A stretch of DNA of 64,000 bases, from contig JAMOQI010000082.1 in NCBI GenBank assembly GCA_027064095.1, positions 3,779-67,778 of the forward strand. The letters are read 5' to 3'. This document shows, one piece after another, positions 1 to 64,000 of this stretch. Both the position numbers and the translations under genes were made by a program. The first letter of the stretch is position 1, and each line of letters begins with the position of its first letter. The notes beneath the pieces were generated by a model. It made no database searches, was not told where the DNA came from, and saw only the letters and a list, made by a program, of their open reading frames with translations. Source of the DNA: Bacteroidales bacterium (lineage in GTDB: Bacteria > Bacteroidota > Bacteroidia > Bacteroidales > UBA1556).

Positions 1-92
1 CATCTTCAAGATTTACATTTATTTATAATGAACGTATTTATAATTTATTTAAATGATTTTGATAATAATGTTTTACTTATAGTTAGTATATA

Positions 93-100
93 TAACTTTG
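93..100 (+). promoter_or_regulatory. candidate -7 promoter box TAACTTTG for CDS 128..859
   Basis: Matches the TAnnTTTG -7 consensus of Bacteroidota primary-sigma promoters and ends 27 nt upstream of the ATG. Confidence 0.3.
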
Positions 101-127
101 TAAGTTGAAAAATTTTAAATAATAGAT

Positions 128-859
128 ATGAATGAAAAACAGTTAAGCAAAAAGGATAAATTAGTATTAAGTTTTGAATTTATGCAACGAACAATGGTGC
201 ATTATGCTATGTGGTATGCACAGGTTCGTGAGGAGTTTGGATTAGAACGTGCATCTGAGATTATGGAAGAAGCTTGGTCAAAAAGCTATTCTATACAGTT
301 GAAGAGACTTTCTAAAGTTTTGGATTTTGAAATTGAAGATGGTTTGCCAAAAGCTTTATTGGATTTGTCTGAAGAGAAAGTTGACCAATTAAGAGAGGCT
401 GTTGCAGTAAACTGGCTTGCAAATGATGGGGTATGGTTTCAGGCTGTTGAGTTTACCGAAGGAATGTTTCTTGCAAAGAAGTGTAATGATGCTGCGTGGG
501 GGCAATTCTCACCTTATGAGGCTGTTAGGATAAAACGGCTGCTTGACCTTCCTGAATATCCTGGTATTAGTGGATTAAAGCGTGCGATGGAACTTAGACT
601 TTATGGAACGGTAAATGTGCAATCTTTTGGAAATGAAACTGAGAGGAGTATAGACTTTTACATGAACAATTGTCGAGTGCAGGCTGCTCGTAAACGCAAA
701 GGACTTGATGATTATCCTTGTAAATCCGGCGGAATTATTGAATATTCTACTTTTGCAGCTACTATTGATGCTAGAATTAAAACTAAGGTTATTAGTTGTC
801 CTCCAGATAAACATCCTGATGAGTGGTATTGTGGTTGGCATTTTTATATTGAAGAATAA
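128..859 (+). CDS. hypothetical cytosolic protein with a Cys-rich C-terminus (possibly DUF6125 / ATC-hydrolase-like)
   Basis: Clean 243-aa ORF with an ATG start. C-terminal cysteines occur in NNCRVQ..YPCKSGG..ISCPPD..YCGWHF. The family assignment is from memory only. Confidence 0.6.
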   Translation: MNEKQLSKKDKLVLSFEFMQRTMVHYAMWYAQVREEFGLERASEIMEEAWSKSYSIQLKRLSKVLDFEIEDGLPKALLDLSEEKVDQLREAVAVNWLANDGVWFQAVEFTEGMFLAKKCNDAAWGQFSPYEAVRIKRLLDLPEYPGISGLKRAMELRLYGTVNVQSFGNETERSIDFYMNNCRVQAARKRKGLDDYPCKSGGIIEYSTFAATIDARIKTKVISCPPDKHPDEWYCGWHFYIEE

Positions 860-870
860 TAATAGGCTTG

Positions 871-889
871 TTGCTATTAGTTATAGCAA
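871..889 (+). terminator. weak hairpin downstream of CDS 128..859
   Basis: 7-bp inverted repeat ttgctat / atagcaa with a 5-nt loop, followed by atattttg. AT-rich and weak. Confidence 0.2.
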
Positions 890-1296
890 ATATTTTGATA
901 ATCAGAACGTTGTCATATCATATTGAGAATAGCTGGTCTGATATATTAGAGCTGTAATTTTGTAAAGGATTATTTTTTTATAAATAAAAAATATGATATA
1001 TAAATTATTGTATTACAGTATTGTAGGTGTGTAATTTGTTACATTATAAAAAATAATGAATTTTCAACCAAAGTATACTAACTTCTCTGTCGTCTATTAA
1101 AGAGAAAGCAAATTAGGTTCTTTTAAAATCGTTATTTTTTTCAATTTTTGTAGATTTAGGTGTTTTATTTTTTTGTTTTACTAAAATTGACTTGAATCTT
1201 ACCGTAAGGTGGGTTTAGAAAAAACTACGTGATTTTTTTCTTATTGTGTGTGTATTGAACAAATAGCAACTTAATTTGATTTTTCGTTTTAAAATT

Positions 1297-1332
1297 AAAA
1301 ACCTGTAGATTCCCATTCTACAGGTTTTTTTT
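1297..1332. terminator. bidirectional intrinsic terminator (serves trxB on the minus strand)
   Basis: Stem cctgtaga (1302-1309) pairs with tctacagg (1317-1324). An A-run lies before it and 8 T after it. Confidence 0.65.
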
Positions 1333-1377
1333 ATGTTAAAACTGAAATTGTTTTATATGTTTAAAATTAGTTTTATT

Positions 1378-2301
1378 CTATTTATTTAAATATTCTATTA
1401 CATTTAGAGCAGCATTTGTTCCATCAGCAACAGCTGTTGTAATTTGGCGGTAACGTTTTACAATGCTATCACCAGCAGCGAATACACCACTAATATTAGT
1501 TTCGTAATTGTTATTTACAATTATTTCTTTCCATTTATTTAGTTCTACAAGACCTTCTATTTTTTCAGTATTTGGTACATATCCAATAAAAATAAATACA
1601 CCATCAATTTTTTTCTCGAATCGTTCCTTTGTTTTTTGGTTTTCAATAATTACTTTTTCGAGACTTTGATCTCCAATAAATTCTATGATTTTTGATTCTA
1701 AAATATAATCTATTTTAGGATTAGCTTCCATTTCATCAATAGCACGTTGGAAACCTTGCCATTCCTTAAATTGATGAACAATGGTTACTTTACTAGCATA
1801 TTTTGTAAGAGAAACAGCTTCTTCTAATGCAGAATTTCCTCCACCGACTACAATAATTTCTCTATCCTGAAAGAAATCGCCATCACAGGTTGCACAGTAA
1901 GATATTCCTCTTCCTGCAAAAGTGTCTTCCCCTTTGGCTCCAATTTTTCTACTTTTACCGCCGGTAGCTAAGATTATAGTTTTAGCCTTAAAGCAATCAC
2001 CATTGTTTATACATATTTCTTTTATTTCTCCAGCAATATTATAATCTTTGATTTTGGTATTAGTTTTTATTTCACAACCAAATTTTTCAGCTTGCTTTTT
2101 CATTGTCATTGATAACATATACCCACTGATGCTCTCAAACCCTGGATAATTGGCTACTTCATGAGTTAGAGCTATTTGTCCTCCTGCCATACCACTGTCT
2201 ATTATTAGGACAGTTTGCTTTGCTCTTGAAAGATAAATTCCTGCTGTTAATCCTGCAGGTCCTGCACCAATTATTATGCTATCGTATATTTTTGTTTCCA
2301 T
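1378..2301 (-). CDS. trxB: thioredoxin-disulfide reductase
   Basis: FAD motif GAGPAG, redox-active CATCDG, NADPH motif GGGNSA, length 307 aa. Confidence 0.92.
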   Translation of the reverse strand: METKIYDSIIIGAGPAGLTAGIYLSRAKQTVLIIDSGMAGGQIALTHEVANYPGFESISGYMLSMTMKKQAEKFGCEIKTNTKIKDYNIAGEIKEICINNGDCFKAKTIILATGGKSRKIGAKGEDTFAGRGISYCATCDGDFFQDREIIVVGGGNSALEEAVSLTKYASKVTIVHQFKEWQGFQRAIDEMEANPKIDYILESKIIEFIGDQSLEKVIIENQKTKERFEKKIDGVFIFIGYVPNTEKIEGLVELNKWKEIIVNNNYETNISGVFAAGDSIVKRYRQITTAVADGTNAALNVIEYLNK

Positions 2302-2374
2302 AAGTTTAAATTATAATATTTTCAAAAAAAACTACCAGCATAAAATAATACCGGTAGTCTTGATAAAACAGCAA

Positions 2375-2728
2375 TTATTTGCCAAACTCAGAATCAAGGA
2401 TGTCTATAATCTGATCTAAGTTTTGAATACTTGATGTAGCTTTTACGATTTTTCCATTTTTATAGTACATTGTAAATGGTAATCCCATAAACCCTCTACA
2501 TTCTGGTGCATTTCTAATAATGGCAGCTTCAGGATGATCAAAAAGCATATCTGCAAATTTTACATTGTCATATTTGCCACTTTTTTCTAAGTCTTCCATT
2601 ATGTCATATACGGGTACGCACATAGGACCCATACGACCACAACATATCATTACATTTTCGTTTTCTTCAATTAGTTTCTTAACATCAGCTTCGGATGTAA
2701 GATGCTGTAAATTAGTTTGTAAAGTCAT
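2375..2728 (-). CDS. thioredoxin-fold protein with a non-canonical active-site region
   Basis: 117 aa, lies directly downstream of trxB. It has a cis-Pro-type GLPFTMYYKNGK segment. CCGRMGPMC occupies the position where WCGPC is expected. Confidence 0.7.
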   Translation of the reverse strand: MTLQTNLQHLTSEADVKKLIEENENVMICCGRMGPMCVPVYDIMEDLEKSGKYDNVKFADMLFDHPEAAIIRNAPECRGFMGLPFTMYYKNGKIVKATSSIQNLDQIIDILDSEFGK

Positions 2729-2975
2729 ATTAATATTAATTAAAATTTATAATTTATCGCTTTAATAGCACCGATATAGCATTTTCTGTGCCATTATTTT
2801 ATTAAATATTACCCAAAAATGTTATGTAAATTATATTATAGTAATAAGGTTTATTGCTTATATATCATATTAACAGATAATTATATTTTTTATATTGCTA
2901 ATGAGTTTTTGAAATTATATTTTAGAATATTTAGTAATAACATTATTTATGTGTCAGTCTGTCATTATTTCTTTT

Positions 2976-4016
2976 TTATCTCCTAATTTTATGTTTGTTT
3001 AAATATCGATGATATGCATTTGCATAATTAATATGTTGCCGATGATTTGTTGAGAATACATGAGTCCCTGAATTATCTGCTTTGGCACAGAAATAATAAT
3101 ATTTATGTTTTTCTGCATTCAAAACTCTATCAATGGTTGTAGGATTAGGCATGCAAATTGGTCCTGGTGGTAGTCCTGCATAAATATAGGTATTATAGGG
3201 AGAGTCAATTTTTAAATAATCATAGTTAATTCTTTTTACTGTGAAATCTCCATAAGCATAACGTGCCGTTGGGTCAGCTTGTAATTTCATACCTGTTTTC
3301 AGTCTATTTAAATAGACGCCTGCAATTCTTGACATTTCACCTTTTTTATTTGTTTCTTCTTGCACAATTGATGCTAAAATTGCTACTTCATCAATACTTA
3401 AACCTAGTTTCTCGGCTTTGGATATTCTATCTTTATTCCAAAATTTCTTTCTTTCTTTAATCATTCTTTTTACAAAAGCCTTAGAATCTGTATTCCACCA
3501 AAATTCATATGTGTTTGGGATAAATATACTTATGGCTGTTGCCTTATTAAATCCAATTGATTTTAAATAATCCTCGTCATTCATTAGCTTCATAAAATTA
3601 CCAGAGTCAGCTTCTAATTTATGACTTATTATTCCTGCTAATTTGGGTAGAAAACGTATATTATTAAATGTGAGTTTAACAGGTTTTTGATTGCCGGAAA
3701 TTAACATATTTATCAATTCATTAGCAGTCATACCATTTCGTAACTCATATCGTCCGGCTTTAATTTTTTTGTTATAGGATTTTTTCTTTGCAAGAAAATT
3801 AAATATTCCTTCATCATTAATTAAATGTTTATCAATTAATTCTTTTTTTACATCGCTATATTTATCTCCACTATGAATATATAATATTTCTGTTGCATTA
3901 GGTATAATTACTAATGGCTTTTTAAATAATTTATATGCATTTATTCCGAGAAGTGTTCCTAATATAAGGAGTACAGCTCCAAGAAAAAATAGTATTATCT
4001 TTTTCGTGTTAATCAT
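2976..4016 (-). CDS. mltG: endolytic murein transglycosylase MltG (YceG family)
   Basis: N-terminal TM anchor. YceG motifs LASIVQEET, YLNRLKTGMKLQADPT and SPYNTYIYAGLPPGPI. Confidence 0.85.
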   Translation of the reverse strand: MINTKKIILFFLGAVLLILGTLLGINAYKLFKKPLVIIPNATEILYIHSGDKYSDVKKELIDKHLINDEGIFNFLAKKKSYNKKIKAGRYELRNGMTANELINMLISGNQKPVKLTFNNIRFLPKLAGIISHKLEADSGNFMKLMNDEDYLKSIGFNKATAISIFIPNTYEFWWNTDSKAFVKRMIKERKKFWNKDRISKAEKLGLSIDEVAILASIVQEETNKKGEMSRIAGVYLNRLKTGMKLQADPTARYAYGDFTVKRINYDYLKIDSPYNTYIYAGLPPGPICMPNPTTIDRVLNAEKHKYYYFCAKADNSGTHVFSTNHRQHINYANAYHRYLNKHKIRR

Positions 4017-4018
4017 CT

Positions 4019-4531
4019 CTAAAATATAAGTTGAAAAAATATTTCATCAAAATATTCACCTTCATGAAAAGTCCAGTCTTTGCGTATACCGGATTCTTTA
4101 AACCCTTGTTTTGTAAATAAACTTGTGCTATAAGTATTATCAGTAAGTATGCTACAATATAGCTGGTGTAAATTAAGTTTATTTTTTGAGAAAAGGATAA
4201 ATTTCTCTAATGCTATTTTTGCAAACCCTTTATTTCTATAATCTTTGTGAATGATTATTCCTATACCTGCTCTTTTGTTCTTTGCGTCAAAATCAAATAA
4301 ATCAATAAATCCGATGGATTTATTATCTAAAGAAATCACCCAGCGTTTTTGACCATCATTTAGTCCGTCAATAGTGTTTTTTGAAATAAAATATTCTATT
4401 TCATCTTTTGTAAACTCACTTGTAGTATTACTTACTTTCCATACATTCTTGTCATTCTCTATTTCTAATAATAAGTCAAAATCTTCGAAGCTCAATTCTC
4501 TTATTTCTACGTTCATGTTTAATTCTCCCAT
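4019..4531 (-). CDS. GNAT family N-acetyltransferase
   Basis: Acetyl-CoA pocket-like RNKGFAKIALEKF. Overlaps the dapF stop by 13 nt, or starts at ATG 4516. Confidence 0.75.
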   Translation of the reverse strand: MGELNMNVEIRELSFEDFDLLLEIENDKNVWKVSNTTSEFTKDEIEYFISKNTIDGLNDGQKRWVISLDNKSIGFIDLFDFDAKNKRAGIGIIIHKDYRNKGFAKIALEKFILFSKNKLNLHQLYCSILTDNTYSTSLFTKQGFKESGIRKDWTFHEGEYFDEIFFQLIF

Positions 4532-5310
4532 ACTGCTGAATACACAAATTTGGCTGGTCCACTTAGAATAATATTGCGATATGTATTATCAATACTGTCA
4601 AAACTAAGTCTTAAATTTCCACCTAATGCCTTTACTACAATTTCTTTATTTTGCAAATTATTTTTTATAGAATATGCTATAGCTGCAGCTGTTGCACCAG
4701 TTCCGCATGCTAGAGTTTCTCCTTCAATACCTCTCTCATAAGTTCGTATTCTAATGTAATCTTTGTGTTCTTCAACAAAATTTACATTTGCACCACCTAT
4801 CGGTTTATATTTATTAGAAAATCTAATAGCTTTACCTTCTTTGTCGATGTCAATATTATTAATGTTATCAACAAATTCAACATGGTGAGGTACACCTGTA
4901 TTAAGAATATAGTTCCCGTTAGATTTGTTTACTTCTTCTACGTTAATCATTTGTAAACTAATATCGTAATGAGTATTATTGATAGAGTTTATAATTGCAT
5001 GGTGAAGTCCGTCAATGGCTTCAAAATTAGTTTCTTTATTAATAATTCCTAAATAATTGGCAAAAGCAACAATACACCTGCCTCCATTACCACACATGCT
5101 TGCTTCTCCACCATCTGAGTTATAATACTTCATGCTAAAATCGTATTCGTCACTTTTGTTTAATAGCATAAGTCCGTCAGCTCCGGCTCCAAACCTTCTG
5201 TCACAAAATAAAGAAATATTTTCCTTTGATAAGATAATATCTGTTTTACGATTGTCGATAATTATAAAATCATTGCCTGCTCCATGAAATTTGTAAAACT
5301 TTATATTCAT
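4519..5310 (-). CDS. dapF: diaminopimelate epimerase
   Basis: N-terminal FYKFHGAGNDF plus both catalytic Cys motifs (SMCGNGGRC and LACGTGATAAA). Confidence 0.92.
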   Translation of the reverse strand: MNIKFYKFHGAGNDFIIIDNRKTDIILSKENISLFCDRRFGAGADGLMLLNKSDEYDFSMKYYNSDGGEASMCGNGGRCIVAFANYLGIINKETNFEAIDGLHHAIINSINNTHYDISLQMINVEEVNKSNGNYILNTGVPHHVEFVDNINNIDIDKEGKAIRFSNKYKPIGGANVNFVEEHKDYIRIRTYERGIEGETLACGTGATAAAIAYSIKNNLQNKEIVVKALGGNLRLSFDSIDNTYRNIILSGPAKFVYSAVWEN

Positions 5311-5321
5311 TATAAATTAGA

Positions 5322-6131
5322 TTATTCGGTTTTAATATTTAATGGTAAAAATTCATCGGTGCATTTTAAATCATACTTTGTACCTATATAATCTAACTCT
5401 AAGATTCCATTTGGTAAGTATTTAAGCATAATTGATGTATACTGGTATACTCCAAAAAGGACTAGAGTGTTTTGACTAAGTTTATATCCGGAATAATTAA
5501 TAGGAGAACGCCAAAATTCAACATAAATTCCATCTTCTCTATTCTCTTTTACATTATTTATTAATAAACTATCTCTTTTATTGTCAGCAGAATTACTACA
5601 AATAAAATCACTTCTACGTCCTTTGGGATAAACGTAAATTGCATATATTAATTCATTTTTTGCAATATGAATGTCATTATTTGATGGATTTGATTCACCA
5701 ATATTTAGTACTTCGTAGCGAAGTGTATCGACTTCTATATTGTCAGTGGAATCTGAAAGCAAACTGTCATTTGATAAATAGATATTACTATTATTGTCTA
5801 TAGAGCTACTATCTTGCATGTAAATAACAGTGCTTGTGTCTGTTTTTAATGTGTCTGTTGTAATACTCTCATTAGAGATCGATGTTTTATTGGAATTAGC
5901 ATTGTTAGATTTTTGCTTTTTGTACTTATTTCTAGTTTTTGGTTTAGTATTTTCTTTATTGTCTGTTTTTTTTGTAGTAATTGTATCTATATTTGTTTCA
6001 AATGATATGGGAAAGTAGTTAGCGCTATTGTTCTTGCTTATAAATTGCAAACTAATATATATACCAATAAGAAGTCCTACCAGCAGACCAATAATAAAAT
6101 ATTTTCTTGGGAAATTATTATTTGTAGTCAC
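5322..6131 (-). CDS. hypothetical membrane-anchored protein with a low-complexity K/N/T/S linker
   Basis: GTG start, one N-terminal TM helix (YFIIGLLVGLLIGIYISL), a basic low-complexity stretch, then a globular C-terminus. Confidence 0.5.
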   Translation of the reverse strand: MTTNNNFPRKYFIIGLLVGLLIGIYISLQFISKNNSANYFPISFETNIDTITTKKTDNKENTKPKTRNKYKKQKSNNANSNKTSISNESITTDTLKTDTSTVIYMQDSSSIDNNSNIYLSNDSLLSDSTDNIEVDTLRYEVLNIGESNPSNNDIHIAKNELIYAIYVYPKGRRSDFICSNSADNKRDSLLINNVKENREDGIYVEFWRSPINYSGYKLSQNTLVLFGVYQYTSIMLKYLPNGILELDYIGTKYDLKCTDEFLPLNIKTE

Positions 6132-6393
6132 AGTAATTATTGTTTTAACTAGATGCTACAAATTTATACTTTTTTTACGTTAATTTTATAAACAATAATG
6201 ATTATATTTAAATGATTTATATGAAGTATTAATGAAATTAGATTTATTATTTATACTTAGATATTGATTTTTTGTAAATGATTATGTTATTAGTTATAAT
6301 TAATTGTTGGGATTATTTGTAAATAACCAGGGATAAATTATAAATCCTTTGAGATTTTTAACAATTGATTATTATTTTTACATTCATAATGAT

Positions 6394-6401
6394 TAATTTT
6401 G
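6394..6401 (+). promoter_or_regulatory. candidate -7 box TAATTTTG for the djlA-like/yidD pair
   Basis: TAnnTTTG match ending 24 nt upstream of ATG 6426. Confidence 0.3.
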
Positions 6402-6425
6402 CAATTTAAATATAAAAAATTTATT

Positions 6426-7160
6426 ATGGCAGGATTTGGAAAATGGTTAGGAGGTGGACTAGGATGGGCTTTTGGAGGTCCCATAGGAGCACTATTGGGT
6501 TTCGCTTTGGGGTCGATGTTTGATAAGGCTCAGTATACATCTGATGATATAGGTGCTATGAATGGGAGTCCAAATACTATGGCAGGTGATTTTACTGCAA
6601 GCCTTTTAGTATTATCAGCTGCAGTAATGAAAGCAGATGGTAAAATATTGAAGTCTGAGTTAGAATTTGTTAAAAAGTTCCTAATTCAACAATTTGGACA
6701 TGATAAAGCTTCTAGTTATTTACTTGATTTAAGAGAAATATTAAAGCAAGATATACCTGTGCGCGATGTGGCTATTCAGATACGTGATTATATGGATCAT
6801 TCATCAAGGTTACAGTTGTATCATTATCTTTGGGGAATTGCGATGGCTGATAATATCCTTGATGCTTCTGAGGAAAGATTATTACAGCAGTTAGCAAGTT
6901 ATCTCCGGATAAGTCAGTATGATTATCAATCGATTAGAGCAATGCATGTGAAAGATGTTGATAATGACTATAAGATATTAGAAGTGTCGCAAGATGCTTC
7001 GGTTGAAGAAATTAAAAAGGCTTATAGGAAACTTGCGATTAAATATCACCCTGATAAAGTAAGTCATCTTGGAGAGGACTATAAGAAGGCTGCTGAGGAG
7101 AAATTTCAAAAGCTTAATGAGGCATATGAAAATATTAAGAAAGAAAGAGGTTTTCATTAA
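6426..7160 (+). CDS. DjlA-like co-chaperone (Gly-zipper TM + TerB-like domain + C-terminal J domain)
   Basis: N-terminal [21 protein letters not shown], central TerB-like [15 protein letters not shown]-terminal J domain [20 protein letters not shown]. The ATG at 6426 is preferred over the TTG at 6399. Confidence 0.8.
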
Positions 7161-7175
7161 TAAATAATTTTTTTT

Positions 7176-7481
7176 TTGAAAGAGAAATCCATTGCAAAGA
7201 AACTAGCAATTGAAGTGGCAAGTTTGCCAATTCACTTTTACAGATATGTCATTTCGCCATTAACACCGGCTTCGTGTAGGCATTATCCGACATGTTCAGA
7301 ATATAGCTTACACGCTCTCAAAAGATATGGATTGTTAAAGGGTGGGGTTATGGCTGCCGAAAGAATATCTCGTTGCCATCCATGGGGGACACAAGGTTAT
7401 GATCCAGTTCCTTTATTTATGTTTCACATTTTTATTGAAACAAAATTAAAATGTAATAGGCTCAAAGAGAAAGAAAATTAG
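7176..7481 (+). CDS. yidD: membrane protein insertion efficiency factor YidD
   Basis: FYRYVISPL..CRHYPTCSEY..RCHPWGTQGYDPVP. The listed start is TTG and the exact start is uncertain. Confidence 0.8.
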   Translation: MKEKSIAKKLAIEVASLPIHFYRYVISPLTPASCRHYPTCSEYSLHALKRYGLLKGGVMAAERISRCHPWGTQGYDPVPLFMFHIFIETKLKCNRLKEKEN

Positions 7482-7593
7482 TTTTTTTTTGCTAAAATAC
7501 TTTTACTGTTTTTTCAAGATTATCGGTTAAAAATTCATTTAAAATTTATTTTTAAAATAATTCTTGTTTAGATTAAACTTTATAAAATATAAA

Positions 7594-7624
7594 TTTGAAT
7601 AAATTGATAAAAATAGTATCTTTG
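7594..7624 (+). promoter_or_regulatory. candidate thrS promoter (-33 TTTG at 7594-7597, -7 TATCTTTG at 7617-7624)
   Basis: Both Bacteroidota promoter elements are present with 19-nt spacing. The ATG lies 20 nt downstream of the -7 box. Confidence 0.4.
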
Positions 7625-7644
7625 CGAGCTTAAATTTTGAATCT

Positions 7645-9582
7645 ATGAGTATGATAAATATAACATTGCCAGACCAGTCTGTGCGCCAAGTAGAGCAGGG
7701 AACAACGGCAATGGACATAGCTAAGAGTATTAGCGAAGGCTTGGCAAGAAATGTACTTTCAGCCAAGTTTAATGGTGTTGTTATTGACGCATTTAAACCT
7801 TTAATCAATGACGGTAGTTTACAGCTATTGACATGGAAAGATGAAGAAGGTAAAGCAACAATGTGGCACTCATCTGCCCATCTTATGGCTGAGGCCATAG
7901 AAATACTTTATCCTGGTGCGAAATTTGGTATTGGTCCTGACATTGAAAATGGGTTTTATTATGATGTTGATTTTGGTGATAAAACCATTTCGCATGAGGA
8001 CTTGACTAAGATTGAGAAGAAGATGAAGGAACTTGCTTCTCAGAAACAAACATTTGTACGAAAAGAAATCTCTAAGGATGTTGCATTAAAAACATTTACT
8101 GATAAAGGAGATGAATATAAAGTAGAATTAATTGAAGGTTTAGAGGACGGTACTATTTCCTTCTATCAGTGCGGAGAATTTACAGATTTGTGTAGAGGTC
8201 CACATATACCAAACACAAGCCATATTAAGGCAATCAAGTTGTTAAGTATTGCAGGAGCCTACTGGCGTGGTGATGAAAATAGGAAGCAACTCACTCGTAT
8301 CTATGGAATAACATTTCCAAAGAAAAAAGAATTAACTGAGTATCTTGAGATGCTTGAAGAGGCAAAAAAGAGAGATCATAGAAAGATAGGTAAGGAGCTT
8401 GAGCTATTTACATTTTCTCAAAATGTTGGACAAGGGTTACCATTATGGTTGCCAAAAGGAGCTATGTTGAGAGAAAGATTAGAAAACTATCTTAAAACAG
8501 TACAGAAGGATGCAGGTTATGAGCCTGTTATAACTCCTCATATTGGTTCCAAAGACTTATATGTTACTTCGGGACATTATGCTAAATACGGAGCTGATTC
8601 GTTTAGACCAATCACTACTCCAAATGAAGGTGAAGAGTTTCTCTTAAAGCCAATGAATTGTCCTCATCACTGTGAGATATATAAAACAAAACCACATTCA
8701 TACAAAGAACTACCTATTAGGTATGCAGAATTTGGAACAGTATATCGTTATGAGCAAAGTGGAGAATTGCATGGTTTGACTAGAGTAAGAGGCTTTACTC
8801 AAGATGATGCACATATATTTTGTCGACCAGATCAAGTAAAGGATGAATTTAAAGCCGTTATAAAGATTGTTTTACAGATTTTTACTGCTTTAGACTTTAA
8901 AAATTTTATTACTCAGATTTCTGTAAGAGATCCACAAACTCCTGATAAGTATATTGGGAGTGATGAGAACTGGGAAAAAGCAGAAAGTGCAATTATAGAA
9001 GTTGCTAAGGAAAGTGGATTAGATTATAATGTTGAAGAAGGTGAAGCTGCTTTTTATGGTCCTAAGATGGACTTTATGGTGCGTGATGCTATTGGAAGAA
9101 AATGGCAATTAGGAACAATTCAAGTAGATTATAATTTACCAGAGCGTTTTAATTTGGAGTATATTGGTGATGATAATAAGAAACATCGACCAGTTATGAT
9201 TCATCGTGCTCCATTTGGTTCAATGGAAAGATTTGTGGCGGTTTTAATTGAACATACTGCTGGTAAATTTCCACTTTGGCTTACTCCAGAACAATTGAGA
9301 ATTCTGCCAATTAGTGAAAAATATCATGATTATGCAGAAAAAGTTTTGAGTTTGCTAAAAAATTACGACATTCGCAGCGAAATTGATTATAGGAGCGAGA
9401 AAACTGGTCGAAAGATTAGAGATGCTGAAATTCAGCGAGTTCCATATATGATTATCGTGGGGGAGAAGGAGAAAGAGAGTCAAACTGTTTCTGTTCGTAA
9501 GCAAGGAAATGGCGATATGGGGTCGATGAGCATAGATAATTTGATTGAAATGATAACAAAAGAGGTGCAAGAAGCACTTTAA
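7645..9582 (+). CDS. thrS: threonine--tRNA ligase
   Basis: 645 aa. TGS-like N-terminus, editing-domain HSSAHLMA, class II core (MNCPHH, FRYE-type [26 protein letters not shown]) and a C-terminal anticodon-binding domain. Confidence 0.97.
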
Positions 9583-9607
9583 TTTATAATATATTAACTA
9601 AAATAAT

Positions 9608-9613
9608 AGGAGG
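9608..9613 (+). promoter_or_regulatory. Shine-Dalgarno-like AGGAGG ahead of the non-AUG infC start
   Basis: Perfect AGGAGG lies 8 nt upstream of ATA 9622. An in-frame TAG at 9607-9609 closes the frame upstream. Confidence 0.5.
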
Positions 9614-9621
9614 ACGTACTT

Positions 9622-10173
9622 ATAGCACAAAGGTATAAACGTGGTAGGAACTTATATCAGAAACCGACCCACGCACATAAGATTAATGGTAAGATTAGAG
9701 CTCAAATGGTTAGAGTAGTTGGTGATAATATTGAACCAAATATTTATCCATTAAAAGAAGCTTTAAGTATTGCTGAAGAACAAGGTCTCGATTTAGTAGA
9801 GATCTCACCTTCAGCTGTGCCACCAGTATGTAAAATCATTGATTATCAGAAATTTCTTTATGAACAGAAGAAGAAACAGAAGGAAATCAAAGCTAAGTCA
9901 GCTAAAGTTGTAGTCAAAGAAATTCGTCTTGGTCCAAATACTGATGACCATGATTTTAATTTTAAACTTAAGCACGCTAGGAATTTTCTTAAAGATGGTG
10001 CTAAAGTAAAAGTTGATGTGTTCTTTAGAGGACGTTCTATTGTTTATAAAGACAAAGGAGAGATAATTTTATTGAGGTTTGCTACAGAGCTTGAAGATAT
10101 TGGTAAAGTTGAAAGACTACCAAAGCTTGAAGGTAAGCGTATGATAATGATTATAGCTCCCAAATCCAAATAG
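9622..10173 (+). CDS. infC: translation initiation factor IF-3 (non-AUG start, probably ATA)
   Basis: The in-frame extension upstream of ATG 9706 encodes [18 protein letters not shown], the conserved IF-3 N-terminus that resembles RINGEIRAQEVRL in E. coli. So the true start must lie between 9610 and 9680, where no ATG, GTG or TTG is in frame. Confidence 0.85.
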
Positions 10174-10207
10174 GTTTAATTTAGTATTAACTTAAAATTT
10201 GAGCGTA

Positions 10208-10402
10208 ATGCCAAAGATGAAAACAAAATCCTCTGCCAAAAAAAGGTTCACTCTTACCGGCACAGGAAAAGTGAAGAGAAAACATGCCTTCAAAAGTCAT
10301 ATTTTGACTAAGAAAACTAAAAAGCAGAAGCGTAATTTAACGCATGTTGCAATGATAGAGAAGGTTGATGAAGCTAATGTTAAAAGACTATTAGCTAAGT
10401 AA
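10208..10402 (+). CDS. rpmI: 50S ribosomal protein L35
   Basis: [26 protein letters not shown]; conserved infC-rpmI-rplT gene order. Confidence 0.95.
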
Positions 10403-10488
10403 ATTAATTATTGTTTAACTATTGCTCACAGCCCAAAACAAAGAGATTCTATTTTATAGAACGCTGTAGCAGTATAAATTAAGAAGAA

Positions 10489-10833
10489 ATGCCTAGATCA
10501 GTAAATGCAGTAGCATCGAGAAATCGCAGAAAAAGACTAATGAAATTGACCAAAGGTCAATTTGGTCGTAGAAGTAATGTATGGACGGTTGCCAAGAATT
10601 CTTGGGAAAAAGGTCAAACCTATGCCTACCGTGACAGACGAGTTAAAAAACGTAATTTTAGAGCACTTTGGATTCAGCGTATAAATGCTGGAGCACGTCA
10701 ATATGGAATGTCTTATTCTGTATTTATGGGTAAAATCCATGCTAAAGGAATTGATATCAACAGAAAAACTTTAGCTGACTTAGCGATGAATAATCCTGAA
10801 GCATTTAAAGCAATTGTTGATGCTCTTAAATAG
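10489..10833 (+). CDS. rplT: 50S ribosomal protein L20
   Basis: [34 protein letters not shown]. Confidence 0.97.
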
Positions 10834-10851
10834 AGTCCTATCTTTTTTTAT

Positions 10852-10886
10852 AGGCTGCTTTCCATGTGGGATAGCAGCCTTTTTTG
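10852..10886 (+). terminator. intrinsic terminator of the thrS-infC-rpmI-rplT unit
   Basis: Stem aggctgct (10852-10859) pairs with agcagcct (10873-10880), followed by a T-run. Confidence 0.7.
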
Positions 10887-10943
10887 TTTTATCTGTAATC
10901 TAATTGAATTATTATAAATAGCGTTTTTTGACGAAAATGCTAT

Positions 10944-10984
10944 GTAAAAATAAAGCCCCAATAATCAGATATTAATGGGGCTTT
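10944..10984 (-). terminator. intrinsic terminator after CDS 11006..11737
   Basis: Stem aaagcccca (10952-10960) pairs with tggggcttt (10976-10984). The tail is T-rich when read on the minus strand. Confidence 0.55.
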
Positions 10985-11005
10985 ATTATGTTTGCTGTTA
11001 TTTTG

Positions 11006-11737
11006 TTATCTATGTATTATTATCTTTTTTGATTCAATCTTTCTTCCATCAACAATAATATTATAGAAATATATGCCATTTTTTATATTAGAAATATCAA
11101 TAGTTGCTCTATTTGAGTTTGTGGAAATTTCTTGGGAATTTATCAAACTACCTATAATACTTAATATCTCAATTTTGGCATTTTTAGCATTTTTAAAATC
11201 ATAATTAATATTGAAATTATTAGTAGCAGGGTTAGGGTAGGCGTTAGAAACGGAATACTCATAGCTAACATCATTTATGCCAACTCCACTTCCAGCTACA
11301 TATTCAGCATAGAATTCAACTTTATCTGATGGATTTGCTGCATCGAAGAAAGAATATTTGATAATAGATTTACCAATATGTCCATATGAGTCATAATCAC
11401 CTGAAAATCCTTTCTCAGTGTATTTAGAATCCATCTTTATAGAATCAATTGAAACATATATTGATGTGTCATAGCAGTTTCCCCAGCAAAAATAATTCTC
11501 AGAACCACTAATAGTACTTATCTCTGTACGCATTGCTTTTACATATTTTGTAGTTGTTGCATTATTTGTTACCCATACAATAAGATTAAAACTTGTATTA
11601 GCATCAACATCAACTAATGTAATTGTGTCTCCGTTACCTATAGGGTTACCATATTTCGTTACTAAGGAAAAACTTTGTGCAGAGCTGATAAGCCCGAACA
11701 ATAAAGTGAAAATAGTTGTAATGTATAATTTCTTCAT
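11006..11737 (-). CDS. secreted protein with a T9SS type A C-terminal sorting domain
   Basis: Signal peptide MKKLYITTIFTLLFGLISSAQ. C-terminal AYPNPATNNFNINYDF...GIYFYNIIVDGRKIESKKIIIHR is a typical Por secretion tail. Confidence 0.7.
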   Translation of the reverse strand: MKKLYITTIFTLLFGLISSAQSFSLVTKYGNPIGNGDTITLVDVDANTSFNLIVWVTNNATTTKYVKAMRTEISTISGSENYFCWGNCYDTSIYVSIDSIKMDSKYTEKGFSGDYDSYGHIGKSIIKYSFFDAANPSDKVEFYAEYVAGSGVGINDVSYEYSVSNAYPNPATNNFNINYDFKNAKNAKIEILSIIGSLINSQEISTNSNRATIDISNIKNGIYFYNIIVDGRKIESKKIIIHR

Positions 11738-11872
11738 TATAAAATATTATTTATGTGTGTTAAATTGATAATACAAAGATAGTTAATAATATTTAGATTG
11801 GTGATTATAAATCAACTAAAAAATAAAAAAAACGTTAAATATATATTCATGCATCATCTGACAGTGGGATAT

Positions 11873-11910
11873 AAAAAAAGGTTGCTCATCAGAGCAACCC
11901 ATTTTTATTT
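11873..11910. terminator. bidirectional hairpin terminator downstream of CDS 11927..13951
   Basis: Stem ggttgctc (11880-11887) pairs with gagcaacc (11892-11899), flanked by an A-run and a T-run. Confidence 0.6.
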
Positions 11911-11926
11911 AAATGTTAGATAAAAA

Positions 11927-13951
11927 TTATTTAACAGTTAATTTTTTAGTAGTAATAGTTCCATTAACATTAACTTGTACCATATAGATACCTTGTGCAA
12001 GTTCAGAAATATTAATTTTTTGTATTTTATTACCAGCAGATAAATTACCTAAATCAGCAGATAATACTGTTTGACCAATATTATTGATAATAGAATAAGA
12101 AACATTAGAGTTTTCTGCTAATTCCATATTAATGTTGAATTGGTTTTCTGCAGGATTAGGATAAACACTTACAGAATTATTTGCTATAGGTGTTTCAATT
12201 CCTACAGTAGTACTATTATAAATGTTAATATTGTCGAAATATAAGTTATTACCATAGTCAGAGATAGCTTTAAAAGAAATAATAACATCAGATTTGCCAT
12301 CAAAAGCACTTAAATCAATATTTACACTTGCCCATTGTGTAGCATCAGGGAAGAAATTACCATTACTAACAGGAGCTGTAGTTTTAAGGTCATTACCTGA
12401 TTTATCCCATACTGTTGTCCAAGATCCACCACAGTTGTCAGAAACACGAATTTGAAATCTGTCATTTTCTGAAGAATATTGAGCGTAAGCGTAATCGAAC
12501 TTTATACCATAACCGGTATTAGAAGAGAAATCCATTTTATGGAACATTAAATCTACAGATTTTCCGGCATCAATACCATAAAAGTTTACAATATAACTTG
12601 AAGTGGATGCAGCATAAGCACCAAGCTCATTAGTTAAACCGGTAACGCCATCTTTAGTGATAGTAAATGCTGGCTCACTGGTTGGGTTTATAATGATTGT
12701 AGAATCAATTCTTGTAGAGAAAGTTGCATAGCTTTCAAAATCTTCAGTATAAGTAGTACCAATAGTAGCTGCAGGCATCACATAGAATTGAGGCATTCCA
12801 CTTAAATTATTTCCTGTCTGGATATCAATAAGATGAACGCAATTGTCAACGTCAACTTTAAATCCTAATTCATTAGATGAACCTGATAAAGTTAAAGAAG
12901 GGAAAGTAATAAAAGTACTATCACCCGCATTTAATGTAGTATAAACAGCTTGAGTAACAGGAGTTCCATTATTATATGTATAACTAACTTGGAAAGTATC
13001 TGCATTTATTGTGCTAGAATTATTTTTTACCCAAACCATAGGAGTAACACTAGTTCCACAAAGAGCTGGAGTTATAGTAGCAGTTTTTACACTTAAATCC
13101 ACAAGGTTAACACCTGCAGGAGTTACATAATTTATAGTTGATTTATTTGCAGAGATAATTTCTTGATTATTTTCTGCAATAAAGGCAATAACTTCTAGAT
13201 TTCCTAATTCCATTGGTACGCCGTTAATGTCATTAGGTACATTGTAAGTATATGTACGAGCGAAGAAAGTTCCTTGAGATGTTGTATCAATAGTAGCACC
13301 CCATTGTCCAGTTACTAATTCTCGTAAAATATGCATATGGTTATACATTCCATTAGCAAGTACTTGTCCTGGATTTTTTGAAGCTCCAACTTGTGGACCT
13401 TCAACATTATTTTGAAGAACAGCAACATTTAATTTCATTGTAGATGGAGCTCCACTTCCTGTGAAATAACCTTCTACATAAATTGTCATTACTCTGGTAC
13501 TTAAATTAATGGAAGTACTTGCTGCTAAATTAACATAAGAAGCCTGTCCTAATATAGTAGTTGTTGCAGCAGACCAGTTACTTCTGCTCATTGCAGTACC
13601 TGTACCTTGTGACATTCCACTAAAAAGGTGTCTGTTGATTGTTCCTGCTGGATATCCTTGCAAGTCAGTTTGACCTTTAATAGCACTACCATAATTTGTT
13701 CTAAAATCTGGTTCGCCGGCACTAGGAGTTGCATATCCACCTACGTGAATGTTTATTGCGAAGAAATCATTTTGATGAGCAGCTTCGATTTGGTTAGAGA
13801 TTAGGTGTCCTGCCGGGCACCAAGTACAGTGAATTCCTGTGAATTCTTCTAATACTGCTTTTTTATTTTGTGCTGTTGTATCAACAATTGTTTGAGCTGC
13901 TAAACTAAAACCCGCTAAAATAAAAAGTACTAAAATGTTAAATTTTTTCAT
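11927..13951 (-). CDS. Omp28-related thioredoxin-fold surface protein with a T9SS type A C-terminal domain
   Basis: The start is placed at the ATG giving signal peptide MKKFNILVLFILAGFSLAAQ. LEEFTGIHCTWCPAGH is a CxxC motif typical of Omp28-related proteins. The C-terminus VYPNPAENQFNINMEL...GIYMVQVNVNGTITTKKLTVK is a T9SS tail. Confidence 0.7.
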   Translation of the reverse strand: MKKFNILVLFILAGFSLAAQTIVDTTAQNKKAVLEEFTGIHCTWCPAGHLISNQIEAAHQNDFFAINIHVGGYATPSAGEPDFRTNYGSAIKGQTDLQGYPAGTINRHLFSGMSQGTGTAMSRSNWSAATTTILGQASYVNLAASTSINLSTRVMTIYVEGYFTGSGAPSTMKLNVAVLQNNVEGPQVGASKNPGQVLANGMYNHMHILRELVTGQWGATIDTTSQGTFFARTYTYNVPNDINGVPMELGNLEVIAFIAENNQEIISANKSTINYVTPAGVNLVDLSVKTATITPALCGTSVTPMVWVKNNSSTINADTFQVSYTYNNGTPVTQAVYTTLNAGDSTFITFPSLTLSGSSNELGFKVDVDNCVHLIDIQTGNNLSGMPQFYVMPAATIGTTYTEDFESYATFSTRIDSTIIINPTSEPAFTITKDGVTGLTNELGAYAASTSSYIVNFYGIDAGKSVDLMFHKMDFSSNTGYGIKFDYAYAQYSSENDRFQIRVSDNCGGSWTTVWDKSGNDLKTTAPVSNGNFFPDATQWASVNIDLSAFDGKSDVIISFKAISDYGNNLYFDNINIYNSTTVGIETPIANNSVSVYPNPAENQFNINMELAENSNVSYSIINNIGQTVLSADLGNLSAGNKIQKINISELAQGIYMVQVNVNGTITTKKLTVK

Positions 13952-13984
13952 GGTGTTTAATTTGATTTGTAATTTATTAAAGCG

Positions 13985-13992
13985 CAAATATA
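13985..13992 (-). promoter_or_regulatory. candidate -7 box (TATATTTG on the minus strand) for CDS 11927..13951
   Basis: The plus strand reads caaatata, and the box lies 33 nt upstream of the chosen ATG. This supports the shorter start. Confidence 0.35.
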
Positions 13993-14426
13993 ACAAAAAG
14001 CATATGTTATCCATATTAAAGTGAAAAAAAATATTTTTTTTAATTGTTAAATATAGATAATTTGACAATTTTACTAAATTAAAGAGGATAAACTACTAAG
14101 TTTCTTCTTTTTGTTAAATTTTTTTTAGCAATTATAATTGTACTTGTATAGGCTTGCTATATTTTTTATCACTTATTTGAGTGTTTATGAAATAAATACC
14201 ACTTTCAGCAAACGTATAGGAGCTTTGATCAAAACTGATTGTTGTTAATAATATTGCAAATAAAATAAAAGTAATTTTTTTTATTGTGTAAATAGGTTTA
14301 GTGGAAAAATATATGTACTAGAGATAGTATTTTCTTTAGAATGGAATACAATTTGTTAAATATTTATAATTGATTTTTATTATTTTCGCAGCATGTTTTT
14401 TTTATAAAAAATTTAAACTTACACAC

Positions 14427-14942
14427 ATGAAAAAATTTAATGCTATAATAGCAATTGTAATAGTTGCTTTTATAATGTCTTTTACCACAGATAATAAAAG
14501 AAGGATTCCAAAAGTGGATGTGAAAACTCTAGATGGTAAAATGATTAGTACATCAACTTTTAATAATGATGGTAATCCAATGATTATTAGTTTTTGGGCC
14601 ACATGGTGTAAGCCTTGTGTGCAAGAATTAACAACTATAGCAGATGTATATGAAGATTGGCAGGATGAAACTGGAGTGAAGTTAATTGCAATCTCAGTTG
14701 ATAATTCTAGAACTTCTGGTGGAGTGATGCCTCTAATAAATGGAAAAGACTGGGATTACGAAGTATATTTAGATGAGAATGGGGATTTTAAAAGAGCAAT
14801 GGGCGTTAATTTAGTACCTCATACTTTTTTAGTTAATGGGAAAGGGGAAATAGTCTGGGAACATACTTCTTTTACTGAAGGATCTGAATTAGAGCTTATT
14901 GAACTTGTAAAGAAGTTGAAAAACGGAGAAGAAATTAAATAA
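14427..14942 (+). CDS. TlpA-family periplasmic thiol-disulfide oxidoreductase (redoxin)
   Basis: N-terminal anchor MKKFNAIIAIVIVAFIM, active site FWATWCKPC, thioredoxin-fold length. Confidence 0.85.
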   Translation: MKKFNAIIAIVIVAFIMSFTTDNKRRIPKVDVKTLDGKMISTSTFNNDGNPMIISFWATWCKPCVQELTTIADVYEDWQDETGVKLIAISVDNSRTSGGVMPLINGKDWDYEVYLDENGDFKRAMGVNLVPHTFLVNGKGEIVWEHTSFTEGSELELIELVKKLKNGEEIK

Positions 14943-14978
14943 TTCATATATTTTATTAGAAATAATATCTTTTTCTTT

Positions 14979-16622
14979 ATGACAAAATTTATACAACTTA
15001 TTCTTATAGCATGTTTTGTTTTTTTTATTAATAACACTTTTGCTCAAGTACTGGGTGGAGGAGAAGTACATGGGAGCTTTCAGGCTGATGCTCAGTATTA
15101 TAAAAAGGATAGTACAATAGGGGCAGAGGATATTCCTGAGAACCTGGCTTCAAATTCATTTTTTGAGATGCGATATTCAAATAAAAATTTTGAGGCAGGA
15201 ATACGTTATGAACTATTTATGCCTCAGATGCAGGGTTATGATTCTCGTTGGAAAGGTAATGGCTTTGGATATAGATTTTTGCGTTATCGTAATGATAAAG
15301 TAGATATTACTGCCGGTAATTTCTACGAACAATTTGGTACAGGAATGATTTTACGATCATATCAAGAATGGAATTTAGGTTTTGATAATTCTTTTGATGG
15401 AGTGAGAGTAAAATATAAAATGAAAGCACTTACTATTACTGGTTTAATTGGTAAACAAAGGTATTACTGGGATTTAGGCCCCGGCTTAGTTAGAGGTATT
15501 GATGGGCAACTGTCAGTTAATGATCTTTTTAAGGGATTTAATGATTCTAAAACTAGAGTCTTTATGGGATATAGTTTTGTAAGTCGATATCAAACAGATC
15601 AAGACCCAATATTTAAGTTACCTGAGAATGTTGCTGCAGAAGCTGCAAGATTAGAGCTATATAGAGGTGGTTTTAATTTTAAATTCGAAACTGGTTGGAA
15701 GATTAATGATCCAAATGCTTCCAATAATATGATTTATAAAAGTGGAAATGCTGTATTAGCTGAATTTGGTTATTCCAGAAAAGGACTTGGATTTACTTTG
15801 CAAGCCGAGAGAGTTGATAATATGGATTTTCGTTCTAATCGCACTTCTACAGGATTTGATTTGCCGGTAGGTTATATTCCTGCAATGACACGTCAACATG
15901 CATATAGCCTTGCTGCTTTTTATCCTTACGCTTCCCAAGCTAACGGACAAATGGGATTGCAAGCTACTTTTATTTATAAATTAAAGAAAAAGACCGCTTT
16001 AGGTGGTAAATACGGTACAAGTATTAATGCTAATTATTCAATATCAAATTCTATTTATAAGGAGAAAGTTAATGATTCTACAACAATTGGTCAATCTGGT
16101 ACCTTAGGTTATAAATCTAAGTTTTTTAAACTAGGTGATGAGAAATATTATTCGGATTTTAATATTAAGATACATAGAAAGCTTAGTAGAAAGTGGGATG
16201 TCTCTTTAATGTATATGAATGTATTCTATAATATGCAGATTAATGAAGGACATGCAGAACCTAATGTTTATGCAAATATTGGTATAGTTGATGTTTGGTG
16301 GAAGTTTAAACCATATCATTCGTTACATCTTGAGACTCAAGCTATGTTTACAAAGCAAGATGAAGGAAATTGGATGTCCGGAATGTTAGAATTTAATAAT
16401 CATGGATTTTTCACTGCTCTTGTTGTTCTTTATAATCAAGGTATTGCAGGACATAATGACTCTGCATTATACCCATTTATCACTGCTGGTTACACTCATA
16501 AGTCAACTAGGATTAGTGTAGGATATGGACGACAAAGAGAGGGTATTGTTTGTGTTGGAGGAGTTTGTAGGGCAGTACCTGCTTCCAATGGGCTTTCCCT
16601 AACAATTAATAGTAGCTTTTAG
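14979..16622 (+). CDS. outer-membrane beta-barrel protein (DUF6029-like)
   Basis: Signal peptide ending NNTFAQ, alternating beta-strand pattern throughout, and a C-terminal aromatic residue (..LTINSSF). The DUF6029 assignment is from memory. Confidence 0.65.
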   Translation: MTKFIQLILIACFVFFINNTFAQVLGGGEVHGSFQADAQYYKKDSTIGAEDIPENLASNSFFEMRYSNKNFEAGIRYELFMPQMQGYDSRWKGNGFGYRFLRYRNDKVDITAGNFYEQFGTGMILRSYQEWNLGFDNSFDGVRVKYKMKALTITGLIGKQRYYWDLGPGLVRGIDGQLSVNDLFKGFNDSKTRVFMGYSFVSRYQTDQDPIFKLPENVAAEAARLELYRGGFNFKFETGWKINDPNASNNMIYKSGNAVLAEFGYSRKGLGFTLQAERVDNMDFRSNRTSTGFDLPVGYIPAMTRQHAYSLAAFYPYASQANGQMGLQATFIYKLKKKTALGGKYGTSINANYSISNSIYKEKVNDSTTIGQSGTLGYKSKFFKLGDEKYYSDFNIKIHRKLSRKWDVSLMYMNVFYNMQINEGHAEPNVYANIGIVDVWWKFKPYHSLHLETQAMFTKQDEGNWMSGMLEFNNHGFFTALVVLYNQGIAGHNDSALYPFITAGYTHKSTRISVGYGRQREGIVCVGGVCRAVPASNGLSLTINSSF

Positions 16623-16658
16623 TTTTTTGGACAATTATAAGAAAAGGATTTAATAAAA

Positions 16659-17543
16659 ATGCAAATAATGAATAAGAATATATTAATAAGTGTATTAGTT
16701 GTTTTTGTCAGCTTAATGATAACAACATCCTGTGATAAAATATCTGAGCCGTATATGGAAAAAGGTTCTTCTGGAGTAACAGGAGATACTGTTAGAAAAT
16801 TATTATTTGAAGACTTTACCGGTCATGAATGTGTAAATTGTCCTTCTGCACACAAAACTATAGAAGATTTACAGGGTATTTATGGTGATAGGATAATTGT
16901 TATGGCAGAACATGTAGGATTTTTTGCAAGACCAAAAGCTGCCCCTTTTGACTATGATTTTAGAACAACAGAGGGTGACGATATTGCTACTGTTTTTGGT
17001 GCTATTAGTGCACCTCTTCCAAAAGGAATGGTTAATAGAACTAAGCAAAATGGTGATTATCTTCTTGATAGAGCGGCATTTGCAACAGCGGTTAGTTTGG
17101 TGCTCGATTCAATGCCAGAATTACCTGATGTTTATATCGAATTAGATCCTTCCTATAATTCTACAGACAGTACCATAGATGTTGACATAAAATTAAGTGT
17201 TTTAAATAATTTGCCTTCAGGGAAATATAATATTGCTGTTATGGTTACAGAAAGTAAGATTATTCAAGCTCAAAAAAATAATGATGCTGCTGTTGGTGAT
17301 GTGCCTGAAATCCTAGATTATGAGCATAATCATGTTTTAAGAGGAGCTATTAATACTACCTGGGGTGAGGAATTTGCTGATGGAGCACTGAGTAATGGGC
17401 AAATCTTTAATAAAAGCTACTCAGGATATAAGATTGGGAAAGATTGGAATCCTAATAATTTAAGTATAGTAGCGTTTGTTTATTATGCTGATGGTAGCAT
17501 GGCAAATGTTGTAATACAGGCAGAGGAAGTAAATTTGAAGTAG
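16659..17543 (+). CDS. Omp28-related thioredoxin-fold lipoprotein
   Basis: Lipobox-like LMITTSC. LFEDFTGHECVNCPSAH is a CxxC motif paralogous to the one in CDS 11927..13951. Confidence 0.7.
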   Translation: MQIMNKNILISVLVVFVSLMITTSCDKISEPYMEKGSSGVTGDTVRKLLFEDFTGHECVNCPSAHKTIEDLQGIYGDRIIVMAEHVGFFARPKAAPFDYDFRTTEGDDIATVFGAISAPLPKGMVNRTKQNGDYLLDRAAFATAVSLVLDSMPELPDVYIELDPSYNSTDSTIDVDIKLSVLNNLPSGKYNIAVMVTESKIIQAQKNNDAAVGDVPEILDYEHNHVLRGAINTTWGEEFADGALSNGQIFNKSYSGYKIGKDWNPNNLSIVAFVYYADGSMANVVIQAEEVNLK

Positions 17544-17680
17544 ATAATTTTCTCTTATAACTGAATTTTTAATGAGTGACAGTTATTATCATGATATACT
17601 GATTGGCGATATTTCTAATAATCCACCTATATACGTTGAAAAATATATTTTTTTTGTATTAGAATTTGGTAATGAAGACT

Positions 17681-17688
17681 TATTTTTG
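17681..17688 (+). promoter_or_regulatory. candidate -7 box TATTTTTG for parE
   Basis: TAnnTTTG match ending 18 nt upstream of ATG 17707. Confidence 0.3.
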
Positions 17689-17706
17689 CACAAATAATAA
17701 TAGACT

Positions 17707-19563
17707 ATGGCAGAGGCGCAATATAATGAGGATAGTGTAAAATCATTAGACTGGAAAGATCATATTCGATTACGTCCGGGTATGTATATTGGTAAATTAG
17801 GTGATGGAGCATCTCCTGATGATGGAATATATGTTCTTATAAAGGAAGTTTTGGATAACTCTATTGATGAGTTTATCATGGGTAATGGTCGTCAGATAAT
17901 TATTGATATTGTAGGTAGAGAGGTTACTGTAAGAGATTATGGAAGAGGAATACCATTGGGTGCATTAGTAGATTGTGTTTCTAAAATTAATACGGGAGCA
18001 AAATACGATTCTAAAGTTTTTAAGAAAACAGTTGGGCTTAATGGTGTAGGTACTAAGGCCGTAAATGCTCTTTCAGAGTCATTTATTGCTCAATCTTTCC
18101 GTGAGGGGAAGTCCAAACTTGTTGAGTATAAGTCTGGAATTCTGGTAAGGGAAGAGGATTTTGATGCTCCTGATGAGAAAAATGGGACACTTATAAAATT
18201 TATTCCTGAAGAAAATATTTTTACTGGATATAAGTATAGGTTTGAGTATGTTGAGAAATTGTTATGGAATTATGCATATTTGAATAAAGGGCTAATTTTA
18301 AAATTTAATGGTGAAAAGATTCAATCAAAGAACGGATTGCACGATTTGTTGGATCAAAATATAGATGATGGCATAATTTATCCAATAATACATTTAGAAG
18401 AAGGAGATTTTGAATTTGCATTTACTCATGCATCTAAAAAGTATGGTGAAGAATATTATTCTTTTGTAAATGGTCAACATACTACTCAAGGTGGTACTCA
18501 TCAAGCGGCATTTAGAGAGGCTATTGTAAAGACTGTTAGAGATTTTTATAAAAAAGACTTTGATGCAAGTGATATTAGAACTTCAATAGTTGCTGCATTT
18601 AGTATTAAAATTCAAGAGCCTGTTTTTGAATCACAAACTAAGACTAAATTAGGTTCTCAGCATATAGAGCCAGGTGGACAAACTGTGAGAAATTATGTTC
18701 ACGATATTGTAAAGAGAAATTTGGATAACTATTTTCATAGAAATCCTGATATTACAGAGGCTTTACGTGCTAAAATATTGCAGTCGGAAAAAGAAAGAAA
18801 AGAAATGGCCGGCATTAAAAAGCTTGCCAGAGAGAGTGCAAAAAAAGCAAGTTTACATAATAAAAAGCTTCGTGATTGCAGGGTCCATTATAATACGAAT
18901 AAAGAATTACGTTTAGAATCTACAATATTTATTACAGAGGGAGATTCTGCATCTGGTTCTATTACTAAGTCTAGAGATGTTAATACGCAAGCTGTTTTTA
19001 GTCTTAAAGGAAAACCATTGAATTCGTATGGACTTAGTAAGAAAATAGTTTACCAAAATGAAGAATTTAACTTGTTGCAAACAGCATTAAATATTGAAGA
19101 AGATCTTGATAATTTAAGATATAACTATATTGTTATTGCTACTGATGCTGATACTGATGGAATGCATATTAGGTTGCTTCTGATGACATTCTTCTTGCAG
19201 TTTTATCCAGAGTTGGTAAAATCAGGACATGTTTATATTTTGCAGACCCCACTTTTTAGAGTTAGGAATAAAAAAGAAACATATTATTGTTATTCTGATA
19301 AAGAAAGGGTAGATGCTGTTAAGAAAGTTGGTGCACAGGCCGAGATTACAAGATTTAAAGGTCTTGGAGAAATTTCACCAGACGAATTCAAGCACTTTAT
19401 TGGTAAGTCAATGCGCTTAGATCCTGTTATTCTTAATAAAGAATCAGGAATAGAGAAGGTGCTGTCATTTTATATGGGTAAAAATACTCCGGATAGACAG
19501 TTTTATATAATGGAGAACCTTCGCCATGAAGAGAATAAGCCTGAGGTGTTAATTTCTACTTAG
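17707..19563 (+). CDS. parE: DNA topoisomerase IV subunit B (type IIA topoisomerase ATPase subunit)
   Basis: [12 protein letters not shown] ATPase motif [15 protein letters not shown], Toprim motifs FITEGDSA and [11 protein letters not shown]. At 618 aa it is the short ParE-type form, not GyrB. Confidence 0.88.
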
Positions 19564-19791
19564 TACATATTATCTATTTTATAGAATTATATTACCCCCA
19601 GTTATTTAGTTGATATTCAATAAATTAATAAGTGTGATTTTAATTCTCATAACTTTTTACAATTAGAATTTAATCTTTATACATATGTTACGCCGAAAAA
19701 AAATTGAAATATTAAGATATGTCGGTAGGTTGTATCTACATAAAGCTAAAACCATAAAAAATATGTATTAGAATTAATTTTTAACAACAAT

Positions 19792-19830
19792 AAAAAAAGC
19801 TGAATTTTAATAAATATTAATTCAGCTTTT
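19792..19830 (-). terminator. hairpin terminator downstream of CDS 19848..21941
   Basis: agctgaatt (19798-19806) pairs with aattcagct (19819-19827). The A-run on the plus strand gives a T-tail on the minus strand. Confidence 0.5.
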
Positions 19831-19847
19831 CCTTTGATGTAAATTAT

Positions 19848-21941
19848 TTATCTAATTATTGTTAGTGTTCCTTTTTCGGTTGATTCCCTAAAATAGGTTT
19901 TATAATCAAGATGCCAAAAGTAAACTCCATCGGCAGCACCATCACCATCCCAATCATTTTTATAATTCTTTGAGCTATAAATTAAAGTACCCCATCTATT
20001 GTATATTCTTAAGTATGAAGATTCTAATTTATCAATATTTTTAATTTCAAATTTGTCGTTAGCACCATCGCCATTAGGTGTAATAACGTTTGGAACTTCA
20101 ATTTCATCTACAATTACATTTGCATAATATAGTACGGAATCAATACATCCTTTATCACTGGTGACAATTAGCCATACAGGATACTCGCCATCTTCTGTAT
20201 AGGTATGATTAGGATTCTCAGTAGTAGAACTAGTGCCGTCACCAAATTTCCAAAGCCAGGAATTTCCTCCTTGGGAAGTGTTTATAAAATCTATGCTAGG
20301 CATTTCAATTGTTGTAACAGATGGGCTAAGGTAGAAATTTGCATCAGGAAGAGGCCAAGAGTTGATTAGGTTAGTAACAGTAAGCTCTCCTTGGCATCCA
20401 CTGGCAGCAGTAGCTATTAAAGTAACATCATATTTTCCTGCGCTATATGTATGAGCCGGATTTTGTGTTTTTGAAGTGTCTCCATCCCCAAAATGCCATT
20501 CCCAATCAACAATATTAGGAGAAGACATATCTGTAAAGACTACATCTAACGGCTCACAACCTTGGAAAATATCTGGGATAAAACTTGTAAGCACTTTTGG
20601 ATTTACTTCTACATTTATTGTGTCGTAAACTGTTGGACATCCTGAGCTATCACTTATGCCAATTATATATTGTGTTGTCTGTGGTGGCATTGCCCAGCTA
20701 CTTGCAGTTCCCGAATTTGTTACACTGGATGAAGGAGTCCAAGTATAAGTATACGAATTGGGCCATCCGAATGTTGGATAGACATTTAATAATAAACTGT
20801 CACTACATACCATAGTGTCATTCTGATGTTTTGTAAATTCTATTGGCGTATAGTCTATTATGGGAATAGTTACAGTATCCATTGTACAAGGCGAGGTCTG
20901 AAAAATTATATTCCAATTTTCCTGTCCTTCTGTATTATAATCAACATAAGGAGCTAGAATTAAAGATGCTTGCTGTTGTCCCGCTGGTACGACTATACTG
21001 TCAGGAATCTGTGCGAAATCTACACCATTAGTTGCTGTTCCCCACATAGTATCAATGTAAACAGTATATGGATAAGCTAATATTTTGGGAAGTTGTACTT
21101 TTATTTCTGCATTATTACAGCCTTCAATACATTTTTGAATTGCTCCCGGTATTGTAAAATTAGTTGAAACTTGAACAGCATTAGTACTAAAACTTCCTGA
21201 TTCTAAGAAAACTCCAGAATCGTAAATTCCATCAGCGGCATCACCTATAGCAGCTTTAAAATGATATGTCATACATGGTGTTACTACGGTCCATGCTTCA
21301 AGAACGACTGTAAAAGCATCATATTGGATAGTATAACCATTGCTATTATCAATATAATAAGAAGAGTTATTAGTAGCATTTACATTATTAATAGATACTG
21401 GTGTTGTTGAATTTGGCAAAGTTGCCATATTAAGATTATTATAAGTTCCTCCATTAGGATTTGGTCCGGATATAAAAAAACCGAAAACATCATTATAACT
21501 ACTATTAGCAAATTCAGGATATTCATCAGAGCCAAAAACATATCTGAATTTTACTGTATCGGCTATAGGAATAAAATCAAACTCTAAAACTGCAGCATCA
21601 TTTATAGTGGCAGATACTAAATTTGCCAGTTGAGGATCACTACTACCACTATTGTTAAATCCAGCATTAGTAAGATTGTTTGGCCCAATTGCTATGCTAG
21701 CTTTTCCTGTGGTCATTAATACTCCGGAGAGTAAGCCGATATTCGTTGTGCCTCCATTGGCAAACTTTCCTATAGCTTGTAAATCGCCGGTATATGTAAT
21801 ATTAGAAACTGTTACTCCATAGCCAATCAATTCTTGAACTACTAGTTGAGCTGGAGTTAGATTTTGAGTAACCTGCAGTTGACCATAGCCTAAAACTGAA
21901 AGTAGAATCGTGGAAAATATTATGTTTATTCTTTTTATCAT
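19848..21941 (-). CDS. large secreted protein: N-terminal choice-of-anchor-L-like domain, two PKD-like repeats, T9SS type B (gliding-associated) C-terminal domain
   Basis: Signal peptide present. Two FGDG(D/T)(T/S)S..NP.HTY PKD motifs. The C-terminus VPNVITPNGDGANDKFEI...IYNRWGTLIY...WDG matches the type B sorting domain. Confidence 0.8.
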   Translation of the reverse strand: MIKRINIIFSTILLSVLGYGQLQVTQNLTPAQLVVQELIGYGVTVSNITYTGDLQAIGKFANGGTTNIGLLSGVLMTTGKASIAIGPNNLTNAGFNNSGSSDPQLANLVSATINDAAVLEFDFIPIADTVKFRYVFGSDEYPEFANSSYNDVFGFFISGPNPNGGTYNNLNMATLPNSTTPVSINNVNATNNSSYYIDNSNGYTIQYDAFTVVLEAWTVVTPCMTYHFKAAIGDAADGIYDSGVFLESGSFSTNAVQVSTNFTIPGAIQKCIEGCNNAEIKVQLPKILAYPYTVYIDTMWGTATNGVDFAQIPDSIVVPAGQQQASLILAPYVDYNTEGQENWNIIFQTSPCTMDTVTIPIIDYTPIEFTKHQNDTMVCSDSLLLNVYPTFGWPNSYTYTWTPSSSVTNSGTASSWAMPPQTTQYIIGISDSSGCPTVYDTINVEVNPKVLTSFIPDIFQGCEPLDVVFTDMSSPNIVDWEWHFGDGDTSKTQNPAHTYSAGKYDVTLIATAASGCQGELTVTNLINSWPLPDANFYLSPSVTTIEMPSIDFINTSQGGNSWLWKFGDGTSSTTENPNHTYTEDGEYPVWLIVTSDKGCIDSVLYYANVIVDEIEVPNVITPNGDGANDKFEIKNIDKLESSYLRIYNRWGTLIYSSKNYKNDWDGDGAADGVYFWHLDYKTYFRESTEKGTLTIIR

Positions 21942-21961
21942 AAATAAAAGTGTTAATAAAT

Positions 21962-22390
21962 TTATAATCTAACAACATTAAGGTTGACAAATTTAAATTC
22001 TACTTTTGGATGTAAATTAGCTTTTTCAGAGCTTTTAAAAATTTTAAAGGCTGGGCTATTATCACTACAATTATATTCTAGTGTTTCACCGGCTTTTATA
22101 TCTAGACTTTGTTCATATTCATTAGGTGAAGGTAAATCGCATGACCGGCAAATATCATTGTTCCATAAATTTAGTTTCCATGATATTCTAACATTATAAT
22201 CGTTGGTGTTAACATACTTGAAAACAATATATTCATTTTTAGAAGTATTGTATTCAGTACTACAATGGGCATTTTTAGTATATATTACAACTCCATCTAT
22301 AGATTTATACTCTTTCCATTCGTTGTTAGTAGTAAATGAAAATGATATGCTTGAAAGAATAATTAAGGTAAGAAAAATTGATTTTTTCAT
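21962..22390 (-). CDS. hypothetical secreted protein
   Basis: Signal peptide MKKSIFLTLIILSSISFSF. Lies 20 nt upstream of the T9SS cargo gene and is probably co-transcribed with it. Confidence 0.5.
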   Translation of the reverse strand: MKKSIFLTLIILSSISFSFTTNNEWKEYKSIDGVVIYTKNAHCSTEYNTSKNEYIVFKYVNTNDYNVRISWKLNLWNNDICRSCDLPSPNEYEQSLDIKAGETLEYNCSDNSPAFKIFKSSEKANLHPKVEFKFVNLNVVRL

Positions 22391-22406
22391 GATATAGAAA
22401 TTATAA

Positions 22407-22442
22407 TTATTGATAAATTACAGATTATTGATAAATTACAGA
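22407..22442. repeat. perfect 18-bp direct tandem repeat (ttattgataaattacaga x2) in a divergent promoter region
   Basis: Copy 1 is 22407-22424 and copy 2 is 22425-22442, with identical sequence. The repeat sits 17-52 nt upstream of the minus-strand ATG at 22390. Confidence 0.9.
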
Positions 22443-22528
22443 CAAATTTATATTAAAAAGGTTGAAAGTCGTATAGATTTATTTTTTTAAATAATGCTTG
22501 AATATATAATTATATAGATTAATATTTG

Positions 22529-22536
22529 TACTTTTG
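22529..22536 (+). promoter_or_regulatory. candidate -7 box TACTTTTG for the TerB/histidine kinase pair
   Basis: TAnnTTTG match ending 32 nt upstream of ATG 22569. Confidence 0.3.
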
Positions 22537-22568
22537 CTTAAGATTTAACTTCTTATTATTGTGATGAT

Positions 22569-22874
22569 ATGGAATTTACTTATATAGAAAAAAAAGCTAT
22601 ATATTGTTTACTCGTTAAACTTATGAAAGCCGATGGTCATACAGATTTAAGAGAGGCAGCTGCACTTTTTCAAATTAGTAAGCTTATTGATATCACTGTT
22701 AATGAGGCTGATAGTTCTCTAAATATGACTTTAGATAAAGCTAAGGATGTAATTTCTAATTTAAATAATGATAAAAAGATTTATATTTCTGGTTTGTTTA
22801 ATGAAATGATTGCCTCTGATGGTGAAATTGATAAAAGTGAATTGTCAATTATTGAAGATTTGTTTTTGGATTAG
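22569..22874 (+). CDS. TerB-family small protein
   Basis: Two MKADG / IASDGEIDKSEL type TerB half-motifs in 101 aa. The stop lies 2 nt before the kinase ATG. Confidence 0.65.
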   Translation: MEFTYIEKKAIYCLLVKLMKADGHTDLREAAALFQISKLIDITVNEADSSLNMTLDKAKDVISNLNNDKKIYISGLFNEMIASDGEIDKSELSIIEDLFLD

Positions 22875-22876
22875 AT

Positions 22877-24979
22877 ATGAATTATAAAACTATTATTGGT
22901 TTTTTATTTTTAATATTTTTTTGTTTTAACATAGATGTTAAATCACAGAATTCTATTGTAAAGTCGATAGTAGATGAGTATGATATTGATACTACAACAG
23001 ATTCTATTGCTTTTCATCAATTATATAACAAGGGTTGGGACTTATTAGATAGAGATGTAAATAAGTTTCCGGATATACGTGCTTCACTTATTTATTATTT
23101 AGAAAATTTAGATGATAGTTATAACGCTCCTCTTTATTATAATGACTATAATAACTTAGTTGCTAAATATCATTATATGTCTAGAAACTATGACTCATCA
23201 ATATATTATTATGAGACTTCTATTTCTACATTATTACAAGATTCTATATATCTTAAATTCTCTCTTAATAACTACCTAATTATAGCTACTTTGTACAATA
23301 ATTTAGCTTTGATTTATGATGAAATAGGTTTATATAAGAATGCAATTGATTTGGAACTTAAAAGTATTAGTGAAACAGACAAAGTTCGCAATATTGATAC
23401 TACAAATCAATATGTTAATAGATTTTATGCAACTGATTATATTGATTTAGGAATAATATATTCTGATATTAATGATACGATTAGAGCTAAAGAGTGTTTT
23501 AGTAAGGGTATTAAATTATGCTATAAATATGGAGATAAAGCAATTATTTCCTATGGAGAACTTAATTATGGGGTCTTTTTACTTAGTATTAATAAGTTGC
23601 AATTGGCTGAAAACTTTCTTTTAAAAAATGAAGATTATTTTGAAAGTATTGATAATAATTTTGATTTATTATTAGTAAGATTAAATATTGCCGAACTGGA
23701 ATATAAAAAGAAAAATTATCCTGAGTTTATTGAACTGAACACTAATATAATATCTTTAGCAGATTCAAATGGATTTGATCAGATTAAATTAGATGCTATA
23801 GCGCAGATGCTGATTTATTATGAAAGCATAGATAGCTTTAATTTGGCTATTAATTATGGAATGAGATACATAAAAGAAAATGTGGGGGGAAATGATTTTG
23901 ATAATAGTAGAATACTTGAATCGATATCTGATTTATACTTTAAAATTAATAATTTAGATAGTGCTTACAAATATCTTTTACAGTCGAAAATATTAAGTGA
24001 TTCAATAACAAATTCAGATAAAATATTTGTTTCCAGTATGCTTAATATGAGATATAATTTAAATAAAATAAGTGAAAGAAATAAAGCCTTACTAATTCAA
24101 AATAATTCTTTAGATTATTCAATAAATAAGCAAAGGAATATAATATTTATGATTTTATTTCTTTTACTTGGTGTTGGATTTATTTTGTTTATTATATATA
24201 GAAGTAATCAAAGAAAAACGAAGCATAATGCTGAATTAGAAGATGTTAACAAGCTTCTGATTGATAAATCTAATGATTTAAAGGAGTCTAAAGATGTTCT
24301 TGAAAAGATTTTTACTGTTATTAGTCATGATTTAAAAGGGCCTATAGGAACGGCAAATTCATTTTTTGAATTATTGCTTGATAAATCTGATGAAATTGAA
24401 TCTTCTCAAAGAGAAAAGTATCTTGAAATAATTGGGAATTCATTAAATTCAACACATTTACTGCTTGAAGATATTCTTAATTGGTCGAGAAATAGAATGG
24501 GTAAAAAAATTAGTATTTCGGATGTTTATGTAAAACAACTGGTTGATGATTTAATTCATACTATTGATGCAATTACATATACTAAAGAAATTGCAATTTC
24601 AAATAGTATAAGTGAAATGTATCATGTCTCTACTGATGAAAACTACCTAAAAATAATTATTAGAAATATTATTTCTAATGCCATAAAGTTTACTAGCCAT
24701 GGAGGTGATATTTCTATTTCATGTACAAAAAATGATGATGTTTATTCTATTGTTATAAAGGACAATGGAGTAGGAATGTCTTCTGAATTAGTATCGAATA
24801 TTTTATCAGGGAAGTATTATAATTCTTCTGAAGGTACTGTTGCTGAAAAAGGAACCGGCCTCGGGCTTATAATATGTTTTGAGTTGGCTAATAGTATAGG
24901 CGCTAAGATAAATATTGAAAGTGAACTAAATGTGGGAACAACCTTTATTATTGATATGCCAGGTTGTAAAGAGAACTGA
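22877..24979 (+). CDS. TPR-repeat sensor histidine kinase (no adjacent response regulator)
   Basis: Signal/TM segment, about 400 aa of TPR-like repeats, a second TM (IIFMILFLLLGVGFILFIIY), H-box ISHDLKGPIG, N-box NAIKFT, G-boxes DNGVGM and GTGLGL. Confidence 0.85.
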   Translation: MNYKTIIGFLFLIFFCFNIDVKSQNSIVKSIVDEYDIDTTTDSIAFHQLYNKGWDLLDRDVNKFPDIRASLIYYLENLDDSYNAPLYYNDYNNLVAKYHYMSRNYDSSIYYYETSISTLLQDSIYLKFSLNNYLIIATLYNNLALIYDEIGLYKNAIDLELKSISETDKVRNIDTTNQYVNRFYATDYIDLGIIYSDINDTIRAKECFSKGIKLCYKYGDKAIISYGELNYGVFLLSINKLQLAENFLLKNEDYFESIDNNFDLLLVRLNIAELEYKKKNYPEFIELNTNIISLADSNGFDQIKLDAIAQMLIYYESIDSFNLAINYGMRYIKENVGGNDFDNSRILESISDLYFKINNLDSAYKYLLQSKILSDSITNSDKIFVSSMLNMRYNLNKISERNKALLIQNNSLDYSINKQRNIIFMILFLLLGVGFILFIIYRSNQRKTKHNAELEDVNKLLIDKSNDLKESKDVLEKIFTVISHDLKGPIGTANSFFELLLDKSDEIESSQREKYLEIIGNSLNSTHLLLEDILNWSRNRMGKKISISDVYVKQLVDDLIHTIDAITYTKEIAISNSISEMYHVSTDENYLKIIIRNIISNAIKFTSHGGDISISCTKNDDVYSIVIKDNGVGMSSELVSNILSGKYYNSSEGTVAEKGTGLGLIICFELANSIGAKINIESELNVGTTFIIDMPGCKEN

Positions 24980-24981
24980 TT

Positions 24982-25821
24982 TTATCCCCAATTCATTAAC
25001 ATTACAGCAATACCTGCTATAAATAATCCAATCATTTGTAATTTTGAGTAAGTTTCTTTGAAAAATGTGATTCCTATAAATGTGGAAATAGTAATAAAAC
25101 TAATATTATAAATTGGGAAAAATAAAGCAGAAGTAAATATTTCCAAGGATTTTAAAAAATAGAATGTAGATGCGAAATTGGCTATCCCTAAAAGTATGCC
25201 AAATATCCAATCTTTTGTCTTTGATGGTTTCTCTTTTTTAATAATAATTGAATAAAAAAATGAAGAAATAAATGCTATTCCAAAAATTATTCCTAAGAAA
25301 AACATTGAATTGGCAACAACGCCATTGCGTTGAGCTTCACGCAGAATACTATTATTGAAACCGCTTATAACAAAAATGATAAAAGGATAAATAATTATCG
25401 AACGGCTGAACTTTTGCTTTGTTTTAGGTTTAAAAATTAGAAAAACAGCAGGAATAGATGCAATAACACCAGCTAAATGAATCCCTATAATTTTTTCGTG
25501 ATAGAATATTGCAGCCACTAAAATAGGGATAATTACAGAGATGTTTGAGGCTACAGATGTTAATGATATTCCTGATTTTTGTGTCGATAGTGATAAAAAG
25601 ATAAATCCGACAAAAAAACTAATACCTAATAATAACGCAAATAAAGAATTTTGGTTTATTAAAATAGATTTGCTAGTGTCTGAAAAACTAAAACATAATA
25701 TTGTTGAAGTTAAATAGCTTACTACTATAGCTATATTGGTATTTACTTTGAATGTTACATAAAGCCTAAACAATAGTAATATTCCTATTGAAAAGAATAG
25801 AGCTAAGGTAAAATATAACAC
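24982..25821 (-). CDS. polytopic membrane protein (possibly a DMT/EamA-like transporter)
   Basis: GTG start and roughly ten hydrophobic helices across 279 aa. The family call is tentative. Confidence 0.5.
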   Translation of the reverse strand: MLYFTLALFFSIGILLLFRLYVTFKVNTNIAIVVSYLTSTILCFSFSDTSKSILINQNSLFALLLGISFFVGFIFLSLSTQKSGISLTSVASNISVIIPILVAAIFYHEKIIGIHLAGVIASIPAVFLIFKPKTKQKFSRSIIIYPFIIFVISGFNNSILREAQRNGVVANSMFFLGIIFGIAFISSFFYSIIIKKEKPSKTKDWIFGILLGIANFASTFYFLKSLEIFTSALFFPIYNISFITISTFIGITFFKETYSKLQMIGLFIAGIAVMLMNWG

Positions 25822-25824
25822 AGA

Positions 25825-26346
25825 CTATTGTTTTTTATAAAATTCATTTTGACTAGCAACCAAGCTTTCTTCATAGATGTTTATCAAAGTAAGTAATAGG
25901 AAGAAAATCTGATTATCTAGTTCTAAACTAATATCATCGTAGGCATCTTCTTCACTTTCAAATAAATCTAATGTGATAAAGTCTATTAATGTTCTTTGTG
26001 GATGCTTCGACAAATATGCTTCCATTTTATCGTCGAAATCTACATTATTTGAGCTTAATTCATCAAAAAATGTATTATTCTCTTCCTCTATTCTCTCAAT
26101 TGTTTCCATTGTTATTTTTGGAAAGAATCGAAATCTATTAGTATAGGAGCGGTGTATCAAAAGGAAGAAGTAAATATATTTGTCGAAATATTCTTCAGCA
26201 TCTTCAAAAATATCACCCATAGTTTGAACATAAACAATAATATGTTCTTGCATTTGCTCAACTTCATCCAGGTATTTCTTTAAACTGCTTTCTGTTAGTT
26301 TTTGCAAATATTCATCAGCTCTTTGAATAATATCTTCTTTAATCAT
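25825..26346 (-). CDS. hypothetical acidic cytosolic protein
   Basis: 173-aa ORF between the ACS-like gene and the membrane protein gene. No motif recognised. Confidence 0.45.
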   Translation of the reverse strand: MIKEDIIQRADEYLQKLTESSLKKYLDEVEQMQEHIIVYVQTMGDIFEDAEEYFDKYIYFFLLIHRSYTNRFRFFPKITMETIERIEEENNTFFDELSSNNVDFDDKMEAYLSKHPQRTLIDFITLDLFESEEDAYDDISLELDNQIFFLLLTLINIYEESLVASQNEFYKKQ

Positions 26347-26352
26347 AGGTTT

Positions 26353-28410
26353 TTATTTTGCAATTCTTATTCTAGCATCAACGGCAATAACTTTATCTTT
26401 ATTTCCTAAAAGAGGATTTAAGTCCATTTCAATAATTTCCGGAGCATGATATACTAATGTAGAAAGTCGAATAATAACTTTGGCAAACTCATCTTCGTTA
26501 ATCCCTTTTTGGCCTCTAACGCCTTTAATTATTTTATAACTTTTAAGTGACCTAATCATATTGTAGGCCTCATTGGGTTCAATAGGGGCAATTGCTACAG
26601 AAATATCTTTTAACACTTCAATAAATATTCCACCCATACCACAAAGGACCATATGTCCAAAATTATCCTCAAGTTTTGCGCCTACAAATAACTCTGTACC
26701 ACTTAGCATAGGTTGCAAAAGAATCGAAGTAGTATCTTCAATTTTTATCATTCTCTCAAATTCATCTGTAAGTTGTTCTTTATTTTCTACATTAAGTACA
26801 ACACCGCCGACATCTGATTTATGAATAGGACCAACTACTTTCATGACAAGTGGGTAGCCTAACTTTTTGGCTTCAATTATGGCATCTTCTACAGTATTTA
26901 CTACAGCTTCACCTGCACGGGGAATATCCACGGCATCTAATAAAGCCTGTATTTCATTTGGTTTAAGATATCCTTCTTGAGCATAATCGATGATTGAGCG
27001 TATCCTTGCAATATCGACATTAGGAATTTCTGCTTTTTCGGGAGCAGGAAATGGTGTAAAAAATGAATTGCACAATGCTTTGCCTAAATTTACTTCATCA
27101 GGGAAGTTTATTCTTCCTTTTGCAAGAAAACTATTAACCTCATCTTTAGCTGTTAGGGTAGAAGGTAGTACTGGAAAAATAGGTTTACTACATGACTTCA
27201 TCTTTTCGTCTAACAGCTCATATACATCAAATATTCTGGTTAGGCCGGGTGTCCCAAAAATGACGACCATCCCGTCTATATCCGGCATTTTATTATCAAC
27301 ATAATCGATAATGGTACCTAATTGTTCTGCTGTACCGGTAGCTAAAAAGTCAATAGGGTTGCTAACGGAAGAGCCTGGATATAGGTGAGTTAATAAATCA
27401 TTAGCAATTTCACCTTCTATTCTAGGGACTTTTAATCCTCCATTGCTAAGAGCATCAGTTAGCATCACAGCTGGTCCGCCGGCATGGGTGATAATAGCAA
27501 TATTTTTACCATTCAAACGAGGATGCATAAATACAGCAGCTACATTCATAAGTTCTTCTCTGCCATGGCATCGTACAATTCCTGCTTTTTTAAAGAGTGA
27601 ATTCACTGCTAAGTCACTATTGGCTAAAGCTCCAGTATGTGAAGATGCAGCTCTGCTACCAGCTTCAGAAGAACCAGCTTTTATTGCAGCAATTCTACAA
27701 CCTTTTCTTATTAATGAAGATGCGTGTTTTAATAGTTTTTTAGGATTCGCGATGGTTTCTATATATAAAATTTTAACTTTAGAACTTACTTTTTCGTCAA
27801 AATTATTATCTAAGTATTCTAGTATTTCTTCAACACCTATCTGTGCTGAATTGCCAACGGTATAAACTGATGAAAAACTTAGTCCTTTTGGGATTCCTGA
27901 TTCTAAAATAAAACATGCTGTGGCTCCTGAACCACTTATAAAATCTATTCCTTTAGGATCTAATTTAGGAATAGGTTCAGTAAAAATACTATGATGATTA
28001 GAATTAAGTACACCGGTACAGTTTGGGCCTATCAAAGCACCGTCAACGGCATTAATCTTTGCAACGATATCATTTTCTAAAAGTTTTCCTTCATGATTTT
28101 CTTCGCTAAAGCCGGCAGAAATAATAATAAATGCTTTTGTGTTTTTCTTCTTGGTAAGTATATCAATTACATCAGGAGTGTATTTTGCTGCAATTGCAAT
28201 AATTGCTAAGTCAACATTGGGTAGTTCTTCCGCACTATTGTAGCTTTTTATTCCTTGTACGACTGATTCTTTAAGGTTCATTACATATAAATTGCCTTTA
28301 AAATTACCATCAATTAGGTTTTTTAATATCTTGCCGCCTGGTTTGTTAATATTATTAGAACCGCCAATTACGACGATACTTTTAGGATTGATAAGTTGCT
28401 CGTTAATCAT
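26353..28410 (-). CDS. ADP-forming acetyl-CoA synthetase family protein (CoA-binding + succinyl-CoA-ligase-like + ATP-grasp domains)
   Basis: N-terminal PKSIVVIGGSNN CoA-binding fold, phosphohistidine-loop-like SSHTGALA, C-terminal ATP-grasp (GYPLVMKVVGPIHKSDVGGV). The ATG at 28410 is preferred over the listed TTG at 28479. Confidence 0.85.
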   Translation of the reverse strand: MINEQLINPKSIVVIGGSNNINKPGGKILKNLIDGNFKGNLYVMNLKESVVQGIKSYNSAEELPNVDLAIIAIAAKYTPDVIDILTKKKNTKAFIIISAGFSEENHEGKLLENDIVAKINAVDGALIGPNCTGVLNSNHHSIFTEPIPKLDPKGIDFISGSGATACFILESGIPKGLSFSSVYTVGNSAQIGVEEILEYLDNNFDEKVSSKVKILYIETIANPKKLLKHASSLIRKGCRIAAIKAGSSEAGSRAASSHTGALANSDLAVNSLFKKAGIVRCHGREELMNVAAVFMHPRLNGKNIAIITHAGGPAVMLTDALSNGGLKVPRIEGEIANDLLTHLYPGSSVSNPIDFLATGTAEQLGTIIDYVDNKMPDIDGMVVIFGTPGLTRIFDVYELLDEKMKSCSKPIFPVLPSTLTAKDEVNSFLAKGRINFPDEVNLGKALCNSFFTPFPAPEKAEIPNVDIARIRSIIDYAQEGYLKPNEIQALLDAVDIPRAGEAVVNTVEDAIIEAKKLGYPLVMKVVGPIHKSDVGGVVLNVENKEQLTDEFERMIKIEDTTSILLQPMLSGTELFVGAKLEDNFGHMVLCGMGGIFIEVLKDISVAIAPIEPNEAYNMIRSLKSYKIIKGVRGQKGINEDEFAKVIIRLSTLVYHAPEIIEMDLNPLLGNKDKVIAVDARIRIAK

Positions 28411-28868
28411 TTTGAGTGTGTTTAGTTTTATAAGGTTCTGTATTCCAGTTATTAATGTTGATTTATGAACGATGCACAAATTTACTATTAATTTTTAAGA
28501 CTTCATATTTTAGTTTTTCAAAAAATACTTTTAATTAATTGATATTAATCTTCATTATTCAAGAAAAAATAATGTCAGCCTCAATTATCCGCCGTAATGA
28601 ATTATATATTTATTAATCAGTTATTCAGTAAGTTGACAAGAGTACTTTTTATTCTTACGATGTACTAATCTGGAATACTATTGGCTTTCTATGAGACAAA
28701 TTTCGAGTTCAGGTAAAGTTAGGATGTGTTGGTAGGTTTTGATGCCATGTATCTATACAAGTCCAAAACCATGAATAATCAGGATTAGTGTTTTATGTTT
28801 ACTAAAAAAATAGAATATACATTATAGTTTACTTAAATATTTAATTTAAGGCTAATGCAATTTCTATT

Positions 28869-28876
28869 TACCTTTG
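28869..28876 (+). promoter_or_regulatory. candidate -7 box TACCTTTG for the DUF502 gene
   Basis: TAnnTTTG match ending 21 nt upstream of ATG 28898. Confidence 0.3.
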
Positions 28877-28897
28877 CATCTGTATTTAATATTCTAT

Positions 28898-29503
28898 ATG
28901 AAACAAAAGTTAGGTATATATTGGTCACGTTTTATACGTAATTTTGGACAAGGTTTACTTTTAATTGTCCCATTAGCGACTACATTATTTGTACTTTATT
29001 ACATTTTTGAGTGGCTAGATACTCTTATACCGATAGAAATTCCGGGATTAGGAGTTTTGATTATTATAGTAGGTGTAAGCATAGTTGGAGTACTAGCTTC
29101 GTATATTGTGAAGACTCCTTTATTCAATTGGTTTAACAAATTTATAGCAAGGACACCTATAGTTAAGATTATTTACAGTTCTGTTAAGGATCTTTTATCG
29201 GCTTTTGTAGGTAATAAAAAGAAATTTACCAAGCCTGTACTAGTAAAGATTTCTGATGAGACTAGTCAGATTGGATTTTTGACACAGAATAGCCTAACGG
29301 ATTTAGGTATTAAGGAAGGTTTGATAAGTGTTTATATTCCATTCTCGTTTAGTATAATGGGTAATCTATATATTGTTCCAAGGGAAAATATTACGATACT
29401 AGATTCGTCTCCTACAGAAACAATGAAATTTGTTATTTCAGGAGGCGTTACAGACGTTAATGAACAACGAAAAGAAAAAGAAATAGAGGAAACAAACAAG
29501 TAA
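28898..29503 (+). CDS. DUF502-like membrane protein
   Basis: Two N-terminal TM helices followed by a VKDLLSAF-type region. Family assignment is from memory. Confidence 0.6.
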   Translation: MKQKLGIYWSRFIRNFGQGLLLIVPLATTLFVLYYIFEWLDTLIPIEIPGLGVLIIIVGVSIVGVLASYIVKTPLFNWFNKFIARTPIVKIIYSSVKDLLSAFVGNKKKFTKPVLVKISDETSQIGFLTQNSLTDLGIKEGLISVYIPFSFSIMGNLYIVPRENITILDSSPTETMKFVISGGVTDVNEQRKEKEIEETNK

Positions 29504-29511
29504 AATTATAT

Positions 29512-30357
29512 ATGATGAATTGGGAATTAGAAAAAATAAGCGAAGAAGAGATTCAGAAAGAAATAAGTGTTATTTTAGAAAGGAAGTCATTATTAAATGA
29601 TAAACAACAACTACAATTAATTCTTAACTGTATTGATCTTACGACTTTAGAGGGTAAGGATAATGACAGAAAAGCAATAGAATTGTGTAAACAAGCGCGT
29701 AGTTTTAGCGAAAATGGTCCGGATATTCCAAATGTAGCAGCAGTTTGCTTTTATCCTCCATTTGCAGAGGTTGCCAAAAGTCAACTATTGGAAACAGGGA
29801 TAAAAGTGGCATGTGTTGCAGGTGCCTTCCCTAGTGGTCAATCACCATTAGATTTGAGAGTAAAGGAGGTTGAATATGCTGTTTCTAAAGGTGCTGACGA
29901 AATTGATATGGTTATCTCAAGAGGTAAATTCTTAGAAGGAGATTATAATTTTGTTTATAATGAAGTAAAAGCAATAAAAGAAGCTTGCGGTGATGCACAT
30001 TTAAAAGTTATTTTGGAAACTGGTGAATTGCAGACTGCTGCAAATATTAAACTTGCCTCTGAAATTGCTATAGCTGCGGGTGCTGATTTTATAAAGACTT
30101 CTACCGGTAAAATGAGTCCTGCTGCTACTATTGAAGCATTTTATGTTATGCTAAATGTGATAAAAGAGCATTTTAATAAGACCGGTAAGATGATTGGTAT
30201 TAAGCCTGCCGGTGGTATTTCTGATGTTGATGTAGCTAAACAGTATATTCTGGTTTTGGAAAATGTTTTGGGTGAAAAATGGATGAGTAATCAATGGTTT
30301 AGAATTGGAGCTAGTCGTTTAGCTAATAGAGTTTTAGAAGCATTACTTTCTAAATAA
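29512..30357 (+). CDS. deoC: deoxyribose-phosphate aldolase
   Basis: IDLTTLEG, KVILETGEL and the Schiff-base Lys region ADFIKTSTGK. Confidence 0.9.
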   Translation: MMNWELEKISEEEIQKEISVILERKSLLNDKQQLQLILNCIDLTTLEGKDNDRKAIELCKQARSFSENGPDIPNVAAVCFYPPFAEVAKSQLLETGIKVACVAGAFPSGQSPLDLRVKEVEYAVSKGADEIDMVISRGKFLEGDYNFVYNEVKAIKEACGDAHLKVILETGELQTAANIKLASEIAIAAGADFIKTSTGKMSPAATIEAFYVMLNVIKEHFNKTGKMIGIKPAGGISDVDVAKQYILVLENVLGEKWMSNQWFRIGASRLANRVLEALLSK

Positions 30358-30411
30358 ATTAATAATAATTTTAGTAATAATTATATTACAATAATATAAA
30401 TAGAATATTTT

Positions 30412-31251
30412 ATGAGTAAAAAGAAGACATTTTTATTGTGGACAATTACAGTAGTAATTACAATAAGTGCAATGGTTTATCAACGTATGACAGGGCCTAC
30501 ATATCCTAAAAAGGTTAAAGTAGAGATTGCAGATAAAGAGTATGTTTTTAAACTATTAAGGTCTAATGAAATAGGATCGCCATGTGATATTAACCTTAAT
30601 ATTGAAGATGAAGATGTTAAAGCTATAATTTTTTATAAAAAATATAAAGTTGATGAACCCTGGACTGAAGTTGAAATGCAGCCAAAAACAGTGAAAGAAA
30701 AACGTATGCTTTCAGCAATATTACCGGAGCAACCTGCTGCAGGTAAAGTAGAATATCATATTTCATTAATTAAGGGAGACGAAAAAGTAGAAGTTCTTAA
30801 TGGAGAACCTGTAGTTGTTCGCTTCAAAGGTTTTGTTCCTCGATATATACTCATCCCTCATATTATTTTTATGATTATTTCTCTTTTTGTTGCCACAAGG
30901 GCAGGAGTTGAAGCTATTGCTAATGGTGATAAAACAAGAAAATATGCCAGACTAACATTGATATCTTTGGGTATTGGAGGCCTAATTTTAGGACCATTGG
31001 TTCAGTTAAATGCTTTTGGAGAACTTTGGACAGGATGGCCATTTGGTGGAGACTGGACTGATAATAAGACTATATTTGCTTGGTTGTTTTGGTTAATAGC
31101 TTTTATAGTATTGCGTAAAAGACCTCACAATAAATTGTGGCCTATAATAGCAACTATTGTAATATTTGCTATGTATATGATTCCTCATTCAATGGGTGGT
31201 TCAGAATTAGATAATAGCACAGGAAAAATAACTACCGGACTTAAAGAATAA
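30412..31251 (+). CDS. hypothetical membrane protein (N-terminal anchor, about 130-aa soluble domain, then 4 TM helices)
   Basis: Hydrophobicity pattern only. First gene of a tightly spaced plus-strand run ending at 34095. Confidence 0.5.
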   Translation: MSKKKTFLLWTITVVITISAMVYQRMTGPTYPKKVKVEIADKEYVFKLLRSNEIGSPCDINLNIEDEDVKAIIFYKKYKVDEPWTEVEMQPKTVKEKRMLSAILPEQPAAGKVEYHISLIKGDEKVEVLNGEPVVVRFKGFVPRYILIPHIIFMIISLFVATRAGVEAIANGDKTRKYARLTLISLGIGGLILGPLVQLNAFGELWTGWPFGGDWTDNKTIFAWLFWLIAFIVLRKRPHNKLWPIIATIVIFAMYMIPHSMGGSELDNSTGKITTGLKE

Positions 31252-31281
31252 TTGTTTTTTTATTATGTTGAATTTTCATTT

Positions 31282-32547
31282 ATGAAAAAGATTCTAACTT
31301 TTTTCTCGTATATAGTAATATTCCTTTTTTTCTTGTCTATTTTTGGATGGATAGTATTTCATATTCAAAAAGGAGATAAGGACTATGGTTTTTTAAACGA
31401 ACCAATTAAGTTTCTTTATACTTTTCCTGATATGTTTTCTCAATCGGTGGAAGAAGCAAAAAAATTACCGGCCACTTTTGTAGAAACACCACAAGATTTT
31501 AAATCGATAAATAATCTTGCAACTGATGTAAAAGCACTTGTAGCATATTCCGATACTAGTGATTCCAGAACTATTGCTTTGATGAATCTACGAACCGATT
31601 CCGTTTATTATAAATGGACAGTTCCTAACAAACATCAAGAGCATGCAAGAGTTGAAAATCCTTTATTATTGCCTAATAAATCAATTATTTATTCATTCGA
31701 CGCTGCTAGTGGTCTTCGAAGAATTGATTCTCTTGGGAATATTATCTGGATACAAGATAGTGTAAAACATCATCATTCTATGAATTTAGATAAAAATGGA
31801 GATATTTGGATTTGTGGTTTTGAGCCTGTTTATTATGCTACCGGCACATATAAACTTAATGGCAGAAGTGTTTTTTATATTGATGATTTTGTAACTAAAT
31901 TGGATACAGCAACAGGAAAAATACTCTTTAATAAATCATTTTCTGAAATATTAAGGGAGAATGGATTAGAGTATTATATATTAAAATCAAATGCTATTGA
32001 AGACCCATTACATATCAATGATATTGAACCCGCTTTGAAAACTACAAAATACTATAATGAAGGCGATTTGTTTATCAGTTCGAGGAATATGTCGTTCATT
32101 ATGCAATATCGACCATCAACAAATAAAGTTATTAGAATGATTGAAGGGCCCTTTGTTAGTCAACATGATGTTGATATATATCATGATAGTAGTTTAGTGT
32201 TTTTTAATAATAATTTTTATACAAATTGGACGAATAAAAGCATGGCTCCACCAAAAGATTCTTCTACATTGCAATTTGTTGGAAACATATATTCAACAAT
32301 AGCTCGATATGATTTGTGGAATGATAGTATTTCTTTTATAGAACAAAAAGCATTTATTGATAACGAGATTTTTACAGAAACAGAAGGCTTAATAGATTTT
32401 ATTGATGATTCTAATGTTTTTGTTGAAGAACAGAATACAGGTATTTTATGGATATTAAACGGTGATAGTGTTGTGTATAAAGATGTGTTGAAATCTCAAC
32501 ATAAGGGGTATCATCATTTGCCAAATTGGACAAGAATAATTAAATAA
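31282..32547 (+). CDS. membrane-anchored arylsulfotransferase-like (ASST / Arylsulfotran_2-like) beta-propeller protein, tentative
   Basis: N-terminal TM segment and His-containing motifs KHHHSMNLD, DPLHINDIE and SQHDVDIY, reminiscent of PAPS-independent aryl sulfotransferases. From memory only. Confidence 0.5.
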   Translation: MKKILTFFSYIVIFLFFLSIFGWIVFHIQKGDKDYGFLNEPIKFLYTFPDMFSQSVEEAKKLPATFVETPQDFKSINNLATDVKALVAYSDTSDSRTIALMNLRTDSVYYKWTVPNKHQEHARVENPLLLPNKSIIYSFDAASGLRRIDSLGNIIWIQDSVKHHHSMNLDKNGDIWICGFEPVYYATGTYKLNGRSVFYIDDFVTKLDTATGKILFNKSFSEILRENGLEYYILKSNAIEDPLHINDIEPALKTTKYYNEGDLFISSRNMSFIMQYRPSTNKVIRMIEGPFVSQHDVDIYHDSSLVFFNNNFYTNWTNKSMAPPKDSSTLQFVGNIYSTIARYDLWNDSISFIEQKAFIDNEIFTETEGLIDFIDDSNVFVEEQNTGILWILNGDSVVYKDVLKSQHKGYHHLPNWTRIIK

Positions 32548-32548
32548 T

Positions 32549-32692
32549 ATGATGGAATTATTATATATAGGACCAGGACTAGGGATAGGAACAATAATCC
32601 TTATGTTTGTAATTGGAGGAATAGTACTTTTTGCATTTGGATATATATTTTGGCTTAAATTAAAACGATTTTTTAAGAAAAAGGATAAATGA
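32549..32692 (+). CDS. unlisted 47-aa single-TM mini-protein
   Basis: ATG lies 1 nt after the upstream stop and the stop overlaps the next ATG (ATGA). It encodes MMELLYIGPGLGIGTIILMFVIGGIVLFAFGYIFWLKLKRFFKKKDK, a hydrophobic helix with a basic tail. Confidence 0.45.
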   Translation: MMELLYIGPGLGIGTIILMFVIGGIVLFAFGYIFWLKLKRFFKKKDK

Positions 32693-34095
32693 TTTATTTT
32701 ATTTCGCTTGGTTTTGGTGCTTCTCTGACTTTCCTTATATTGTTATGGAAAAGGACTTGTTTTCATAATGTTGCTGAAGGTAGTATAGGATTAGTAAATG
32801 AACTTTTAGGAGAAGCTGATGATGATGTGCTTATAAAGCAGATTCAGTCAAGTACTAATAAGTTACTCATTGATCTTTTTAAGATGTTTTTACTGATTGT
32901 TGTTGCAATAGCTATTGGTAGCATACCCGTAGTTGTTTATTGTGTTGCAATTTCAAAATCTATATCAGAATTAGATTTATCATCTTTGTATTCTATAATT
33001 TCAATCTCTATTGGAGCTAGTTTACCATTTATAATTCCTTTTAATAAAAAGTCGAATAATGGTTATTCTGAACTTTCAAAATTGCTTCATAGGATGATGT
33101 TGGATAATTATAATGTAGCAAAGAAACTTTTTAGCATTGAATCTAAAAGCATAACAAAAAAAGGACTTAAAACTCGAAATGATTTTGTAGTAATTTCTGG
33201 TTTAGCTCGAGCAGGGACAACAAGTCTGATGTCTGATTTGTCAGATTTAGATGGATTTGTGTCACTTTCTTATGCAAATATGCCTCTTCTTACTGCTCCA
33301 AATTTATGGCGTAAAGTATATAAGCCAAAACACGAAAAACTAAAGGAACGAAGTCATAAAGATGGTATAATGATTGGCTATAATTCCACGGAGGCTTTAG
33401 AAGAATATTTCTTTAAAATGATGGCTGATGATGATTATATTCATGAGAATTACGTCTCGGAATATGAATTAGGTGAAGAGGAGTACTATAATTATTTGAA
33501 GTATCAGCGCAATATTAAGAATGATGATTCAAAATTATATTTAGCTAAAAACAACAATTTTCTTATCAGATATAATTCATTAAGGCAGTATAATGACGAT
33601 TTTCTGTTATTTATACTCTTTAGAGATCCCTTGACTCATGCAGCCTCATTAATGGAGAAACATAAAGATTATATTAAATTACAAAAAGAAGATGATTTTG
33701 TACTTGAATATATGGACTGGCTTGGTCATCATGAATTTGGATTGCATCAAAAACAATTCTTATTTAATGATTCTACACTTATAGAAGGAGAAAAAGACAA
33801 AATAGATTATTGGTTGAAAATATGGATAAATTATTATTCTCATGCTATAAGAATTAATCATAAGAATACAATTTTTGTCGATTATGCCAATTATTGTAGT
33901 AATCCAACTCAAATAGTATCATCTATAGTTAATAAGGCAGGTTTAAATGTGAATTTGTCAGAATTGCAACCATTTAATAATAGAAGAAAATCTAATACTG
34001 AATACTCTAAAGATTTATTAAACAGAGCAGAGAATTTATACCAGGAGCTTCGAACTAAGGTTAACCCGGATTATTTTTCAAACACCCAAATTTAA
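32689..34095 (+). CDS. membrane-anchored PAPS-type sulfotransferase
   Basis: About 110 aa of N-terminal TM helices, a 5'-PSB-like P-loop ISGLARAGTTSL and a 3'-PB-like LFRDPLTHAASL. Confidence 0.65.
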   Translation: MIYFISLGFGASLTFLILLWKRTCFHNVAEGSIGLVNELLGEADDDVLIKQIQSSTNKLLIDLFKMFLLIVVAIAIGSIPVVVYCVAISKSISELDLSSLYSIISISIGASLPFIIPFNKKSNNGYSELSKLLHRMMLDNYNVAKKLFSIESKSITKKGLKTRNDFVVISGLARAGTTSLMSDLSDLDGFVSLSYANMPLLTAPNLWRKVYKPKHEKLKERSHKDGIMIGYNSTEALEEYFFKMMADDDYIHENYVSEYELGEEEYYNYLKYQRNIKNDDSKLYLAKNNNFLIRYNSLRQYNDDFLLFILFRDPLTHAASLMEKHKDYIKLQKEDDFVLEYMDWLGHHEFGLHQKQFLFNDSTLIEGEKDKIDYWLKIWINYYSHAIRINHKNTIFVDYANYCSNPTQIVSSIVNKAGLNVNLSELQPFNNRRKSNTEYSKDLLNRAENLYQELRTKVNPDYFSNTQI

Positions 34096-34192
34096 GTGCT
34101 TTTTTAAGCTAGCCCGTCCCCGAACTTGTTTCGCTATTTATTGCTCATTTATACAATTTGCTTTGCTTTTGTATGAATAATGTGGGTTAAAT

Positions 34193-34216
34193 AAAAAAGG
34201 CGACATTTAAGTCGCC
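34193..34216 (-). terminator. intrinsic terminator ending the long minus-strand gene run
   Basis: ggcgac (34199-34204) pairs with gtcgcc (34211-34216). The A-run at 34193-34198 on the plus strand gives a T-tail on the minus strand. The hairpin lies 36 nt past the stop at 34252. Confidence 0.65.
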
Positions 34217-34251
34217 AATTTTAGAGAGCAATTGTTATTAGAATAGTACTT

Positions 34252-34686
34252 TTATTTTTTCATAGAAAGAATGCCAACGGCACAGCCTGGTTTACCATCT
34301 AGGAAAGAAATATATATTTTGTAAATAGCAGTTTTGCTACAATAAAATTCAAATGCTTTAAAATCTGTTTTGCTTTTTGTATGATATGTACTTGCAACTA
34401 ATTTATTACCATCAAAAAGTTGTAAAATAGCTTCCCCTTCATAATCAAGGGCACTACAAACATCAAATTTGTAAGTATTTCCTTTTGATAATAAAACAGA
34501 AAAACGAGCAACAGGCAAATCAGTAGGATTTGTAGCTGCAGCAAGTTTTGCACGGTATTGTTGTAAGAATACAGAGTTGCTTGATATATTATGGCAACAG
34601 TTTGTTACAAGAGTCTGATTGCATTGAGAGTAAGCAAAACTTTTAGCTATTAATACTAGAATAATAATGGTTAATATCTTTTTCAT
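34252..34686 (-). CDS. hypothetical small secreted Cys-rich protein
   Basis: Signal peptide MKKILTIIILVLIAKSFAYSQ and seven cysteines in the mature part. Confidence 0.5.
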   Translation of the reverse strand: MKKILTIIILVLIAKSFAYSQCNQTLVTNCCHNISSNSVFLQQYRAKLAAATNPTDLPVARFSVLLSKGNTYKFDVCSALDYEGEAILQLFDGNKLVASTYHTKSKTDFKAFEFYCSKTAIYKIYISFLDGKPGCAVGILSMKK

Positions 34687-34696
34687 AATGTCTTCT

Positions 34697-35608
34697 TTAT
34701 GCGTTTATGTTAATGAAGCTATTACGTATTTTCTCCACTTCTGCTGCAATCTTAGCAATCTGTTCGTCAGTTATATTTACTTTACTTTCATCATTCTGAA
34801 CAATAACAAGCATTCCATTTACTATTTTAGATTCAGGTTCTGAATCAGTAGTTACAATACTTATATCATCATAAATTGTTTTCAGATTTTGAAAATCACT
34901 TAACAACTGTGCAAATTGTGGGTCAGATTTATAATTATTAAATATAAGTATTAGATTATTAAGAATAAGTTTTTGTTCTCCAATCCTTTCTGCAATTTTT
35001 TCATTGCTTTTATCAGTATACACTTGAGTGGCCAAGTAAGTACTTTCAATCCATACACCGGTAACAATTAATGTACTGATATTTGTCCTGTTATTTTCCC
35101 TTAAATAATCATCCATATTATTAAAACTGGAAATGGAAGTGTAGATAAGAGAATCAAGGTTATTAGAATTTGACGCCAAACGTTTTAATAGATCAAAATC
35201 AAAGAATTGACCAACTTTTAGTTTGTTTGACAAATCATTAATTGCAGAAACTGTTGACATTACAGAGCTTGTCTTTTCATAAAGGTTTAAATAACCAAGG
35301 TCAGTACCTAAGATGCCAAGGTTTACAGCACTATTAAAATCACCAACAACATTATCGATATTATCGGTGGAACTGATATATTCCTTATTAAATGGTACAT
35401 TCTCGTCTAAGAGGAGTGAGGCAATTTCTATTGGTGAAGATACGTTGTCAATAAGTTCAGTCATGCTTTCTTTTGCTACACCAATTGATTCTGGAGCAAT
35501 AATAGAGTCAACTTGTGTAAAGTCTTCATTACTTTCATTAGTGGAGTTGGAACAAGAGTACGTAAGTCCACTCGCAAGTAGCATTAGAAGTAAATGTTTT
35601 AGTTTCAT
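34697..35608 (-). CDS. hypothetical lipoprotein
   Basis: The ATG at 35608 gives MKLKHLLLMLLASGLTYSC, a lipobox-like sequence. The rest is predicted to be helical. Confidence 0.55.
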   Translation of the reverse strand: MKLKHLLLMLLASGLTYSCSNSTNESNEDFTQVDSIIAPESIGVAKESMTELIDNVSSPIEIASLLLDENVPFNKEYISSTDNIDNVVGDFNSAVNLGILGTDLGYLNLYEKTSSVMSTVSAINDLSNKLKVGQFFDFDLLKRLASNSNNLDSLIYTSISSFNNMDDYLRENNRTNISTLIVTGVWIESTYLATQVYTDKSNEKIAERIGEQKLILNNLILIFNNYKSDPQFAQLLSDFQNLKTIYDDISIVTTDSEPESKIVNGMLVIVQNDESKVNITDEQIAKIAAEVEKIRNSFININA

Positions 35609-35660
35609 AAAGGTCAATTTCAATTCATGATATATTTATATGAGATGCATATAATAAATA

Positions 35661-38600
35661 TCAATGTTTATTAGAATTAAATTTAAATTGTAATAGTTTT
35701 CGCAATCCGTTAGTCCTAAGTATAAAGAACAGTAATATGTTAAACAGCCATATTATACTAATATTAAAATAAAAAGTTTCATAATATCTCCCTAAAAAAT
35801 GTTTTCTGGGTGCAAAAAGATGTGAGCGAATATCTAAAGGAGAATCAATATTAGGGTCTGTATAAATAGCATCAACATGTTGTATGAGATTGTTGTTGTA
35901 ATTTATTATTTTGTTTTTTTCATAGAATTGTGTCACAATATCACTAATAGCTTCATTATGATATTTGTTGCGTAAGGCGTAATATTTGTCTTTTTGTGTT
36001 GATAGATATTTATTTATTTTCATACTAAGTCTATTATGAGCTAAATAAAACTCATAATTATAAATACTGTCGAGTTTAACAATGAAAGTATTATAGCTAT
36101 TGAAATATGCAGTATTAATCTTTTTTTGATCTGTTGTTAGTAATAAATTATTTTGTAGTTCCGGATATATGGAAACTTGTTTTTTGTATTCATTTGATAG
36201 TAGTTCAATGTTATTTCTGAGACCTTCCTCATATTCCATATTACCAATGTTCTTTTGTACACTTTTTAGGTATTTTTTTAGTTCAGGAATATAATATACT
36301 TGATGAAAGTCAGCCTTACTTTCTTTTTTCTCCAGATTATAAAAATGTTTTTCAAATTTATTATTCACAAATTGATTTACAATTAGTGCTTCGTAAGCCC
36401 ATTTACTCACCATAGCCTCGGCTATAATGGGCACTTTATCTATTCTTGCAATATTTTTATTCATCTTGTCGAAACTAAACATTGCGCCTCCTAAAACCAT
36501 TTGAGGAATTATAAGGAGTGGAATAATGATATAAATGGTTACGACTTCATCAAAAGAGCTGGAAATAATCAATCCTAGCAGGTTGGAAAATACTGAGACG
36601 CTAAAAAAAGTCAGCCAGTAGCTAAATCCCATTCCACTTATTTCTAAAACAGAATTACCTATTAGAATAAATAGTAGAGATTGGACTGTGGAAATTAATA
36701 ATAGAATTGATATTTTGGCCAATAAATATGCAGTTTTGCTCAAATTAAGAAATGCTTCTCTTTTTAATATTTTTTGGTCTCTTATAATTTCTTCAGCGCT
36801 GATAGTTAAGCCAATAAATATTGCTACAATAATACTCATAAAAATATATTGAGGTATATTTTCATTAAGTCTAAAAATATATTTATCTCCGGTAGGGATA
36901 TATTTAATAATATAGCTTAAAATAAAAGCAAGTATAGGAGCTTCGAGAAATGCAATCAGAATGTATGTTTTATTACTTAGCTTAGACTTTAAATCTCTTT
37001 GGAAATAAATCCAAGTTTGTTTAATTTTAGAAGGGATATCTAGATTTATTTCTGGAGCGGAGTTCTCTTCGGAGATTTTTCTATTAGTTGTTTGTTCAAG
37101 GTAAAGATTATTCCAGTCTTTAGGTTCTTTTTTTCGTTTGGAATTGTAGTTTCCATATTCATCTACTACTTCTCGGTGAATAATATTAAATAACTGTTCG
37201 GCATTTACATTTCCACAACTAGCACATTGAGCTTGCTCGTAGGAAGCTTGACCATCTTTTTGTTTAAAATAACTAATTATTTCAACAGGGTTGTCATACT
37301 GAATCATATATCCACCTTCGTCAAGGAGAATTACCTTATCAAAAATTTTATAAATATCTGATGATGGTTGATGAATAACAACAAATATCAATTTCCCTTT
37401 ATGTGATAGTTTACGTAGTAGATCCATCACATTTTCTGAATCTCTTGATGATAATCCACTTGTTGGCTCATCAACGAATAGGATAGAGGGCTCGCGAATT
37501 AATTCTAAAGCAATATTCAATCTTTTTCGCTGGCCGCCACTTATAAGTTTATTCAATACACTACCTACCTTTAGGTCTTTAATGTCGAATAAATCTAATG
37601 ACATTAGGGTGTTGTTAACAAGCTCGATAAGTTCTTCTTTGGATTTGTTGTTATAGCAAAATTTAGTGTTAAAATATAGATTTTCAAATACTGTTAAGTT
37701 TTCAATAAGTAAATCGTCTTGAGGTATAAATCCTATTGCACCTTCTAGTTTTTCTTTTTCTTTATGTAGGTCTATATTGTTTATTCTAACAGAACCTGTG
37801 TTTGGAGTATAACTTCCGGACAATACACTTAGAAGAGTTGATTTCCCGGAACCTGATGCTCCCATAATGGCAACAAGGGAGTTTTGTTGCTCATATATGT
37901 TCATTGGGTGCAATCCAATTTGAGAATCATTAAATTTGTAGCTTATATTTTCTGCTACAAAGCTTATTTTTGTTCCTTTATTATCTTTTATAAAACTCTC
38001 AAAAATATTTGAAAAGTAAATAGGCTTACTAACCGGAGTTTTTATTGTACTTCCAGGATTGAAAACAAAGCTTTGGTTCTTTGATAAAGTTAATCCGTTG
38101 AGTGTTAATTCTTGATTTCCAGAATATCTAACTAAATATAAATTGGTGCTGGAAATATGAAGAAAAATAAGCTGACCATCTAGTCTGTTATATTCTAAAT
38201 AATTATCTTGTTTTACTTTTTTATTGGAAATAACAATGAAACTGGAAACAGGAAGGATGTCTTTATCAGTGGAGAAAACAAGTTTTTTTAGATCGTCAAA
38301 TTCTTTTAAGTCGATATTAAAAACTTCTGCAATAGTATGTATTATCTCTATCCTTTGGAGGCTTTCTTGTTCTGAAATCATTTCAAGAAGACGGATAGTG
38401 GCAATTACTTTTTGTTTATGATCGAGGGTTTTGTTGATTCTTTTACATATTTTTAAAATACGTACCGAATCGGTCATGGATGTAAGCTTAGAGTTTTTTC
38501 GCTTTAAAGCTTTTAATTTCGACTCTTCTATTTGTTCATCAAAAAGTTTTAAGTAAGTATCAACATCGTTGAGGTTTAGCTCGTTGTGTAGGAAATTTTG

Positions 38601-38693
38601 TACATAAAGGCGCTCTTGTTCAAATTGCTCACTATCTTGATGGGCAATAATAGCAAATAATTGCATTAGCGCTTTTAGTATTTCTTCACTCAT
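35661..38693 (-). CDS. ABCG-type (NBD-TMD) ABC transporter with an N-terminal extension of about 270 aa and a C-terminal extension of about 230 aa
   Basis: Walker A GASGSGKST, signature ISGGQRKR, Walker B ILFVDEPTSGL, H-loop VIHQPS, then an ABC-2-type TMD. The N-terminus may be TerB-like helical. The C-terminus is a long helical region plus a final TM. Confidence 0.85.
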   Translation of the reverse strand: MSEEILKALMQLFAIIAHQDSEQFEQERLYVQNFLHNELNLNDVDTYLKLFDEQIEESKLKALKRKNSKLTSMTDSVRILKICKRINKTLDHKQKVIATIRLLEMISEQESLQRIEIIHTIAEVFNIDLKEFDDLKKLVFSTDKDILPVSSFIVISNKKVKQDNYLEYNRLDGQLIFLHISSTNLYLVRYSGNQELTLNGLTLSKNQSFVFNPGSTIKTPVSKPIYFSNIFESFIKDNKGTKISFVAENISYKFNDSQIGLHPMNIYEQQNSLVAIMGASGSGKSTLLSVLSGSYTPNTGSVRINNIDLHKEKEKLEGAIGFIPQDDLLIENLTVFENLYFNTKFCYNNKSKEELIELVNNTLMSLDLFDIKDLKVGSVLNKLISGGQRKRLNIALELIREPSILFVDEPTSGLSSRDSENVMDLLRKLSHKGKLIFVVIHQPSSDIYKIFDKVILLDEGGYMIQYDNPVEIISYFKQKDGQASYEQAQCASCGNVNAEQLFNIIHREVVDEYGNYNSKRKKEPKDWNNLYLEQTTNRKISEENSAPEINLDIPSKIKQTWIYFQRDLKSKLSNKTYILIAFLEAPILAFILSYIIKYIPTGDKYIFRLNENIPQYIFMSIIVAIFIGLTISAEEIIRDQKILKREAFLNLSKTAYLLAKISILLLISTVQSLLFILIGNSVLEISGMGFSYWLTFFSVSVFSNLLGLIISSSFDEVVTIYIIIPLLIIPQMVLGGAMFSFDKMNKNIARIDKVPIIAEAMVSKWAYEALIVNQFVNNKFEKHFYNLEKKESKADFHQVYYIPELKKYLKSVQKNIGNMEYEEGLRNNIELLSNEYKKQVSIYPELQNNLLLTTDQKKINTAYFNSYNTFIVKLDSIYNYEFYLAHNRLSMKINKYLSTQKDKYYALRNKYHNEAISDIVTQFYEKNKIINYNNNLIQHVDAIYTDPNIDSPLDIRSHLFAPRKHFLGRYYETFYFNISIIWLFNILLFFILRTNGLRKLLQFKFNSNKH

Positions 38694-38893
38694 GAGCTTT
38701 TATTTGGAATGTAAAGATTGCAATATTAAGAATAAAGTTAAAATATTATGTCTCAATAAAGAGGTGAATGTTTTTATATTTATATAATAATTATTAGTTA
38801 AAAAATATAAAAAAAACTGTGCATATACTACTGTTTATAATAAATATCCTATTGGAGAAAAGAGAATATTAAACAAACAGAGTCTGTAATAAA

Positions 38894-39268
38894 TTATAAA
38901 CAAATTAATTCGAATGGAATATCAACAAGTTCAGAATATTCTTCACCGGCTTCTTCCATATCTTCATCATCTTCGGTATAGAACCATTTAATAGTACAAT
39001 TATGGCCATTTTCTACCATTTCTTCTATTATCATAAGAATGTCAAGCAGAAGTTTTGATGAAGCGGTATTAAAATAGTTCATTTTAATATGTAGTTCTGT
39101 AAGTTCGTTAGGAGACTTTGCATATTCTTTAAGCCAATCCAAAATAGGCTCATAAAAAAGAGATGCGTCTTCTGGTAATGAACGTCCTGATATTTCAAAG
39201 ATATTATTCTCAGGATCAAACACAATCATAGGTGTATCTTCTTTTGCTTCTATTTTTATAGTCTTCAT
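38894..39268 (-). CDS. SiaC-family (DUF1987) regulatory phosphoprotein
   Basis: 124 aa. TPMIVFDPENNIFEISGRSLPEDASLFYEPILDWLKEY and YFNTASSKLLLDIL are typical of DUF1987. Confidence 0.8.
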   Translation of the reverse strand: MKTIKIEAKEDTPMIVFDPENNIFEISGRSLPEDASLFYEPILDWLKEYAKSPNELTELHIKMNYFNTASSKLLLDILMIIEEMVENGHNCTIKWFYTEDDEDMEEAGEEYSELVDIPFELICL

Positions 39269-39274
39269 ATCTGA

Positions 39275-39856
39275 TTATTTTAGATTACGTGAAACTTGAG
39301 TTGTAAGAATAAAGAAATAAGCGTCATCACCAATTTCTTTAAAAGTATAACCTAATTTGTTACCCGATTTTCGAGCTATATCAATTAGGCCTAAACCGGC
39401 ACCTCCGCGGTCAGATATTTTGCCAATCTTCATCTGTTCTTTATGTAATTGCTTAAGTCCGGCTTTATCTAATTTATTTATTTTTATTAATAGCTCTTCC
39501 ATTATTTCTTTATCATCAGAATGAACAACATTACCAGCGATGATAAAATAGTCGGTAAGGGATTTGGCTATAAGAAAAGTACCTATACCTTTTAAGTCGT
39601 CTTTAATACCTTTAAGGTTTTGGGCATGTTTACTAATATTCTGAAGGCTTTCAACGATAATGTGAAATACTTTCATTTGCAATGCGTTAGGCTCGGCGTC
39701 TTTGGCCATATTCTCTTCAGTTAGAGCTGTAAATGCCTTTGTGATTTGATGAGTTACTTCTCCCTCGTAGATTAGATTTATTTGATTTATCTTCATATTA
39801 CGATAAAAATCAAAAACATAATCGTGAAAGATTTCATTCATGAGTTTTTTCTCCAT
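39275..39856 (-). CDS. SiaB-family small protein kinase (HATPase-like, anti-sigma-factor-type fold)
   Basis: N-box-like VESLQNISKHA and G-box GGAGLGLIDIARKSG in 193 aa, encoded between the PP2C gene and the DUF1987 gene. Confidence 0.75.
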   Translation of the reverse strand: MEKKLMNEIFHDYVFDFYRNMKINQINLIYEGEVTHQITKAFTALTEENMAKDAEPNALQMKVFHIIVESLQNISKHAQNLKGIKDDLKGIGTFLIAKSLTDYFIIAGNVVHSDDKEIMEELLIKINKLDKAGLKQLHKEQMKIGKISDRGGAGLGLIDIARKSGNKLGYTFKEIGDDAYFFILTTQVSRNLK

Positions 39857-39877
39857 GATTATTTTGTATTTAGTTGT

Positions 39878-42487
39878 TTATATTTCTATTCCTATTAACA
39901 ATATATCATCTATCTGACGATAATTTCCTTGCCATGTATTTAATCTATCGGCAAATATAGTATGCATTTCTTTTAAATTAACATTAGGATTATCATTAAT
40001 TATCTTTCTTACTTGTTTCTCTTGGAATTTCTCAAAACTATTTTCTTTAAATTGGTCTGCTAATCCGTCAGAGAAGATAAATATCCTATCATTCTTTTGT
40101 AAGTCTATTTCATGAAGAATGAAATCTTTAGCTTTCTTTTTAGGAGTTATACCACCAATTGCACGCCTATTACCTTTTATTTGAATAAGCTCGTTTCCTC
40201 TTTGAATATATAATGGTCGGTGTGCTCCGGCAAAGTATAGTTTCTTCATGTCTTTACTAAACTGGCAAAATGCGATATCCATACCATCTCTGGTATTTCT
40301 GCTTCCATTTTCTTGTTTAAGGGTACGTTTAACTTCTTTGTCGAAAATGCTAAGTATTTCTGCAGCTTTTGCTTTAGGATGAGAATTTACTATGTCATTT
40401 AAAAGGAAGTATCCAATAAAGCTTAATAATGCTCCAGGCACTCCATGGCCGGTACAATCTACCGCTGCCAGGTAAATGCCATTGTCATTTTGTTTAAACC
40501 AAGGGAAGTCGCCACTTACTACATCTCGAGCTTTGTAGAAAATAAATGAATTTCTGAAATACTTATTTAAGATATCATCTTTAGGAAGTATTGCAGTTTG
40601 AATCCTTTGAGCATAATTGATACTTTCTGTTAATTTAAGGTTTTTGTCTATAATTTCCTTTTCAATAGCTTTAATATCAGATATATCATGAGCAACAATC
40701 AATATAGATTCCAGTTCTTTTTCTTCGTTAAATTCAGGGATGCTACTAACTTTAAGATAGTGAGTTTTAGAATCTAATAAAATTTCGAATTCGGTTTCTT
40801 GTTTTTCTAATACTTTTATGGAAGAATTAATTCTTTCTTTAATAAATGATCTAAATTCATCAGAAATATTAATTTCATTAATGTTTAAACCTTGTAATTC
40901 ATCTGGTTTATAAGGTAAATATTCTTCTACTTTTGGGTTTGCATAATGGAATTTTCCTTTTCTGCCAAAACGCATTATTAAATCAGGACTATTCTCTGAT
41001 AATGCTTGCATCTGACTCTTAAGACGTCTGTCTTTTTCAGCAATCATTTGCAATGTGATATCTCTGGTGTTGAATATCAAACCTTCAATTGCTGGATTGT
41101 CAAGCATATTTTTACCAGTTGTTTCCATCCAAATTTCACTACCATTGCTTGTATAATGCTTAAATTTATAGTTTACCTTTTCATTAGGGTATTTATGTAG
41201 TTTGATAAAGTTTTCTTTCACAAGAGTGATAAACTCATTTGGAATTCTATCAGTTGCCCGCATCCCAATAACTTCTTCAGGAATATAACCAAGAATTTTT
41301 TCTGCAGAAGGACTTTCATATTTGATTTTTCCTTTTGCATCAAATATTGTAATAATTTCTGAAGCATTTTCTAATAAAGAATGTAGTCGAGTTTTTGCTG
41401 ACTCCACTTCTTGAATTTGTTTTTCTAATTCATTATTACTTCTTTCAAGCTCTTCATGAGTCATTCGCATTTCTTCTGCATTTTGCTGCAACTCTTCTTC
41501 GTTTTCTTTTAATTCTTCTGTAAGAATTTGAGCCTCATGAAGCAATTTTTCAGTGTTAAGATTCATTTGTACGCTGAATAATACTTGTCCAATTATAGGT
41601 CCAAGTTCTTCCATTAATAAAATTACCTTTTGAGGTATATAATCTTGGATATCAGCTATTTCTATTATGCCTTGCACTTTTGTTTCGCTTATTAACGGCA
41701 TAATAAACAAACTACCGGGTTTTTTGTCGGTGATAATTCCGGAAGTAATACTAACAAATTCTTCCGGTATTTCTGTTCTGTAAATACTTAAGCGTTCGTA
41801 GGCAGCTTGTCCTATTAATCCTTCACCAACTTTAAAAGACTGATGAATAAATTTCTTACGTTTATATGCATATGCTGCTGTTAAATTAAAATTTTCATTT
41901 TCTTCATTATAAATATAGAATCTACCTTGTGTGATATCACAATAATCAAGGATTTTCTTTATAACATTATAGGATAAATCGTTTAGGTTGTTGTATTTTC
42001 TTAATTCTTTTGATATTAATTCTTTACCCTCATTAATCCAAATATTTGTTGACTCTTTTTCTCTGTTTTTTACCAAATTATTACGCATCATTATCAATGA
42101 GCGTGTGAGTAGATCGTCTTTATTCAGATTTCCAAAATTACTATTCTCAAAATCACCTTCCCCTATGCTTTTAGCAAATAAAGCATTGTTTGTTATGATA
42201 TTATTTTTTTGTTCAAGTTTATATTCATAATGATTTTTCTTCATTAAAAATACTGTTCCAAAATAATATGCTATCCCTCCAAATATTATAGGGATAAACC
42301 AAGTAATAATAATTGATGGATAGTTCTCATGAATATATATAAATTTATTTGTACCCTCAGGTACATTACCAGTACTACTATTGACAAGAAATAAAATATA
42401 TGTTGAGAAAAGTAAACCAATTATTACTCCACCAGCGAGGAGTTGTTTTAAGAGTATGGTTTCGTTTTTTGAATATTTGTTTTTCAT
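39878..42487 (-). CDS. membrane receptor-type PP2C (SpoIIE-family) phosphatase, SiaA-like: 2 TM, HAMP-like linker, GAF, coiled coil, 2 PAS, PP2C
   Basis: TM helices at aa ~20-35 and ~57-82; GAF with GEGLIGQAAY..ITSGI; Glu/Gln-rich coiled coil at aa ~311-370; PAS-like IIFDAKGKIKYESPSAEKILGY and LIMRFGRKGKFHYANP; PP2C motifs VSGDF, AAVDCTGHGVPGA, FSDGLADQ and DDILLIGIEI. Confidence 0.85.
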   Translation of the reverse strand: MKNKYSKNETILLKQLLAGGVIIGLLFSTYILFLVNSSTGNVPEGTNKFIYIHENYPSIIITWFIPIIFGGIAYYFGTVFLMKKNHYEYKLEQKNNIITNNALFAKSIGEGDFENSNFGNLNKDDLLTRSLIMMRNNLVKNREKESTNIWINEGKELISKELRKYNNLNDLSYNVIKKILDYCDITQGRFYIYNEENENFNLTAAYAYKRKKFIHQSFKVGEGLIGQAAYERLSIYRTEIPEEFVSITSGIITDKKPGSLFIMPLISETKVQGIIEIADIQDYIPQKVILLMEELGPIIGQVLFSVQMNLNTEKLLHEAQILTEELKENEEELQQNAEEMRMTHEELERSNNELEKQIQEVESAKTRLHSLLENASEIITIFDAKGKIKYESPSAEKILGYIPEEVIGMRATDRIPNEFITLVKENFIKLHKYPNEKVNYKFKHYTSNGSEIWMETTGKNMLDNPAIEGLIFNTRDITLQMIAEKDRRLKSQMQALSENSPDLIMRFGRKGKFHYANPKVEEYLPYKPDELQGLNINEINISDEFRSFIKERINSSIKVLEKQETEFEILLDSKTHYLKVSSIPEFNEEKELESILIVAHDISDIKAIEKEIIDKNLKLTESINYAQRIQTAILPKDDILNKYFRNSFIFYKARDVVSGDFPWFKQNDNGIYLAAVDCTGHGVPGALLSFIGYFLLNDIVNSHPKAKAAEILSIFDKEVKRTLKQENGSRNTRDGMDIAFCQFSKDMKKLYFAGAHRPLYIQRGNELIQIKGNRRAIGGITPKKKAKDFILHEIDLQKNDRIFIFSDGLADQFKENSFEKFQEKQVRKIINDNPNVNLKEMHTIFADRLNTWQGNYRQIDDILLIGIEI

Positions 42488-42498
42488 ATCTTAATTTT

Positions 42499-43251
42499 TC
42501 AAGATTTTAAGATTTTAGAATAGTCATTAGCAAAGTTTTGTAATAGTTCAAAACAATTATTATTATTTGATTTCATATCTGCAAATTCCATAACAATTGT
42601 TGTTTTATCGTTTACCACTATAGGGATAATATAAATATTTTTAGGAAGAATATCTCCACTACCCGAAGTTATTCTTAAATAATTATCAGGGATATTTTTA
42701 ATAATTGTAGCTTTTTTATCCAAAGCTACTTGTCCATGAAGTCCATCTCCTAATTGAAATGAGGGAGGCTTAGTATCAGAGTACAGAGCATAATTTACCC
42801 AATTCTCAAACTCATTTTCATCGTTTAGTTTGAAACTTACAGCTAAATCAAATTCTAAGTTTCTACATATTGTGGAGATACATTTTTCAACAAACTCATC
42901 ACTTTCAAAATCTATCTTTTTGTCAGAAAATAATGATTTAGTATTTAATGAATATTCTTTAATATCCTTAGTTTTATTTTCAGTTTTTAGTTCAGCGTTA
43001 TTAAGGTTATCATTTTTATCAGCTTTTGTAGCTGTTGTTGTAAGTATAAGTCTCCAGTTTATAAAAAAGCTTCCTGTTGATAATATAATAATGGACCATA
43101 CAAATAAATGAAATTCACCGCTATATTTTTCAATTTTATAACTGGAAAAATAATTATCCATTCTAAAATATGCCATTATTACTAAAGCAATAATTGCAAT
43201 TAGAATGACAGTATTTGTAATTCTCAATATTTGTAAGTTTTTGTATTTCAT
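42499..43251 (-). CDS. 2-TM membrane protein with a cytoplasmic GAF-like domain (paralogous to the GAF of the PP2C protein)
   Basis: GDGLHGQVALDKKATIIKNIPDNYLRITSGSG parallels GEGLIGQAAYERLSIYRTEIPEEFVSITSGI in the next gene. ATGA overlap with cheB. Confidence 0.65.
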   Translation of the reverse strand: MKYKNLQILRITNTVILIAIIALVIMAYFRMDNYFSSYKIEKYSGEFHLFVWSIIILSTGSFFINWRLILTTTATKADKNDNLNNAELKTENKTKDIKEYSLNTKSLFSDKKIDFESDEFVEKCISTICRNLEFDLAVSFKLNDENEFENWVNYALYSDTKPPSFQLGDGLHGQVALDKKATIIKNIPDNYLRITSGSGDILPKNIYIIPIVVNDKTTIVMEFADMKSNNNNCFELLQNFANDYSKILKS

Positions 43252-43823
43252 TTTCTTGGTAGTTTAAGGATATAGTTTGTTATTTGTTCTGGTGAAAAAA
43301 TATGGTCTATTTTAGTAAGCTGCTTTGCAGCCTGTGGCATTGTTCGAGCTTGAGATAAAGCGGGGTCTTGAATAATTGTTGTTCCTCCATTAATATTAAC
43401 AGACTTCATTCCTAAAGCGCCATCTTTATTAGCTCCTGAAAGAAGTATACCAAGCATTTTACTTCTAAAAATACGTGCTGCCGTATTAAAAGTTATGTCT
43501 ATTGCCGGTCTAGAGTGGTTTACATTGTCATAGGTTGAAAGACTAAAATGATTTCCCAATTCAACCATAAGATGATAATTTGCCGGAGCAAGATAAATAC
43601 TGCCACTACTTATGTGCATTTTATCATATGGTTCAACAATTGGTAAATTACTTTTTAATTCTAAGGCTTCAATAAAGCCACTTCTAACATGCTTAAGCCT
43701 ATGTAAACATAAAATAATTGGTAAAGGAAAATCTTTTGGAATTTGTGATATCAATTTGATAACCACTCTGAAACTTCCTGCAGATCCACCAATTACAATA
43801 TATTTAATGTTTTTTTCTATCAT
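43248..43823 (-). CDS. cheB: protein-glutamate methylesterase catalytic domain only (CheB without a receiver domain)
   Basis: The catalytic-triad contexts are conserved: IGGSAGS (Ser), ILCLHR (His) and LSGANKDGALGM (Asp). The 191-aa protein has no REC domain. Confidence 0.85.
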   Translation of the reverse strand: MIEKNIKYIVIGGSAGSFRVVIKLISQIPKDFPLPIILCLHRLKHVRSGFIEALELKSNLPIVEPYDKMHISSGSIYLAPANYHLMVELGNHFSLSTYDNVNHSRPAIDITFNTAARIFRSKMLGILLSGANKDGALGMKSVNINGGTTIIQDPALSQARTMPQAAKQLTKIDHIFSPEQITNYILKLPRK

Positions 43824-44644
43824 TAAAAATGTCTTTTATAAAATTTCTCTTCTTCGTTATAAACTTTAAACTTTTTGTCGATGTCAAAAATGGCAATATT
43901 TTCTTTAATACCTGTAATAAGAAAACCTCCTCCTTCCATTTTTTTATGGAATAGATTAATTATTTTTTGTTCTCTTACATGTGTATAACTAATAAATTTG
44001 TTTCGGAAAAGGATAAGATTTGGATTAAAAGGAAGGTTAATATCTTCCATGCTATTCTTGTAAATAAAAGTGTTTTTAATTAATTCTTTCTTGATAAAGA
44101 TACTTTGATCTATTCTTTCAATATAATTATTGAGATCGTCTGATTCGTCAATTCGTTTAATATTATTTTCAGAATTTGAAATTATTGTTGAGCTAATTAT
44201 ACCTTTTCGGCAAAGTTCCAAATTGCTCTGACTCATATCGCTGATGATAATTTTACTCTTGTTTATTAATTTATATTTATGCAAATAAATCAAGAGGCTA
44301 AAGTATTCACTTCCCTGACTAACTTCCGGAATCCATATTCTCAATGGCTTTTTTACTAGTATTTTATCTAAGATGTCCTTTTTTAGCAATCGCCACATAG
44401 CAGGGTCTCTAAATAAGCTTATATGTTCACAATAAATACATGATAATAATTTGTCGAATAGTCTTTTGTCATTTTTTATAGCGTTGATAAATGAGCTGAC
44501 TGTAGCATATTTGCTATATCTCATTACAGCAGATATATTTCTATTCATGGCTCCCATAGAATACTGACTTAAGTCAATATTATGGGTGCTTTTTATAGCA
44601 GAAATAATGTCTTTATAATTTATAATGCTTAATGTCGTGTCCAT
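43823..44644 (-). CDS. CheR-like methyltransferase paralogue with a degenerate SAM-binding motif
   Basis: Retains SLFRDPAMW but has IWIPEVSQGSEYFSL where IWSAGCSTGEE is expected, and LILFRNKFISY where CRNVLIYF is expected. The ATG at 44644 is preferred over the TTG at 44689. TAATG overlap with cheB. Confidence 0.7.
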   Translation of the reverse strand: MDTTLSIINYKDIISAIKSTHNIDLSQYSMGAMNRNISAVMRYSKYATVSSFINAIKNDKRLFDKLLSCIYCEHISLFRDPAMWRLLKKDILDKILVKKPLRIWIPEVSQGSEYFSLLIYLHKYKLINKSKIIISDMSQSNLELCRKGIISSTIISNSENNIKRIDESDDLNNYIERIDQSIFIKKELIKNTFIYKNSMEDINLPFNPNLILFRNKFISYTHVREQKIINLFHKKMEGGGFLITGIKENIAIFDIDKKFKVYNEEEKFYKRHF

Positions 44645-44740
44645 ATGCAAATAAGTCAAAAGATGACCTAAATTAAGAATAGCCGTCAAAAATGAAATTC
44701 CTTGTACGCAATAATAGGGGTAAAAGGTTTCATGAAAATG

Positions 44741-45577
44741 TTATTGTTTTAAAAACAATTTGCCTCTTTTCTTAAATTTAGATAGATTTGGGCCTAAAAT
44801 GCTTTCGTGAACACCTAAGAGGAGGTAAGAATCCGGATGTAAATTATTGTAAAAACTTTCTATAATTCTGGATTGTAACTTTTGATTATGATAAATGAGA
44901 ACATTTCTGCATGATATAAGATCTAAATTGGCAAAGTCTAAATAAGGTTTTTTAACTAAGTCATTTTGAAAGAAAATAATCTTTTTCTTAAGAAAATCAT
45001 GCATTGTAATTGTATCTCTGGATTTGTCAATTTTGAAATACTTTTTATAATCGATATTTGTATCTTCGTCATAATTTAAAGGGTTATTTCTAATAACCTT
45101 ATTAAAATTGCTGATATAATCTAAATTGTTACGGTATCGATATTCTCCTTTTTTTGCAATATTTAGTACTTTGGTATTAATATCACTGGCAAAAATTCTA
45201 ACTTTGTCTTCCAACCCTAATACATGCAATAATATAGCCATTGAGTATGCCTCTTGGCCAGTAGAACATCCGGAAATCCAGATGTTTATTGTTTTTCTTT
45301 TTCGAAGAATTGTAAAAGTATTAGTTCTTAAGAATAGCCACACTTCAGGATCTCGAAATAATTCTGTTGTATTGACGGTAATCTCTTCCATCATATTATC
45401 AGCGAAACTTTTACTTGTTGTAATAGATTGTTTTAATTGTTCAAAACTTAAATTCTGATTTATCATCAATCTATTAATACGCCTTAGTAAAGACCCTTCT
45501 GCATAATCTGTAAAATCAAATGAAGTATATTGCTTAATAGTAAATTTTATATCTTCAAATTCATCTTTTGAGAGCAT
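44741..45577 (-). CDS. cheR: protein-glutamate O-methyltransferase CheR
   Basis: TELFRDPEVW, IWISGCSTGQEAYSMAILL, IFASDIN and SCRNVLIYHN, so all signature motifs are intact. Confidence 0.9.
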   Translation of the reverse strand: MLSKDEFEDIKFTIKQYTSFDFTDYAEGSLLRRINRLMINQNLSFEQLKQSITTSKSFADNMMEEITVNTTELFRDPEVWLFLRTNTFTILRKRKTINIWISGCSTGQEAYSMAILLHVLGLEDKVRIFASDINTKVLNIAKKGEYRYRNNLDYISNFNKVIRNNPLNYDEDTNIDYKKYFKIDKSRDTITMHDFLKKKIIFFQNDLVKKPYLDFANLDLISCRNVLIYHNQKLQSRIIESFYNNLHPDSYLLLGVHESILGPNLSKFKKRGKLFLKQ

Positions 45578-45605
45578 GGCTATGATTTAGCATATAATTA
45601 AGTTG

Positions 45606-45613
45606 CAAATATA
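45606..45613 (-). promoter_or_regulatory. candidate -7 box (TATATTTG on the minus strand) for the cheR-led operon
   Basis: The plus strand reads caaatata, 28 nt upstream of the cheR ATG at 45577. Confidence 0.35.
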
Positions 45614-45920
45614 ATTAATGTGATAACATAAATGACATATTTTTCCTTTTTCTATTCATTTGCATATATCTTTAAAAATGCTATGGAATAATTTTATTCA
45701 CTAGTTGCACTAATTTTTTGCATAAATAAAAAATATTTCTTTGTTGAGTAAGTTTTATTAAAAAAATATAGAGTTGTTTTTTTAAAATATTTATAAGATA
45801 AGTCAGTTTTATATTTGAGATTAGTTATGATGAAAATTATAAAATCCTTATAATCAATACTAAAAATGTTATTTGTAAAACAACAATGAATAAATATTTT
45901 TTATGAAGTGGTAAAATATT

Positions 45921-45928
45921 TATTTTTG
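45921..45928 (+). promoter_or_regulatory. candidate -7 box TATTTTTG for CDS 45980..46879
   Basis: TAnnTTTG match ending 51 nt upstream of the ATG. Confidence 0.25.
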
Positions 45929-45979
45929 TTATTTTAATAACATAAATATTAATATTGTTTAAACCAAAATTTTTTAGAT

Positions 45980-46879
45980 ATGAAAAACTTAGTAATCATA
46001 ATGATAACTCTTTTCTTAGGGTTAAATTTAAATGCACAAAAAATAAAACCTTATGTTTTAGGAGCTATAAGTAATAAAACTATGGCAGCAACAAAAGCTA
46101 TGGTAAAAACAAACCTTCAATCCTCAGGTTTAAAGGTTATTGGTGAATATATGCCGGCAAAAGATTCCAGGCGTTGGATAATGGCGGTTACAAGTTCAGA
46201 TTTAGCTTCTGCTGTTAAGAGAGAAGGTGGCTTAAGAGGTTTTGCAGCAGTATTGCGTGTGGCAATTACAAAGGAGGGTTCAAATGTGAATATTACTTAT
46301 ACTAATCCTTTTTATTGGGGTAATGCGTATTTTCAAGAGGATTTCCCAAAAGTAGAGGCAAACTATAAAGCGTTTAATGATAAACTAATAGTTGCAATGA
46401 AAAAATCTGGTACATATATAGGAACTTACTTTGGCTCAGAAAAAGGTGTTGATATTGATGATGTTAGAGAATATCAATATATGTTTGGTATGCCTGAATT
46501 CGATGATATAGTTACTTTGGGAGAATATTCTTCTTTCGATGCAGCAAAGAGTAGGTTAGATGCAAATATTAAAGCTGGAATATCAGGATTAAAACTGGTT
46601 TATGCTTATGAAATTCCCGGTACAAAATTAAAACTTTATGGATTTGCAATTAATGGAATCAACGGGGAGTCTTCATTTTTACCTATCATTGATTTAGGAA
46701 CTCCCAAACAGACAGCATTTTTGCCTTATGAAGTTTTAGTGAATGATAAAGAAGTTGTGATGCTACATGGTAGATATAGAATTGCGTTGGCATTTCCTGA
46801 TTTATCTATGGGGACATTCTCTAAAATTATGTCAACACCTGGTGATATTGAAGAAGCTTTGAAGAAGCTTTGTAAATAG
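45980..46879 (+). CDS. hypothetical secreted protein
   Basis: Signal peptide MKNLVIIMITLFLGLNLNAQ. No motif recognised with confidence (possibly DUF302-like). Confidence 0.5.
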   Translation: MKNLVIIMITLFLGLNLNAQKIKPYVLGAISNKTMAATKAMVKTNLQSSGLKVIGEYMPAKDSRRWIMAVTSSDLASAVKREGGLRGFAAVLRVAITKEGSNVNITYTNPFYWGNAYFQEDFPKVEANYKAFNDKLIVAMKKSGTYIGTYFGSEKGVDIDDVREYQYMFGMPEFDDIVTLGEYSSFDAAKSRLDANIKAGISGLKLVYAYEIPGTKLKLYGFAINGINGESSFLPIIDLGTPKQTAFLPYEVLVNDKEVVMLHGRYRIALAFPDLSMGTFSKIMSTPGDIEEALKKLCK

Positions 46880-47101
46880 CAGATAGTCTAGTTTACATAA
46901 TATTTTTTTCTTATTATAAAGTCAATGGCATTCCAGACTTGTTATCAGAAATCACGAAATTTATTGCGTATTAGTATGAGGGATTTTTAGTGCAGAGATG
47001 GGATGCTTTTTTTTGTCCATAAATTTGACTCACCTATGAAATTATTTATCTGAAACTGTGAGCAAAGCTTATGTCAGGCGTAGGCTAGTAATATCATTTT
47101 G

Positions 47102-47145
47102 AAAAAAAACAGGTCGTTTGCAATTTACTAAGCGAACTGTTTTTA
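47102..47145. terminator. bidirectional terminator between convergent genes
   Basis: Imperfect stem acaggtcg / cgaactgt, flanked by an A-run (47102-47109) and a T-run (47140-47145). Confidence 0.5.
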
Positions 47146-47181
47146 AATAGAGAAATTAATACGTAAGTGATGGTGAATCTA

Positions 47182-48432
47182 CTATCTTCTCCATATCTCA
47201 ATAGCTCTGTTCCAACTAGGGCCATAGGTTGTACTTCTACTCATAATAAAGTCGTTGTTAGTAAACGGATTATTAGTTTTATAGAAATCAAATGTTATAG
47301 ATCTTGCATTGTTTTTATGGTCGCCATATTTCCATGTTTCCATGCTTTTATTTCTATAAACAACATCAGGAGCACCGTAAACAATATAAATCATTCCTCT
47401 ATCAGTCATCCAGCCTTCTTTGTCGGAAGCAAAAAATATATTTGCATTTTGAACTCTATTGTAATATAGTTTAATCATATTTTTGGCTCTTTCTTTGCTT
47501 CCTGAAATTTCCACCCAAAAACTTTCAATAGCTTTCTTTTTGTTTTTACTATTAAATAAGTTCTCAAATTCTTTTTTGCTGGAAATATATCTCAGAGGCA
47601 TAAGCATTTGCATTTCAGAAGTTATATAAGGGTAATTACTGGTAAATTGAAAAACAGTGTATCCAATTTCTTGTTTATTGCTAAAATTGAAGAAATAATA
47701 TCCTTGATCTATTAATTTCAAAAGATTGCTATATCCATCAGTAAATTGAATGTCAAAATTTGTATCCGGATAAACAATTCTTTTATTAGACTTTACTCCA
47801 AGCATAGGCGGACGGGCTATTGTATGATTTGGTTTAAAGTATTTTATTTTTATTTCATCGTATAAGTTATTTTGCTCTGAGATTAGCTGAAATTCTTCTC
47901 CTTTATTTATATAATCATGTAAATATGGTAATCGGTCTATTCCTCTTAAATAATAATTTTGTTGAGAATATCTATCCAGTTTATTTACATCCATTATAGA
48001 TTCTGTTGATTGCTTACCATAAATGTCAGTAAATACAAAATGAACAAGGTACTCACTACCGTAAGACATAGGTATTTCAAAAAAACCAATTGAACTATTA
48101 TTTTTACCATAGTTATCTATATCTTTAAAATAGGTAGTTCCACTATCAAGTAAGTCTTTAGCTTTGTAATTATAAAAAATCTCGTAGTGAATTGAAGCTT
48201 TTGCAATGTGACTACTATCAATTTTAGTTTGATAAGTAAGCTCTCCTAAGTCTAGTTCGTAAAAAATAGTGGAACTACTATCTTTATCGTGATAGCATTG
48301 AAATTTTGGATGTAGACTTGTTTTATTATAGTCGTACATTTGAGCAAAATTTTGTTTGTGGAAATTCCTTTGAGCAACAAGGTTTATTACTGTGAGAGTA
48401 AATGTAAATAGTACTAATAATCTAATATTCAT
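47182..48432 (-). CDS. GWxTD domain-containing protein
   Basis: Signal peptide and C-terminal GWMTDRGMIYIVYGAPD. Confidence 0.8.
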   Translation of the reverse strand: MNIRLLVLFTFTLTVINLVAQRNFHKQNFAQMYDYNKTSLHPKFQCYHDKDSSSTIFYELDLGELTYQTKIDSSHIAKASIHYEIFYNYKAKDLLDSGTTYFKDIDNYGKNNSSIGFFEIPMSYGSEYLVHFVFTDIYGKQSTESIMDVNKLDRYSQQNYYLRGIDRLPYLHDYINKGEEFQLISEQNNLYDEIKIKYFKPNHTIARPPMLGVKSNKRIVYPDTNFDIQFTDGYSNLLKLIDQGYYFFNFSNKQEIGYTVFQFTSNYPYITSEMQMLMPLRYISSKKEFENLFNSKNKKKAIESFWVEISGSKERAKNMIKLYYNRVQNANIFFASDKEGWMTDRGMIYIVYGAPDVVYRNKSMETWKYGDHKNNARSITFDFYKTNNPFTNNDFIMSRSTTYGPSWNRAIEIWRR

Positions 48433-48451
48433 TATGTTGTGTGATTATATA

Positions 48452-49885
48452 TTAATCTTCTAATTCCAAATAACTTTGAGGAATAGTTTTTGAAGCTTTA
48501 GCTCCCAATTTGTTTAATAACTCAATTTTGCTAACCAGATTGCCTTTTCCGCCTTTTATTTTATTACGTGCTTTAGTAAAATGCTCATCAGACAGCCTAA
48601 GGTAATTACCAACTTTATCAAAATCTTCTAAAAAGCTTATAAACTTATCAACAAGCTTGCCACTTTCTTCAGCAATCTTTAATACGTTCTTATTTTGTTT
48701 ATCATGTTCCCACAATTCAGCAATCATTCTAAGTGCTGCAATAAGATTGGTAGGAGAAATTAGTAATATTTGTTTTTGATATGCATTATTCCAAAGTTCA
48801 TTATCATTCTGCACAGCAATTAGATATGCAGGTTCTATTGGCATAAACATCATTACAAAATCCGGTGATTTACAGTCATTGAATAAATCTTGATAATTTT
48901 TTGCACTGAGCTCTTTGATATGTCTTTTTACGGAGTCGATATGAGACTTTAGAGCAGCATTTTTGTCCTCTAAATTATCTGCGTTAACATAAAGATCATA
49001 ACTCTTAAGACTTACTTTTGAGTCAATTATCACACAGCGGTTTCCTGGATATCTAACCACAACATCAGGACGATATCTTTTGTTATCAGTATTTTTAGCA
49101 CTCTCTTGGATAAAATATTCTCTTCCTTTTGTTAAGCCGGATTTCTGTAAAATACTTTCCAATATCATTTCTCCCCAGTTTCCTTGAGTCTTATTATCAC
49201 CTTTAAGGGCTAGACTTAGATTTCGAGCTTCTATACTTAAATTTTTATTTAGGTCAAGTAGATTTTTGATTTCATTTTTTAAAGAGAATCTTTCTTTTTC
49301 ATCATTTGCAAAAGCATCAGACACTTGTTTTTTGAACTGCTCTATTTTATCTTTCATTGGCTCAATAAGAGTACCTATATCTTTTTTGCTTTGATTTGTG
49401 AATTCTATACTTTGTTTTTTAATTATTTCGTTAGCAAGGTTTTTAAACTCGGTTTTTAATTGATCTTTTTGTTCTTTAAAGCTCTCTATTTGCTCATCCA
49501 ATTTACGATGCTCGGCACTTAGATTTTCCTCCAATCTTGCCATGGAGGTTTCCATTTTGGCAATTGTTTCTTTTGCTTGTGCGTATTTATGAGTGTATTC
49601 GCCTAACTCTTCTATCTTTTTGTCTTGGAGCTTAATTTGTACATTTAACTCGCCTTCTGCAATTCTTAGCTTTTCATTTTCTTTCTTGGTATTGTCAATA
49701 TTAAGTTCAATTTCATTCAGTTGTTTTAAGAGATTTTCTTTGTCTTTGATTAAAATAGAGTTTCTCTCTTCCAGAATTTGAATTTCTGATTTCAGGCTTA
49801 TAGCCTTTCGGGAAACCAAAAGATAAGCAACTAAAGCACCGATAATAATTACACCAATGGCAATGCTTATATATATTAATGACAT
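48452..49885 (-). CDS. rmuC: DNA recombination protein RmuC
   Basis: N-terminal TM, long coiled coil, and a C-terminal RmuC nuclease-like core (GNWGEMILESIL..RPDVVV..IDSKVSL..FVMMFMPIE). Confidence 0.88.
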   Translation of the reverse strand: MSLIYISIAIGVIIIGALVAYLLVSRKAISLKSEIQILEERNSILIKDKENLLKQLNEIELNIDNTKKENEKLRIAEGELNVQIKLQDKKIEELGEYTHKYAQAKETIAKMETSMARLEENLSAEHRKLDEQIESFKEQKDQLKTEFKNLANEIIKKQSIEFTNQSKKDIGTLIEPMKDKIEQFKKQVSDAFANDEKERFSLKNEIKNLLDLNKNLSIEARNLSLALKGDNKTQGNWGEMILESILQKSGLTKGREYFIQESAKNTDNKRYRPDVVVRYPGNRCVIIDSKVSLKSYDLYVNADNLEDKNAALKSHIDSVKRHIKELSAKNYQDLFNDCKSPDFVMMFMPIEPAYLIAVQNDNELWNNAYQKQILLISPTNLIAALRMIAELWEHDKQNKNVLKIAEESGKLVDKFISFLEDFDKVGNYLRLSDEHFTKARNKIKGGKGNLVSKIELLNKLGAKASKTIPQSYLELED

Positions 49886-49887
49886 AT

Positions 49888-51051
49888 TTACTTAACTTTT
49901 ACTATCCATATATCTTCTTTACCTTCTCCTTTGGAATCAGTTTCGCCTATCATTAAATACCCACCATCATTAGTTTTAATCATTTTATTTATTTTGTCAT
50001 TACCTTCTTCCCCAAAGGTTCTTTCTCTAAGAATATTTCCTTTGTTGTCGATCTTTACAAGCCATGCATCTGATTTTCCTTCTCCATAACTTTCAGTAAA
50101 TCCTCCTAAAACATAATCATCTCCATCGACAAAAACACTTACAAACTCTTCATCTTTAAGGTCTCCATAAGTTTTTTCCCATTCTTTGTAATATTCCGAT
50201 TCTATTTTTATTACCCAAGAGTCAAAGAAACCTTTGCTTTCGCTCATGGTGCCACCAACTAATAGATAACCATTATTTTTTGTAAAGCAAAAGTCATTTC
50301 CATGTTCAAAATTAGATTTTCCAAAATATTTTTTTCCTCTGGCAGAACCTCTATCTGGTGAAAGTCGTGTAAAGTATAGGTCCATACCTCCAGCACCAAA
50401 GCTTGTAGAGTGACCAATAACATATATAAAACTATCAACAGGACTTTGTTTTATTTTTGTTGCCAGATCAGTTCCTTTACCGCCAACATTGCGTTTCCAT
50501 ATTATCTTACCTTGTGCTTTTCCAACACCATTAGGGTTTACTTTTATTATCCAAAAATCTCTACCTCCGGCTCCTTTTGACTTGGTATAGCCTGCTAATA
50601 CAAGATTCTTATCAAATGTACTTATTATATCATAAGCCTCTTCATCCTTTTCACCACCATAGAAATGCTCCCATAGTTTATTACCTTCTTCATCAATAAG
50701 CATAAGCCAGAAGTCTTTCTTTCCATTTCCTTTAGATGCGCTATAACCGGCAATAGCATAATTGCTTCCTGTTTTTGTTATTGCATAAAACTCATCATCT
50801 TTCTTTCCACCAAAAGTTTTTGTCCAATCCAAATTCCCTCTACTATCAGTTTTAATAATGTAACCATCCATTTTGCCGCTTCCTTCAGATTCAGTAGAAC
50901 CAACAATAATAAAACCTCCATCTGAAGTTTGAATGCCAGAGTGGGCAACATCTTTTTCTTGGCCTCCAAAATTGCTATCCCATTCCATATTGAGTTGTGC
51001 TAATAATATACCATTAAATAATAAAGCAGATATTAAAAAAACGAATTTCAT
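49888..51051 (-). CDS. secreted protein built from about seven ~48-aa repeats (beta-propeller-like)
   Basis: The pattern FGG..D.a..i..t.DGGy...G.T.S.G.G..D.w..K.d..G...W recurs seven times. Its stop lies 2 nt from the rmuC ATG. Confidence 0.65.
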   Translation of the reverse strand: MKFVFLISALLFNGILLAQLNMEWDSNFGGQEKDVAHSGIQTSDGGFIIVGSTESEGSGKMDGYIIKTDSRGNLDWTKTFGGKKDDEFYAITKTGSNYAIAGYSASKGNGKKDFWLMLIDEEGNKLWEHFYGGEKDEEAYDIISTFDKNLVLAGYTKSKGAGGRDFWIIKVNPNGVGKAQGKIIWKRNVGGKGTDLATKIKQSPVDSFIYVIGHSTSFGAGGMDLYFTRLSPDRGSARGKKYFGKSNFEHGNDFCFTKNNGYLLVGGTMSESKGFFDSWVIKIESEYYKEWEKTYGDLKDEEFVSVFVDGDDYVLGGFTESYGEGKSDAWLVKIDNKGNILRERTFGEEGNDKINKMIKTNDGGYLMIGETDSKGEGKEDIWIVKVK

Positions 51052-51093
51052 AGAATTTAGTTTAAATAGGTTAATTATACGTTGTTGTCCTTT

Positions 51094-51112
51094 TGCATAT
51101 CGCAGATATGCA
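51094..51112. promoter_or_regulatory. perfect 8-bp inverted repeat tgcatatc-gca-gatatgca (candidate operator)
   Basis: Lies 43 nt upstream of the minus-strand ATG at 51051, in the divergent region shared with CDS 51362. Confidence 0.3.
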
Positions 51113-51361
51113 TAAATATTAAAATTACAAATTTATATAAAAATGCTTTACATAAGATATTGAATAAAGGTGGATAAATCTCATGAAAAATGGGTTCTTT
51201 TTATACTATCTACAATTTGTAATTGATTTTTATTGTATTTTTGTTTAAATTAACATATGATTATAAATCTTATTTATTTAATATAATACAATGGTAATCA
51301 GTATTGTATGTAAATGATAAAAAGCGTTTAAATCTTAATTAAGTAAATACTAAAGATAATT

Positions 51362-54310
51362 ATGTCAAATATAGACTTTTATAATACAGATGTTGCCTTC
51401 GGGCAATTGATGAGAAATAGAATTAATAAAGTTTTGTTGATTTGTAGTCCATACGATGCTTTTATGCTTGAAGAGGATGGCCGTATTGATGAGCAAATTT
51501 TTAATGAATATGTGTCTTTAAATTTGCGATATCCGCCTCAATTTATACAGGTTTCAGTGGCGTCTGAGGCCTTGGATATTATTAAAAATGAGCAAATTGA
51601 GTTGGTGATAAATATGCTCAATGTTCAGGGAATGGATCCTATTGAATTGTCTTCAAAAATTAAGGAAATAAATGAAAATATACCTATAGTTGCTCTCACT
51701 CCATTTAGTATAGAAGTTAGACGAAGAATGGAACAACAGAATATGCATTCTGTTGATTTTGTTTTTAGCTGGTTAGGACATTCAGATATTCTATTAGCAA
51801 TTGTTAAGCTTATTGAGGATTTAAATAATGTTGAACATGATGTAAATGTGGTTGGAGTTCCGGTTATTATCCTTGTTGAAGATTCTGTAAGATTTTATTC
51901 TAGTTATCTTCCAAATATCTATAAAATTATATTCTTGCAGTCCAAAAAGTTTATGTCTGAGGGACTAAATGAGCATCAAAAGACAATGAGGATGCGAGGA
52001 CGTCCAAAAATACTTTTGGCTACCACCTACGAGCAAGCTATAGAATATTACGAAAGATACAAAAATAACTTATTGGGAGTTATTTCTGATATAAATTATA
52101 AACGTAATGGAGAGAAAGACCCACATGCTGGTTTACGTTTATGTAAAAAAATTAAGGCTGATGATAAGTTTATGCCATTTCTTTTACAGAGTTCAGATCC
52201 TAATAATCGAGATCATGCTAAGAGACTGAGGGTAGATTTTATTGATAAAAATTCTAGTACTTTAATAAATGAATTAAGGCACTATATTGTGCACAATTTT
52301 GCTTTCGGAGATTTTGAATTCTATCATCCAAAAGAGCATAAAGTTATTGGTAGAGCTCATGATTTACAAGGCTTACAGAAATTGATAAAAGAAGTTCCTG
52401 ATGAAGTCTTGCAATACCATATTGATAGGAATCACTTATCTAAATGGTTGAAATCCAGGGCTCTGTATTATATTGCTGATATGTTTAAGTTTATGAGAGC
52501 AGAGCATTTCAATAACTTAGATGAAGTTAGAAATTTTATTTATAATGCTTTAGCTGAATACAGAAAAAATTCTGGTAGGGGAGTTATTGCTAAGTTTTAT
52601 CGTGATAGTTTCGACTCCTTTGTTATGTTTGCTCGTATTGGCGATGGTTCTATAGGTGGCAAAGCCCGTGGCTTGGCTTTTATTGATTTATTTTTAAAGA
52701 AAAATAAGCTGCATCATAGATATCCGGGAGTTTTTGTTACTATACCAAAAACAGTTGTTATTGCTACTGATATTTTTGATGAATTTATGGAAAGTAATAA
52801 TCTTTACGAAATAGCACTTTCTGACAAAAGTGATGAAGATATTTTAAAAGCATTTGTGAAAGCTTCATTACCTATGAGTTTGTTGCAAGATTTAGAGAAA
52901 TATATTGACATAGTAAATAAACCTATAGCAGTACGTTCTTCTAGCTTGTTGGAGGATTCGCATTATCAGCCTTTTGCAGGGATTTATAATACTGTTATGC
53001 TCCCTTTAAATTCCGGAAAATCTAAATCTCTTATTAAGCTTGCTGATGCAATTAAGAGTGTTTATGCTTCGGTATATTATAGTGCAAGTAAGTCGTATAT
53101 GTCGGCTACTCACAATGTTATTGATGAAGAGAAAATGGCTATTGTTTTGCAAGAAGTTTGTGGCCATGATTATGGAGATATATTCATGCCAAGTTTTGCA
53201 GGTGTAACAAGATCTGTAAATTTTTATCCTATCGGTGATGAAAAGGCCGAAGACGGAGTTGTTGAGATTGCATTAGGACTGGGAAAACATATTGTTGAAG
53301 GAGGAGGAAGTAATTTGCGTTTTTCACCAAAACAAACTAATAAGATTCTACAACTGTCAACTCCGGAACTGGCTTTGAGTAGTACTCAGAAACATTTTTA
53401 TGCTTTAAGTATGAATCAGGATGAATTTCATCCATCTGTGAATGATGGGATTAATCTCGAATATAAGTCTATTAGATACTTACCAAAACATCCATCTATG
53501 CGTATGATGTTGTCGTCTTATGATTTGCATTCGAAAATGATACGTGATAGTTGGGAAGAATCTGCAAAAAAGATTGTTACTTTTAATCATATTCTTAAAT
53601 ACCGAAAGCTTCCTCTTACTAATATTATTTCCGATATTCTTGAGTTAGGACAATTGAATATGAATAAGCCTATTGAAATAGAATTTGCTGTTGATTTGAA
53701 TAAGGATGAGAGTGACGAATATACTTTTAATTTGTTGCAAATAAGACCTATTGTTGATACTACAGATAGTCAGATTGTTAATTTGGGAGATGTTGATAAG
53801 GATAAAGCAATTATTTATTCTGATTCTTCTTTGGGAAATGGAATTTATAAAGGGATTAAAGATATAGTTTATATACGTCCAAATAATTTTAATGCAGCTA
53901 ACAATATTAAGTTGCCTCCTATTATTGAGAAGATAAATGAGTCATTTGTAAATCGTGATGAAAACTATATTTTAGTAGGTCCGGGTCGTTGGGGAAGTTC
54001 TGACCCATGGTTAGGTATTCCTGTTAGGTGGCCTCAAATTAGTCAGTCTAGAATAATAGTTGAATCAGGGCTAAATAATTATAGAATCGATCCTAGTCAA
54101 GGAACTCATTTTTTTCAAAATCTAACTTCGTTCCGTATTGGTTATCTTACAATAAATCCATTTATAAATCAAGGGATTTTTGACCACGATTTGTTAGACA
54201 AAATGGAAGCAACTTATGAAGATGAATATATTAGAGTTGTTCATTTTGAGGAAGATTTAGTCGTGAAATTGGATGGAAAAAATAGTCAGGCTGTTGTTTA
54301 CCAAAGATAG
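51362..54310 (+). CDS. double receiver-like domain protein fused to a PPDK_N-type (PEP/pyruvate-utilising enzyme, ATP-grasp) domain
   Basis: The first REC-like domain lacks the acidic pocket (LLICSPYD, ELVINMLNVQGMDP). The second looks intact (ILVEDS, GVISDINY, FLLQSS, FIDK). PPDK_N-like GDGSIGGKARGLAF and AVRSSSLLEDS. No phosphohistidine TSH motif was seen. Confidence 0.75.
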   Translation: MSNIDFYNTDVAFGQLMRNRINKVLLICSPYDAFMLEEDGRIDEQIFNEYVSLNLRYPPQFIQVSVASEALDIIKNEQIELVINMLNVQGMDPIELSSKIKEINENIPIVALTPFSIEVRRRMEQQNMHSVDFVFSWLGHSDILLAIVKLIEDLNNVEHDVNVVGVPVIILVEDSVRFYSSYLPNIYKIIFLQSKKFMSEGLNEHQKTMRMRGRPKILLATTYEQAIEYYERYKNNLLGVISDINYKRNGEKDPHAGLRLCKKIKADDKFMPFLLQSSDPNNRDHAKRLRVDFIDKNSSTLINELRHYIVHNFAFGDFEFYHPKEHKVIGRAHDLQGLQKLIKEVPDEVLQYHIDRNHLSKWLKSRALYYIADMFKFMRAEHFNNLDEVRNFIYNALAEYRKNSGRGVIAKFYRDSFDSFVMFARIGDGSIGGKARGLAFIDLFLKKNKLHHRYPGVFVTIPKTVVIATDIFDEFMESNNLYEIALSDKSDEDILKAFVKASLPMSLLQDLEKYIDIVNKPIAVRSSSLLEDSHYQPFAGIYNTVMLPLNSGKSKSLIKLADAIKSVYASVYYSASKSYMSATHNVIDEEKMAIVLQEVCGHDYGDIFMPSFAGVTRSVNFYPIGDEKAEDGVVEIALGLGKHIVEGGGSNLRFSPKQTNKILQLSTPELALSSTQKHFYALSMNQDEFHPSVNDGINLEYKSIRYLPKHPSMRMMLSSYDLHSKMIRDSWEESAKKIVTFNHILKYRKLPLTNIISDILELGQLNMNKPIEIEFAVDLNKDESDEYTFNLLQIRPIVDTTDSQIVNLGDVDKDKAIIYSDSSLGNGIYKGIKDIVYIRPNNFNAANNIKLPPIIEKINESFVNRDENYILVGPGRWGSSDPWLGIPVRWPQISQSRIIVESGLNNYRIDPSQGTHFFQNLTSFRIGYLTINPFINQGIFDHDLLDKMEATYEDEYIRVVHFEEDLVVKLDGKNSQAVVYQR

Positions 54311-54714
54311 AGGATTTTAAGCTGCTTTTTGAAAGTTTACCGAATTTTTAAAAAAATGGCTATTTTCTTTGAACAATTTCCTTAGAAAAAAAAACTAAAT
54401 CGCTAATATTATCGGATACTATTTATGCTGTTGATATCACAAAAATATTTGATACTTCTAATGATATAGATGCTATTGATAGAAATTTTAATAAAATATA
54501 ATTATACCAAATTAAAAACAAAACTACCGCAAAATTCGTTATCTTTTTATGTTTTACTTCCTTAATAAAATAAACCGTAACTGAGGCTATGCTTAATTTT
54601 TTTAAATTCGTTAAACAAAAAAATATTTAGAATTTATATCGGCACTTTTGCTTTCAAATTGGTATTATATCGATAATGTAATAAATATCAGGATAATAAT
54701 GTCACATATTTAAT

Positions 54715-54722
54715 TACATTTG
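54715..54722 (+). promoter_or_regulatory. orphan candidate -7 box TACATTTG
   Basis: TAnnTTTG match inside a 528-nt gene-free region, about 35 nt upstream of an orphan plus-strand terminator. Confidence 0.25.
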
Positions 54723-54756
54723 CGTTGTAATAATGTTTTTCATTTTTTGTTTTAAG

Positions 54757-54789
54757 AGCGTACTATCTCCCCGGTAGCTGCGCTTTTTT
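54757..54789 (+). terminator. orphan plus-strand intrinsic terminator
   Basis: Stem of about 11 bp with one bulge (agcgtactatc / ggtag-c-tgcgct), a 5-nt loop tcccc, and a T-run at 54784-54789. Read on the minus strand, the tail is A-rich. Confidence 0.45.
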
Positions 54790-54838
54790 AATGACTAAAA
54801 TTGCGCAGGTTTGTAGATTGAGCTAATGTGGTAATAAT

Positions 54839-55864
54839 TTAGATTTTATGCCGTGCTTTGGAATAAGGAGCAAAATCAATATCTAAAAATTCTCCTTTAA
54901 TAAACTTATAATATCCTGCAATAGCAATCATAGCAGCATTATCAGTAGTGAACTGAAATGGAGGAATATAGGTGTTCCAGCCATAGCTTTTTTCTCCTTT
55001 AATTATAGCGTCTCTTAATCCGGAATTTGCAGAAACTCCACCAGCAAGTGCTACTTCTTTGATGCCCGTTTCACGAGATGCCCGTTTTAGTTTCAGCATC
55101 AGTATTTCAATAATTGTACGTTGCATAGATGCTGCTAAATCTGCTTTGTTTTCTTCAATGAAATTATTATTCTTTTTTAATTCATCTCTTACAAAATAAA
55201 GAAATGATGTTTTAATTCCACTAAAACTATAATTCAGCCCTTGGATTTTTGGTAAAGGAAAATTATATGCATAAGCATTACCAATTTTTGCTAATTTATC
55301 AATTAAAGGTCCTCCGGGATATCCCAAATCCATAATTTTTGCAGTTTTGTCGAATGCTTCACCAGCAGCGTCATCGATGGTAGTTCCTAATAATTCCATA
55401 TCAAAATAATCTGATATTTTTAGAATTTGAGTATGACCACCTGATACTGTTAAACACAAAAATGGAAAATTAGGAGTAGGATTTCCCATATCAATAAAAT
55501 GAGCTAATGTGTGAGCTTGTAAATGATCTACTTCAATAATTGGAATTCCAAGTCCTAGGCTAAGCCCTTTAGTAAATGATGTGCCTACTAATAATGATCC
55601 CAATAGCCCGGGGCCGCGCGTTATTGCTATTGCTGACAAATCTTCCTTCTTTACATTTGCTTGCTTTAAAGCGTGATCAACTACAGGTATTATATTTTGT
55701 TGGTGTGCTCTTGATGCTAACTCAGGAACAACTCCTCCATACTTTTTATGAATTTCTTGTGATGCTATTATATTTGATAGAATCTTACGACCTTGCAATA
55801 TGGCAGCAGATGTGTCGTCACATGATGATTCTATTCCTAATATTATTGGTTCTTTCGCTGGCAT
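54839..55864 (-). CDS. tsaD: tRNA N6-adenosine threonylcarbamoyltransferase
   Basis: ILGIESSCDDTSAAI, metal-binding HLQAH and VSGGHTQ, GPGLLGSLLVG. Confidence 0.95.
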   Translation of the reverse strand: MPAKEPIILGIESSCDDTSAAILQGRKILSNIIASQEIHKKYGGVVPELASRAHQQNIIPVVDHALKQANVKKEDLSAIAITRGPGLLGSLLVGTSFTKGLSLGLGIPIIEVDHLQAHTLAHFIDMGNPTPNFPFLCLTVSGGHTQILKISDYFDMELLGTTIDDAAGEAFDKTAKIMDLGYPGGPLIDKLAKIGNAYAYNFPLPKIQGLNYSFSGIKTSFLYFVRDELKKNNNFIEENKADLAASMQRTIIEILMLKLKRASRETGIKEVALAGGVSANSGLRDAIIKGEKSYGWNTYIPPFQFTTDNAAMIAIAGYYKFIKGEFLDIDFAPYSKARHKI

Positions 55865-55921
55865 TAACCTATATTTTGTAATATTAAAGCTGCAAAATTA
55901 CCTATTAAATTATTAGGATTA

Positions 55922-56515
55922 TTATTTTTTACTATTAAATTGATATCCCAAGCCTATTTGCACTCCAGATTCGATAAGACGATACTTATTATCTCCTTGA
56001 AGAATGGATTGAAACGAATGAATTTTAATGTTTGGATTGACAAAAACAATAAAGTTCTTGAGTTTATATTTAATTCCAAAACCGGCACTTAAGCCAATAC
56101 CTGATTGAGAATCTATATCATTACTTGAAGACTGAATGTCTATTATTGCTCCACCATTCAGATAAAGGTATTTCCAAAAAGTATAATTAATATAGATTGG
56201 GATAGAATATAATTTTAATTTCTCAAAGCGACTTTGTACAGGTACTCCCATATACTCAGGGGTTATTTTTATTTTTCCTTGAGCATAATTAAATCCAGTT
56301 TCAATACGAGTATTTTCACTTAAGCGATAAAGATATTTAAAACCATACTCTTTATAAGATTCCATATTATAATTACTACCTCCGTCAACTGCTCTCCTAA
56401 TAAAATCTGTTTTAGAAATGCCATAATATAAATCTACTTCATTGCTCTTTTGAGCGAAAATGTGAAAGTTAACTGATATCAAAATTAGACTAAAGAATAG
56501 ATTAATAGATTTCAT
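55922..56515 (-). CDS. small outer-membrane beta-barrel protein (porin / OmpA_membrane-like family)
   Basis: Signal peptide ending FAQ and an alternating beta-strand pattern over 197 aa. Confidence 0.6.
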   Translation of the reverse strand: MKSINLFFSLILISVNFHIFAQKSNEVDLYYGISKTDFIRRAVDGGSNYNMESYKEYGFKYLYRLSENTRIETGFNYAQGKIKITPEYMGVPVQSRFEKLKLYSIPIYINYTFWKYLYLNGGAIIDIQSSSNDIDSQSGIGLSAGFGIKYKLKNFIVFVNPNIKIHSFQSILQGDNKYRLIESGVQIGLGYQFNSKK

Positions 56516-56940
56516 GTTTTTTTAAATTTAATGACTTAAATGTATTTATGTTATTTATCAAATATGCTTTCCATTGTACTTTGGTAGGGCAGGGAGTATA
56601 AATTGTTGTTTTTCTCATGTTATTATTATTATTTTGTTTGTTGTGAGCCGCCAAGCTCGTATCAAAATTTTGTTTGAACAAAAGATGCTCCAAAATTACT
56701 AAAAAAGAAAGATATTTATGTTTTTTATCTTATATTTGCTTGATTACAATTCAGTTTTATGAGTTGCTTTAATACTTACTTAATATTATTTATATTTAAA
56801 TTTTAATAGTTAGCTTTGTTAAAGTGGTGATAGTTAAGCTTGTATAGCTTTTGTTGAATTTGTAAAATTATTAAATTTTGTAAAGCAATAAAATTCAATA
56901 TTTAACGATAATTATAAGGCTAGTATATTAAACAATTAAC

Positions 56941-56948
56941 TATTTTTG
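56941..56948 (+). promoter_or_regulatory. candidate -7 box TATTTTTG immediately upstream of bamD
   Basis: The TAnnTTTG match ends only 5 nt before ATG 56954, which implies a leaderless or near-leaderless mRNA if this box is used. Confidence 0.3.
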
Positions 56949-56953
56949 CAGCC

Positions 56954-57793
56954 ATGTTAAAAATATACAAATACATATTATTTTTCCTTGTATTATTTAC
57001 TTTGGGAAGTTGTAGTAAATATCAAACCCTAGTAAAAAAGGGGACACCTGATCAAAAATATAAAGCAGCGTTGAAATACTATGCTAAAGATGATTACTTT
57101 CATGCTCAGCAGTTATTTGATGAGCTGATAGTAATATATAGAGGAACTAATAAATTAGAAAGAATTTATTATCTTTATGCTCAAACATATTATAAGCAAG
57201 GAGACTATATTGTAGCAAGTTATCATTTTAAGTATTTTGCTAAGACATTCCCCAAGAGTCAGTATGCAGAAGAAAGTTTATATCTTAGTGCATACTGTAA
57301 ATATTTGGATTCGCCACCGGATAATCTAGATCAAACCAGTACAAAAGAGGCAATTTCTGATATGCAAATGTTCATAAATCTGTATCCAAATAGCGATAAA
57401 ATAGATGAGGCGAATAAGGTAATGGATGAGTTACGAGCAAAATTAGTAACTAAAGATTTTGATAGTGCTAAACAGTATTATAAAACACAATATTTTAAGG
57501 CAGCAGTTTATGCTTTATCACAGCATATTAAGGACTATCCTGCGAGTCCATACAGGGAGGAGGCTATGTTTTTAATAATTGAAGCAAATTTTGATTTTGC
57601 TTCTAAGAGTATTTATCGTAAGCAGAAAGAAAGATACACTAATGTTATAACAGCTTATAATGATTACATTGCAAGTTATCCTGAAGGGAAATATACAAAA
57701 CAGGCTCATAAATATATGAAGTCTGCCAATAATAGAATTGCGCAAATTGATGCTCAACGAACTAAAAAAATAAACAGAAAGCTAAAAGTATAA
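56954..57793 (+). CDS. bamD: outer membrane protein assembly factor BamD (TPR lipoprotein)
   Basis: Lipobox LFTLGSC, TPR-like repeats, and the conserved bamD-rpoZ-coaBC neighbourhood of Bacteroidota. Confidence 0.8.
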   Translation: MLKIYKYILFFLVLFTLGSCSKYQTLVKKGTPDQKYKAALKYYAKDDYFHAQQLFDELIVIYRGTNKLERIYYLYAQTYYKQGDYIVASYHFKYFAKTFPKSQYAEESLYLSAYCKYLDSPPDNLDQTSTKEAISDMQMFINLYPNSDKIDEANKVMDELRAKLVTKDFDSAKQYYKTQYFKAAVYALSQHIKDYPASPYREEAMFLIIEANFDFASKSIYRKQKERYTNVITAYNDYIASYPEGKYTKQAHKYMKSANNRIAQIDAQRTKKINRKLKV

Positions 57794-57803
57794 ATTATAT
57801 ATT

Positions 57804-58145
57804 ATGATAGATTATAAGAAGATTAAAACAAACACAACAGCAGAAACATTAGACGTTGTTGATTTAGAGAAAGGTACTAATAATATCTATGAATCAATAG
57901 CAATATTGGCTAAAAGAGCAAATCAGATTGGCCTTGAGCTAAAGGAAGAGTTGAATGAAAAAGTGTCGGAGTTTATGATAAATAACGATACTTTAGAAGA
58001 GATTTTTGAGAATCGTGAACAAATAGAAGTTGCACGTTTCTATGAAAGATTGCCAAAGCCAAGTTTACTTGCAATTCATGAATTTCTTCATGACGAGATT
58101 TATCATCGTAATCCGCTAAAAGAAGAAAGAAAAGATAATTTCTAA
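57804..58145 (+). CDS. rpoZ: DNA-directed RNA polymerase subunit omega
   Basis: NIYESIAILAKRANQI core motif; 113 aa; position between bamD and coaBC. Confidence 0.7.
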   Translation: MIDYKKIKTNTTAETLDVVDLEKGTNNIYESIAILAKRANQIGLELKEELNEKVSEFMINNDTLEEIFENREQIEVARFYERLPKPSLLAIHEFLHDEIYHRNPLKEERKDNF

Positions 58146-58154
58146 TATTGTAGT

Positions 58155-59351
58155 ATGCTAAATGCTAAGAATATACTTATTGGGGTAACAGGAAGTATTG
58201 CTGCTTATAAAATACCTATTTTGGTTCGTCTTTTAAAAAAGGCTGGGGCTAATGTTCGTATTATAATGACAGAATCGGCAAAAGACTTTGTTACTCCTTT
58301 AACTCTTAGTACAGTATCTGATAATCCTGTTTACAGTAAGTTTTTTAAAATAGAAACAGGAGAATGGAATAGTCATGTGACATTGGCAGAGTGGGCAGAT
58401 TTATTTCTTATTGCTCCTCTTTCTGCCAATTCCATGGGTAAAATGGTTAATGGAATTGTTGATAATCTATTATTAACAACTTATCTAAGTGCTCGTAGTC
58501 CTGTGATGTTTGCTCCCGCAATGGACTTAGATATGTATAAACATCCTTCTACTAAAAAGAATATTGAAATTCTTAAGTCATGGGGGCATATTATTATTGA
58601 ACCCACCGAAGGGGAGTTAGCTAGTGGATTGTGTGGTGCAGGTAGAATGGAAGAACCGGAAAATATTTTTAGTCGTATTGAAGAATTTTTTGATGATAAT
58701 TCAAAACTAAATGGGAAAAAAGTACTGGTAACTGCAGGTCCTACATACGAAGCTATTGATCCGGTTAGATTTATCGGAAATCATTCTTCTGGTAAAATGG
58801 GATTTGCTCTCGCTGAAGAACTTGCTAATAACGGAGCAGAAGTCTATCTTATAGCAGGTCCGGTAAGTATAGAAACGCCTTCAACTGTCACTAAGAGAAT
58901 TGATGTTACTAATGCAGAGCAAATGTATCAAGCATCCATAGAATTGTTTGAGAATATGGATATTGCCATTATGTCGGCTGCAGTTGCTGATTTCACTCCT
59001 GAAGTAAAGGCCGAGCAGAAAATAAAGAAGGGAGATACTGTCCCTGAAATAAAACTCAAACCTACTACTGATATTCTAAAAACTCTTGGAGAGAGAAAAA
59101 CTGAAGAGCAGTTATTAATTGGGTTTGCACTAGAAACAGAAAATGAAGTGTCTAATGCAGTTTCTAAATTGAAAAGAAAAAATTTGGATTTTATTGTTTT
59201 AAATTCCACTAATGACAAAGGTGCAACTTTTGGTGTCTCAACGAATAAGATTACTATAATTGATAAATTTGAAAATGCTCAAGCATTTGATCTTAAAACA
59301 AAGCAAGAAGTAGCAAAAGATATCGTTAGTAAGATAGAAAGTATTTTATAA
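58155..59351 (+). CDS. coaBC: bifunctional phosphopantothenoylcysteine decarboxylase / phosphopantothenate--cysteine ligase
   Basis: Flavoprotein N-domain GVTGSIAAYK and PAMD(L)DMY, plus CoaB domain LVTAGPTYEAIDPVRFIGNHSSGKMG. Confidence 0.95.
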   Translation: MLNAKNILIGVTGSIAAYKIPILVRLLKKAGANVRIIMTESAKDFVTPLTLSTVSDNPVYSKFFKIETGEWNSHVTLAEWADLFLIAPLSANSMGKMVNGIVDNLLLTTYLSARSPVMFAPAMDLDMYKHPSTKKNIEILKSWGHIIIEPTEGELASGLCGAGRMEEPENIFSRIEEFFDDNSKLNGKKVLVTAGPTYEAIDPVRFIGNHSSGKMGFALAEELANNGAEVYLIAGPVSIETPSTVTKRIDVTNAEQMYQASIELFENMDIAIMSAAVADFTPEVKAEQKIKKGDTVPEIKLKPTTDILKTLGERKTEEQLLIGFALETENEVSNAVSKLKRKNLDFIVLNSTNDKGATFGVSTNKITIIDKFENAQAFDLKTKQEVAKDIVSKIESIL

Positions 59352-60259
59352 TGTTTAGATTTCTAATAATATTTGTCGTTATTTTTACAAGCATAGATTT
59401 GTTTGCACAGGAGTTGAATTGTCAAGTCTCTATTAATTCGCAACAGATACAGGGTGATAAAAGACGATTTACCACTCTCCAAACCGCAGTCTATGAGTTT
59501 ATGAATAGCCGCCAATGGACAAATCGTAAATTCAAACCTGAGGAAAAAATAGAGTGTAGTATATTTATTAGTTTTGATCCTAAAACTTCCGGTGAGATGT
59601 ATTCAGGGACCATTCAAATTCAGTCTCGTCGTCCGGTATTTAATAGTGCTTATAATTCACCAATGTTAAATATTAAAGATAATAATCTTTCCTTTCAATG
59701 GGTGGAATATGATCCTTTGAACTTCGATATTAATACATTCTCTAATAATTTGACATCAGTATTAGCATATTATGCATATTTAATTATTGGTACAGATTTC
59801 GATTCTTATTCTTTACTCGGTGGTACCGAATATTTCAATAATGCACAGACAATTGTAAATACTGCCCAAAGTTCGAATTATCTTGGATGGAAATCTATGG
59901 AATCAGGCGAGAATAATAGATATTGGATTTTGGAGAATATATTAAACTCCAGATATCAAGATTATAGAACTTTTACTTATAATTATCATCGTTTGGCTTT
60001 GGATATTATGTACGATAATTTGGCCAAAGGTAGAGTGGAGGCTTTAAAAGCACTAAAACTATTGGATAAGTTACATAAAATTAAACCAGGCTTGGTAATA
60101 GTAAATTCATTAATGGACGCTAAAGTTGACGAATTTGTTGGTTTATTTACTGGTGGTCAGCCTAATGAAAGAATTCAAGCTAAGAATATTCTGTCTTTGA
60201 TTGATCCTACAAATGCAGGTAGATATAATAAAATGAATCAAGGACAGGGGAAGAAATAA
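59351..60259 (+). CDS. DUF4835-family protein (T9SS-associated in Bacteroidota)
   Basis: Signal peptide, ELNCQVSINS start of the mature protein, and a position directly after coaBC (TAATG overlap). Family assignment is from memory. Confidence 0.65.
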   Translation: MFRFLIIFVVIFTSIDLFAQELNCQVSINSQQIQGDKRRFTTLQTAVYEFMNSRQWTNRKFKPEEKIECSIFISFDPKTSGEMYSGTIQIQSRRPVFNSAYNSPMLNIKDNNLSFQWVEYDPLNFDINTFSNNLTSVLAYYAYLIIGTDFDSYSLLGGTEYFNNAQTIVNTAQSSNYLGWKSMESGENNRYWILENILNSRYQDYRTFTYNYHRLALDIMYDNLAKGRVEALKALKLLDKLHKIKPGLVIVNSLMDAKVDEFVGLFTGGQPNERIQAKNILSLIDPTNAGRYNKMNQGQGKK

Positions 60260-60354
60260 CCATTGTCTCATTTATTATTTTTGATATTTTCCAAAAGTTA
60301 ATAATTCTTCAACTATTTTTATAGTTTTACTACCGATTGAACAAAGATATATCT

Positions 60355-60362
60355 TACTTTTG
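60355..60362 (+). promoter_or_regulatory. candidate -7 box TACTTTTG for tpiA
   Basis: TAnnTTTG match ending 32 nt upstream of ATG 60395. Confidence 0.3.
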
Positions 60363-60394
60363 CTTTTATAATTATAGATTTAAAATATTGAATT

Positions 60395-61153
60395 ATGAGA
60401 TCAAAAATTGTTGCCGGAAATTGGAAAATGAACCTAACTTTTGAGAAAGCTGATGAGTTATTATATCAAATTGGCGAACAACTTGAAAAAGGTGTTCCTC
60501 AAGATGTAGAGCTAATTGTATGCCCTCCATCAGTTTATCTGGAGTTAGCTACGGATTTTGCCCAAGAAGTGGAGTTTAAGGTTGGTTCACAGAATGTTAG
60601 TCAATATTCTAAAGGTGCTTACACCGGCGAAATATCAGCAGAAATGCTTAGCTCTATAGATGTAGATTACTGTATTGTAGGTCATAGTGAGCGTAGAAAA
60701 TATTTTAAAGAAACATCAAAAGAGCTTTCTCTAAAAGTAGAACAGCTGTTAGAATATGGAATTCAACCAATTTTCTGTGTTGGAGAGCTTTTAGAAGAAC
60801 GTGAAAGTGGAAAGCATTTTGACGTATTGAAAAGTCAACTGTCTGAAGGTTTGTTTAACCTATCTGAAAGCGAGTTCTCAAATATTGTTGTAGCTTACGA
60901 GCCTGTTTGGGCTATTGGAACAGGAAAAACTGCTTCTCCTGAGCAAGCACAAGAAGTTCATGCTTTTTTAAGAGGTCTCATCACTGAAAAATATGGCAAA
61001 GAATTAGCTGACGAAACAACTATACTTTATGGTGGTAGCTGTAATGCTCAGAACGCTAAAGAATTGTTTGCACAAAATGATGTAGATGGTGGACTGATAG
61101 GAGGAGCTTCACTTAAACCTATTGACTTTATTGAGATAGCTAAATCTTTCTAA
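60395..61153 (+). CDS. tpiA: triose-phosphate isomerase
   Basis: AGNWKMN, GHSERR, AYEPVWAIGTG, GGASLK. Confidence 0.97.
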   Translation: MRSKIVAGNWKMNLTFEKADELLYQIGEQLEKGVPQDVELIVCPPSVYLELATDFAQEVEFKVGSQNVSQYSKGAYTGEISAEMLSSIDVDYCIVGHSERRKYFKETSKELSLKVEQLLEYGIQPIFCVGELLEERESGKHFDVLKSQLSEGLFNLSESEFSNIVVAYEPVWAIGTGKTASPEQAQEVHAFLRGLITEKYGKELADETTILYGGSCNAQNAKELFAQNDVDGGLIGGASLKPIDFIEIAKSF

Positions 61154-61159
61154 TACATT

Positions 61160-61576
61160 ATGGGAAGAATATTAGCTGTTGATTATGGACAAAAGCGTAT
61201 TGGTTTAGCTGTTACTGATGAGCTTAAAATTGCAGCTCATGCTCTGGATACTATTGCTGTGAAAGATATTCACAACTATATCAGAAAATATGTTCAGCAA
61301 AATGATGTGGAAGCTATAGTTGTTGGTTTACCCACAACACTCGATAATAAGGCATCTGAATCGACACCTTATGTTGAGAATTTTGTTAATTGGCTTGCAA
61401 ATGAATTTCCCGGTATTCCTGTAAAGAGAGTTGATGAGAGGTTTACATCGCAAATGGCGTTTCAAACTATGATTGATAGCGGAATTAGTAAAAAAGCCAG
61501 AAAGAATAAATCTTTAATCGATAAAATTAGTGCAACAATTATTTTGCAATCTTTTTTAGAAACAAAAAACTATTAA
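61160..61576 (+). CDS. ruvX: Holliday junction resolvase-like RuvX (YqgF)
   Basis: ILAVDYGQKRIGLAVTD, VVGLP, DERFTS. Confidence 0.9.
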   Translation: MGRILAVDYGQKRIGLAVTDELKIAAHALDTIAVKDIHNYIRKYVQQNDVEAIVVGLPTTLDNKASESTPYVENFVNWLANEFPGIPVKRVDERFTSQMAFQTMIDSGISKKARKNKSLIDKISATIILQSFLETKNY

Positions 61577-61588
61577 AATATAGACAAT

Positions 61589-62161
61589 ATGATATACCCA
61601 ATTGTAGCTTATGGACATCCTAATCTACGAAAAATAGCTGTAGATATTGATAAGGATTATCCAAACTTGGATAAGTTTATCGAGTCGATGTATGAAAGTA
61701 TGTACGAGTCAAATGGTGTTGGATTGGCTGCGCCTCAGGTAAATAGATCAATACGATTATTTGTTGTTGATGCAACTCCTTTTAGCGATGAAATTCCTGA
61801 GCCAATAGAATTTAAGAGAGTATTCATCAATGCTAAAATTATAGAAAGAACAGGCGATGATTGGGCATTCCAGGAAGGTTGTTTAAGTGTTCCCGGTATC
61901 AATGAAGAAGTAATGCGTCCTGCTAAGATTCGTATTCAATATTATGATGAGAACTGGGAGTTTCATGATGAATATTTTGATGATATTCCAGCACGAATAA
62001 TCCAACATGAATATGATCACCTTGAAGGAATACTATTTGTAGATAGACTTTCTCCATTGAGAAAAACAATTCTTAAAGGGAAATTAATGGATATTGCTAA
62101 GGGTAAAACAAAAGTTAGTTATAGAATGATTTACCCAAAACTAAAAAATAAACGTAAATAA
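61589..62161 (+). CDS. def: peptide deformylase
   Basis: GVGLAAPQV, EGCLSVPG, HEYDHLEG. Confidence 0.95.
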   Translation: MIYPIVAYGHPNLRKIAVDIDKDYPNLDKFIESMYESMYESNGVGLAAPQVNRSIRLFVVDATPFSDEIPEPIEFKRVFINAKIIERTGDDWAFQEGCLSVPGINEEVMRPAKIRIQYYDENWEFHDEYFDDIPARIIQHEYDHLEGILFVDRLSPLRKTILKGKLMDIAKGKTKVSYRMIYPKLKNKRK

Positions 62162-62185
62162 GTTTTCTGATTAAATTTTATTGTA

Positions 62186-62728
62186 ATGAAGAATCTAAGT
62201 TTAATTGTTTTTTTAAGTGTATTAGTATTTTCTTGTAATACTAAGCCAAAGATGCTGACAAAGCAAGATTTAGTAAATGAAATCGATTCTCTTGAATATC
62301 AGATTTATAAATCAGGAGAAGAACTATTGGATAATCGTAAACAGGAGCGTTTGATTGGCGCTTATAAAGATTATGCAAAGAAATTTAGAAGCGACAGCTT
62401 AGCTGCTAAATATTGGTTTAAAGCAGCACAAATCCAGATAAATTTGGGAGAAAGTCTTAATGCTATAAAAACCTTAGATAGTCTAATAGCTAATTATCCT
62501 AAAAATAAATTAACACCATCAGCTCTTCAATTTAAAGCTTTTATTTATGATGATAGATTGGGGAAAATTGATGAAGCACGGGCTACATTAGATGAGTTAA
62601 TAAATAATTTTCCGGAGAGTGAACTTGTTGAGAATGCTAAAGCATATAAAGAAACTTTAGGAAAAAGCCCGGAGGAAATTATTGTGGAAATGGAAGCTAA
62701 GGCTAAAGAAAATAAATCTAAGGAATAA
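62186..62728 (+). CDS. TPR-like lipoprotein
   Basis: Lipobox LVFSC and YbgF-like TPR helices (ANYPKNKLTPSALQFKA, NNFPESELVENAKAY). Confidence 0.6.
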   Translation: MKNLSLIVFLSVLVFSCNTKPKMLTKQDLVNEIDSLEYQIYKSGEELLDNRKQERLIGAYKDYAKKFRSDSLAAKYWFKAAQIQINLGESLNAIKTLDSLIANYPKNKLTPSALQFKAFIYDDRLGKIDEARATLDELINNFPESELVENAKAYKETLGKSPEEIIVEMEAKAKENKSKE

Positions 62729-62765
62729 GAAATATATATTCATCATTTTATTTAAATAATGTAAT

Positions 62766-63323
62766 ATGGATAAAACTTCAGAACAATATGATGCAGCTCT
62801 GAAAATTTGCAGAGATATATTTTATAAAAAAGCCAAAGACTACGGTACAGCATGGCGAATTTTACGTCCTTCAAGTCTTACTGACCAGATTTTTATTAAA
62901 GCTAATAGAATCCGAAGCATAGAGGAAAAAGGAGAGCAACGTATTAATGAAGATATCAAAGATGAATTTATAGCAATAGTGAATTATTCCGTAATGGCTT
63001 TAATTCAAATCAATCATAAACCTACAGGAAGTGATGAAGATATGCATATGCCTGAGGATAAGGTGCTTGAGCTTTATGATAAGTATTCTCTGGAAGCTAA
63101 AGCTTTGATGATGAATAAGAATCATGACTATGGCGAAGCATGGCGTGATATGCGTATTTCTTCCTTAACAGATATTATCTTAATGAAGCTGTATAGACTT
63201 AAGCAAATTGAGGATAATAAGGGTGAAACTTTGATTTCCGAAGGCCCCGAAGGTAGTTATAACGACATGATAAATTATGCAATGTTTGCCTTGATAAAGT
63301 TTTCAGAATTAGAAAATAATTAG
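62766..63323 (+). CDS. DUF1599 domain-containing protein (two tandem copies)
   Basis: Internal duplication: DYGTAWRILRPSSLTDQIFIKANRIRSIE and DYGEAWRDMRISSLTDIILMKLYRLKQIE. Confidence 0.7.
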   Translation: MDKTSEQYDAALKICRDIFYKKAKDYGTAWRILRPSSLTDQIFIKANRIRSIEEKGEQRINEDIKDEFIAIVNYSVMALIQINHKPTGSDEDMHMPEDKVLELYDKYSLEAKALMMNKNHDYGEAWRDMRISSLTDIILMKLYRLKQIEDNKGETLISEGPEGSYNDMINYAMFALIKFSELENN

Positions 63324-63348
63324 TCATAAACCTATATTTTAAAAAATT

Positions 63349-64000
63349 ATGATTAGAGATAATGCTTTTACAAATGATGCTAAAAATGAATCAAAATTAA
63401 TAAGTTGGTTTTTACTTTTGTTAAATCTTATATCAGCATTTTTAATTTCAAAAATTGATGATTATAGCTTTTGGTTTTTATCACTCTTGTTGGTGAATAT
63501 GGTATTATCAATTGTGTTTGCCAGGAAAATTAATAAAGCTGTTTTGAATATCTCAAGGCTTTTATTGGGTTTGCTTTTTATTTATTCAGGTTTTGTAAAA
63601 GGAGTAGATCCACTTGGTACACAATTCAAAATTGAAGACTATTTCTTTGCTTATGGTATGGCATGGGCAGCACCTTTAGCTCTTATTCTATCAGTATTGA
63701 TGAATGCTCTGGAGTTTTCTATGGGAGCATTATTCTTTCTTAAAGTAAAAACAAAATGGGTGAGTTTAATATCGCTATTTGTAATGTTATTCTTTACTTT
63801 AACGACATTATATGATGCGCTTTATAGTCCTGTTCCTGATTGCGGTTGCTTTGGTGATGCTCTGATTATTACCAATTGGCAGACATTCTATAAAAATTTA
63901 GTAATCAATTCATTTGTTTTAATTGTATTTATTCGTCGTTTTGATTTTAAAGAATACTCTTCAAAGGTGATTGAGTATGCAACTCTGGCAATTGTAGTAT
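63349..64000 (+). CDS. DoxX/MauE-like (BT_3928-family) membrane protein, 3'-truncated by the window edge
   Basis: ATG at 63349 with the frame open to the end of the window. Multiple TM helices, GFVKGVDPLG and PDCGCFGD motifs. Absent from the ORF track because it is incomplete. Confidence 0.65.
   Translation, partial: MIRDNAFTNDAKNESKLISWFLLLLNLISAFLISKIDDYSFWFLSLLLVNMVLSIVFARKINKAVLNISRLLLGLLFIYSGFVKGVDPLGTQFKIEDYFFAYGMAWAAPLALILSVLMNALEFSMGALFFLKVKTKWVSLISLFVMLFFTLTTLYDALYSPVPDCGCFGDALIITNWQTFYKNLVINSFVLIVFIRRFDFKEYSSKVIEYATLAIVV

Follow-up and report, generated by a model that had tools for sequence, protein, structure and literature searches.

The window analysed here, a 64,000-nt stretch of Bacteroidales DNA, carries genes for CheR methyltransferases and a CheB methylesterase ahead of genes for a PP2C phosphatase, a SiaB-type kinase and SiaC. 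This arrangement raises the question of whether the two modules work together and, if so, which protein is methylated and what the switch controls. With moderate confidence we read the locus as a ten-gene operon that may encode a CheA-independent, methylation-adapted sensory pathway.

Extent and conservation of the gene cluster

A check of the open reading frames found seven co-directional minus-strand genes, cheR1 to siaC, exactly where the preliminary description had placed them (Table 1). Their junctions are as tight as reported. One overlap of 1 nt and one of 4 nt (start of the TM-GAF gene with the stop of cheB) are accompanied by gaps of 6, 11, 21 and 51 nt, the last becoming 96 nt if counted from the ATG start of cheR2. 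The unit is larger than the seven genes first proposed, as an exporter gene and genes for two envelope proteins follow. It extends from 45577 to 34252, cheR1 through the small secreted protein gene, up to a terminator-like hairpin. Among the minus-strand terminator-like sites in 33900–46100 this hairpin ranks top, with the most G-C pairs (5/6) and the sole clean T-run. At the other end, the TAnnTTTG box reported upstream of cheR1 was located. It is weak promoter evidence because matches to this pattern turn up roughly once per kb on each strand of the window. Across aligned loci the median intergenic gaps are 2–62 nt and overlaps are frequent; the operon genes are probably co-transcribed.

Table 1. 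Coordinates of the genes, domains and signals of the locus in the window.
Feature	Positions	Strand	Remarks
TAnnTTTG box (Bacteroidota -7-like), TAtaTTTG	45606..45613	-	sequence read; 28 nt 5' of cheR1 ATG
cheR1, protein-glutamate methyltransferase, intact SAM motif	44741..45577	-	Pfam CheR 2e-35
cheR2, CheR paralogue, degenerate SAM pocket	43823..44689	-	Pfam CheR 1e-17
cheB, receiver-less protein-glutamate methylesterase	43248..43823	-	CheB_methylest 1.8e-45, full model
TM-GAF protein, membrane-anchored	42499..43251	-	Pfam GAF_2 1e-8
Receptor-phosphatase, 869 aa	39878..42487	-	2 TM, HAMP-like, GAF, Glu-Glu helix, PAS, PAS, PP2C (SpoIIE type)
Candidate methyl-accepting helix, phosphatase aa 321-350	41438..41527	-	four heptad-spaced Glu-Glu pairs
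SiaB-family protein kinase, 193 aa	39275..39856	-	Pfam DUF6272 7e-37
SiaC-family phosphoprotein (DUF1987), 124 aa	38894..39268	-	Pfam SiaC 2e-42
ABCG-type half-transporter	35661..38693	-	ABC_tran 1e-29, ABC2_membrane 2e-21
Exporter TerB-like helical domain, aa 1-140	38274..38693	-	Pfam TerB recorded on most homologues
Exporter FHA-like beta-sandwich, aa 150-225	38019..38246	-	Foldseek PDB
Lipoprotein, 303 aa	34697..35608	-	signal peptide and invariant Cys19
Secreted protein, 144 aa	34252..34686	-	signal peptide; invariant C30, C77, C116
Intrinsic-terminator-like hairpin, GGCGAC-loop-GTCGCC and T-run	34189..34216	-	36 nt 3' of tenth gene

With each species represented by a single genome, a scan gave at least 547 relatives of the window CheB, and the best 80 loci were examined (Bacteroidales, Salinivirgaceae, Draconibacterium and Cytophagales; CheB 56–70% identical). 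In these best 80 of at least 547, CheR is encoded upstream of cheB in 77/79 loci. PP2C, SiaB and SiaC follow cheB on the same strand in 62 of the 66 loci counted, those with at least 5.5 kb of downstream sequence, and the lipoprotein gene is present in 53/57. The TM-GAF gene lies directly 3' of cheB in 72 loci (median gap 4 nt), and the secreted-protein gene was found in 52 (median distance 2 nt from the end of the lipoprotein gene). cheR2 is less constant, being present in 45/79 loci; at 26 loci only one CheR is encoded. Independent metagenome contigs display the same gene order. None of the upstream neighbours of the window cluster is conserved at other loci, and the flanking genes differ.

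The functional coupling of the methylation module to the partner switch, as first suggested from the sequence alone, is strongly supported by this order, which persists from one taxonomic order to another despite changing flanks. Very probably, the ten genes form a single functional unit. The 80 loci are the closest CheB relatives, so their conservation is that of one orthologous group and not of independent re-assembly; common descent may partly explain the order. Furthermore, one of the modules is absent from a few loci: L068 and L083 comprise just cheR-cheR-cheB-GAF, and L058 lacks a neighbouring cheR. It is nevertheless extremely improbable that two or three functionally unlinked operons stand side by side by chance or vertical inheritance. 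Order and tight spacing persist at CheB identities of 56–60% with completely different flanks, the modules are interleaved, GAF paralogues and receptors being encoded in between che genes, and a chemoreceptor-like helix is part of the PP2C protein.

The methylation enzymes and the candidate methyl-accepting helix

CheR1 matches both Pfam CheR and CheR_N above cut-off and aligns to the CheR structures 5FTW and 1AF7. The SAM motif GCSTGQEAYS is kept, as are ASDIN and CRNVLIY, and conservation of these motifs extends to 80 relatives. CheR2 is 26% identical to CheR1 and its CheR_N match is below cut-off. Its motif I reads EVSQGSEYFS in place of GCSTGQEAYS, and the acidic residue of ATDI(D/N) is not conserved among 50 orthologues. 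The cheR2 gene starts with TTG; gene callers report a 273-aa product that begins at the ATG of codon 16. In the 191-aa CheB the CheB_methylest match spans the whole model, which leaves no space for a receiver domain. CheB also matches PDB entries 3SFT, 1CHD and 1A2O, 16 relatives show no variation in the Ser/His/Asp contexts, and its orthologues are 184–201 aa long. Thus the earlier assignments of an intact CheR, a CheR paralogue with a degenerate SAM site and a receiver-less CheB with an intact catalytic triad all hold.

A CheB without receiver is also known from genuine chemotaxis, for example from F3-class systems, and some Bacteroidetes encode chemoreceptors. It is still very unlikely that the two enzymes work for a canonical chemoreceptor/CheA/CheW system encoded at another site in the genome and that their adjacency to the partner switch reflects no more than shared regulation or inheritance. 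The order cheR-cheB-GAF-PP2C-siaB-siaC is kept across orders with changing flanks, start and stop codons overlap, and proteins of the cluster themselves contain a conserved chemoreceptor-like site. Among the named hosts, we know of no flagellated Chryseolinea relatives, Fulvivirga or Draconibacterium. The 39 ORFs scanned, out of the 56 window ORFs of at least 100 aa, contained no MCPsignal, CheA, CheW or GGDEF domain, and the neighbourhoods inspected at other loci contained no MCPsignal, CheA or CheW domain. The reported lack of these genes is therefore true of the cluster and most of the 64-kb window; the claim does not reach the genome, where CheA, CheW and MCPs are probably absent as well. 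MCPs were missing from the sequenced Bacteroidetes covered by early censuses.

Two proteins of the cluster contain related GAF domains (33% identity over 88 aa, E 1e-10). In the TM-GAF protein, first described with two membrane segments, the GAF domain is confirmed and the hydropathy profile has one clear membrane segment, the second not being clear. This protein has neither the Glu-Glu helix nor any output domain. For the phosphatase, the described two membrane segments are clear in the hydropathy profile, and GAF, PAS-PAS and PP2C are borne out by Pfam (weak GAF_2; PAS and PAS_9; SpoIIE, 2.6e-15). The HAMP part of that description has no Pfam match in the window protein and a weak one in orthologues. 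The NCBIfam SiaA model matches residues 598–866 with a score below its cut-off.

Directly after the GAF domain of the phosphatase, Glu-Glu pairs are found at residues 324/5, 331/2, 338/9 and 345/6 in exact heptad spacing. This run is unique to the phosphatase among 13 proteins tested, and the motif is present in 62/65 of its orthologues. A profile search with the helix found 5,334 protein clusters, with E ≤ 1e-10 for 3,670. The family consensus is [LM]xAQEEE[LM]RQN[ML]EE[LM]xATQEE[ML]xR, with residues 92–100% conserved (459 instances); the central pair is invariant and followed by Ala at +3 (86%) and Thr at +4 (99%). The resulting EE[LM]xAT resembles the consensus of chemoreceptor methylation sites, EExxA(S/T), as in LEETAAS and MEQLTAT of Tsr. 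Members of the family have the architecture sensor-HAMP-GAF-[helix-PAS]n, mostly without catalytic output. Their N-termini are chemoreceptor-type sensor modules (4HB_MCP_1, Cache_3-Cache_2, HAMP), and in 18 sampled members the C-terminus is a PAS run or PP2C, and a kinase or cyclase in none. It is moderately probable, judging from these features, that the Glu-Glu helix is the methyl acceptor.

The helix could instead be an ordinary signalling helix, that is, a structural coiled coil, with CheR and CheB acting on a different substrate: on the TM-GAF protein, on the exporter, on a further product of the cluster or on a protein encoded elsewhere. Even so, the genes of the cluster would belong to a single pathway. 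GAF, PAS and PP2C domains are often joined by signalling helices with a conserved polar core, and no methylation of such helices is known; the polar core of the helix that joins GAF to PAS fits this generic type, for which methylation is not required. In the window protein the central site is EEMRMT, with Met and not Ala at +3, and thus departs from EExxA(S/T). Furthermore, the helix lacks the small residues that precede the pair in the chemoreceptor consensus, and Gln almost never occupies its pair positions, in contrast to many chemoreceptor sites. On an alignment of 67 phosphatase orthologues the helix is among the best-conserved 20-residue stretches (0.83–0.86), and other segments are conserved at least as well (PP2C active site 0.92, PAS1-PAS2 linker 0.88). 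However, the other cluster proteins contain neither an alternative [EQ][EQ]xx[ASTG][ST] site nor heptad-spaced Glu-Glu pairs, whereas additional receptors do carry the helix motif; in 39/79 loci their genes separate the cheR genes or flank them. Up to ten repeats per protein, in a family without output and with chemoreceptor-type sensors, are hard to explain for a linker. A purely structural helix is unlikely.

The SiaB-SiaC switch and its possible target

Profile searches confirmed both the SiaB/DUF6272 and the DUF1987 assignment. The kinase scores 151.9 bits against the NCBIfam family model SiaB_fam_kinase (cut-off 85) and aligns to Pseudomonas aeruginosa SiaB (PDB 6KKO chain A, E 2.5e-19). 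The NCBIfam equivalog models specific for P. aeruginosa SiaA, SiaB and SiaC all stay below their cut-offs for the window proteins. SiaC aligns without gaps to the SiaC of 6KKO and 6K4F, with the NT matched. YFNTASSKLLLDIL is near-invariant across 68 SiaC sequences, and the N67-T68 phosphosite motif is conserved. In P. aeruginosa, T68 of SiaC is the phosphosite of SiaB and controls partner binding, and SiaC regulates the protein encoded beside it, SiaD.

The target of the switch had been called unknown, and an obvious candidate had been missed. The exporter gene lies directly after siaC in 58/61 loci of the best 80 of at least 547 (median gap 48.5 nt) and thus stands where P. aeruginosa has SiaD. 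The protein matches TIGR00955 (4e-66) and consists of a 260-aa N-terminal regulatory head, an NBD, an ABC-2 membrane domain and a C-terminal extension with one further membrane segment. The cytoplasmic head is highly conserved. Its AF2 model (pLDDT 86.7) has helices at 3–140. For the beta domain, the top 50 PDB matches in Foldseek are all FHA domains (Rad53, CEP170, EssC, MEK1 and DgcB; probability 0.91–1.0), with the canonical phosphothreonine-binding Arg and His not conserved. In two loci a PAS-HisKA-HATPase-REC hybrid kinase takes the place of the exporter, which fits a modular target slot. The lipoprotein has no relative in Pfam, NCBIfam or PDB, and no known relatives of the secreted protein were found in the searches made. 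We see an even chance that the exporter is the SiaC target.

Signals might also flow differently. The exporter and its envelope partners could form a sensor that feeds the phosphatase, resembling flux sensing in Bce-type ABC/kinase modules, or the SiaC target could be unlinked and the exporter merely co-transcribed. Such schemes would suit a phosphatase that, in the window, has short external loops only and no obvious ligand-binding ectodomain, as well as an FHA-like domain without phosphothreonine-binding residues. The 200-nt gap between siaC and the exporter gene in the window, an outlier, could harbour a separate promoter for the exporter, and the hybrid kinase of two loci points the same way. 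Set against this are the constancy of the exporter in the slot of SiaD and its dedicated, highly conserved regulatory head; a swap to another signalling enzyme suits an output better than an input. That either scheme applies is unlikely.

Proposed pathway and comparison with known systems

In the favoured pathway, signals would enter the phosphatase via its GAF and PAS domains and, in other species, also via additional receptors from this family with a Cache- or 4HB-HAMP-GAF-[helix-PAS]n architecture. CheR1 would methylate and CheB demethylate the Glu-Glu pairs on the helix joining GAF to PAS. The pairs are predicted at positions f/g of a coiled coil with polar d positions (Q, N, T); neutralisation of their charge may alter helix packing and reset PP2C activity. 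As CheB has no receiver, feedback would have to arise from conformation-dependent substrate availability. PP2C and SiaB would set the phosphorylation state of Thr68 in SiaC, and one form of SiaC may bind the TerB-like/FHA-like head of the exporter and thereby gate export. The exported substrate would be some envelope component whose handling also involves the two secreted proteins. Methylation, phosphorylation and SiaC-exporter binding are all predicted here from sequence.

No description of such a system was found in the literature searched. The operon unites the methylation enzymes of chemotactic memory with a phosphatase/kinase switch and a membrane exporter. If the proposed reading is true, it is a so far undescribed sensory pathway that adapts and operates without the kinase customary in chemotaxis, and in which methylation would provide adaptation and memory as receptor methylation does for chemotaxis.

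Extent and conservation of the gene cluster

The seven minus-strand reading frames from cheR1 to siaC, the gene of the DUF1987 protein, were found again at exactly the coordinates of the preliminary description, and each of their domain assignments is borne out by Pfam. As proposed there, the seven genes very probably belong together. The proposed end of the unit at siaC does not hold, as three genes continue beyond it on the same strand and encode an ABC exporter, a lipoprotein and a small secreted protein. A terminator-like hairpin lies 36 nt past the last gene. It was ranked first by a scan of the 12-kb region; no other minus-strand hairpin there has as many G-C pairs or a clean T-run. The gene junctions (overlaps of 1 and 4 nt, gaps of 6–51 nt) and a TAtaTTTG box 28 nt before cheR1 are present as described. 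Such a box occurs about once per kb and strand here and thus carries little weight as evidence. A sigma-70 promoter scan was set aside, since it gave 83 sites compared to 75 in shuffled sequence and its consensus is wrong for the phylum.

Scanning the CheB alignment against one genome per species yielded at least 547 loci with a relative. The best 80 were kept for a tblastn survey and belong to Bacteroidales, Salinivirgaceae, Draconibacterium and several Cytophagales families and genera. CheR is encoded upstream in 77 of 79 loci. Of the 66 loci with enough sequence, 62 encode the receptor-phosphatase (PP2C), the SiaB-type kinase and SiaC downstream in the same orientation; the exporter is present in 58 of 61 and the lipoprotein in 53 of 57. 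Neighboring genes of the block are separated by median gaps of 2–62 nt. Metagenome contigs with a CheB of only ~60% identity have the same gene order, including exporter, lipoprotein and secreted protein. The upstream neighbors in the window (RmuC, GWxTD and a 299-aa protein) are found at no other surveyed locus, and the conserved block thus has sharp limits. Adjacency in one genome only, a concern raised with the original proposal, is not what is seen; the methylation module and the partner switch are co-conserved across the surveyed loci. The ten genes very probably form one functional unit and are presumably co-transcribed.

The spacer between siaC and the exporter gene is an outlier in the window (200 nt; median of 60 other loci, 48.5 nt). 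It is AT-rich, has no match to TAnnTTTG and possibly represents a lineage-specific internal promoter or regulatory element. Two reduced loci (L068 and L083) comprise only cheR-cheR-cheB-TM-GAF, and the genes that come next are unrelated (YgbB; glycosyltransferases). An adjacent partner switch is thus not a requirement for the presence of the methylation module. At another locus, L071, a second SiaB-like/SiaC-like gene pair lies upstream of the cheR-cheR-cheB-GAF block. Its SiaB-like protein has 379 aa, about twice the usual length. No PP2C gene follows this block, and a PP2C-domain protein is encoded ~7 kb away on the opposite strand.

The window genome belongs to the Bacteroidota, has a G+C content of ~30% and encodes cargo proteins of the type IX secretion system. 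By CheB (70% identity), the closest species representative is a metagenome-assembled genome labelled Draconibacterium orientale. Several other genes of the window are listed in the table; the type IX secretion cargo and outer-membrane genes among them confirm that the DNA stems from a member of the Bacteroidota. The 982-aa protein is an unusual fusion of regulator and enzyme, its Response_reg match (29 bits) being just under the cut-off. The arylsulfotransferase gene pair is convergent with the operon end. The sensor kinase gene lies ~9 kb past the operon end; other genomes do not keep it in the vicinity of the cluster.

Coordinates of features in the window and at surveyed loci (L-numbers, loci with relatives of the window CheB)
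Feature	Coordinates	Strand	Description
Ten-gene cluster	34252-45577	-	cheR1 to small secreted protein
ABC exporter	35661-38693	-	1010 aa
Exporter C-terminal extension	35661-36350		aa 783-1010, conserved, ~230 residues, past the ABC-2 membrane domain
Lipoprotein	34697-35608	-	303 aa
Small secreted protein	34252-34686	-	144 aa
siaC-exporter spacer	38694-38893		
Regulator/enzyme fusion	51362-54310	+	982 aa; receiver-like and pyruvate phosphate dikinase-type AMP/ATP-binding domain (PPDK_N 1e-37)
Type IX secretion cargo or outer-membrane gene	11927-14068	-	Omp28, Por_Secre_tail
Type IX secretion cargo or outer-membrane gene	14979-17543	+	DUF6029, then Omp28
Type IX secretion cargo or outer-membrane gene	19848-21941	-	two PKD, CHU_C
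Arylsulfotransferase gene pair	31252-34095	+	ASST (5e-32), then 468-aa protein with weak sulfotransferase match
Sensor kinase	22877-24979	+	TPR-HisKA-HATPase
Hybrid kinase after siaC	L058:15241-18231		PAS-PAS-HisKA-HATPase-REC, ~1000 aa
Hybrid kinase after siaC	L074:9592-12594		PAS-PAS-HisKA-HATPase-REC, ~1000 aa
Second SiaB-like/SiaC-like pair	L071:3313-4828		
Helix-family protein	L004:6947-9121		sensor-HAMP-GAF-[helix-PAS]n
Helix-family protein	L007:6973-8937		sensor-HAMP-GAF-[helix-PAS]n

Methylation enzymes and the Glu-Glu helix

CheR1 matches the Pfam families CheR (2e-35) and CheR_N. Compared to CheR structures of the PDB, its SAM-binding motifs are intact, and they are kept in 80 relatives. 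CheR2 (Pfam CheR, 1e-17) is 26% identical to CheR1 and has a degenerate motif I (EVSQGSEYFS); this degeneration is common to its 50 orthologues. The full CheB_methylest model (1.8e-45) is matched within the 191 aa of CheB, which therefore has no receiver domain. The contexts of its Ser-His-Asp triad are intact by comparison with solved structures and invariant in relatives. Some genuine chemosensory systems likewise have a receiver-less CheB. No MCP signaling domain (MCPsignal, PF00015), CheA, CheW or GGDEF/SiaD was found in the cluster proteins, in 39 of the 56 window ORFs of at least 100 aa or in the annotated neighborhoods. An early census did not find MCPs in Bacteroidetes; later work lists chemoreceptors for some of them.

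The receptor-phosphatase (869 aa) contains a weak GAF domain, two PAS domains and a SpoIIE-type PP2C domain (Pfam, 2.6e-15) with visible metal-binding motifs. Directly after the GAF domain, four Glu-Glu pairs follow in exact heptad spacing (E324/325, 331/332, 338/339 and 345/346). Among 13 proteins tested, only the phosphatase has such a run. The helix segment is found in 62 of 65 phosphatase orthologues. Its mean column identity of 0.83–0.86 places it with the best-conserved stretches of the protein; the PP2C active site (0.92) and the linker between PAS1 and PAS2 (0.88) equal or exceed it. cheB is always followed by the gene of a 250-aa TM-GAF protein, whose GAF domain is a paralogue of the phosphatase GAF (33% identity over 88 aa). 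The protein has no Glu-Glu helix and may act as co-sensor, anchor or decoy.

The consensus of 459 distinct helix instances is [LM]xAQEEE[LM]RQN[ML]EE[LM]xATQEE[ML]xR. The Glu-Glu pair at its center never varies, and conservation is 97–99% for R, N and T and 86% for A. In the heptad register, L/M occupies position a, the polar residues Q, N and T occupy d and the Glu-Glu pairs f and g; the core positions a and d are 71–99% conserved. The central site EE[LM]xAT corresponds to the classical chemoreceptor methylation consensus, EExxA(S/T), and its 7-residue spacing is that of Tsr. The window protein itself has EEMRMT at this site. Small residues, which the chemoreceptor consensus has ahead of the pair, are lacking, and Glu is almost never replaced by Gln in the helix pairs. 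Generic signaling helices (S-helices) are described as helices of ~40 residues that connect two signaling domains and have polar residues at core positions. The segment also fits this description, lying between GAF and PAS and having polar d positions. We lean slightly towards the helix as the element that would accept the methyl groups added by CheR and removed by CheB.

A second protein with this motif (570–900 aa) is encoded in 39 of 79 loci and absent from the window. It consists of a TM region or sensor domain, HAMP, GAF, the motif and PAS. In Bacteroidales its gene sits within the cheR pair; in Cytophagales it lies upstream of the only cheR. A word-indexed protein search with a 52-residue helix profile returned only short fragments, evidently due to a length limit, and these seeded the profile for an exhaustive search of 1.84 billion representative proteins (clusters at 50% identity). 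This profile matched 5,334 proteins at E<=1e-3, of which 3,670 reach E<=1e-10. Each of the top 150 by score matches it in 2 to 10 stretches; a GAF domain is present in 143 and a PP2C domain in 6, and a fused CheR or CheB domain in none of the 150.

Among 18 scanned members of this family, the N-termini, where present, are 4HB_MCP_1, Cache_3-Cache_2 or HAMP, and the C-termini are a run of PAS domains or PP2C. None of the 18 has an MCP signaling domain, a histidine kinase or a GGDEF domain, and most family proteins are devoid of a catalytic output. A simple H-box regular expression identified no histidine kinases in the helix-family proteins, and an apparent GGDEF match was a false positive of such an expression inside a PAS domain. 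Members with the arrangement sensor-HAMP-GAF-[helix-PAS]n occur at surveyed loci (table) and among the helix-family proteins P0310-P0459; the window encodes no member besides the phosphatase. Two output-less receptors whose gene neighborhoods were examined are encoded as orphans, at a great distance from cheR and cheB genes. Gene adjacency can thus not establish their link to the enzymes. The picture is chemoreceptor-like: there are many sensors, some beside the core genes and others scattered, with one conserved cytoplasmic element in common.

The SiaB/SiaC switch and its presumed target

The kinase matches DUF6272 (Pfam, 7e-37) and the NCBIfam SiaB_fam_kinase model (151.9 bits; cut-off 85) and aligns to the SiaB structure 6KKO_A. 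The DUF1987 protein matches the SiaC family (Pfam, 2e-42). It aligns with Pseudomonas aeruginosa SiaC without gaps, and N67-T68 is kept. These residues lie within the near-invariant YFNTASSKLLLDIL and are conserved in 68 sequences. The equivalog models specific for P. aeruginosa SiaA, SiaB and SiaC (NCBIfam) all score below their cut-offs; the SiaA model reaches 163 bits on the phosphatase (cut-off 700) and covers residues 598-866 only. In P. aeruginosa, SiaB phosphorylates SiaC at T68, and it is only in the unphosphorylated form that SiaC binds to the stalk helices of SiaD, which is encoded next door. The authors of that work propose that DUF1987 proteins generally regulate adjacent proteins. 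By analogy, SiaC of this cluster would be phosphorylated as well.

The gene after siaC encodes an ABCG-type half-transporter (TIGR00955, 4e-66) with matches to ABC_tran and ABC2_membrane. Its homologues from the word-indexed search were mostly truncated by the same length effect. The N-terminal head of 260 residues is highly conserved. In an AlphaFold model based on 38 sequences (pLDDT 86.7), the head comprises a helical TerB-like domain followed by a β-sandwich. Pfam TerB is recorded on exporter homologues, and the 50 best PDB fold matches of the β-sandwich are all FHA domains. S182, N199 and G200 are conserved in an alignment of 62 head sequences. Canonical phosphothreonine binding involves Arg, Ser-x-x-His and Asn; at the loop positions where Arg and His would be expected, these 62 sequences conserve neither, as judged by eye from the sequence and the predicted strands. 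Phospho-dependent binding can thus not be assumed for the FHA-like domain. A reading of the TerB-like/ABC part as phage defence is unsupported, since PADLOC gave generic ABC ATPase matches only. The C-terminal extension, which ends in a further membrane segment (aa 973-997), has no match among known families.

At the loci L058 and L074, a hybrid kinase takes the place of the exporter after siaC, which is what a modular target slot would predict. L058 has no cheR within 10 kb upstream. The chances that the exporter is the target bound by SiaC appear evenly balanced. The lipoprotein has an invariant Cys19 and the small secreted protein three Cys; searches of Pfam and NCBIfam and a profile search of the PDB gave no relative for either. 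For the lipoprotein, an AF2 model from the single sequence had a pLDDT of 39 and could not be used.

Proposed pathway and comparison with known systems

The cluster would represent a partner switch to which adaptation of the chemotaxis type has been added, with the FHA-headed ABC exporter as likely effector. Tentatively, it may belong to a CheA-less counterpart of chemotaxis in Bacteroidota, in which methyl-accepting receptors of the type sensor-HAMP-GAF-[helix-PAS]n (more than 5,000 clusters) are adapted by CheR and CheB and signal via PP2C, SiaB and SiaC to an exporter or a hybrid kinase. Reversible glutamate methylation would then serve as sensory memory for a Ser/Thr-phosphorylation pathway that controls envelope or surface behavior. 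Methylation by CheR and CheB is the textbook mechanism of molecular memory. It has so far been tied to MCP-CheW-CheA arrays, and all recognized chemosensory classes are defined by CheA. If the proposal is correct, methylation-based adaptation is a portable module and not the property of one receptor family, a function can be assigned to the 'orphan' cheR and cheB genes found in Bacteroidota that lack flagella, a large unannotated receptor family is defined, and SiaC/DUF1987 switching reaches beyond c-di-GMP to the control of ABC exporters. As several hosts are cultured (Fulvivirga, relatives of Chryseolinea, Draconibacterium), the predictions are directly testable. A full-text search, in which subscription journals are thinly covered, gave no published link of CheR/CheB to SiaB/SiaC, PP2C or the exporter.

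The order of PP2C phosphatase, SiaB-type kinase, DUF1987 phosphoprotein and target gene is shared with SiaABCD of P. aeruginosa, and the PP2C domain of the cluster is most similar to SiaA. Unlike SiaABCD, the cluster has no SiaD/GGDEF; its target slot is taken by an ABCG-type exporter (58 of 61 loci) and in two loci by a hybrid histidine kinase. Its phosphatase additionally contains GAF, the Glu-Glu helix and two PAS domains, and CheR, the CheR-like protein, CheB and TM-GAF are added upstream. With the RsbU/RsbV/RsbW switches, the cluster has in common an input-regulated PP2C, a HATPase-like Ser/Thr kinase and a small partner-switching phosphoprotein. A helix between sensor and effector domains is likewise a feature of RsbU-type and other PP2C sensor phosphatases. 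The phosphoprotein, however, is a DUF1987 protein instead of a canonical STAS protein, and the output is not a sigma factor. We know of no partner switch associated with CheR/CheB, and none appeared in the literature searched.

Rv1747 of Mycobacterium tuberculosis is an FHA-regulated ABC exporter, an NBD and ABC-2 half-transporter with N-terminal FHA that is subject to Ser/Thr phosphorylation. The exporter of the cluster also has an FHA fold N-terminal to the NBD and the ABC-2 membrane domain, and it would likewise be under a Ser/Thr phosphorylation system. It differs in having a single FHA-like domain, which follows a TerB-like helical domain and does not conserve the phosphothreonine-binding residues. 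Furthermore, its presumed ligand is the DUF1987 protein, whereas in Rv1747 it is the phosphorylated linker of the transporter itself.

The cluster resembles MCP-CheW-CheA pathways, including non-motility classes such as Wsp, in the methylesterase CheB and a CheR that keeps its motifs, in receptor-like proteins with 4HB, Cache and HAMP inputs and heptad Glu-Glu pairs similar to methylation sites, and in receptor genes that are both clustered with the core and scattered as orphans. In contrast to these pathways, it encodes no MCP signaling domain, CheW, CheA or CheY, and the signal would be passed on by a Ser/Thr phosphatase and a partner switch, a role that a histidine kinase has there. As CheB has no receiver domain, kinase-driven feedback is missing. 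Fusions of CheB, CheR, PAS and histidine kinase, found in Proteobacteria and others, carry NEELQS(T/S) heptad repeats directly before PAS and are not known to contain an MCP domain. These repeats appear to share the pattern xEE[LM]xx[ST] with the helix of the cluster. The fusions join the enzymes to their presumed substrate and have a histidine kinase as output, whereas the cluster has separate enzyme genes and a PP2C/SiaB/SiaC output. These fusions would be the nearest precedent for CheR/CheB substrates other than MCPs.

Follow-up and report, generated by a model that had tools for sequence, protein, structure and literature searches.

PMC6943060 and bioRxiv 10.1101/2022.05.07.491037 both trace the methyl-accepting coiled-coil (MAC) hypothesis to Wuichet and Zhulin (2010). 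The bioRxiv text describes MAC proteins as uniting receptor and kinase functions, and the methyl-acceptance predicted for them in 2010 had not been biochemically tested for any MAC protein as of that text. Two MAC classes are relevant here: MAC1 proteins are CheB-CheR fusion sensor kinases, in which enzymes and substrate form one polypeptide, and MAC2 sensors carry a Glu-pair heptad coil, have stand-alone cheR and cheB genes in their own operon and occur in genomes without MCP, CheA and CheW. MCP methylation helices, such as those of Tar and Tsr of E. coli, carry Glu/Gln pairs 7 residues apart, each just before a core residue. The SiaABCD system of Pseudomonas aeruginosa consists of the PP2C SiaA, the kinase SiaB, SiaC and the diguanylate cyclase SiaD and, to our knowledge, has neither a GAF-coil-PAS input nor a CheR/CheB module. 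The S-helix of Anantharaman, Balaji and Aravind (2006) reportedly links sensor and output over some 40 residues and is marked by an E-R-T signature at its centre.

We analysed a stretch of 64,000 nucleotides from a Bacteroidales genome (the window), whose minus strand carries an operon with CheR and CheB genes and a gene for an 869-residue sensor protein (Table 1). The sensor is composed of two transmembrane segments, a linker, a GAF domain, a coil, a PAS and a PAS_9 domain and a SiaA-like SpoIIE/PP2C domain at aa 668-868. Our analysis points to the Glu-rich helix in the coil region as the best-supported, though putative, substrate of the operon's CheR and CheB, and we judge it probable that it is one; most likely it serves as a MAC-type methyl-accepting coiled coil. 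The idea of methyl-acceptance is not new, since it re-derives the MAC hypothesis and specifically the class MAC2. What differs from the published MAC description is, judging from the domain composition, the output, which is a SiaA-like PP2C partner switch and not a kinase. The same operon is found in cultured relatives including Labilibacter sediminis, Geofilum rubicundum, Chryseolinea lacunae and Ohtaekwangia kribbensis.

Table 1 Features of the sensor gene and its operon, in window positions.
Feature	Position	Strand	Size or extent	Basis
Sensor gene, whole	39878..42487	minus	869 aa	Translation and Pfam
Glu-rich heptad helix of sensor	41378..41557	minus	aa 311-370	Translation
Single predicted helix of sensor	41372..41632	minus	aa 286-372	AlphaFold2 with DSSP
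Conserved motif core of sensor	41402..41554	minus	aa 312-362	Column statistics (115 orthologues; 311 motif instances); motif profile A1
GAF domain of sensor	41576..41992	minus	about aa 166-304	Pfam; phmmer against 132 representatives
CheR methyltransferase, first operon gene	44741..45577	minus	278 aa	Pfam 2e-35
Divergent CheR paralogue, directly upstream of cheB	43823..44689	minus	288 aa	Pfam 9.8e-18
CheB methylesterase/deamidase domain	43248..43823	minus	191 aa	Pfam 1.8e-45, aa 9-185
Small 2-TM GAF protein	42499..43251	minus	250 aa	Pfam
DUF6272 protein, SiaB-like kinase partner	39275..39856	minus	193 aa	Pfam 7e-37
SiaC-family (DUF1987) phosphoprotein, presumed PP2C substrate	38894..39268	minus	124 aa	Pfam 2e-42
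ABC transporter, next gene downstream	35661..38693	minus	1010 aa	Pfam

The translated helix segment reads NTEKLLHEAQILTEELKENEEELQQNAEEMRMTHEELERSNNELEKQIQEVESAKTRLHS, which is identical to the sequence quoted in the first-pass annotation of this DNA, and the placement between GAF and PAS given there agrees with the Pfam matches that flank the segment (GAF_2 at aa 188-302, PAS at aa 367-477). Glu accounts for 17 of its 60 residues, against 8.2% in the remaining protein (binomial P = 4e-6). Triplets of the form [EQ][EQ][LMIV] begin at aa 324, 331, 338, 345 and 359, with an exact 7-residue period, and five to six x-E-E-[LM]-x-x-x heptads extend across aa 322-361. Across all six reading frames of the 2.13-Mb genome (ORFs of at least 80 aa), at least three consecutive [EQ][EQ][LMIV]xxxx heptads occur in the sensor gene and in no other ORF. 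The heptad register places a hydrophobic core residue at every seventh position (A319, L326, L333, M340, L347, L354, V361 and L368), and the second core position is polar (N329, N336, T343, S350 and Q357). The candidate methyl-accepting pairs are located at aa 324/325, 331/332, 338/339 and 345/346, followed by an N-E pair at 352/353 and a Q-E pair at 359/360.

In an AlphaFold2 monomer model (38 orthologues), a continuous helix extends from the final helix of the GAF domain up to the first strand of the PAS domain, with pLDDT falling to 40-54 across aa 340-375, so that the model is of low confidence in this part. Searches of the segment against Pfam and NCBIfam returned only spurious coiled-coil matches below cut-off (Fzo_mitofusin, PilJ, Lebercilin and LegC2/C7). 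Many of the orthologues have a precomputed PF28175 annotation. The position between GAF and PAS fits an S-helix, and by eye the E-R-T triplet is absent from aa 311-370.

To assess conservation, we computed column statistics from a MAFFT alignment of 115 orthologues at 41-88% identity. The helix is the least variable segment of the sensor protein, with a mean column entropy of 0.62 compared with values of 1.05 (GAF), 1.14 and 1.43 (the two PAS domains) and 1.06 (PP2C). According to the first-pass annotation, its proposal would be contradicted if orthologues with cheR and cheB conserved the segment poorly, and the opposite is observed. Eleven polar residues are invariant in all 115 sequences (E325, E328, N329, E331, Q335, E338, E339, T343, E346, N351 and E362). 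Given this low entropy and these invariant polar residues, the helix looks more like a recognition element than a spacer, and for the same reasons it is the best candidate substrate. Among 311 motif instances, variation at aa 324, 330 and 332, as well as at aa 325 in multi-repeat relatives, is restricted to E/Q, and positions 318 and 345 show E/D variation. In the central pairs Glu is invariant, and none of the orthologues encodes them as Q.

A phmmer search of 1.84 billion proteins for the 71-aa segment retrieved relatives that fall into 132 cluster representatives, nearly all of which have one particular type of GAF domain directly N-terminal of the motif. The family shares a sharply conserved motif of about 48 residues built from x-E-E-[LM]-x-x-x heptads, with the core consensus T-x-x-LL-x-E-[AS]-Q-x-x-x-EE[LM]-[KR]-x-[QN]-EEE[LM]-[RQ]-QN-[AM]-EE[LM]-x-[AM]-T-[HQ]-EE[LM]. 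On these sequence grounds, we assign the segment to a Bacteroidota-specific Glu-heptad helix motif that directly follows this GAF domain. Multi-repeat relatives contain up to 9 copies per protein, one ahead of each PAS domain, an arrangement that also fits a purely structural PAS-linker role.

The genomic context of the enzymes bears on what they may modify. Neither MCPsignal (PF00015) nor CheW has a match in the source genome (an 86% complete assembly), and its only two CheR genes both lie in the sensor operon. As a consequence, a substrate other than an MCP is needed. MCPsignal was likewise not found in three relatives with 100% complete genomes, whose sole bona fide CheR sits in the orthologous operon, and across the class Bacteroidia CheR is common and MCPs are rare. 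Both cheR and cheB are directly upstream of the sensor gene in 46 of 49 orthologous loci, and in six genomes other proteins with the GAF-linked motif adjoin a CheR gene. CheR is also present in all 26 motif-positive genomes tested, a figure that overstates the association between motif and CheR, because CheR occurs in roughly every second genome of the phylum in any case and related genomes are not independent.

The operon CheRs form clades apart from those of Che clusters and of fusion proteins, and they persist even when a complete Che cluster, equipped with a CheR and a CheB of its own, is located immediately upstream, which suggests that the operon's CheRs are dedicated enzymes. The 278-aa CheR has intact CheR_N and CheR domains (Pfam) and is placed within the operon-specific clade with a support of 100/99, and the 288-aa paralogue has a long branch (2.07) inside a group of CheB-adjacent CheRs. 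The 191-aa CheB has no receiver domain. The small 2-TM GAF protein is kept between cheB and the sensor gene in orthologous loci, and the coil motif was not found in it, either in the window or in those loci. In the remaining operon proteins, Glu pairs occur neither as repeats nor within a consensus; with the only EE-heptad run of the genome in the sensor and no other operon protein with the motif or the MCP consensus, there is no competing candidate.

The locus resembles MAC2 in the Glu-pair heptad coil inside the sensor, in the stand-alone cheR and cheB of the sensor's own operon and in the missing MCP and CheW matches, a likeness judged by the description of MAC2 in secondary sources. It differs from MAC2 in that Pfam detects only GAF, PAS and SpoIIE/PP2C in the sensor, and neither HisKA nor HATPase, and in that the sensor is coupled to a PP2C with a SiaB/SiaC-type switch and a conserved ABC transporter.

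The first-pass annotation had mentioned coils of similar composition from CheB-CheR fusion kinases, and we do observe them: CheR-fusion ORFs of the same phylum carry ...EELKSNNEEIQSTNEELQSANEELTTSKEEMQSMNEELQTVNHELQ..., a coil of the form (N-E-E-L-Q-S-T)n. These MAC1 coils share with the sensor helix the heptad x-E-E-[LM]-x-x-x in 4-8 repeats followed by PAS. They differ in having Ser/Thr after each pair and no preceding GAF, and the MAC1 CheR domains form a separate clade, with the enzymes fused and not encoded by separate genes as here. The motif profile matches MAC1 coils weakly (E about 1e-4), which is compatible with homology or convergence, and the phmmer search with the 71-aa segment retrieved no CheB/CheR-fused protein at E < 1e-3 among the 1.84 billion proteins.

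In comparison with MCP methylation helices, the sensor pairs likewise follow one another at intervals of exactly 7 residues, each immediately ahead of a core residue, and the CheR and CheB enzyme families are common to both systems. Of the 115 orthologues, 94 read EE-x-x-A-T at aa 338-343, a sequence equivalent to the C-terminal half of the consensus for MCPs, although the window protein itself reads EEMRMT where most orthologues read EEMRAT. The strict consensus [ASTG][ASTG]-x-x-[EQ][EQ]-x-x-[ASTG][ASTG] has no match in any operon protein, as the first-pass annotation had already conceded for the helix. Unlike MCPs, the sensor has no MCPsignal domain (Pfam) and no CheA/CheW output, and its helix probably packs into a parallel two-helix coil, as opposed to the antiparallel four-helix bundle of MCPs.

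The same annotation had pointed to a QQ pair as a sign of deamidation. This part does not stand: all 115 orthologues have Q at position 335 and none has E, and most of them replace Q334 by R. The invariance of Q335 is unlike the E/Q alternation seen at MCP deamidation sites, and we have rejected the QQ pair as a deamidation site on this basis. The broader proposal that a non-MCP helix is the substrate of CheR and CheB retains the backing of the missing MCPs, the conservation and the gene linkage, and loses the QQ argument.

On the output side, the locus resembles SiaABCD in its SiaA-like PP2C and in the DUF6272 and SiaC-family proteins directly downstream, with a partial match to the NCBIfam SiaA model NF038263 (163 bits compared with an equivalog cut-off of 700). 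In contrast to SiaABCD, the operon has a GAF-coil-PAS input and a CheR/CheB module but no diguanylate cyclase, and the next gene encodes an ABC transporter instead of a GGDEF protein. This transporter is retained downstream in 42 of 49 orthologous loci, its orthologues carry an N-terminal TerB domain, and it is a possible output of the partner switch.

Other explanations for the helix have to be weighed against methyl-acceptance. E, K, Q and L are frequent residues in coiled coils, and such a Glu-rich coil could have arisen by chance as low-complexity sequence with no specific role. We consider this extremely improbable and have discarded it on account of the conservation across the orthologues, the 132 relatives with their nearly constant GAF and the uniqueness of the run in the genome. 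The strong conservation of surface residues fits any specific protein-protein interface, and the helix could accordingly serve to dock or tether CheR, CheB or the SiaB-like kinase, with the modified residues elsewhere and a role like that of the C-terminal pentapeptide tether of some MCPs; the divergent second CheR could then be a non-catalytic binder. However, the known tethers are not coiled coils but short, flexible C-terminal peptides (PMC7390727), and EE pairs that recur every 7 residues point to several equivalent sites more than to one docking surface. We regard a docking role as improbable.

The more serious alternative, although still an unlikely one, is that the helix acts only as a conserved GAF-to-PAS transmission helix, a lineage-specific relative of S-helix-type linkers, and that the targets of CheR and CheB lie elsewhere, for instance in the small 2-TM GAF protein, in SiaC and SiaB or in other regions of the sensor. 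The repeated occurrence of the motif ahead of PAS domains in multi-repeat proteins is in line with this, as are the polar core residues N329 and N336, of a kind typical of dynamic signalling helices, and the missing strict MCP consensus. The PAS-to-PP2C linker helix at aa 606-665 is nearly as conserved (entropy 0.69), and strong conservation of a signalling helix is therefore not unique to aa 311-370. Furthermore, 29 of 31 non-PP2C genes with the GAF-linked motif have no cheR or cheB within 10 kb; this missing adjacency is weak evidence, because genes for MCPs, too, are usually dispersed and distant from cheR and cheB. A pure relay, on the other hand, needs no invariant solvent-facing Glu, and the other operon proteins lack Glu pairs in such a context, the small GAF protein never carrying the motif. 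The presence of CheR in every motif-bearing genome tested and the analogous coil in CheR-fused proteins also argue against a transmission role alone. The missing strict consensus, the many motif genes away from cheR and cheB and the central Glu pairs that are never Q remain observations that count against a methyl-accepting helix.

If the helix is methyl-accepting, the anatomy, conservation and gene associations described above can be combined with an inferred enzymology and direction of signalling as follows. The sensor would dimerize via the long helix aa 286-372, in which a core alternating Leu/Met with polar Asn, Thr, Ser and Gln, and a Glu ladder at the two positions before each core Leu, should give a coil of only marginal stability. 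The operon CheR would methylate one or more Glu residues, with 325, 332, 339 and 346 as candidates, and the receiver-less CheB would remove the methyl groups. Neutralization of the Glu charges may alter the packing or register of the helix and bias the relay of transmembrane/GAF input to the PAS-PAS-PP2C output. The SiaA-like PP2C would act on the SiaC-family protein, opposed by the DUF6272 (SiaB-like) kinase, and the output of the switch would probably be the conserved downstream TerB-ABC transporter. As a net effect, the phosphatase switch would gain the adaptation or memory that methylation gives to chemoreceptors.

CheR and CheB are widespread in Bacteroidia, a class mostly without chemoreceptors, and the role that the MAC proposal of 2010 would give them there is a predicted one. 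With one intact CheR, one CheB and a single motif protein in its genome, and with a phosphatase output that has the phosphoprotein SiaC as a read-out, the operon provides a compact and testable case. More tentatively, and with slightly less than even confidence, we propose that the GAF-linked Glu-heptad helix may define a second large Bacteroidota family of methyl-accepting receptors, in which dedicated CheR and CheB would confer chemotaxis-style adaptation on non-kinase outputs, here a PP2C/SiaB/SiaC switch controlling a TerB-ABC exporter, and in which relatives would stack up to nine methyl-accepting modules. If true, receptor methylation as a form of memory would extend past kinase-coupled chemotaxis to Ser/Thr phosphatase partner switches.

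Between GAF_2 and the first PAS domain, the 869-residue sensor protein (P0001) carries a glutamate-rich coil whose translation is identical to the sequence quoted in the first-pass annotation. Glutamate accounts for 17 of its 60 residues, compared to 8.2% in the rest of the sensor (P = 4e-6), and [EQ][EQ][LMIV] triplets recur with an exact seven-residue period at aa 324, 331, 338, 345 and 359. One core position in every seven residues is hydrophobic (A319, L326, L333, M340, L347, L354, V361, L368) and the second core position is polar (N329, N336, T343, S350, Q357). AlphaFold2, supplied with 38 orthologues, predicts aa 286-372 of the sensor as a single unbroken helix; its pLDDT drops to 40-54 at aa 340-375, which is usual when one strand of a coiled coil is modelled alone. 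In a six-frame scan of the 2.13-Mb genome, the sensor is the sole ORF with at least three consecutive such heptads. The Glu-heptad segment is confirmed and lies far from chance, an explanation that we reject.

Features of the sensor and its operon in the window, with mean column entropy over the sensor orthologues
Feature	Position	Strand	Sensor residues	Basis	Entropy
Sensor ORF	39878-42487	minus	869 aa	translation	
GAF_2			188-302	Pfam	1.05 (GAF)
Glu-rich segment (coil)	41378-41557	minus	311-370	translation	0.62
First PAS			367-477	Pfam	1.14
Second PAS				Pfam	1.43
PAS-to-PP2C linker helix	40493-40672	minus	606-665		0.69
SpoIIE/PP2C			668-868	Pfam	1.06 (PP2C)
CheR1	44741-45577	minus			
CheR2	43823-44689	minus			
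ABC transporter and two unannotated genes	34252-38693	minus			

Across 115 full-length orthologues (overall identity 41-88%), no region of the sensor varies less than the coil by column entropy. Its invariant polar residues (E325, E328, N329, E331, Q335, E338, E339, T343, E346, N351, E362) are presumably exposed. The linker helix before PP2C contains an invariant S622-I623-x-Y625-x-x-R628-I629-Q630 stretch, and many P0001 orthologues carry the precomputed Pfam annotation PF28175.1. A phmmer search of 1.84 billion cluster representatives with a 71-aa stretch matched 132 proteins: in nearly every one the match follows immediately on the same GAF domain, fusions to CheB or CheR are absent, and many of the proteins contain 2-9 motif copies, each preceding a PAS domain. 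The metagenomic proteins P0136 (1989 aa), P0131 (2122 aa) and P0188 (2405 aa), of the same multi-repeat kind as in Cytophagales genome loci, place up to nine motif-PAS modules behind a single GAF domain. The family consensus reads T-x-x-LL-x-E-[AS]-Q-x-x-x-EE[LM]-[KR]-x-[QN]-EEE[LM]-R-QN-[AM]-EE[LM]-x-A-T-[QH]-EE[LM], and the best 80 loci of the genome collection all belong to Bacteroidota (orders Bacteroidales, Cytophagales and relatives).

The first-pass annotation had cautioned that the coil departs from the strict MCP methylation consensus, and no operon protein matches this consensus in full. Most orthologues read EE-x-x-A-T at aa 338-343, that is, the C-terminal half of this consensus, and the window's sensor reads EEMRMT there. 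Variation is restricted to E/Q at aa 324, 330 and 332 (in multi-repeat relatives also 325), and E/D variation occurs at aa 318 and 345; such position-specific substitution is compatible with, but no proof of, sites of dispensable charge. The QQ pair, earlier pointed out as a possible deamidation site, was rejected in that role, as Q335 is Q in 115/115 orthologues and Q334 is mostly R. The NEEL-type segments that the first-pass annotation ascribed to CheB-CheR fusions do exist in the same phylum: CheR-fusion ORFs of Bacteroidota contain the coil ...EELKSNNEEIQSTNEELQSANEELTTSKEEMQSMNEELQTVNHELQ... about 200 residues past the CheR domain, and share with the window's coil the heptad unit x-E-E-[LM]-x-x-x. 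These coils match the motif profile weakly (E ~1e-4), so that the likeness may reflect either common descent or convergence. A Ser/Thr/Ala-rich variant, ...TTEELAASNEELSATNEELATTNEELQEAQ..., closely resembles the MCP consensus and is found in other proteins of ~690-860 aa (loci L014, L015 and L018 in genomes G303, G027 and G211, each with one CheR match).

The gene order of the operon is CheR, divergent CheR, receiver-less CheB, a small GAF protein with two transmembrane segments, sensor, DUF6272 (SiaB-like), SiaC and ABC transporter. Orthologous loci at ~45% protein identity keep the entire arrangement, including the transporter (1010-1024 aa), which in orthologues begins with a TerB domain, and two more genes (~306 and ~144 aa); these three follow SiaC in 42/49 loci, L003, L005 and L033 among them, and may be what the switch controls. 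The arrangement extends to another family in G311, with a dCache-HAMP sensor input and a single CheR. Directly upstream of the PP2C-type sensor, cheR and cheB are present in 46 of 49 loci; one exception lies at a contig end and two are in genomes with a CheR-CheR pair on another contig. Many Bacteroidales operons have an extra GAF-motif protein of 680-940 aa between both CheR genes (L036-L046, L050, L057, L068, L072, L073, L078, L080, L106); the window lacks it, and its two CheR genes therefore stand in tandem.

The operon of G243 and of several Marinilabiliaceae lies immediately downstream of a complete classical Che cluster (MCP, Hpt, CheA, two CheW, CheR, HATPase protein, CheD, CheB with receiver) and still has its own two CheRs and CheB. 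In such loci (L032, G243:C1:2368500-2388400; L047, L049, L069, L099, L110-L112) the cluster is followed by a GAF-motif-PAS protein of 625 aa and the CheR-CheR'-CheB-GAF-PP2C operon, with three CheRs and two CheBs in ~12 kb, which may hint at the module's origin. Four groups emerge from a maximum-likelihood tree built on 58 CheR sequences: Che-cluster CheRs (support 100/100), fusion-protein CheRs (98/89), the operon's first CheR including CheR1 (100/99), and CheRs adjoining CheB, including CheR2. The latter is very divergent (branch length 2.07 changes per column) and may be non-catalytic or re-purposed; operons of the G311 type have one CheR only, intact. Separate, co-inherited paralogues argue for a non-MCP substrate.

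The window's own genome (86% complete) has no MCPsignal or CheW match and no CheR genes besides the operon's two. In G111, G311 and G359 (100% complete), the sole bona fide CheR sits in this operon and no MCP is present. CheR scored above the Pfam cut-off in 26/26 motif-positive genomes (six from the phylum sample, ten via loci and another ten genera drawn from the class sample), against a background of 210/401 genomes of the phylum sample; as related genomes are not independent, this is an association and not a statistic. CheR adjoins a motif protein in six of the class-sample genera. In class Bacteroidia, CheR is common and MCP rare.

Given the anatomy, conservation and gene associations observed here, the coil is the best candidate substrate of the operon's CheR and CheB, as first proposed; the proposal is partly supported by coil conservation and the cheR/cheB association, loses its QQ argument, and is unproven. 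How the enzymes act and which way the signal travels are our inference, and we consider this mechanism probable: CheR would methylate glutamates in the ladder that flanks the polar-cored coil, CheB would remove the methyl groups, and the methylation state would tune the passage of transmembrane/GAF input to PP2C and hence SiaC phosphorylation. That the coil is purely a transmission helix, CheR and CheB acting elsewhere, is rather unlikely, although many motif copies lie far from cheR and cheB (29/31 non-PP2C loci) and the second linker is conserved to a similar degree. Less likely still, the coil could be a docking site for these enzymes or the kinase.

The idea of a methyl-accepting coil is not new, as the prediction of methyl-accepting coiled coils (MAC) was published in 2010. 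As cited in passages of PMC6943060 and bioRxiv 10.1101/2022.05.07.491037, MAC1 proteins have CheB and CheR domains built in, and for MAC2 proteins the associated CheB and CheR are encoded by genes of their own. The sensor resembles MAC proteins in its coil, its CheR/CheB association and its MCP independence, but it has no kinase, its output being a SiaA-like PP2C (NCBIfam SiaA match 163 bits, below the equivalog cut-off). The operon has the SiaB-like and SiaC partners of SiaABCD but no diguanylate cyclase. It makes the old MAC hypothesis directly testable and ties MAC to an undescribed phosphatase output.
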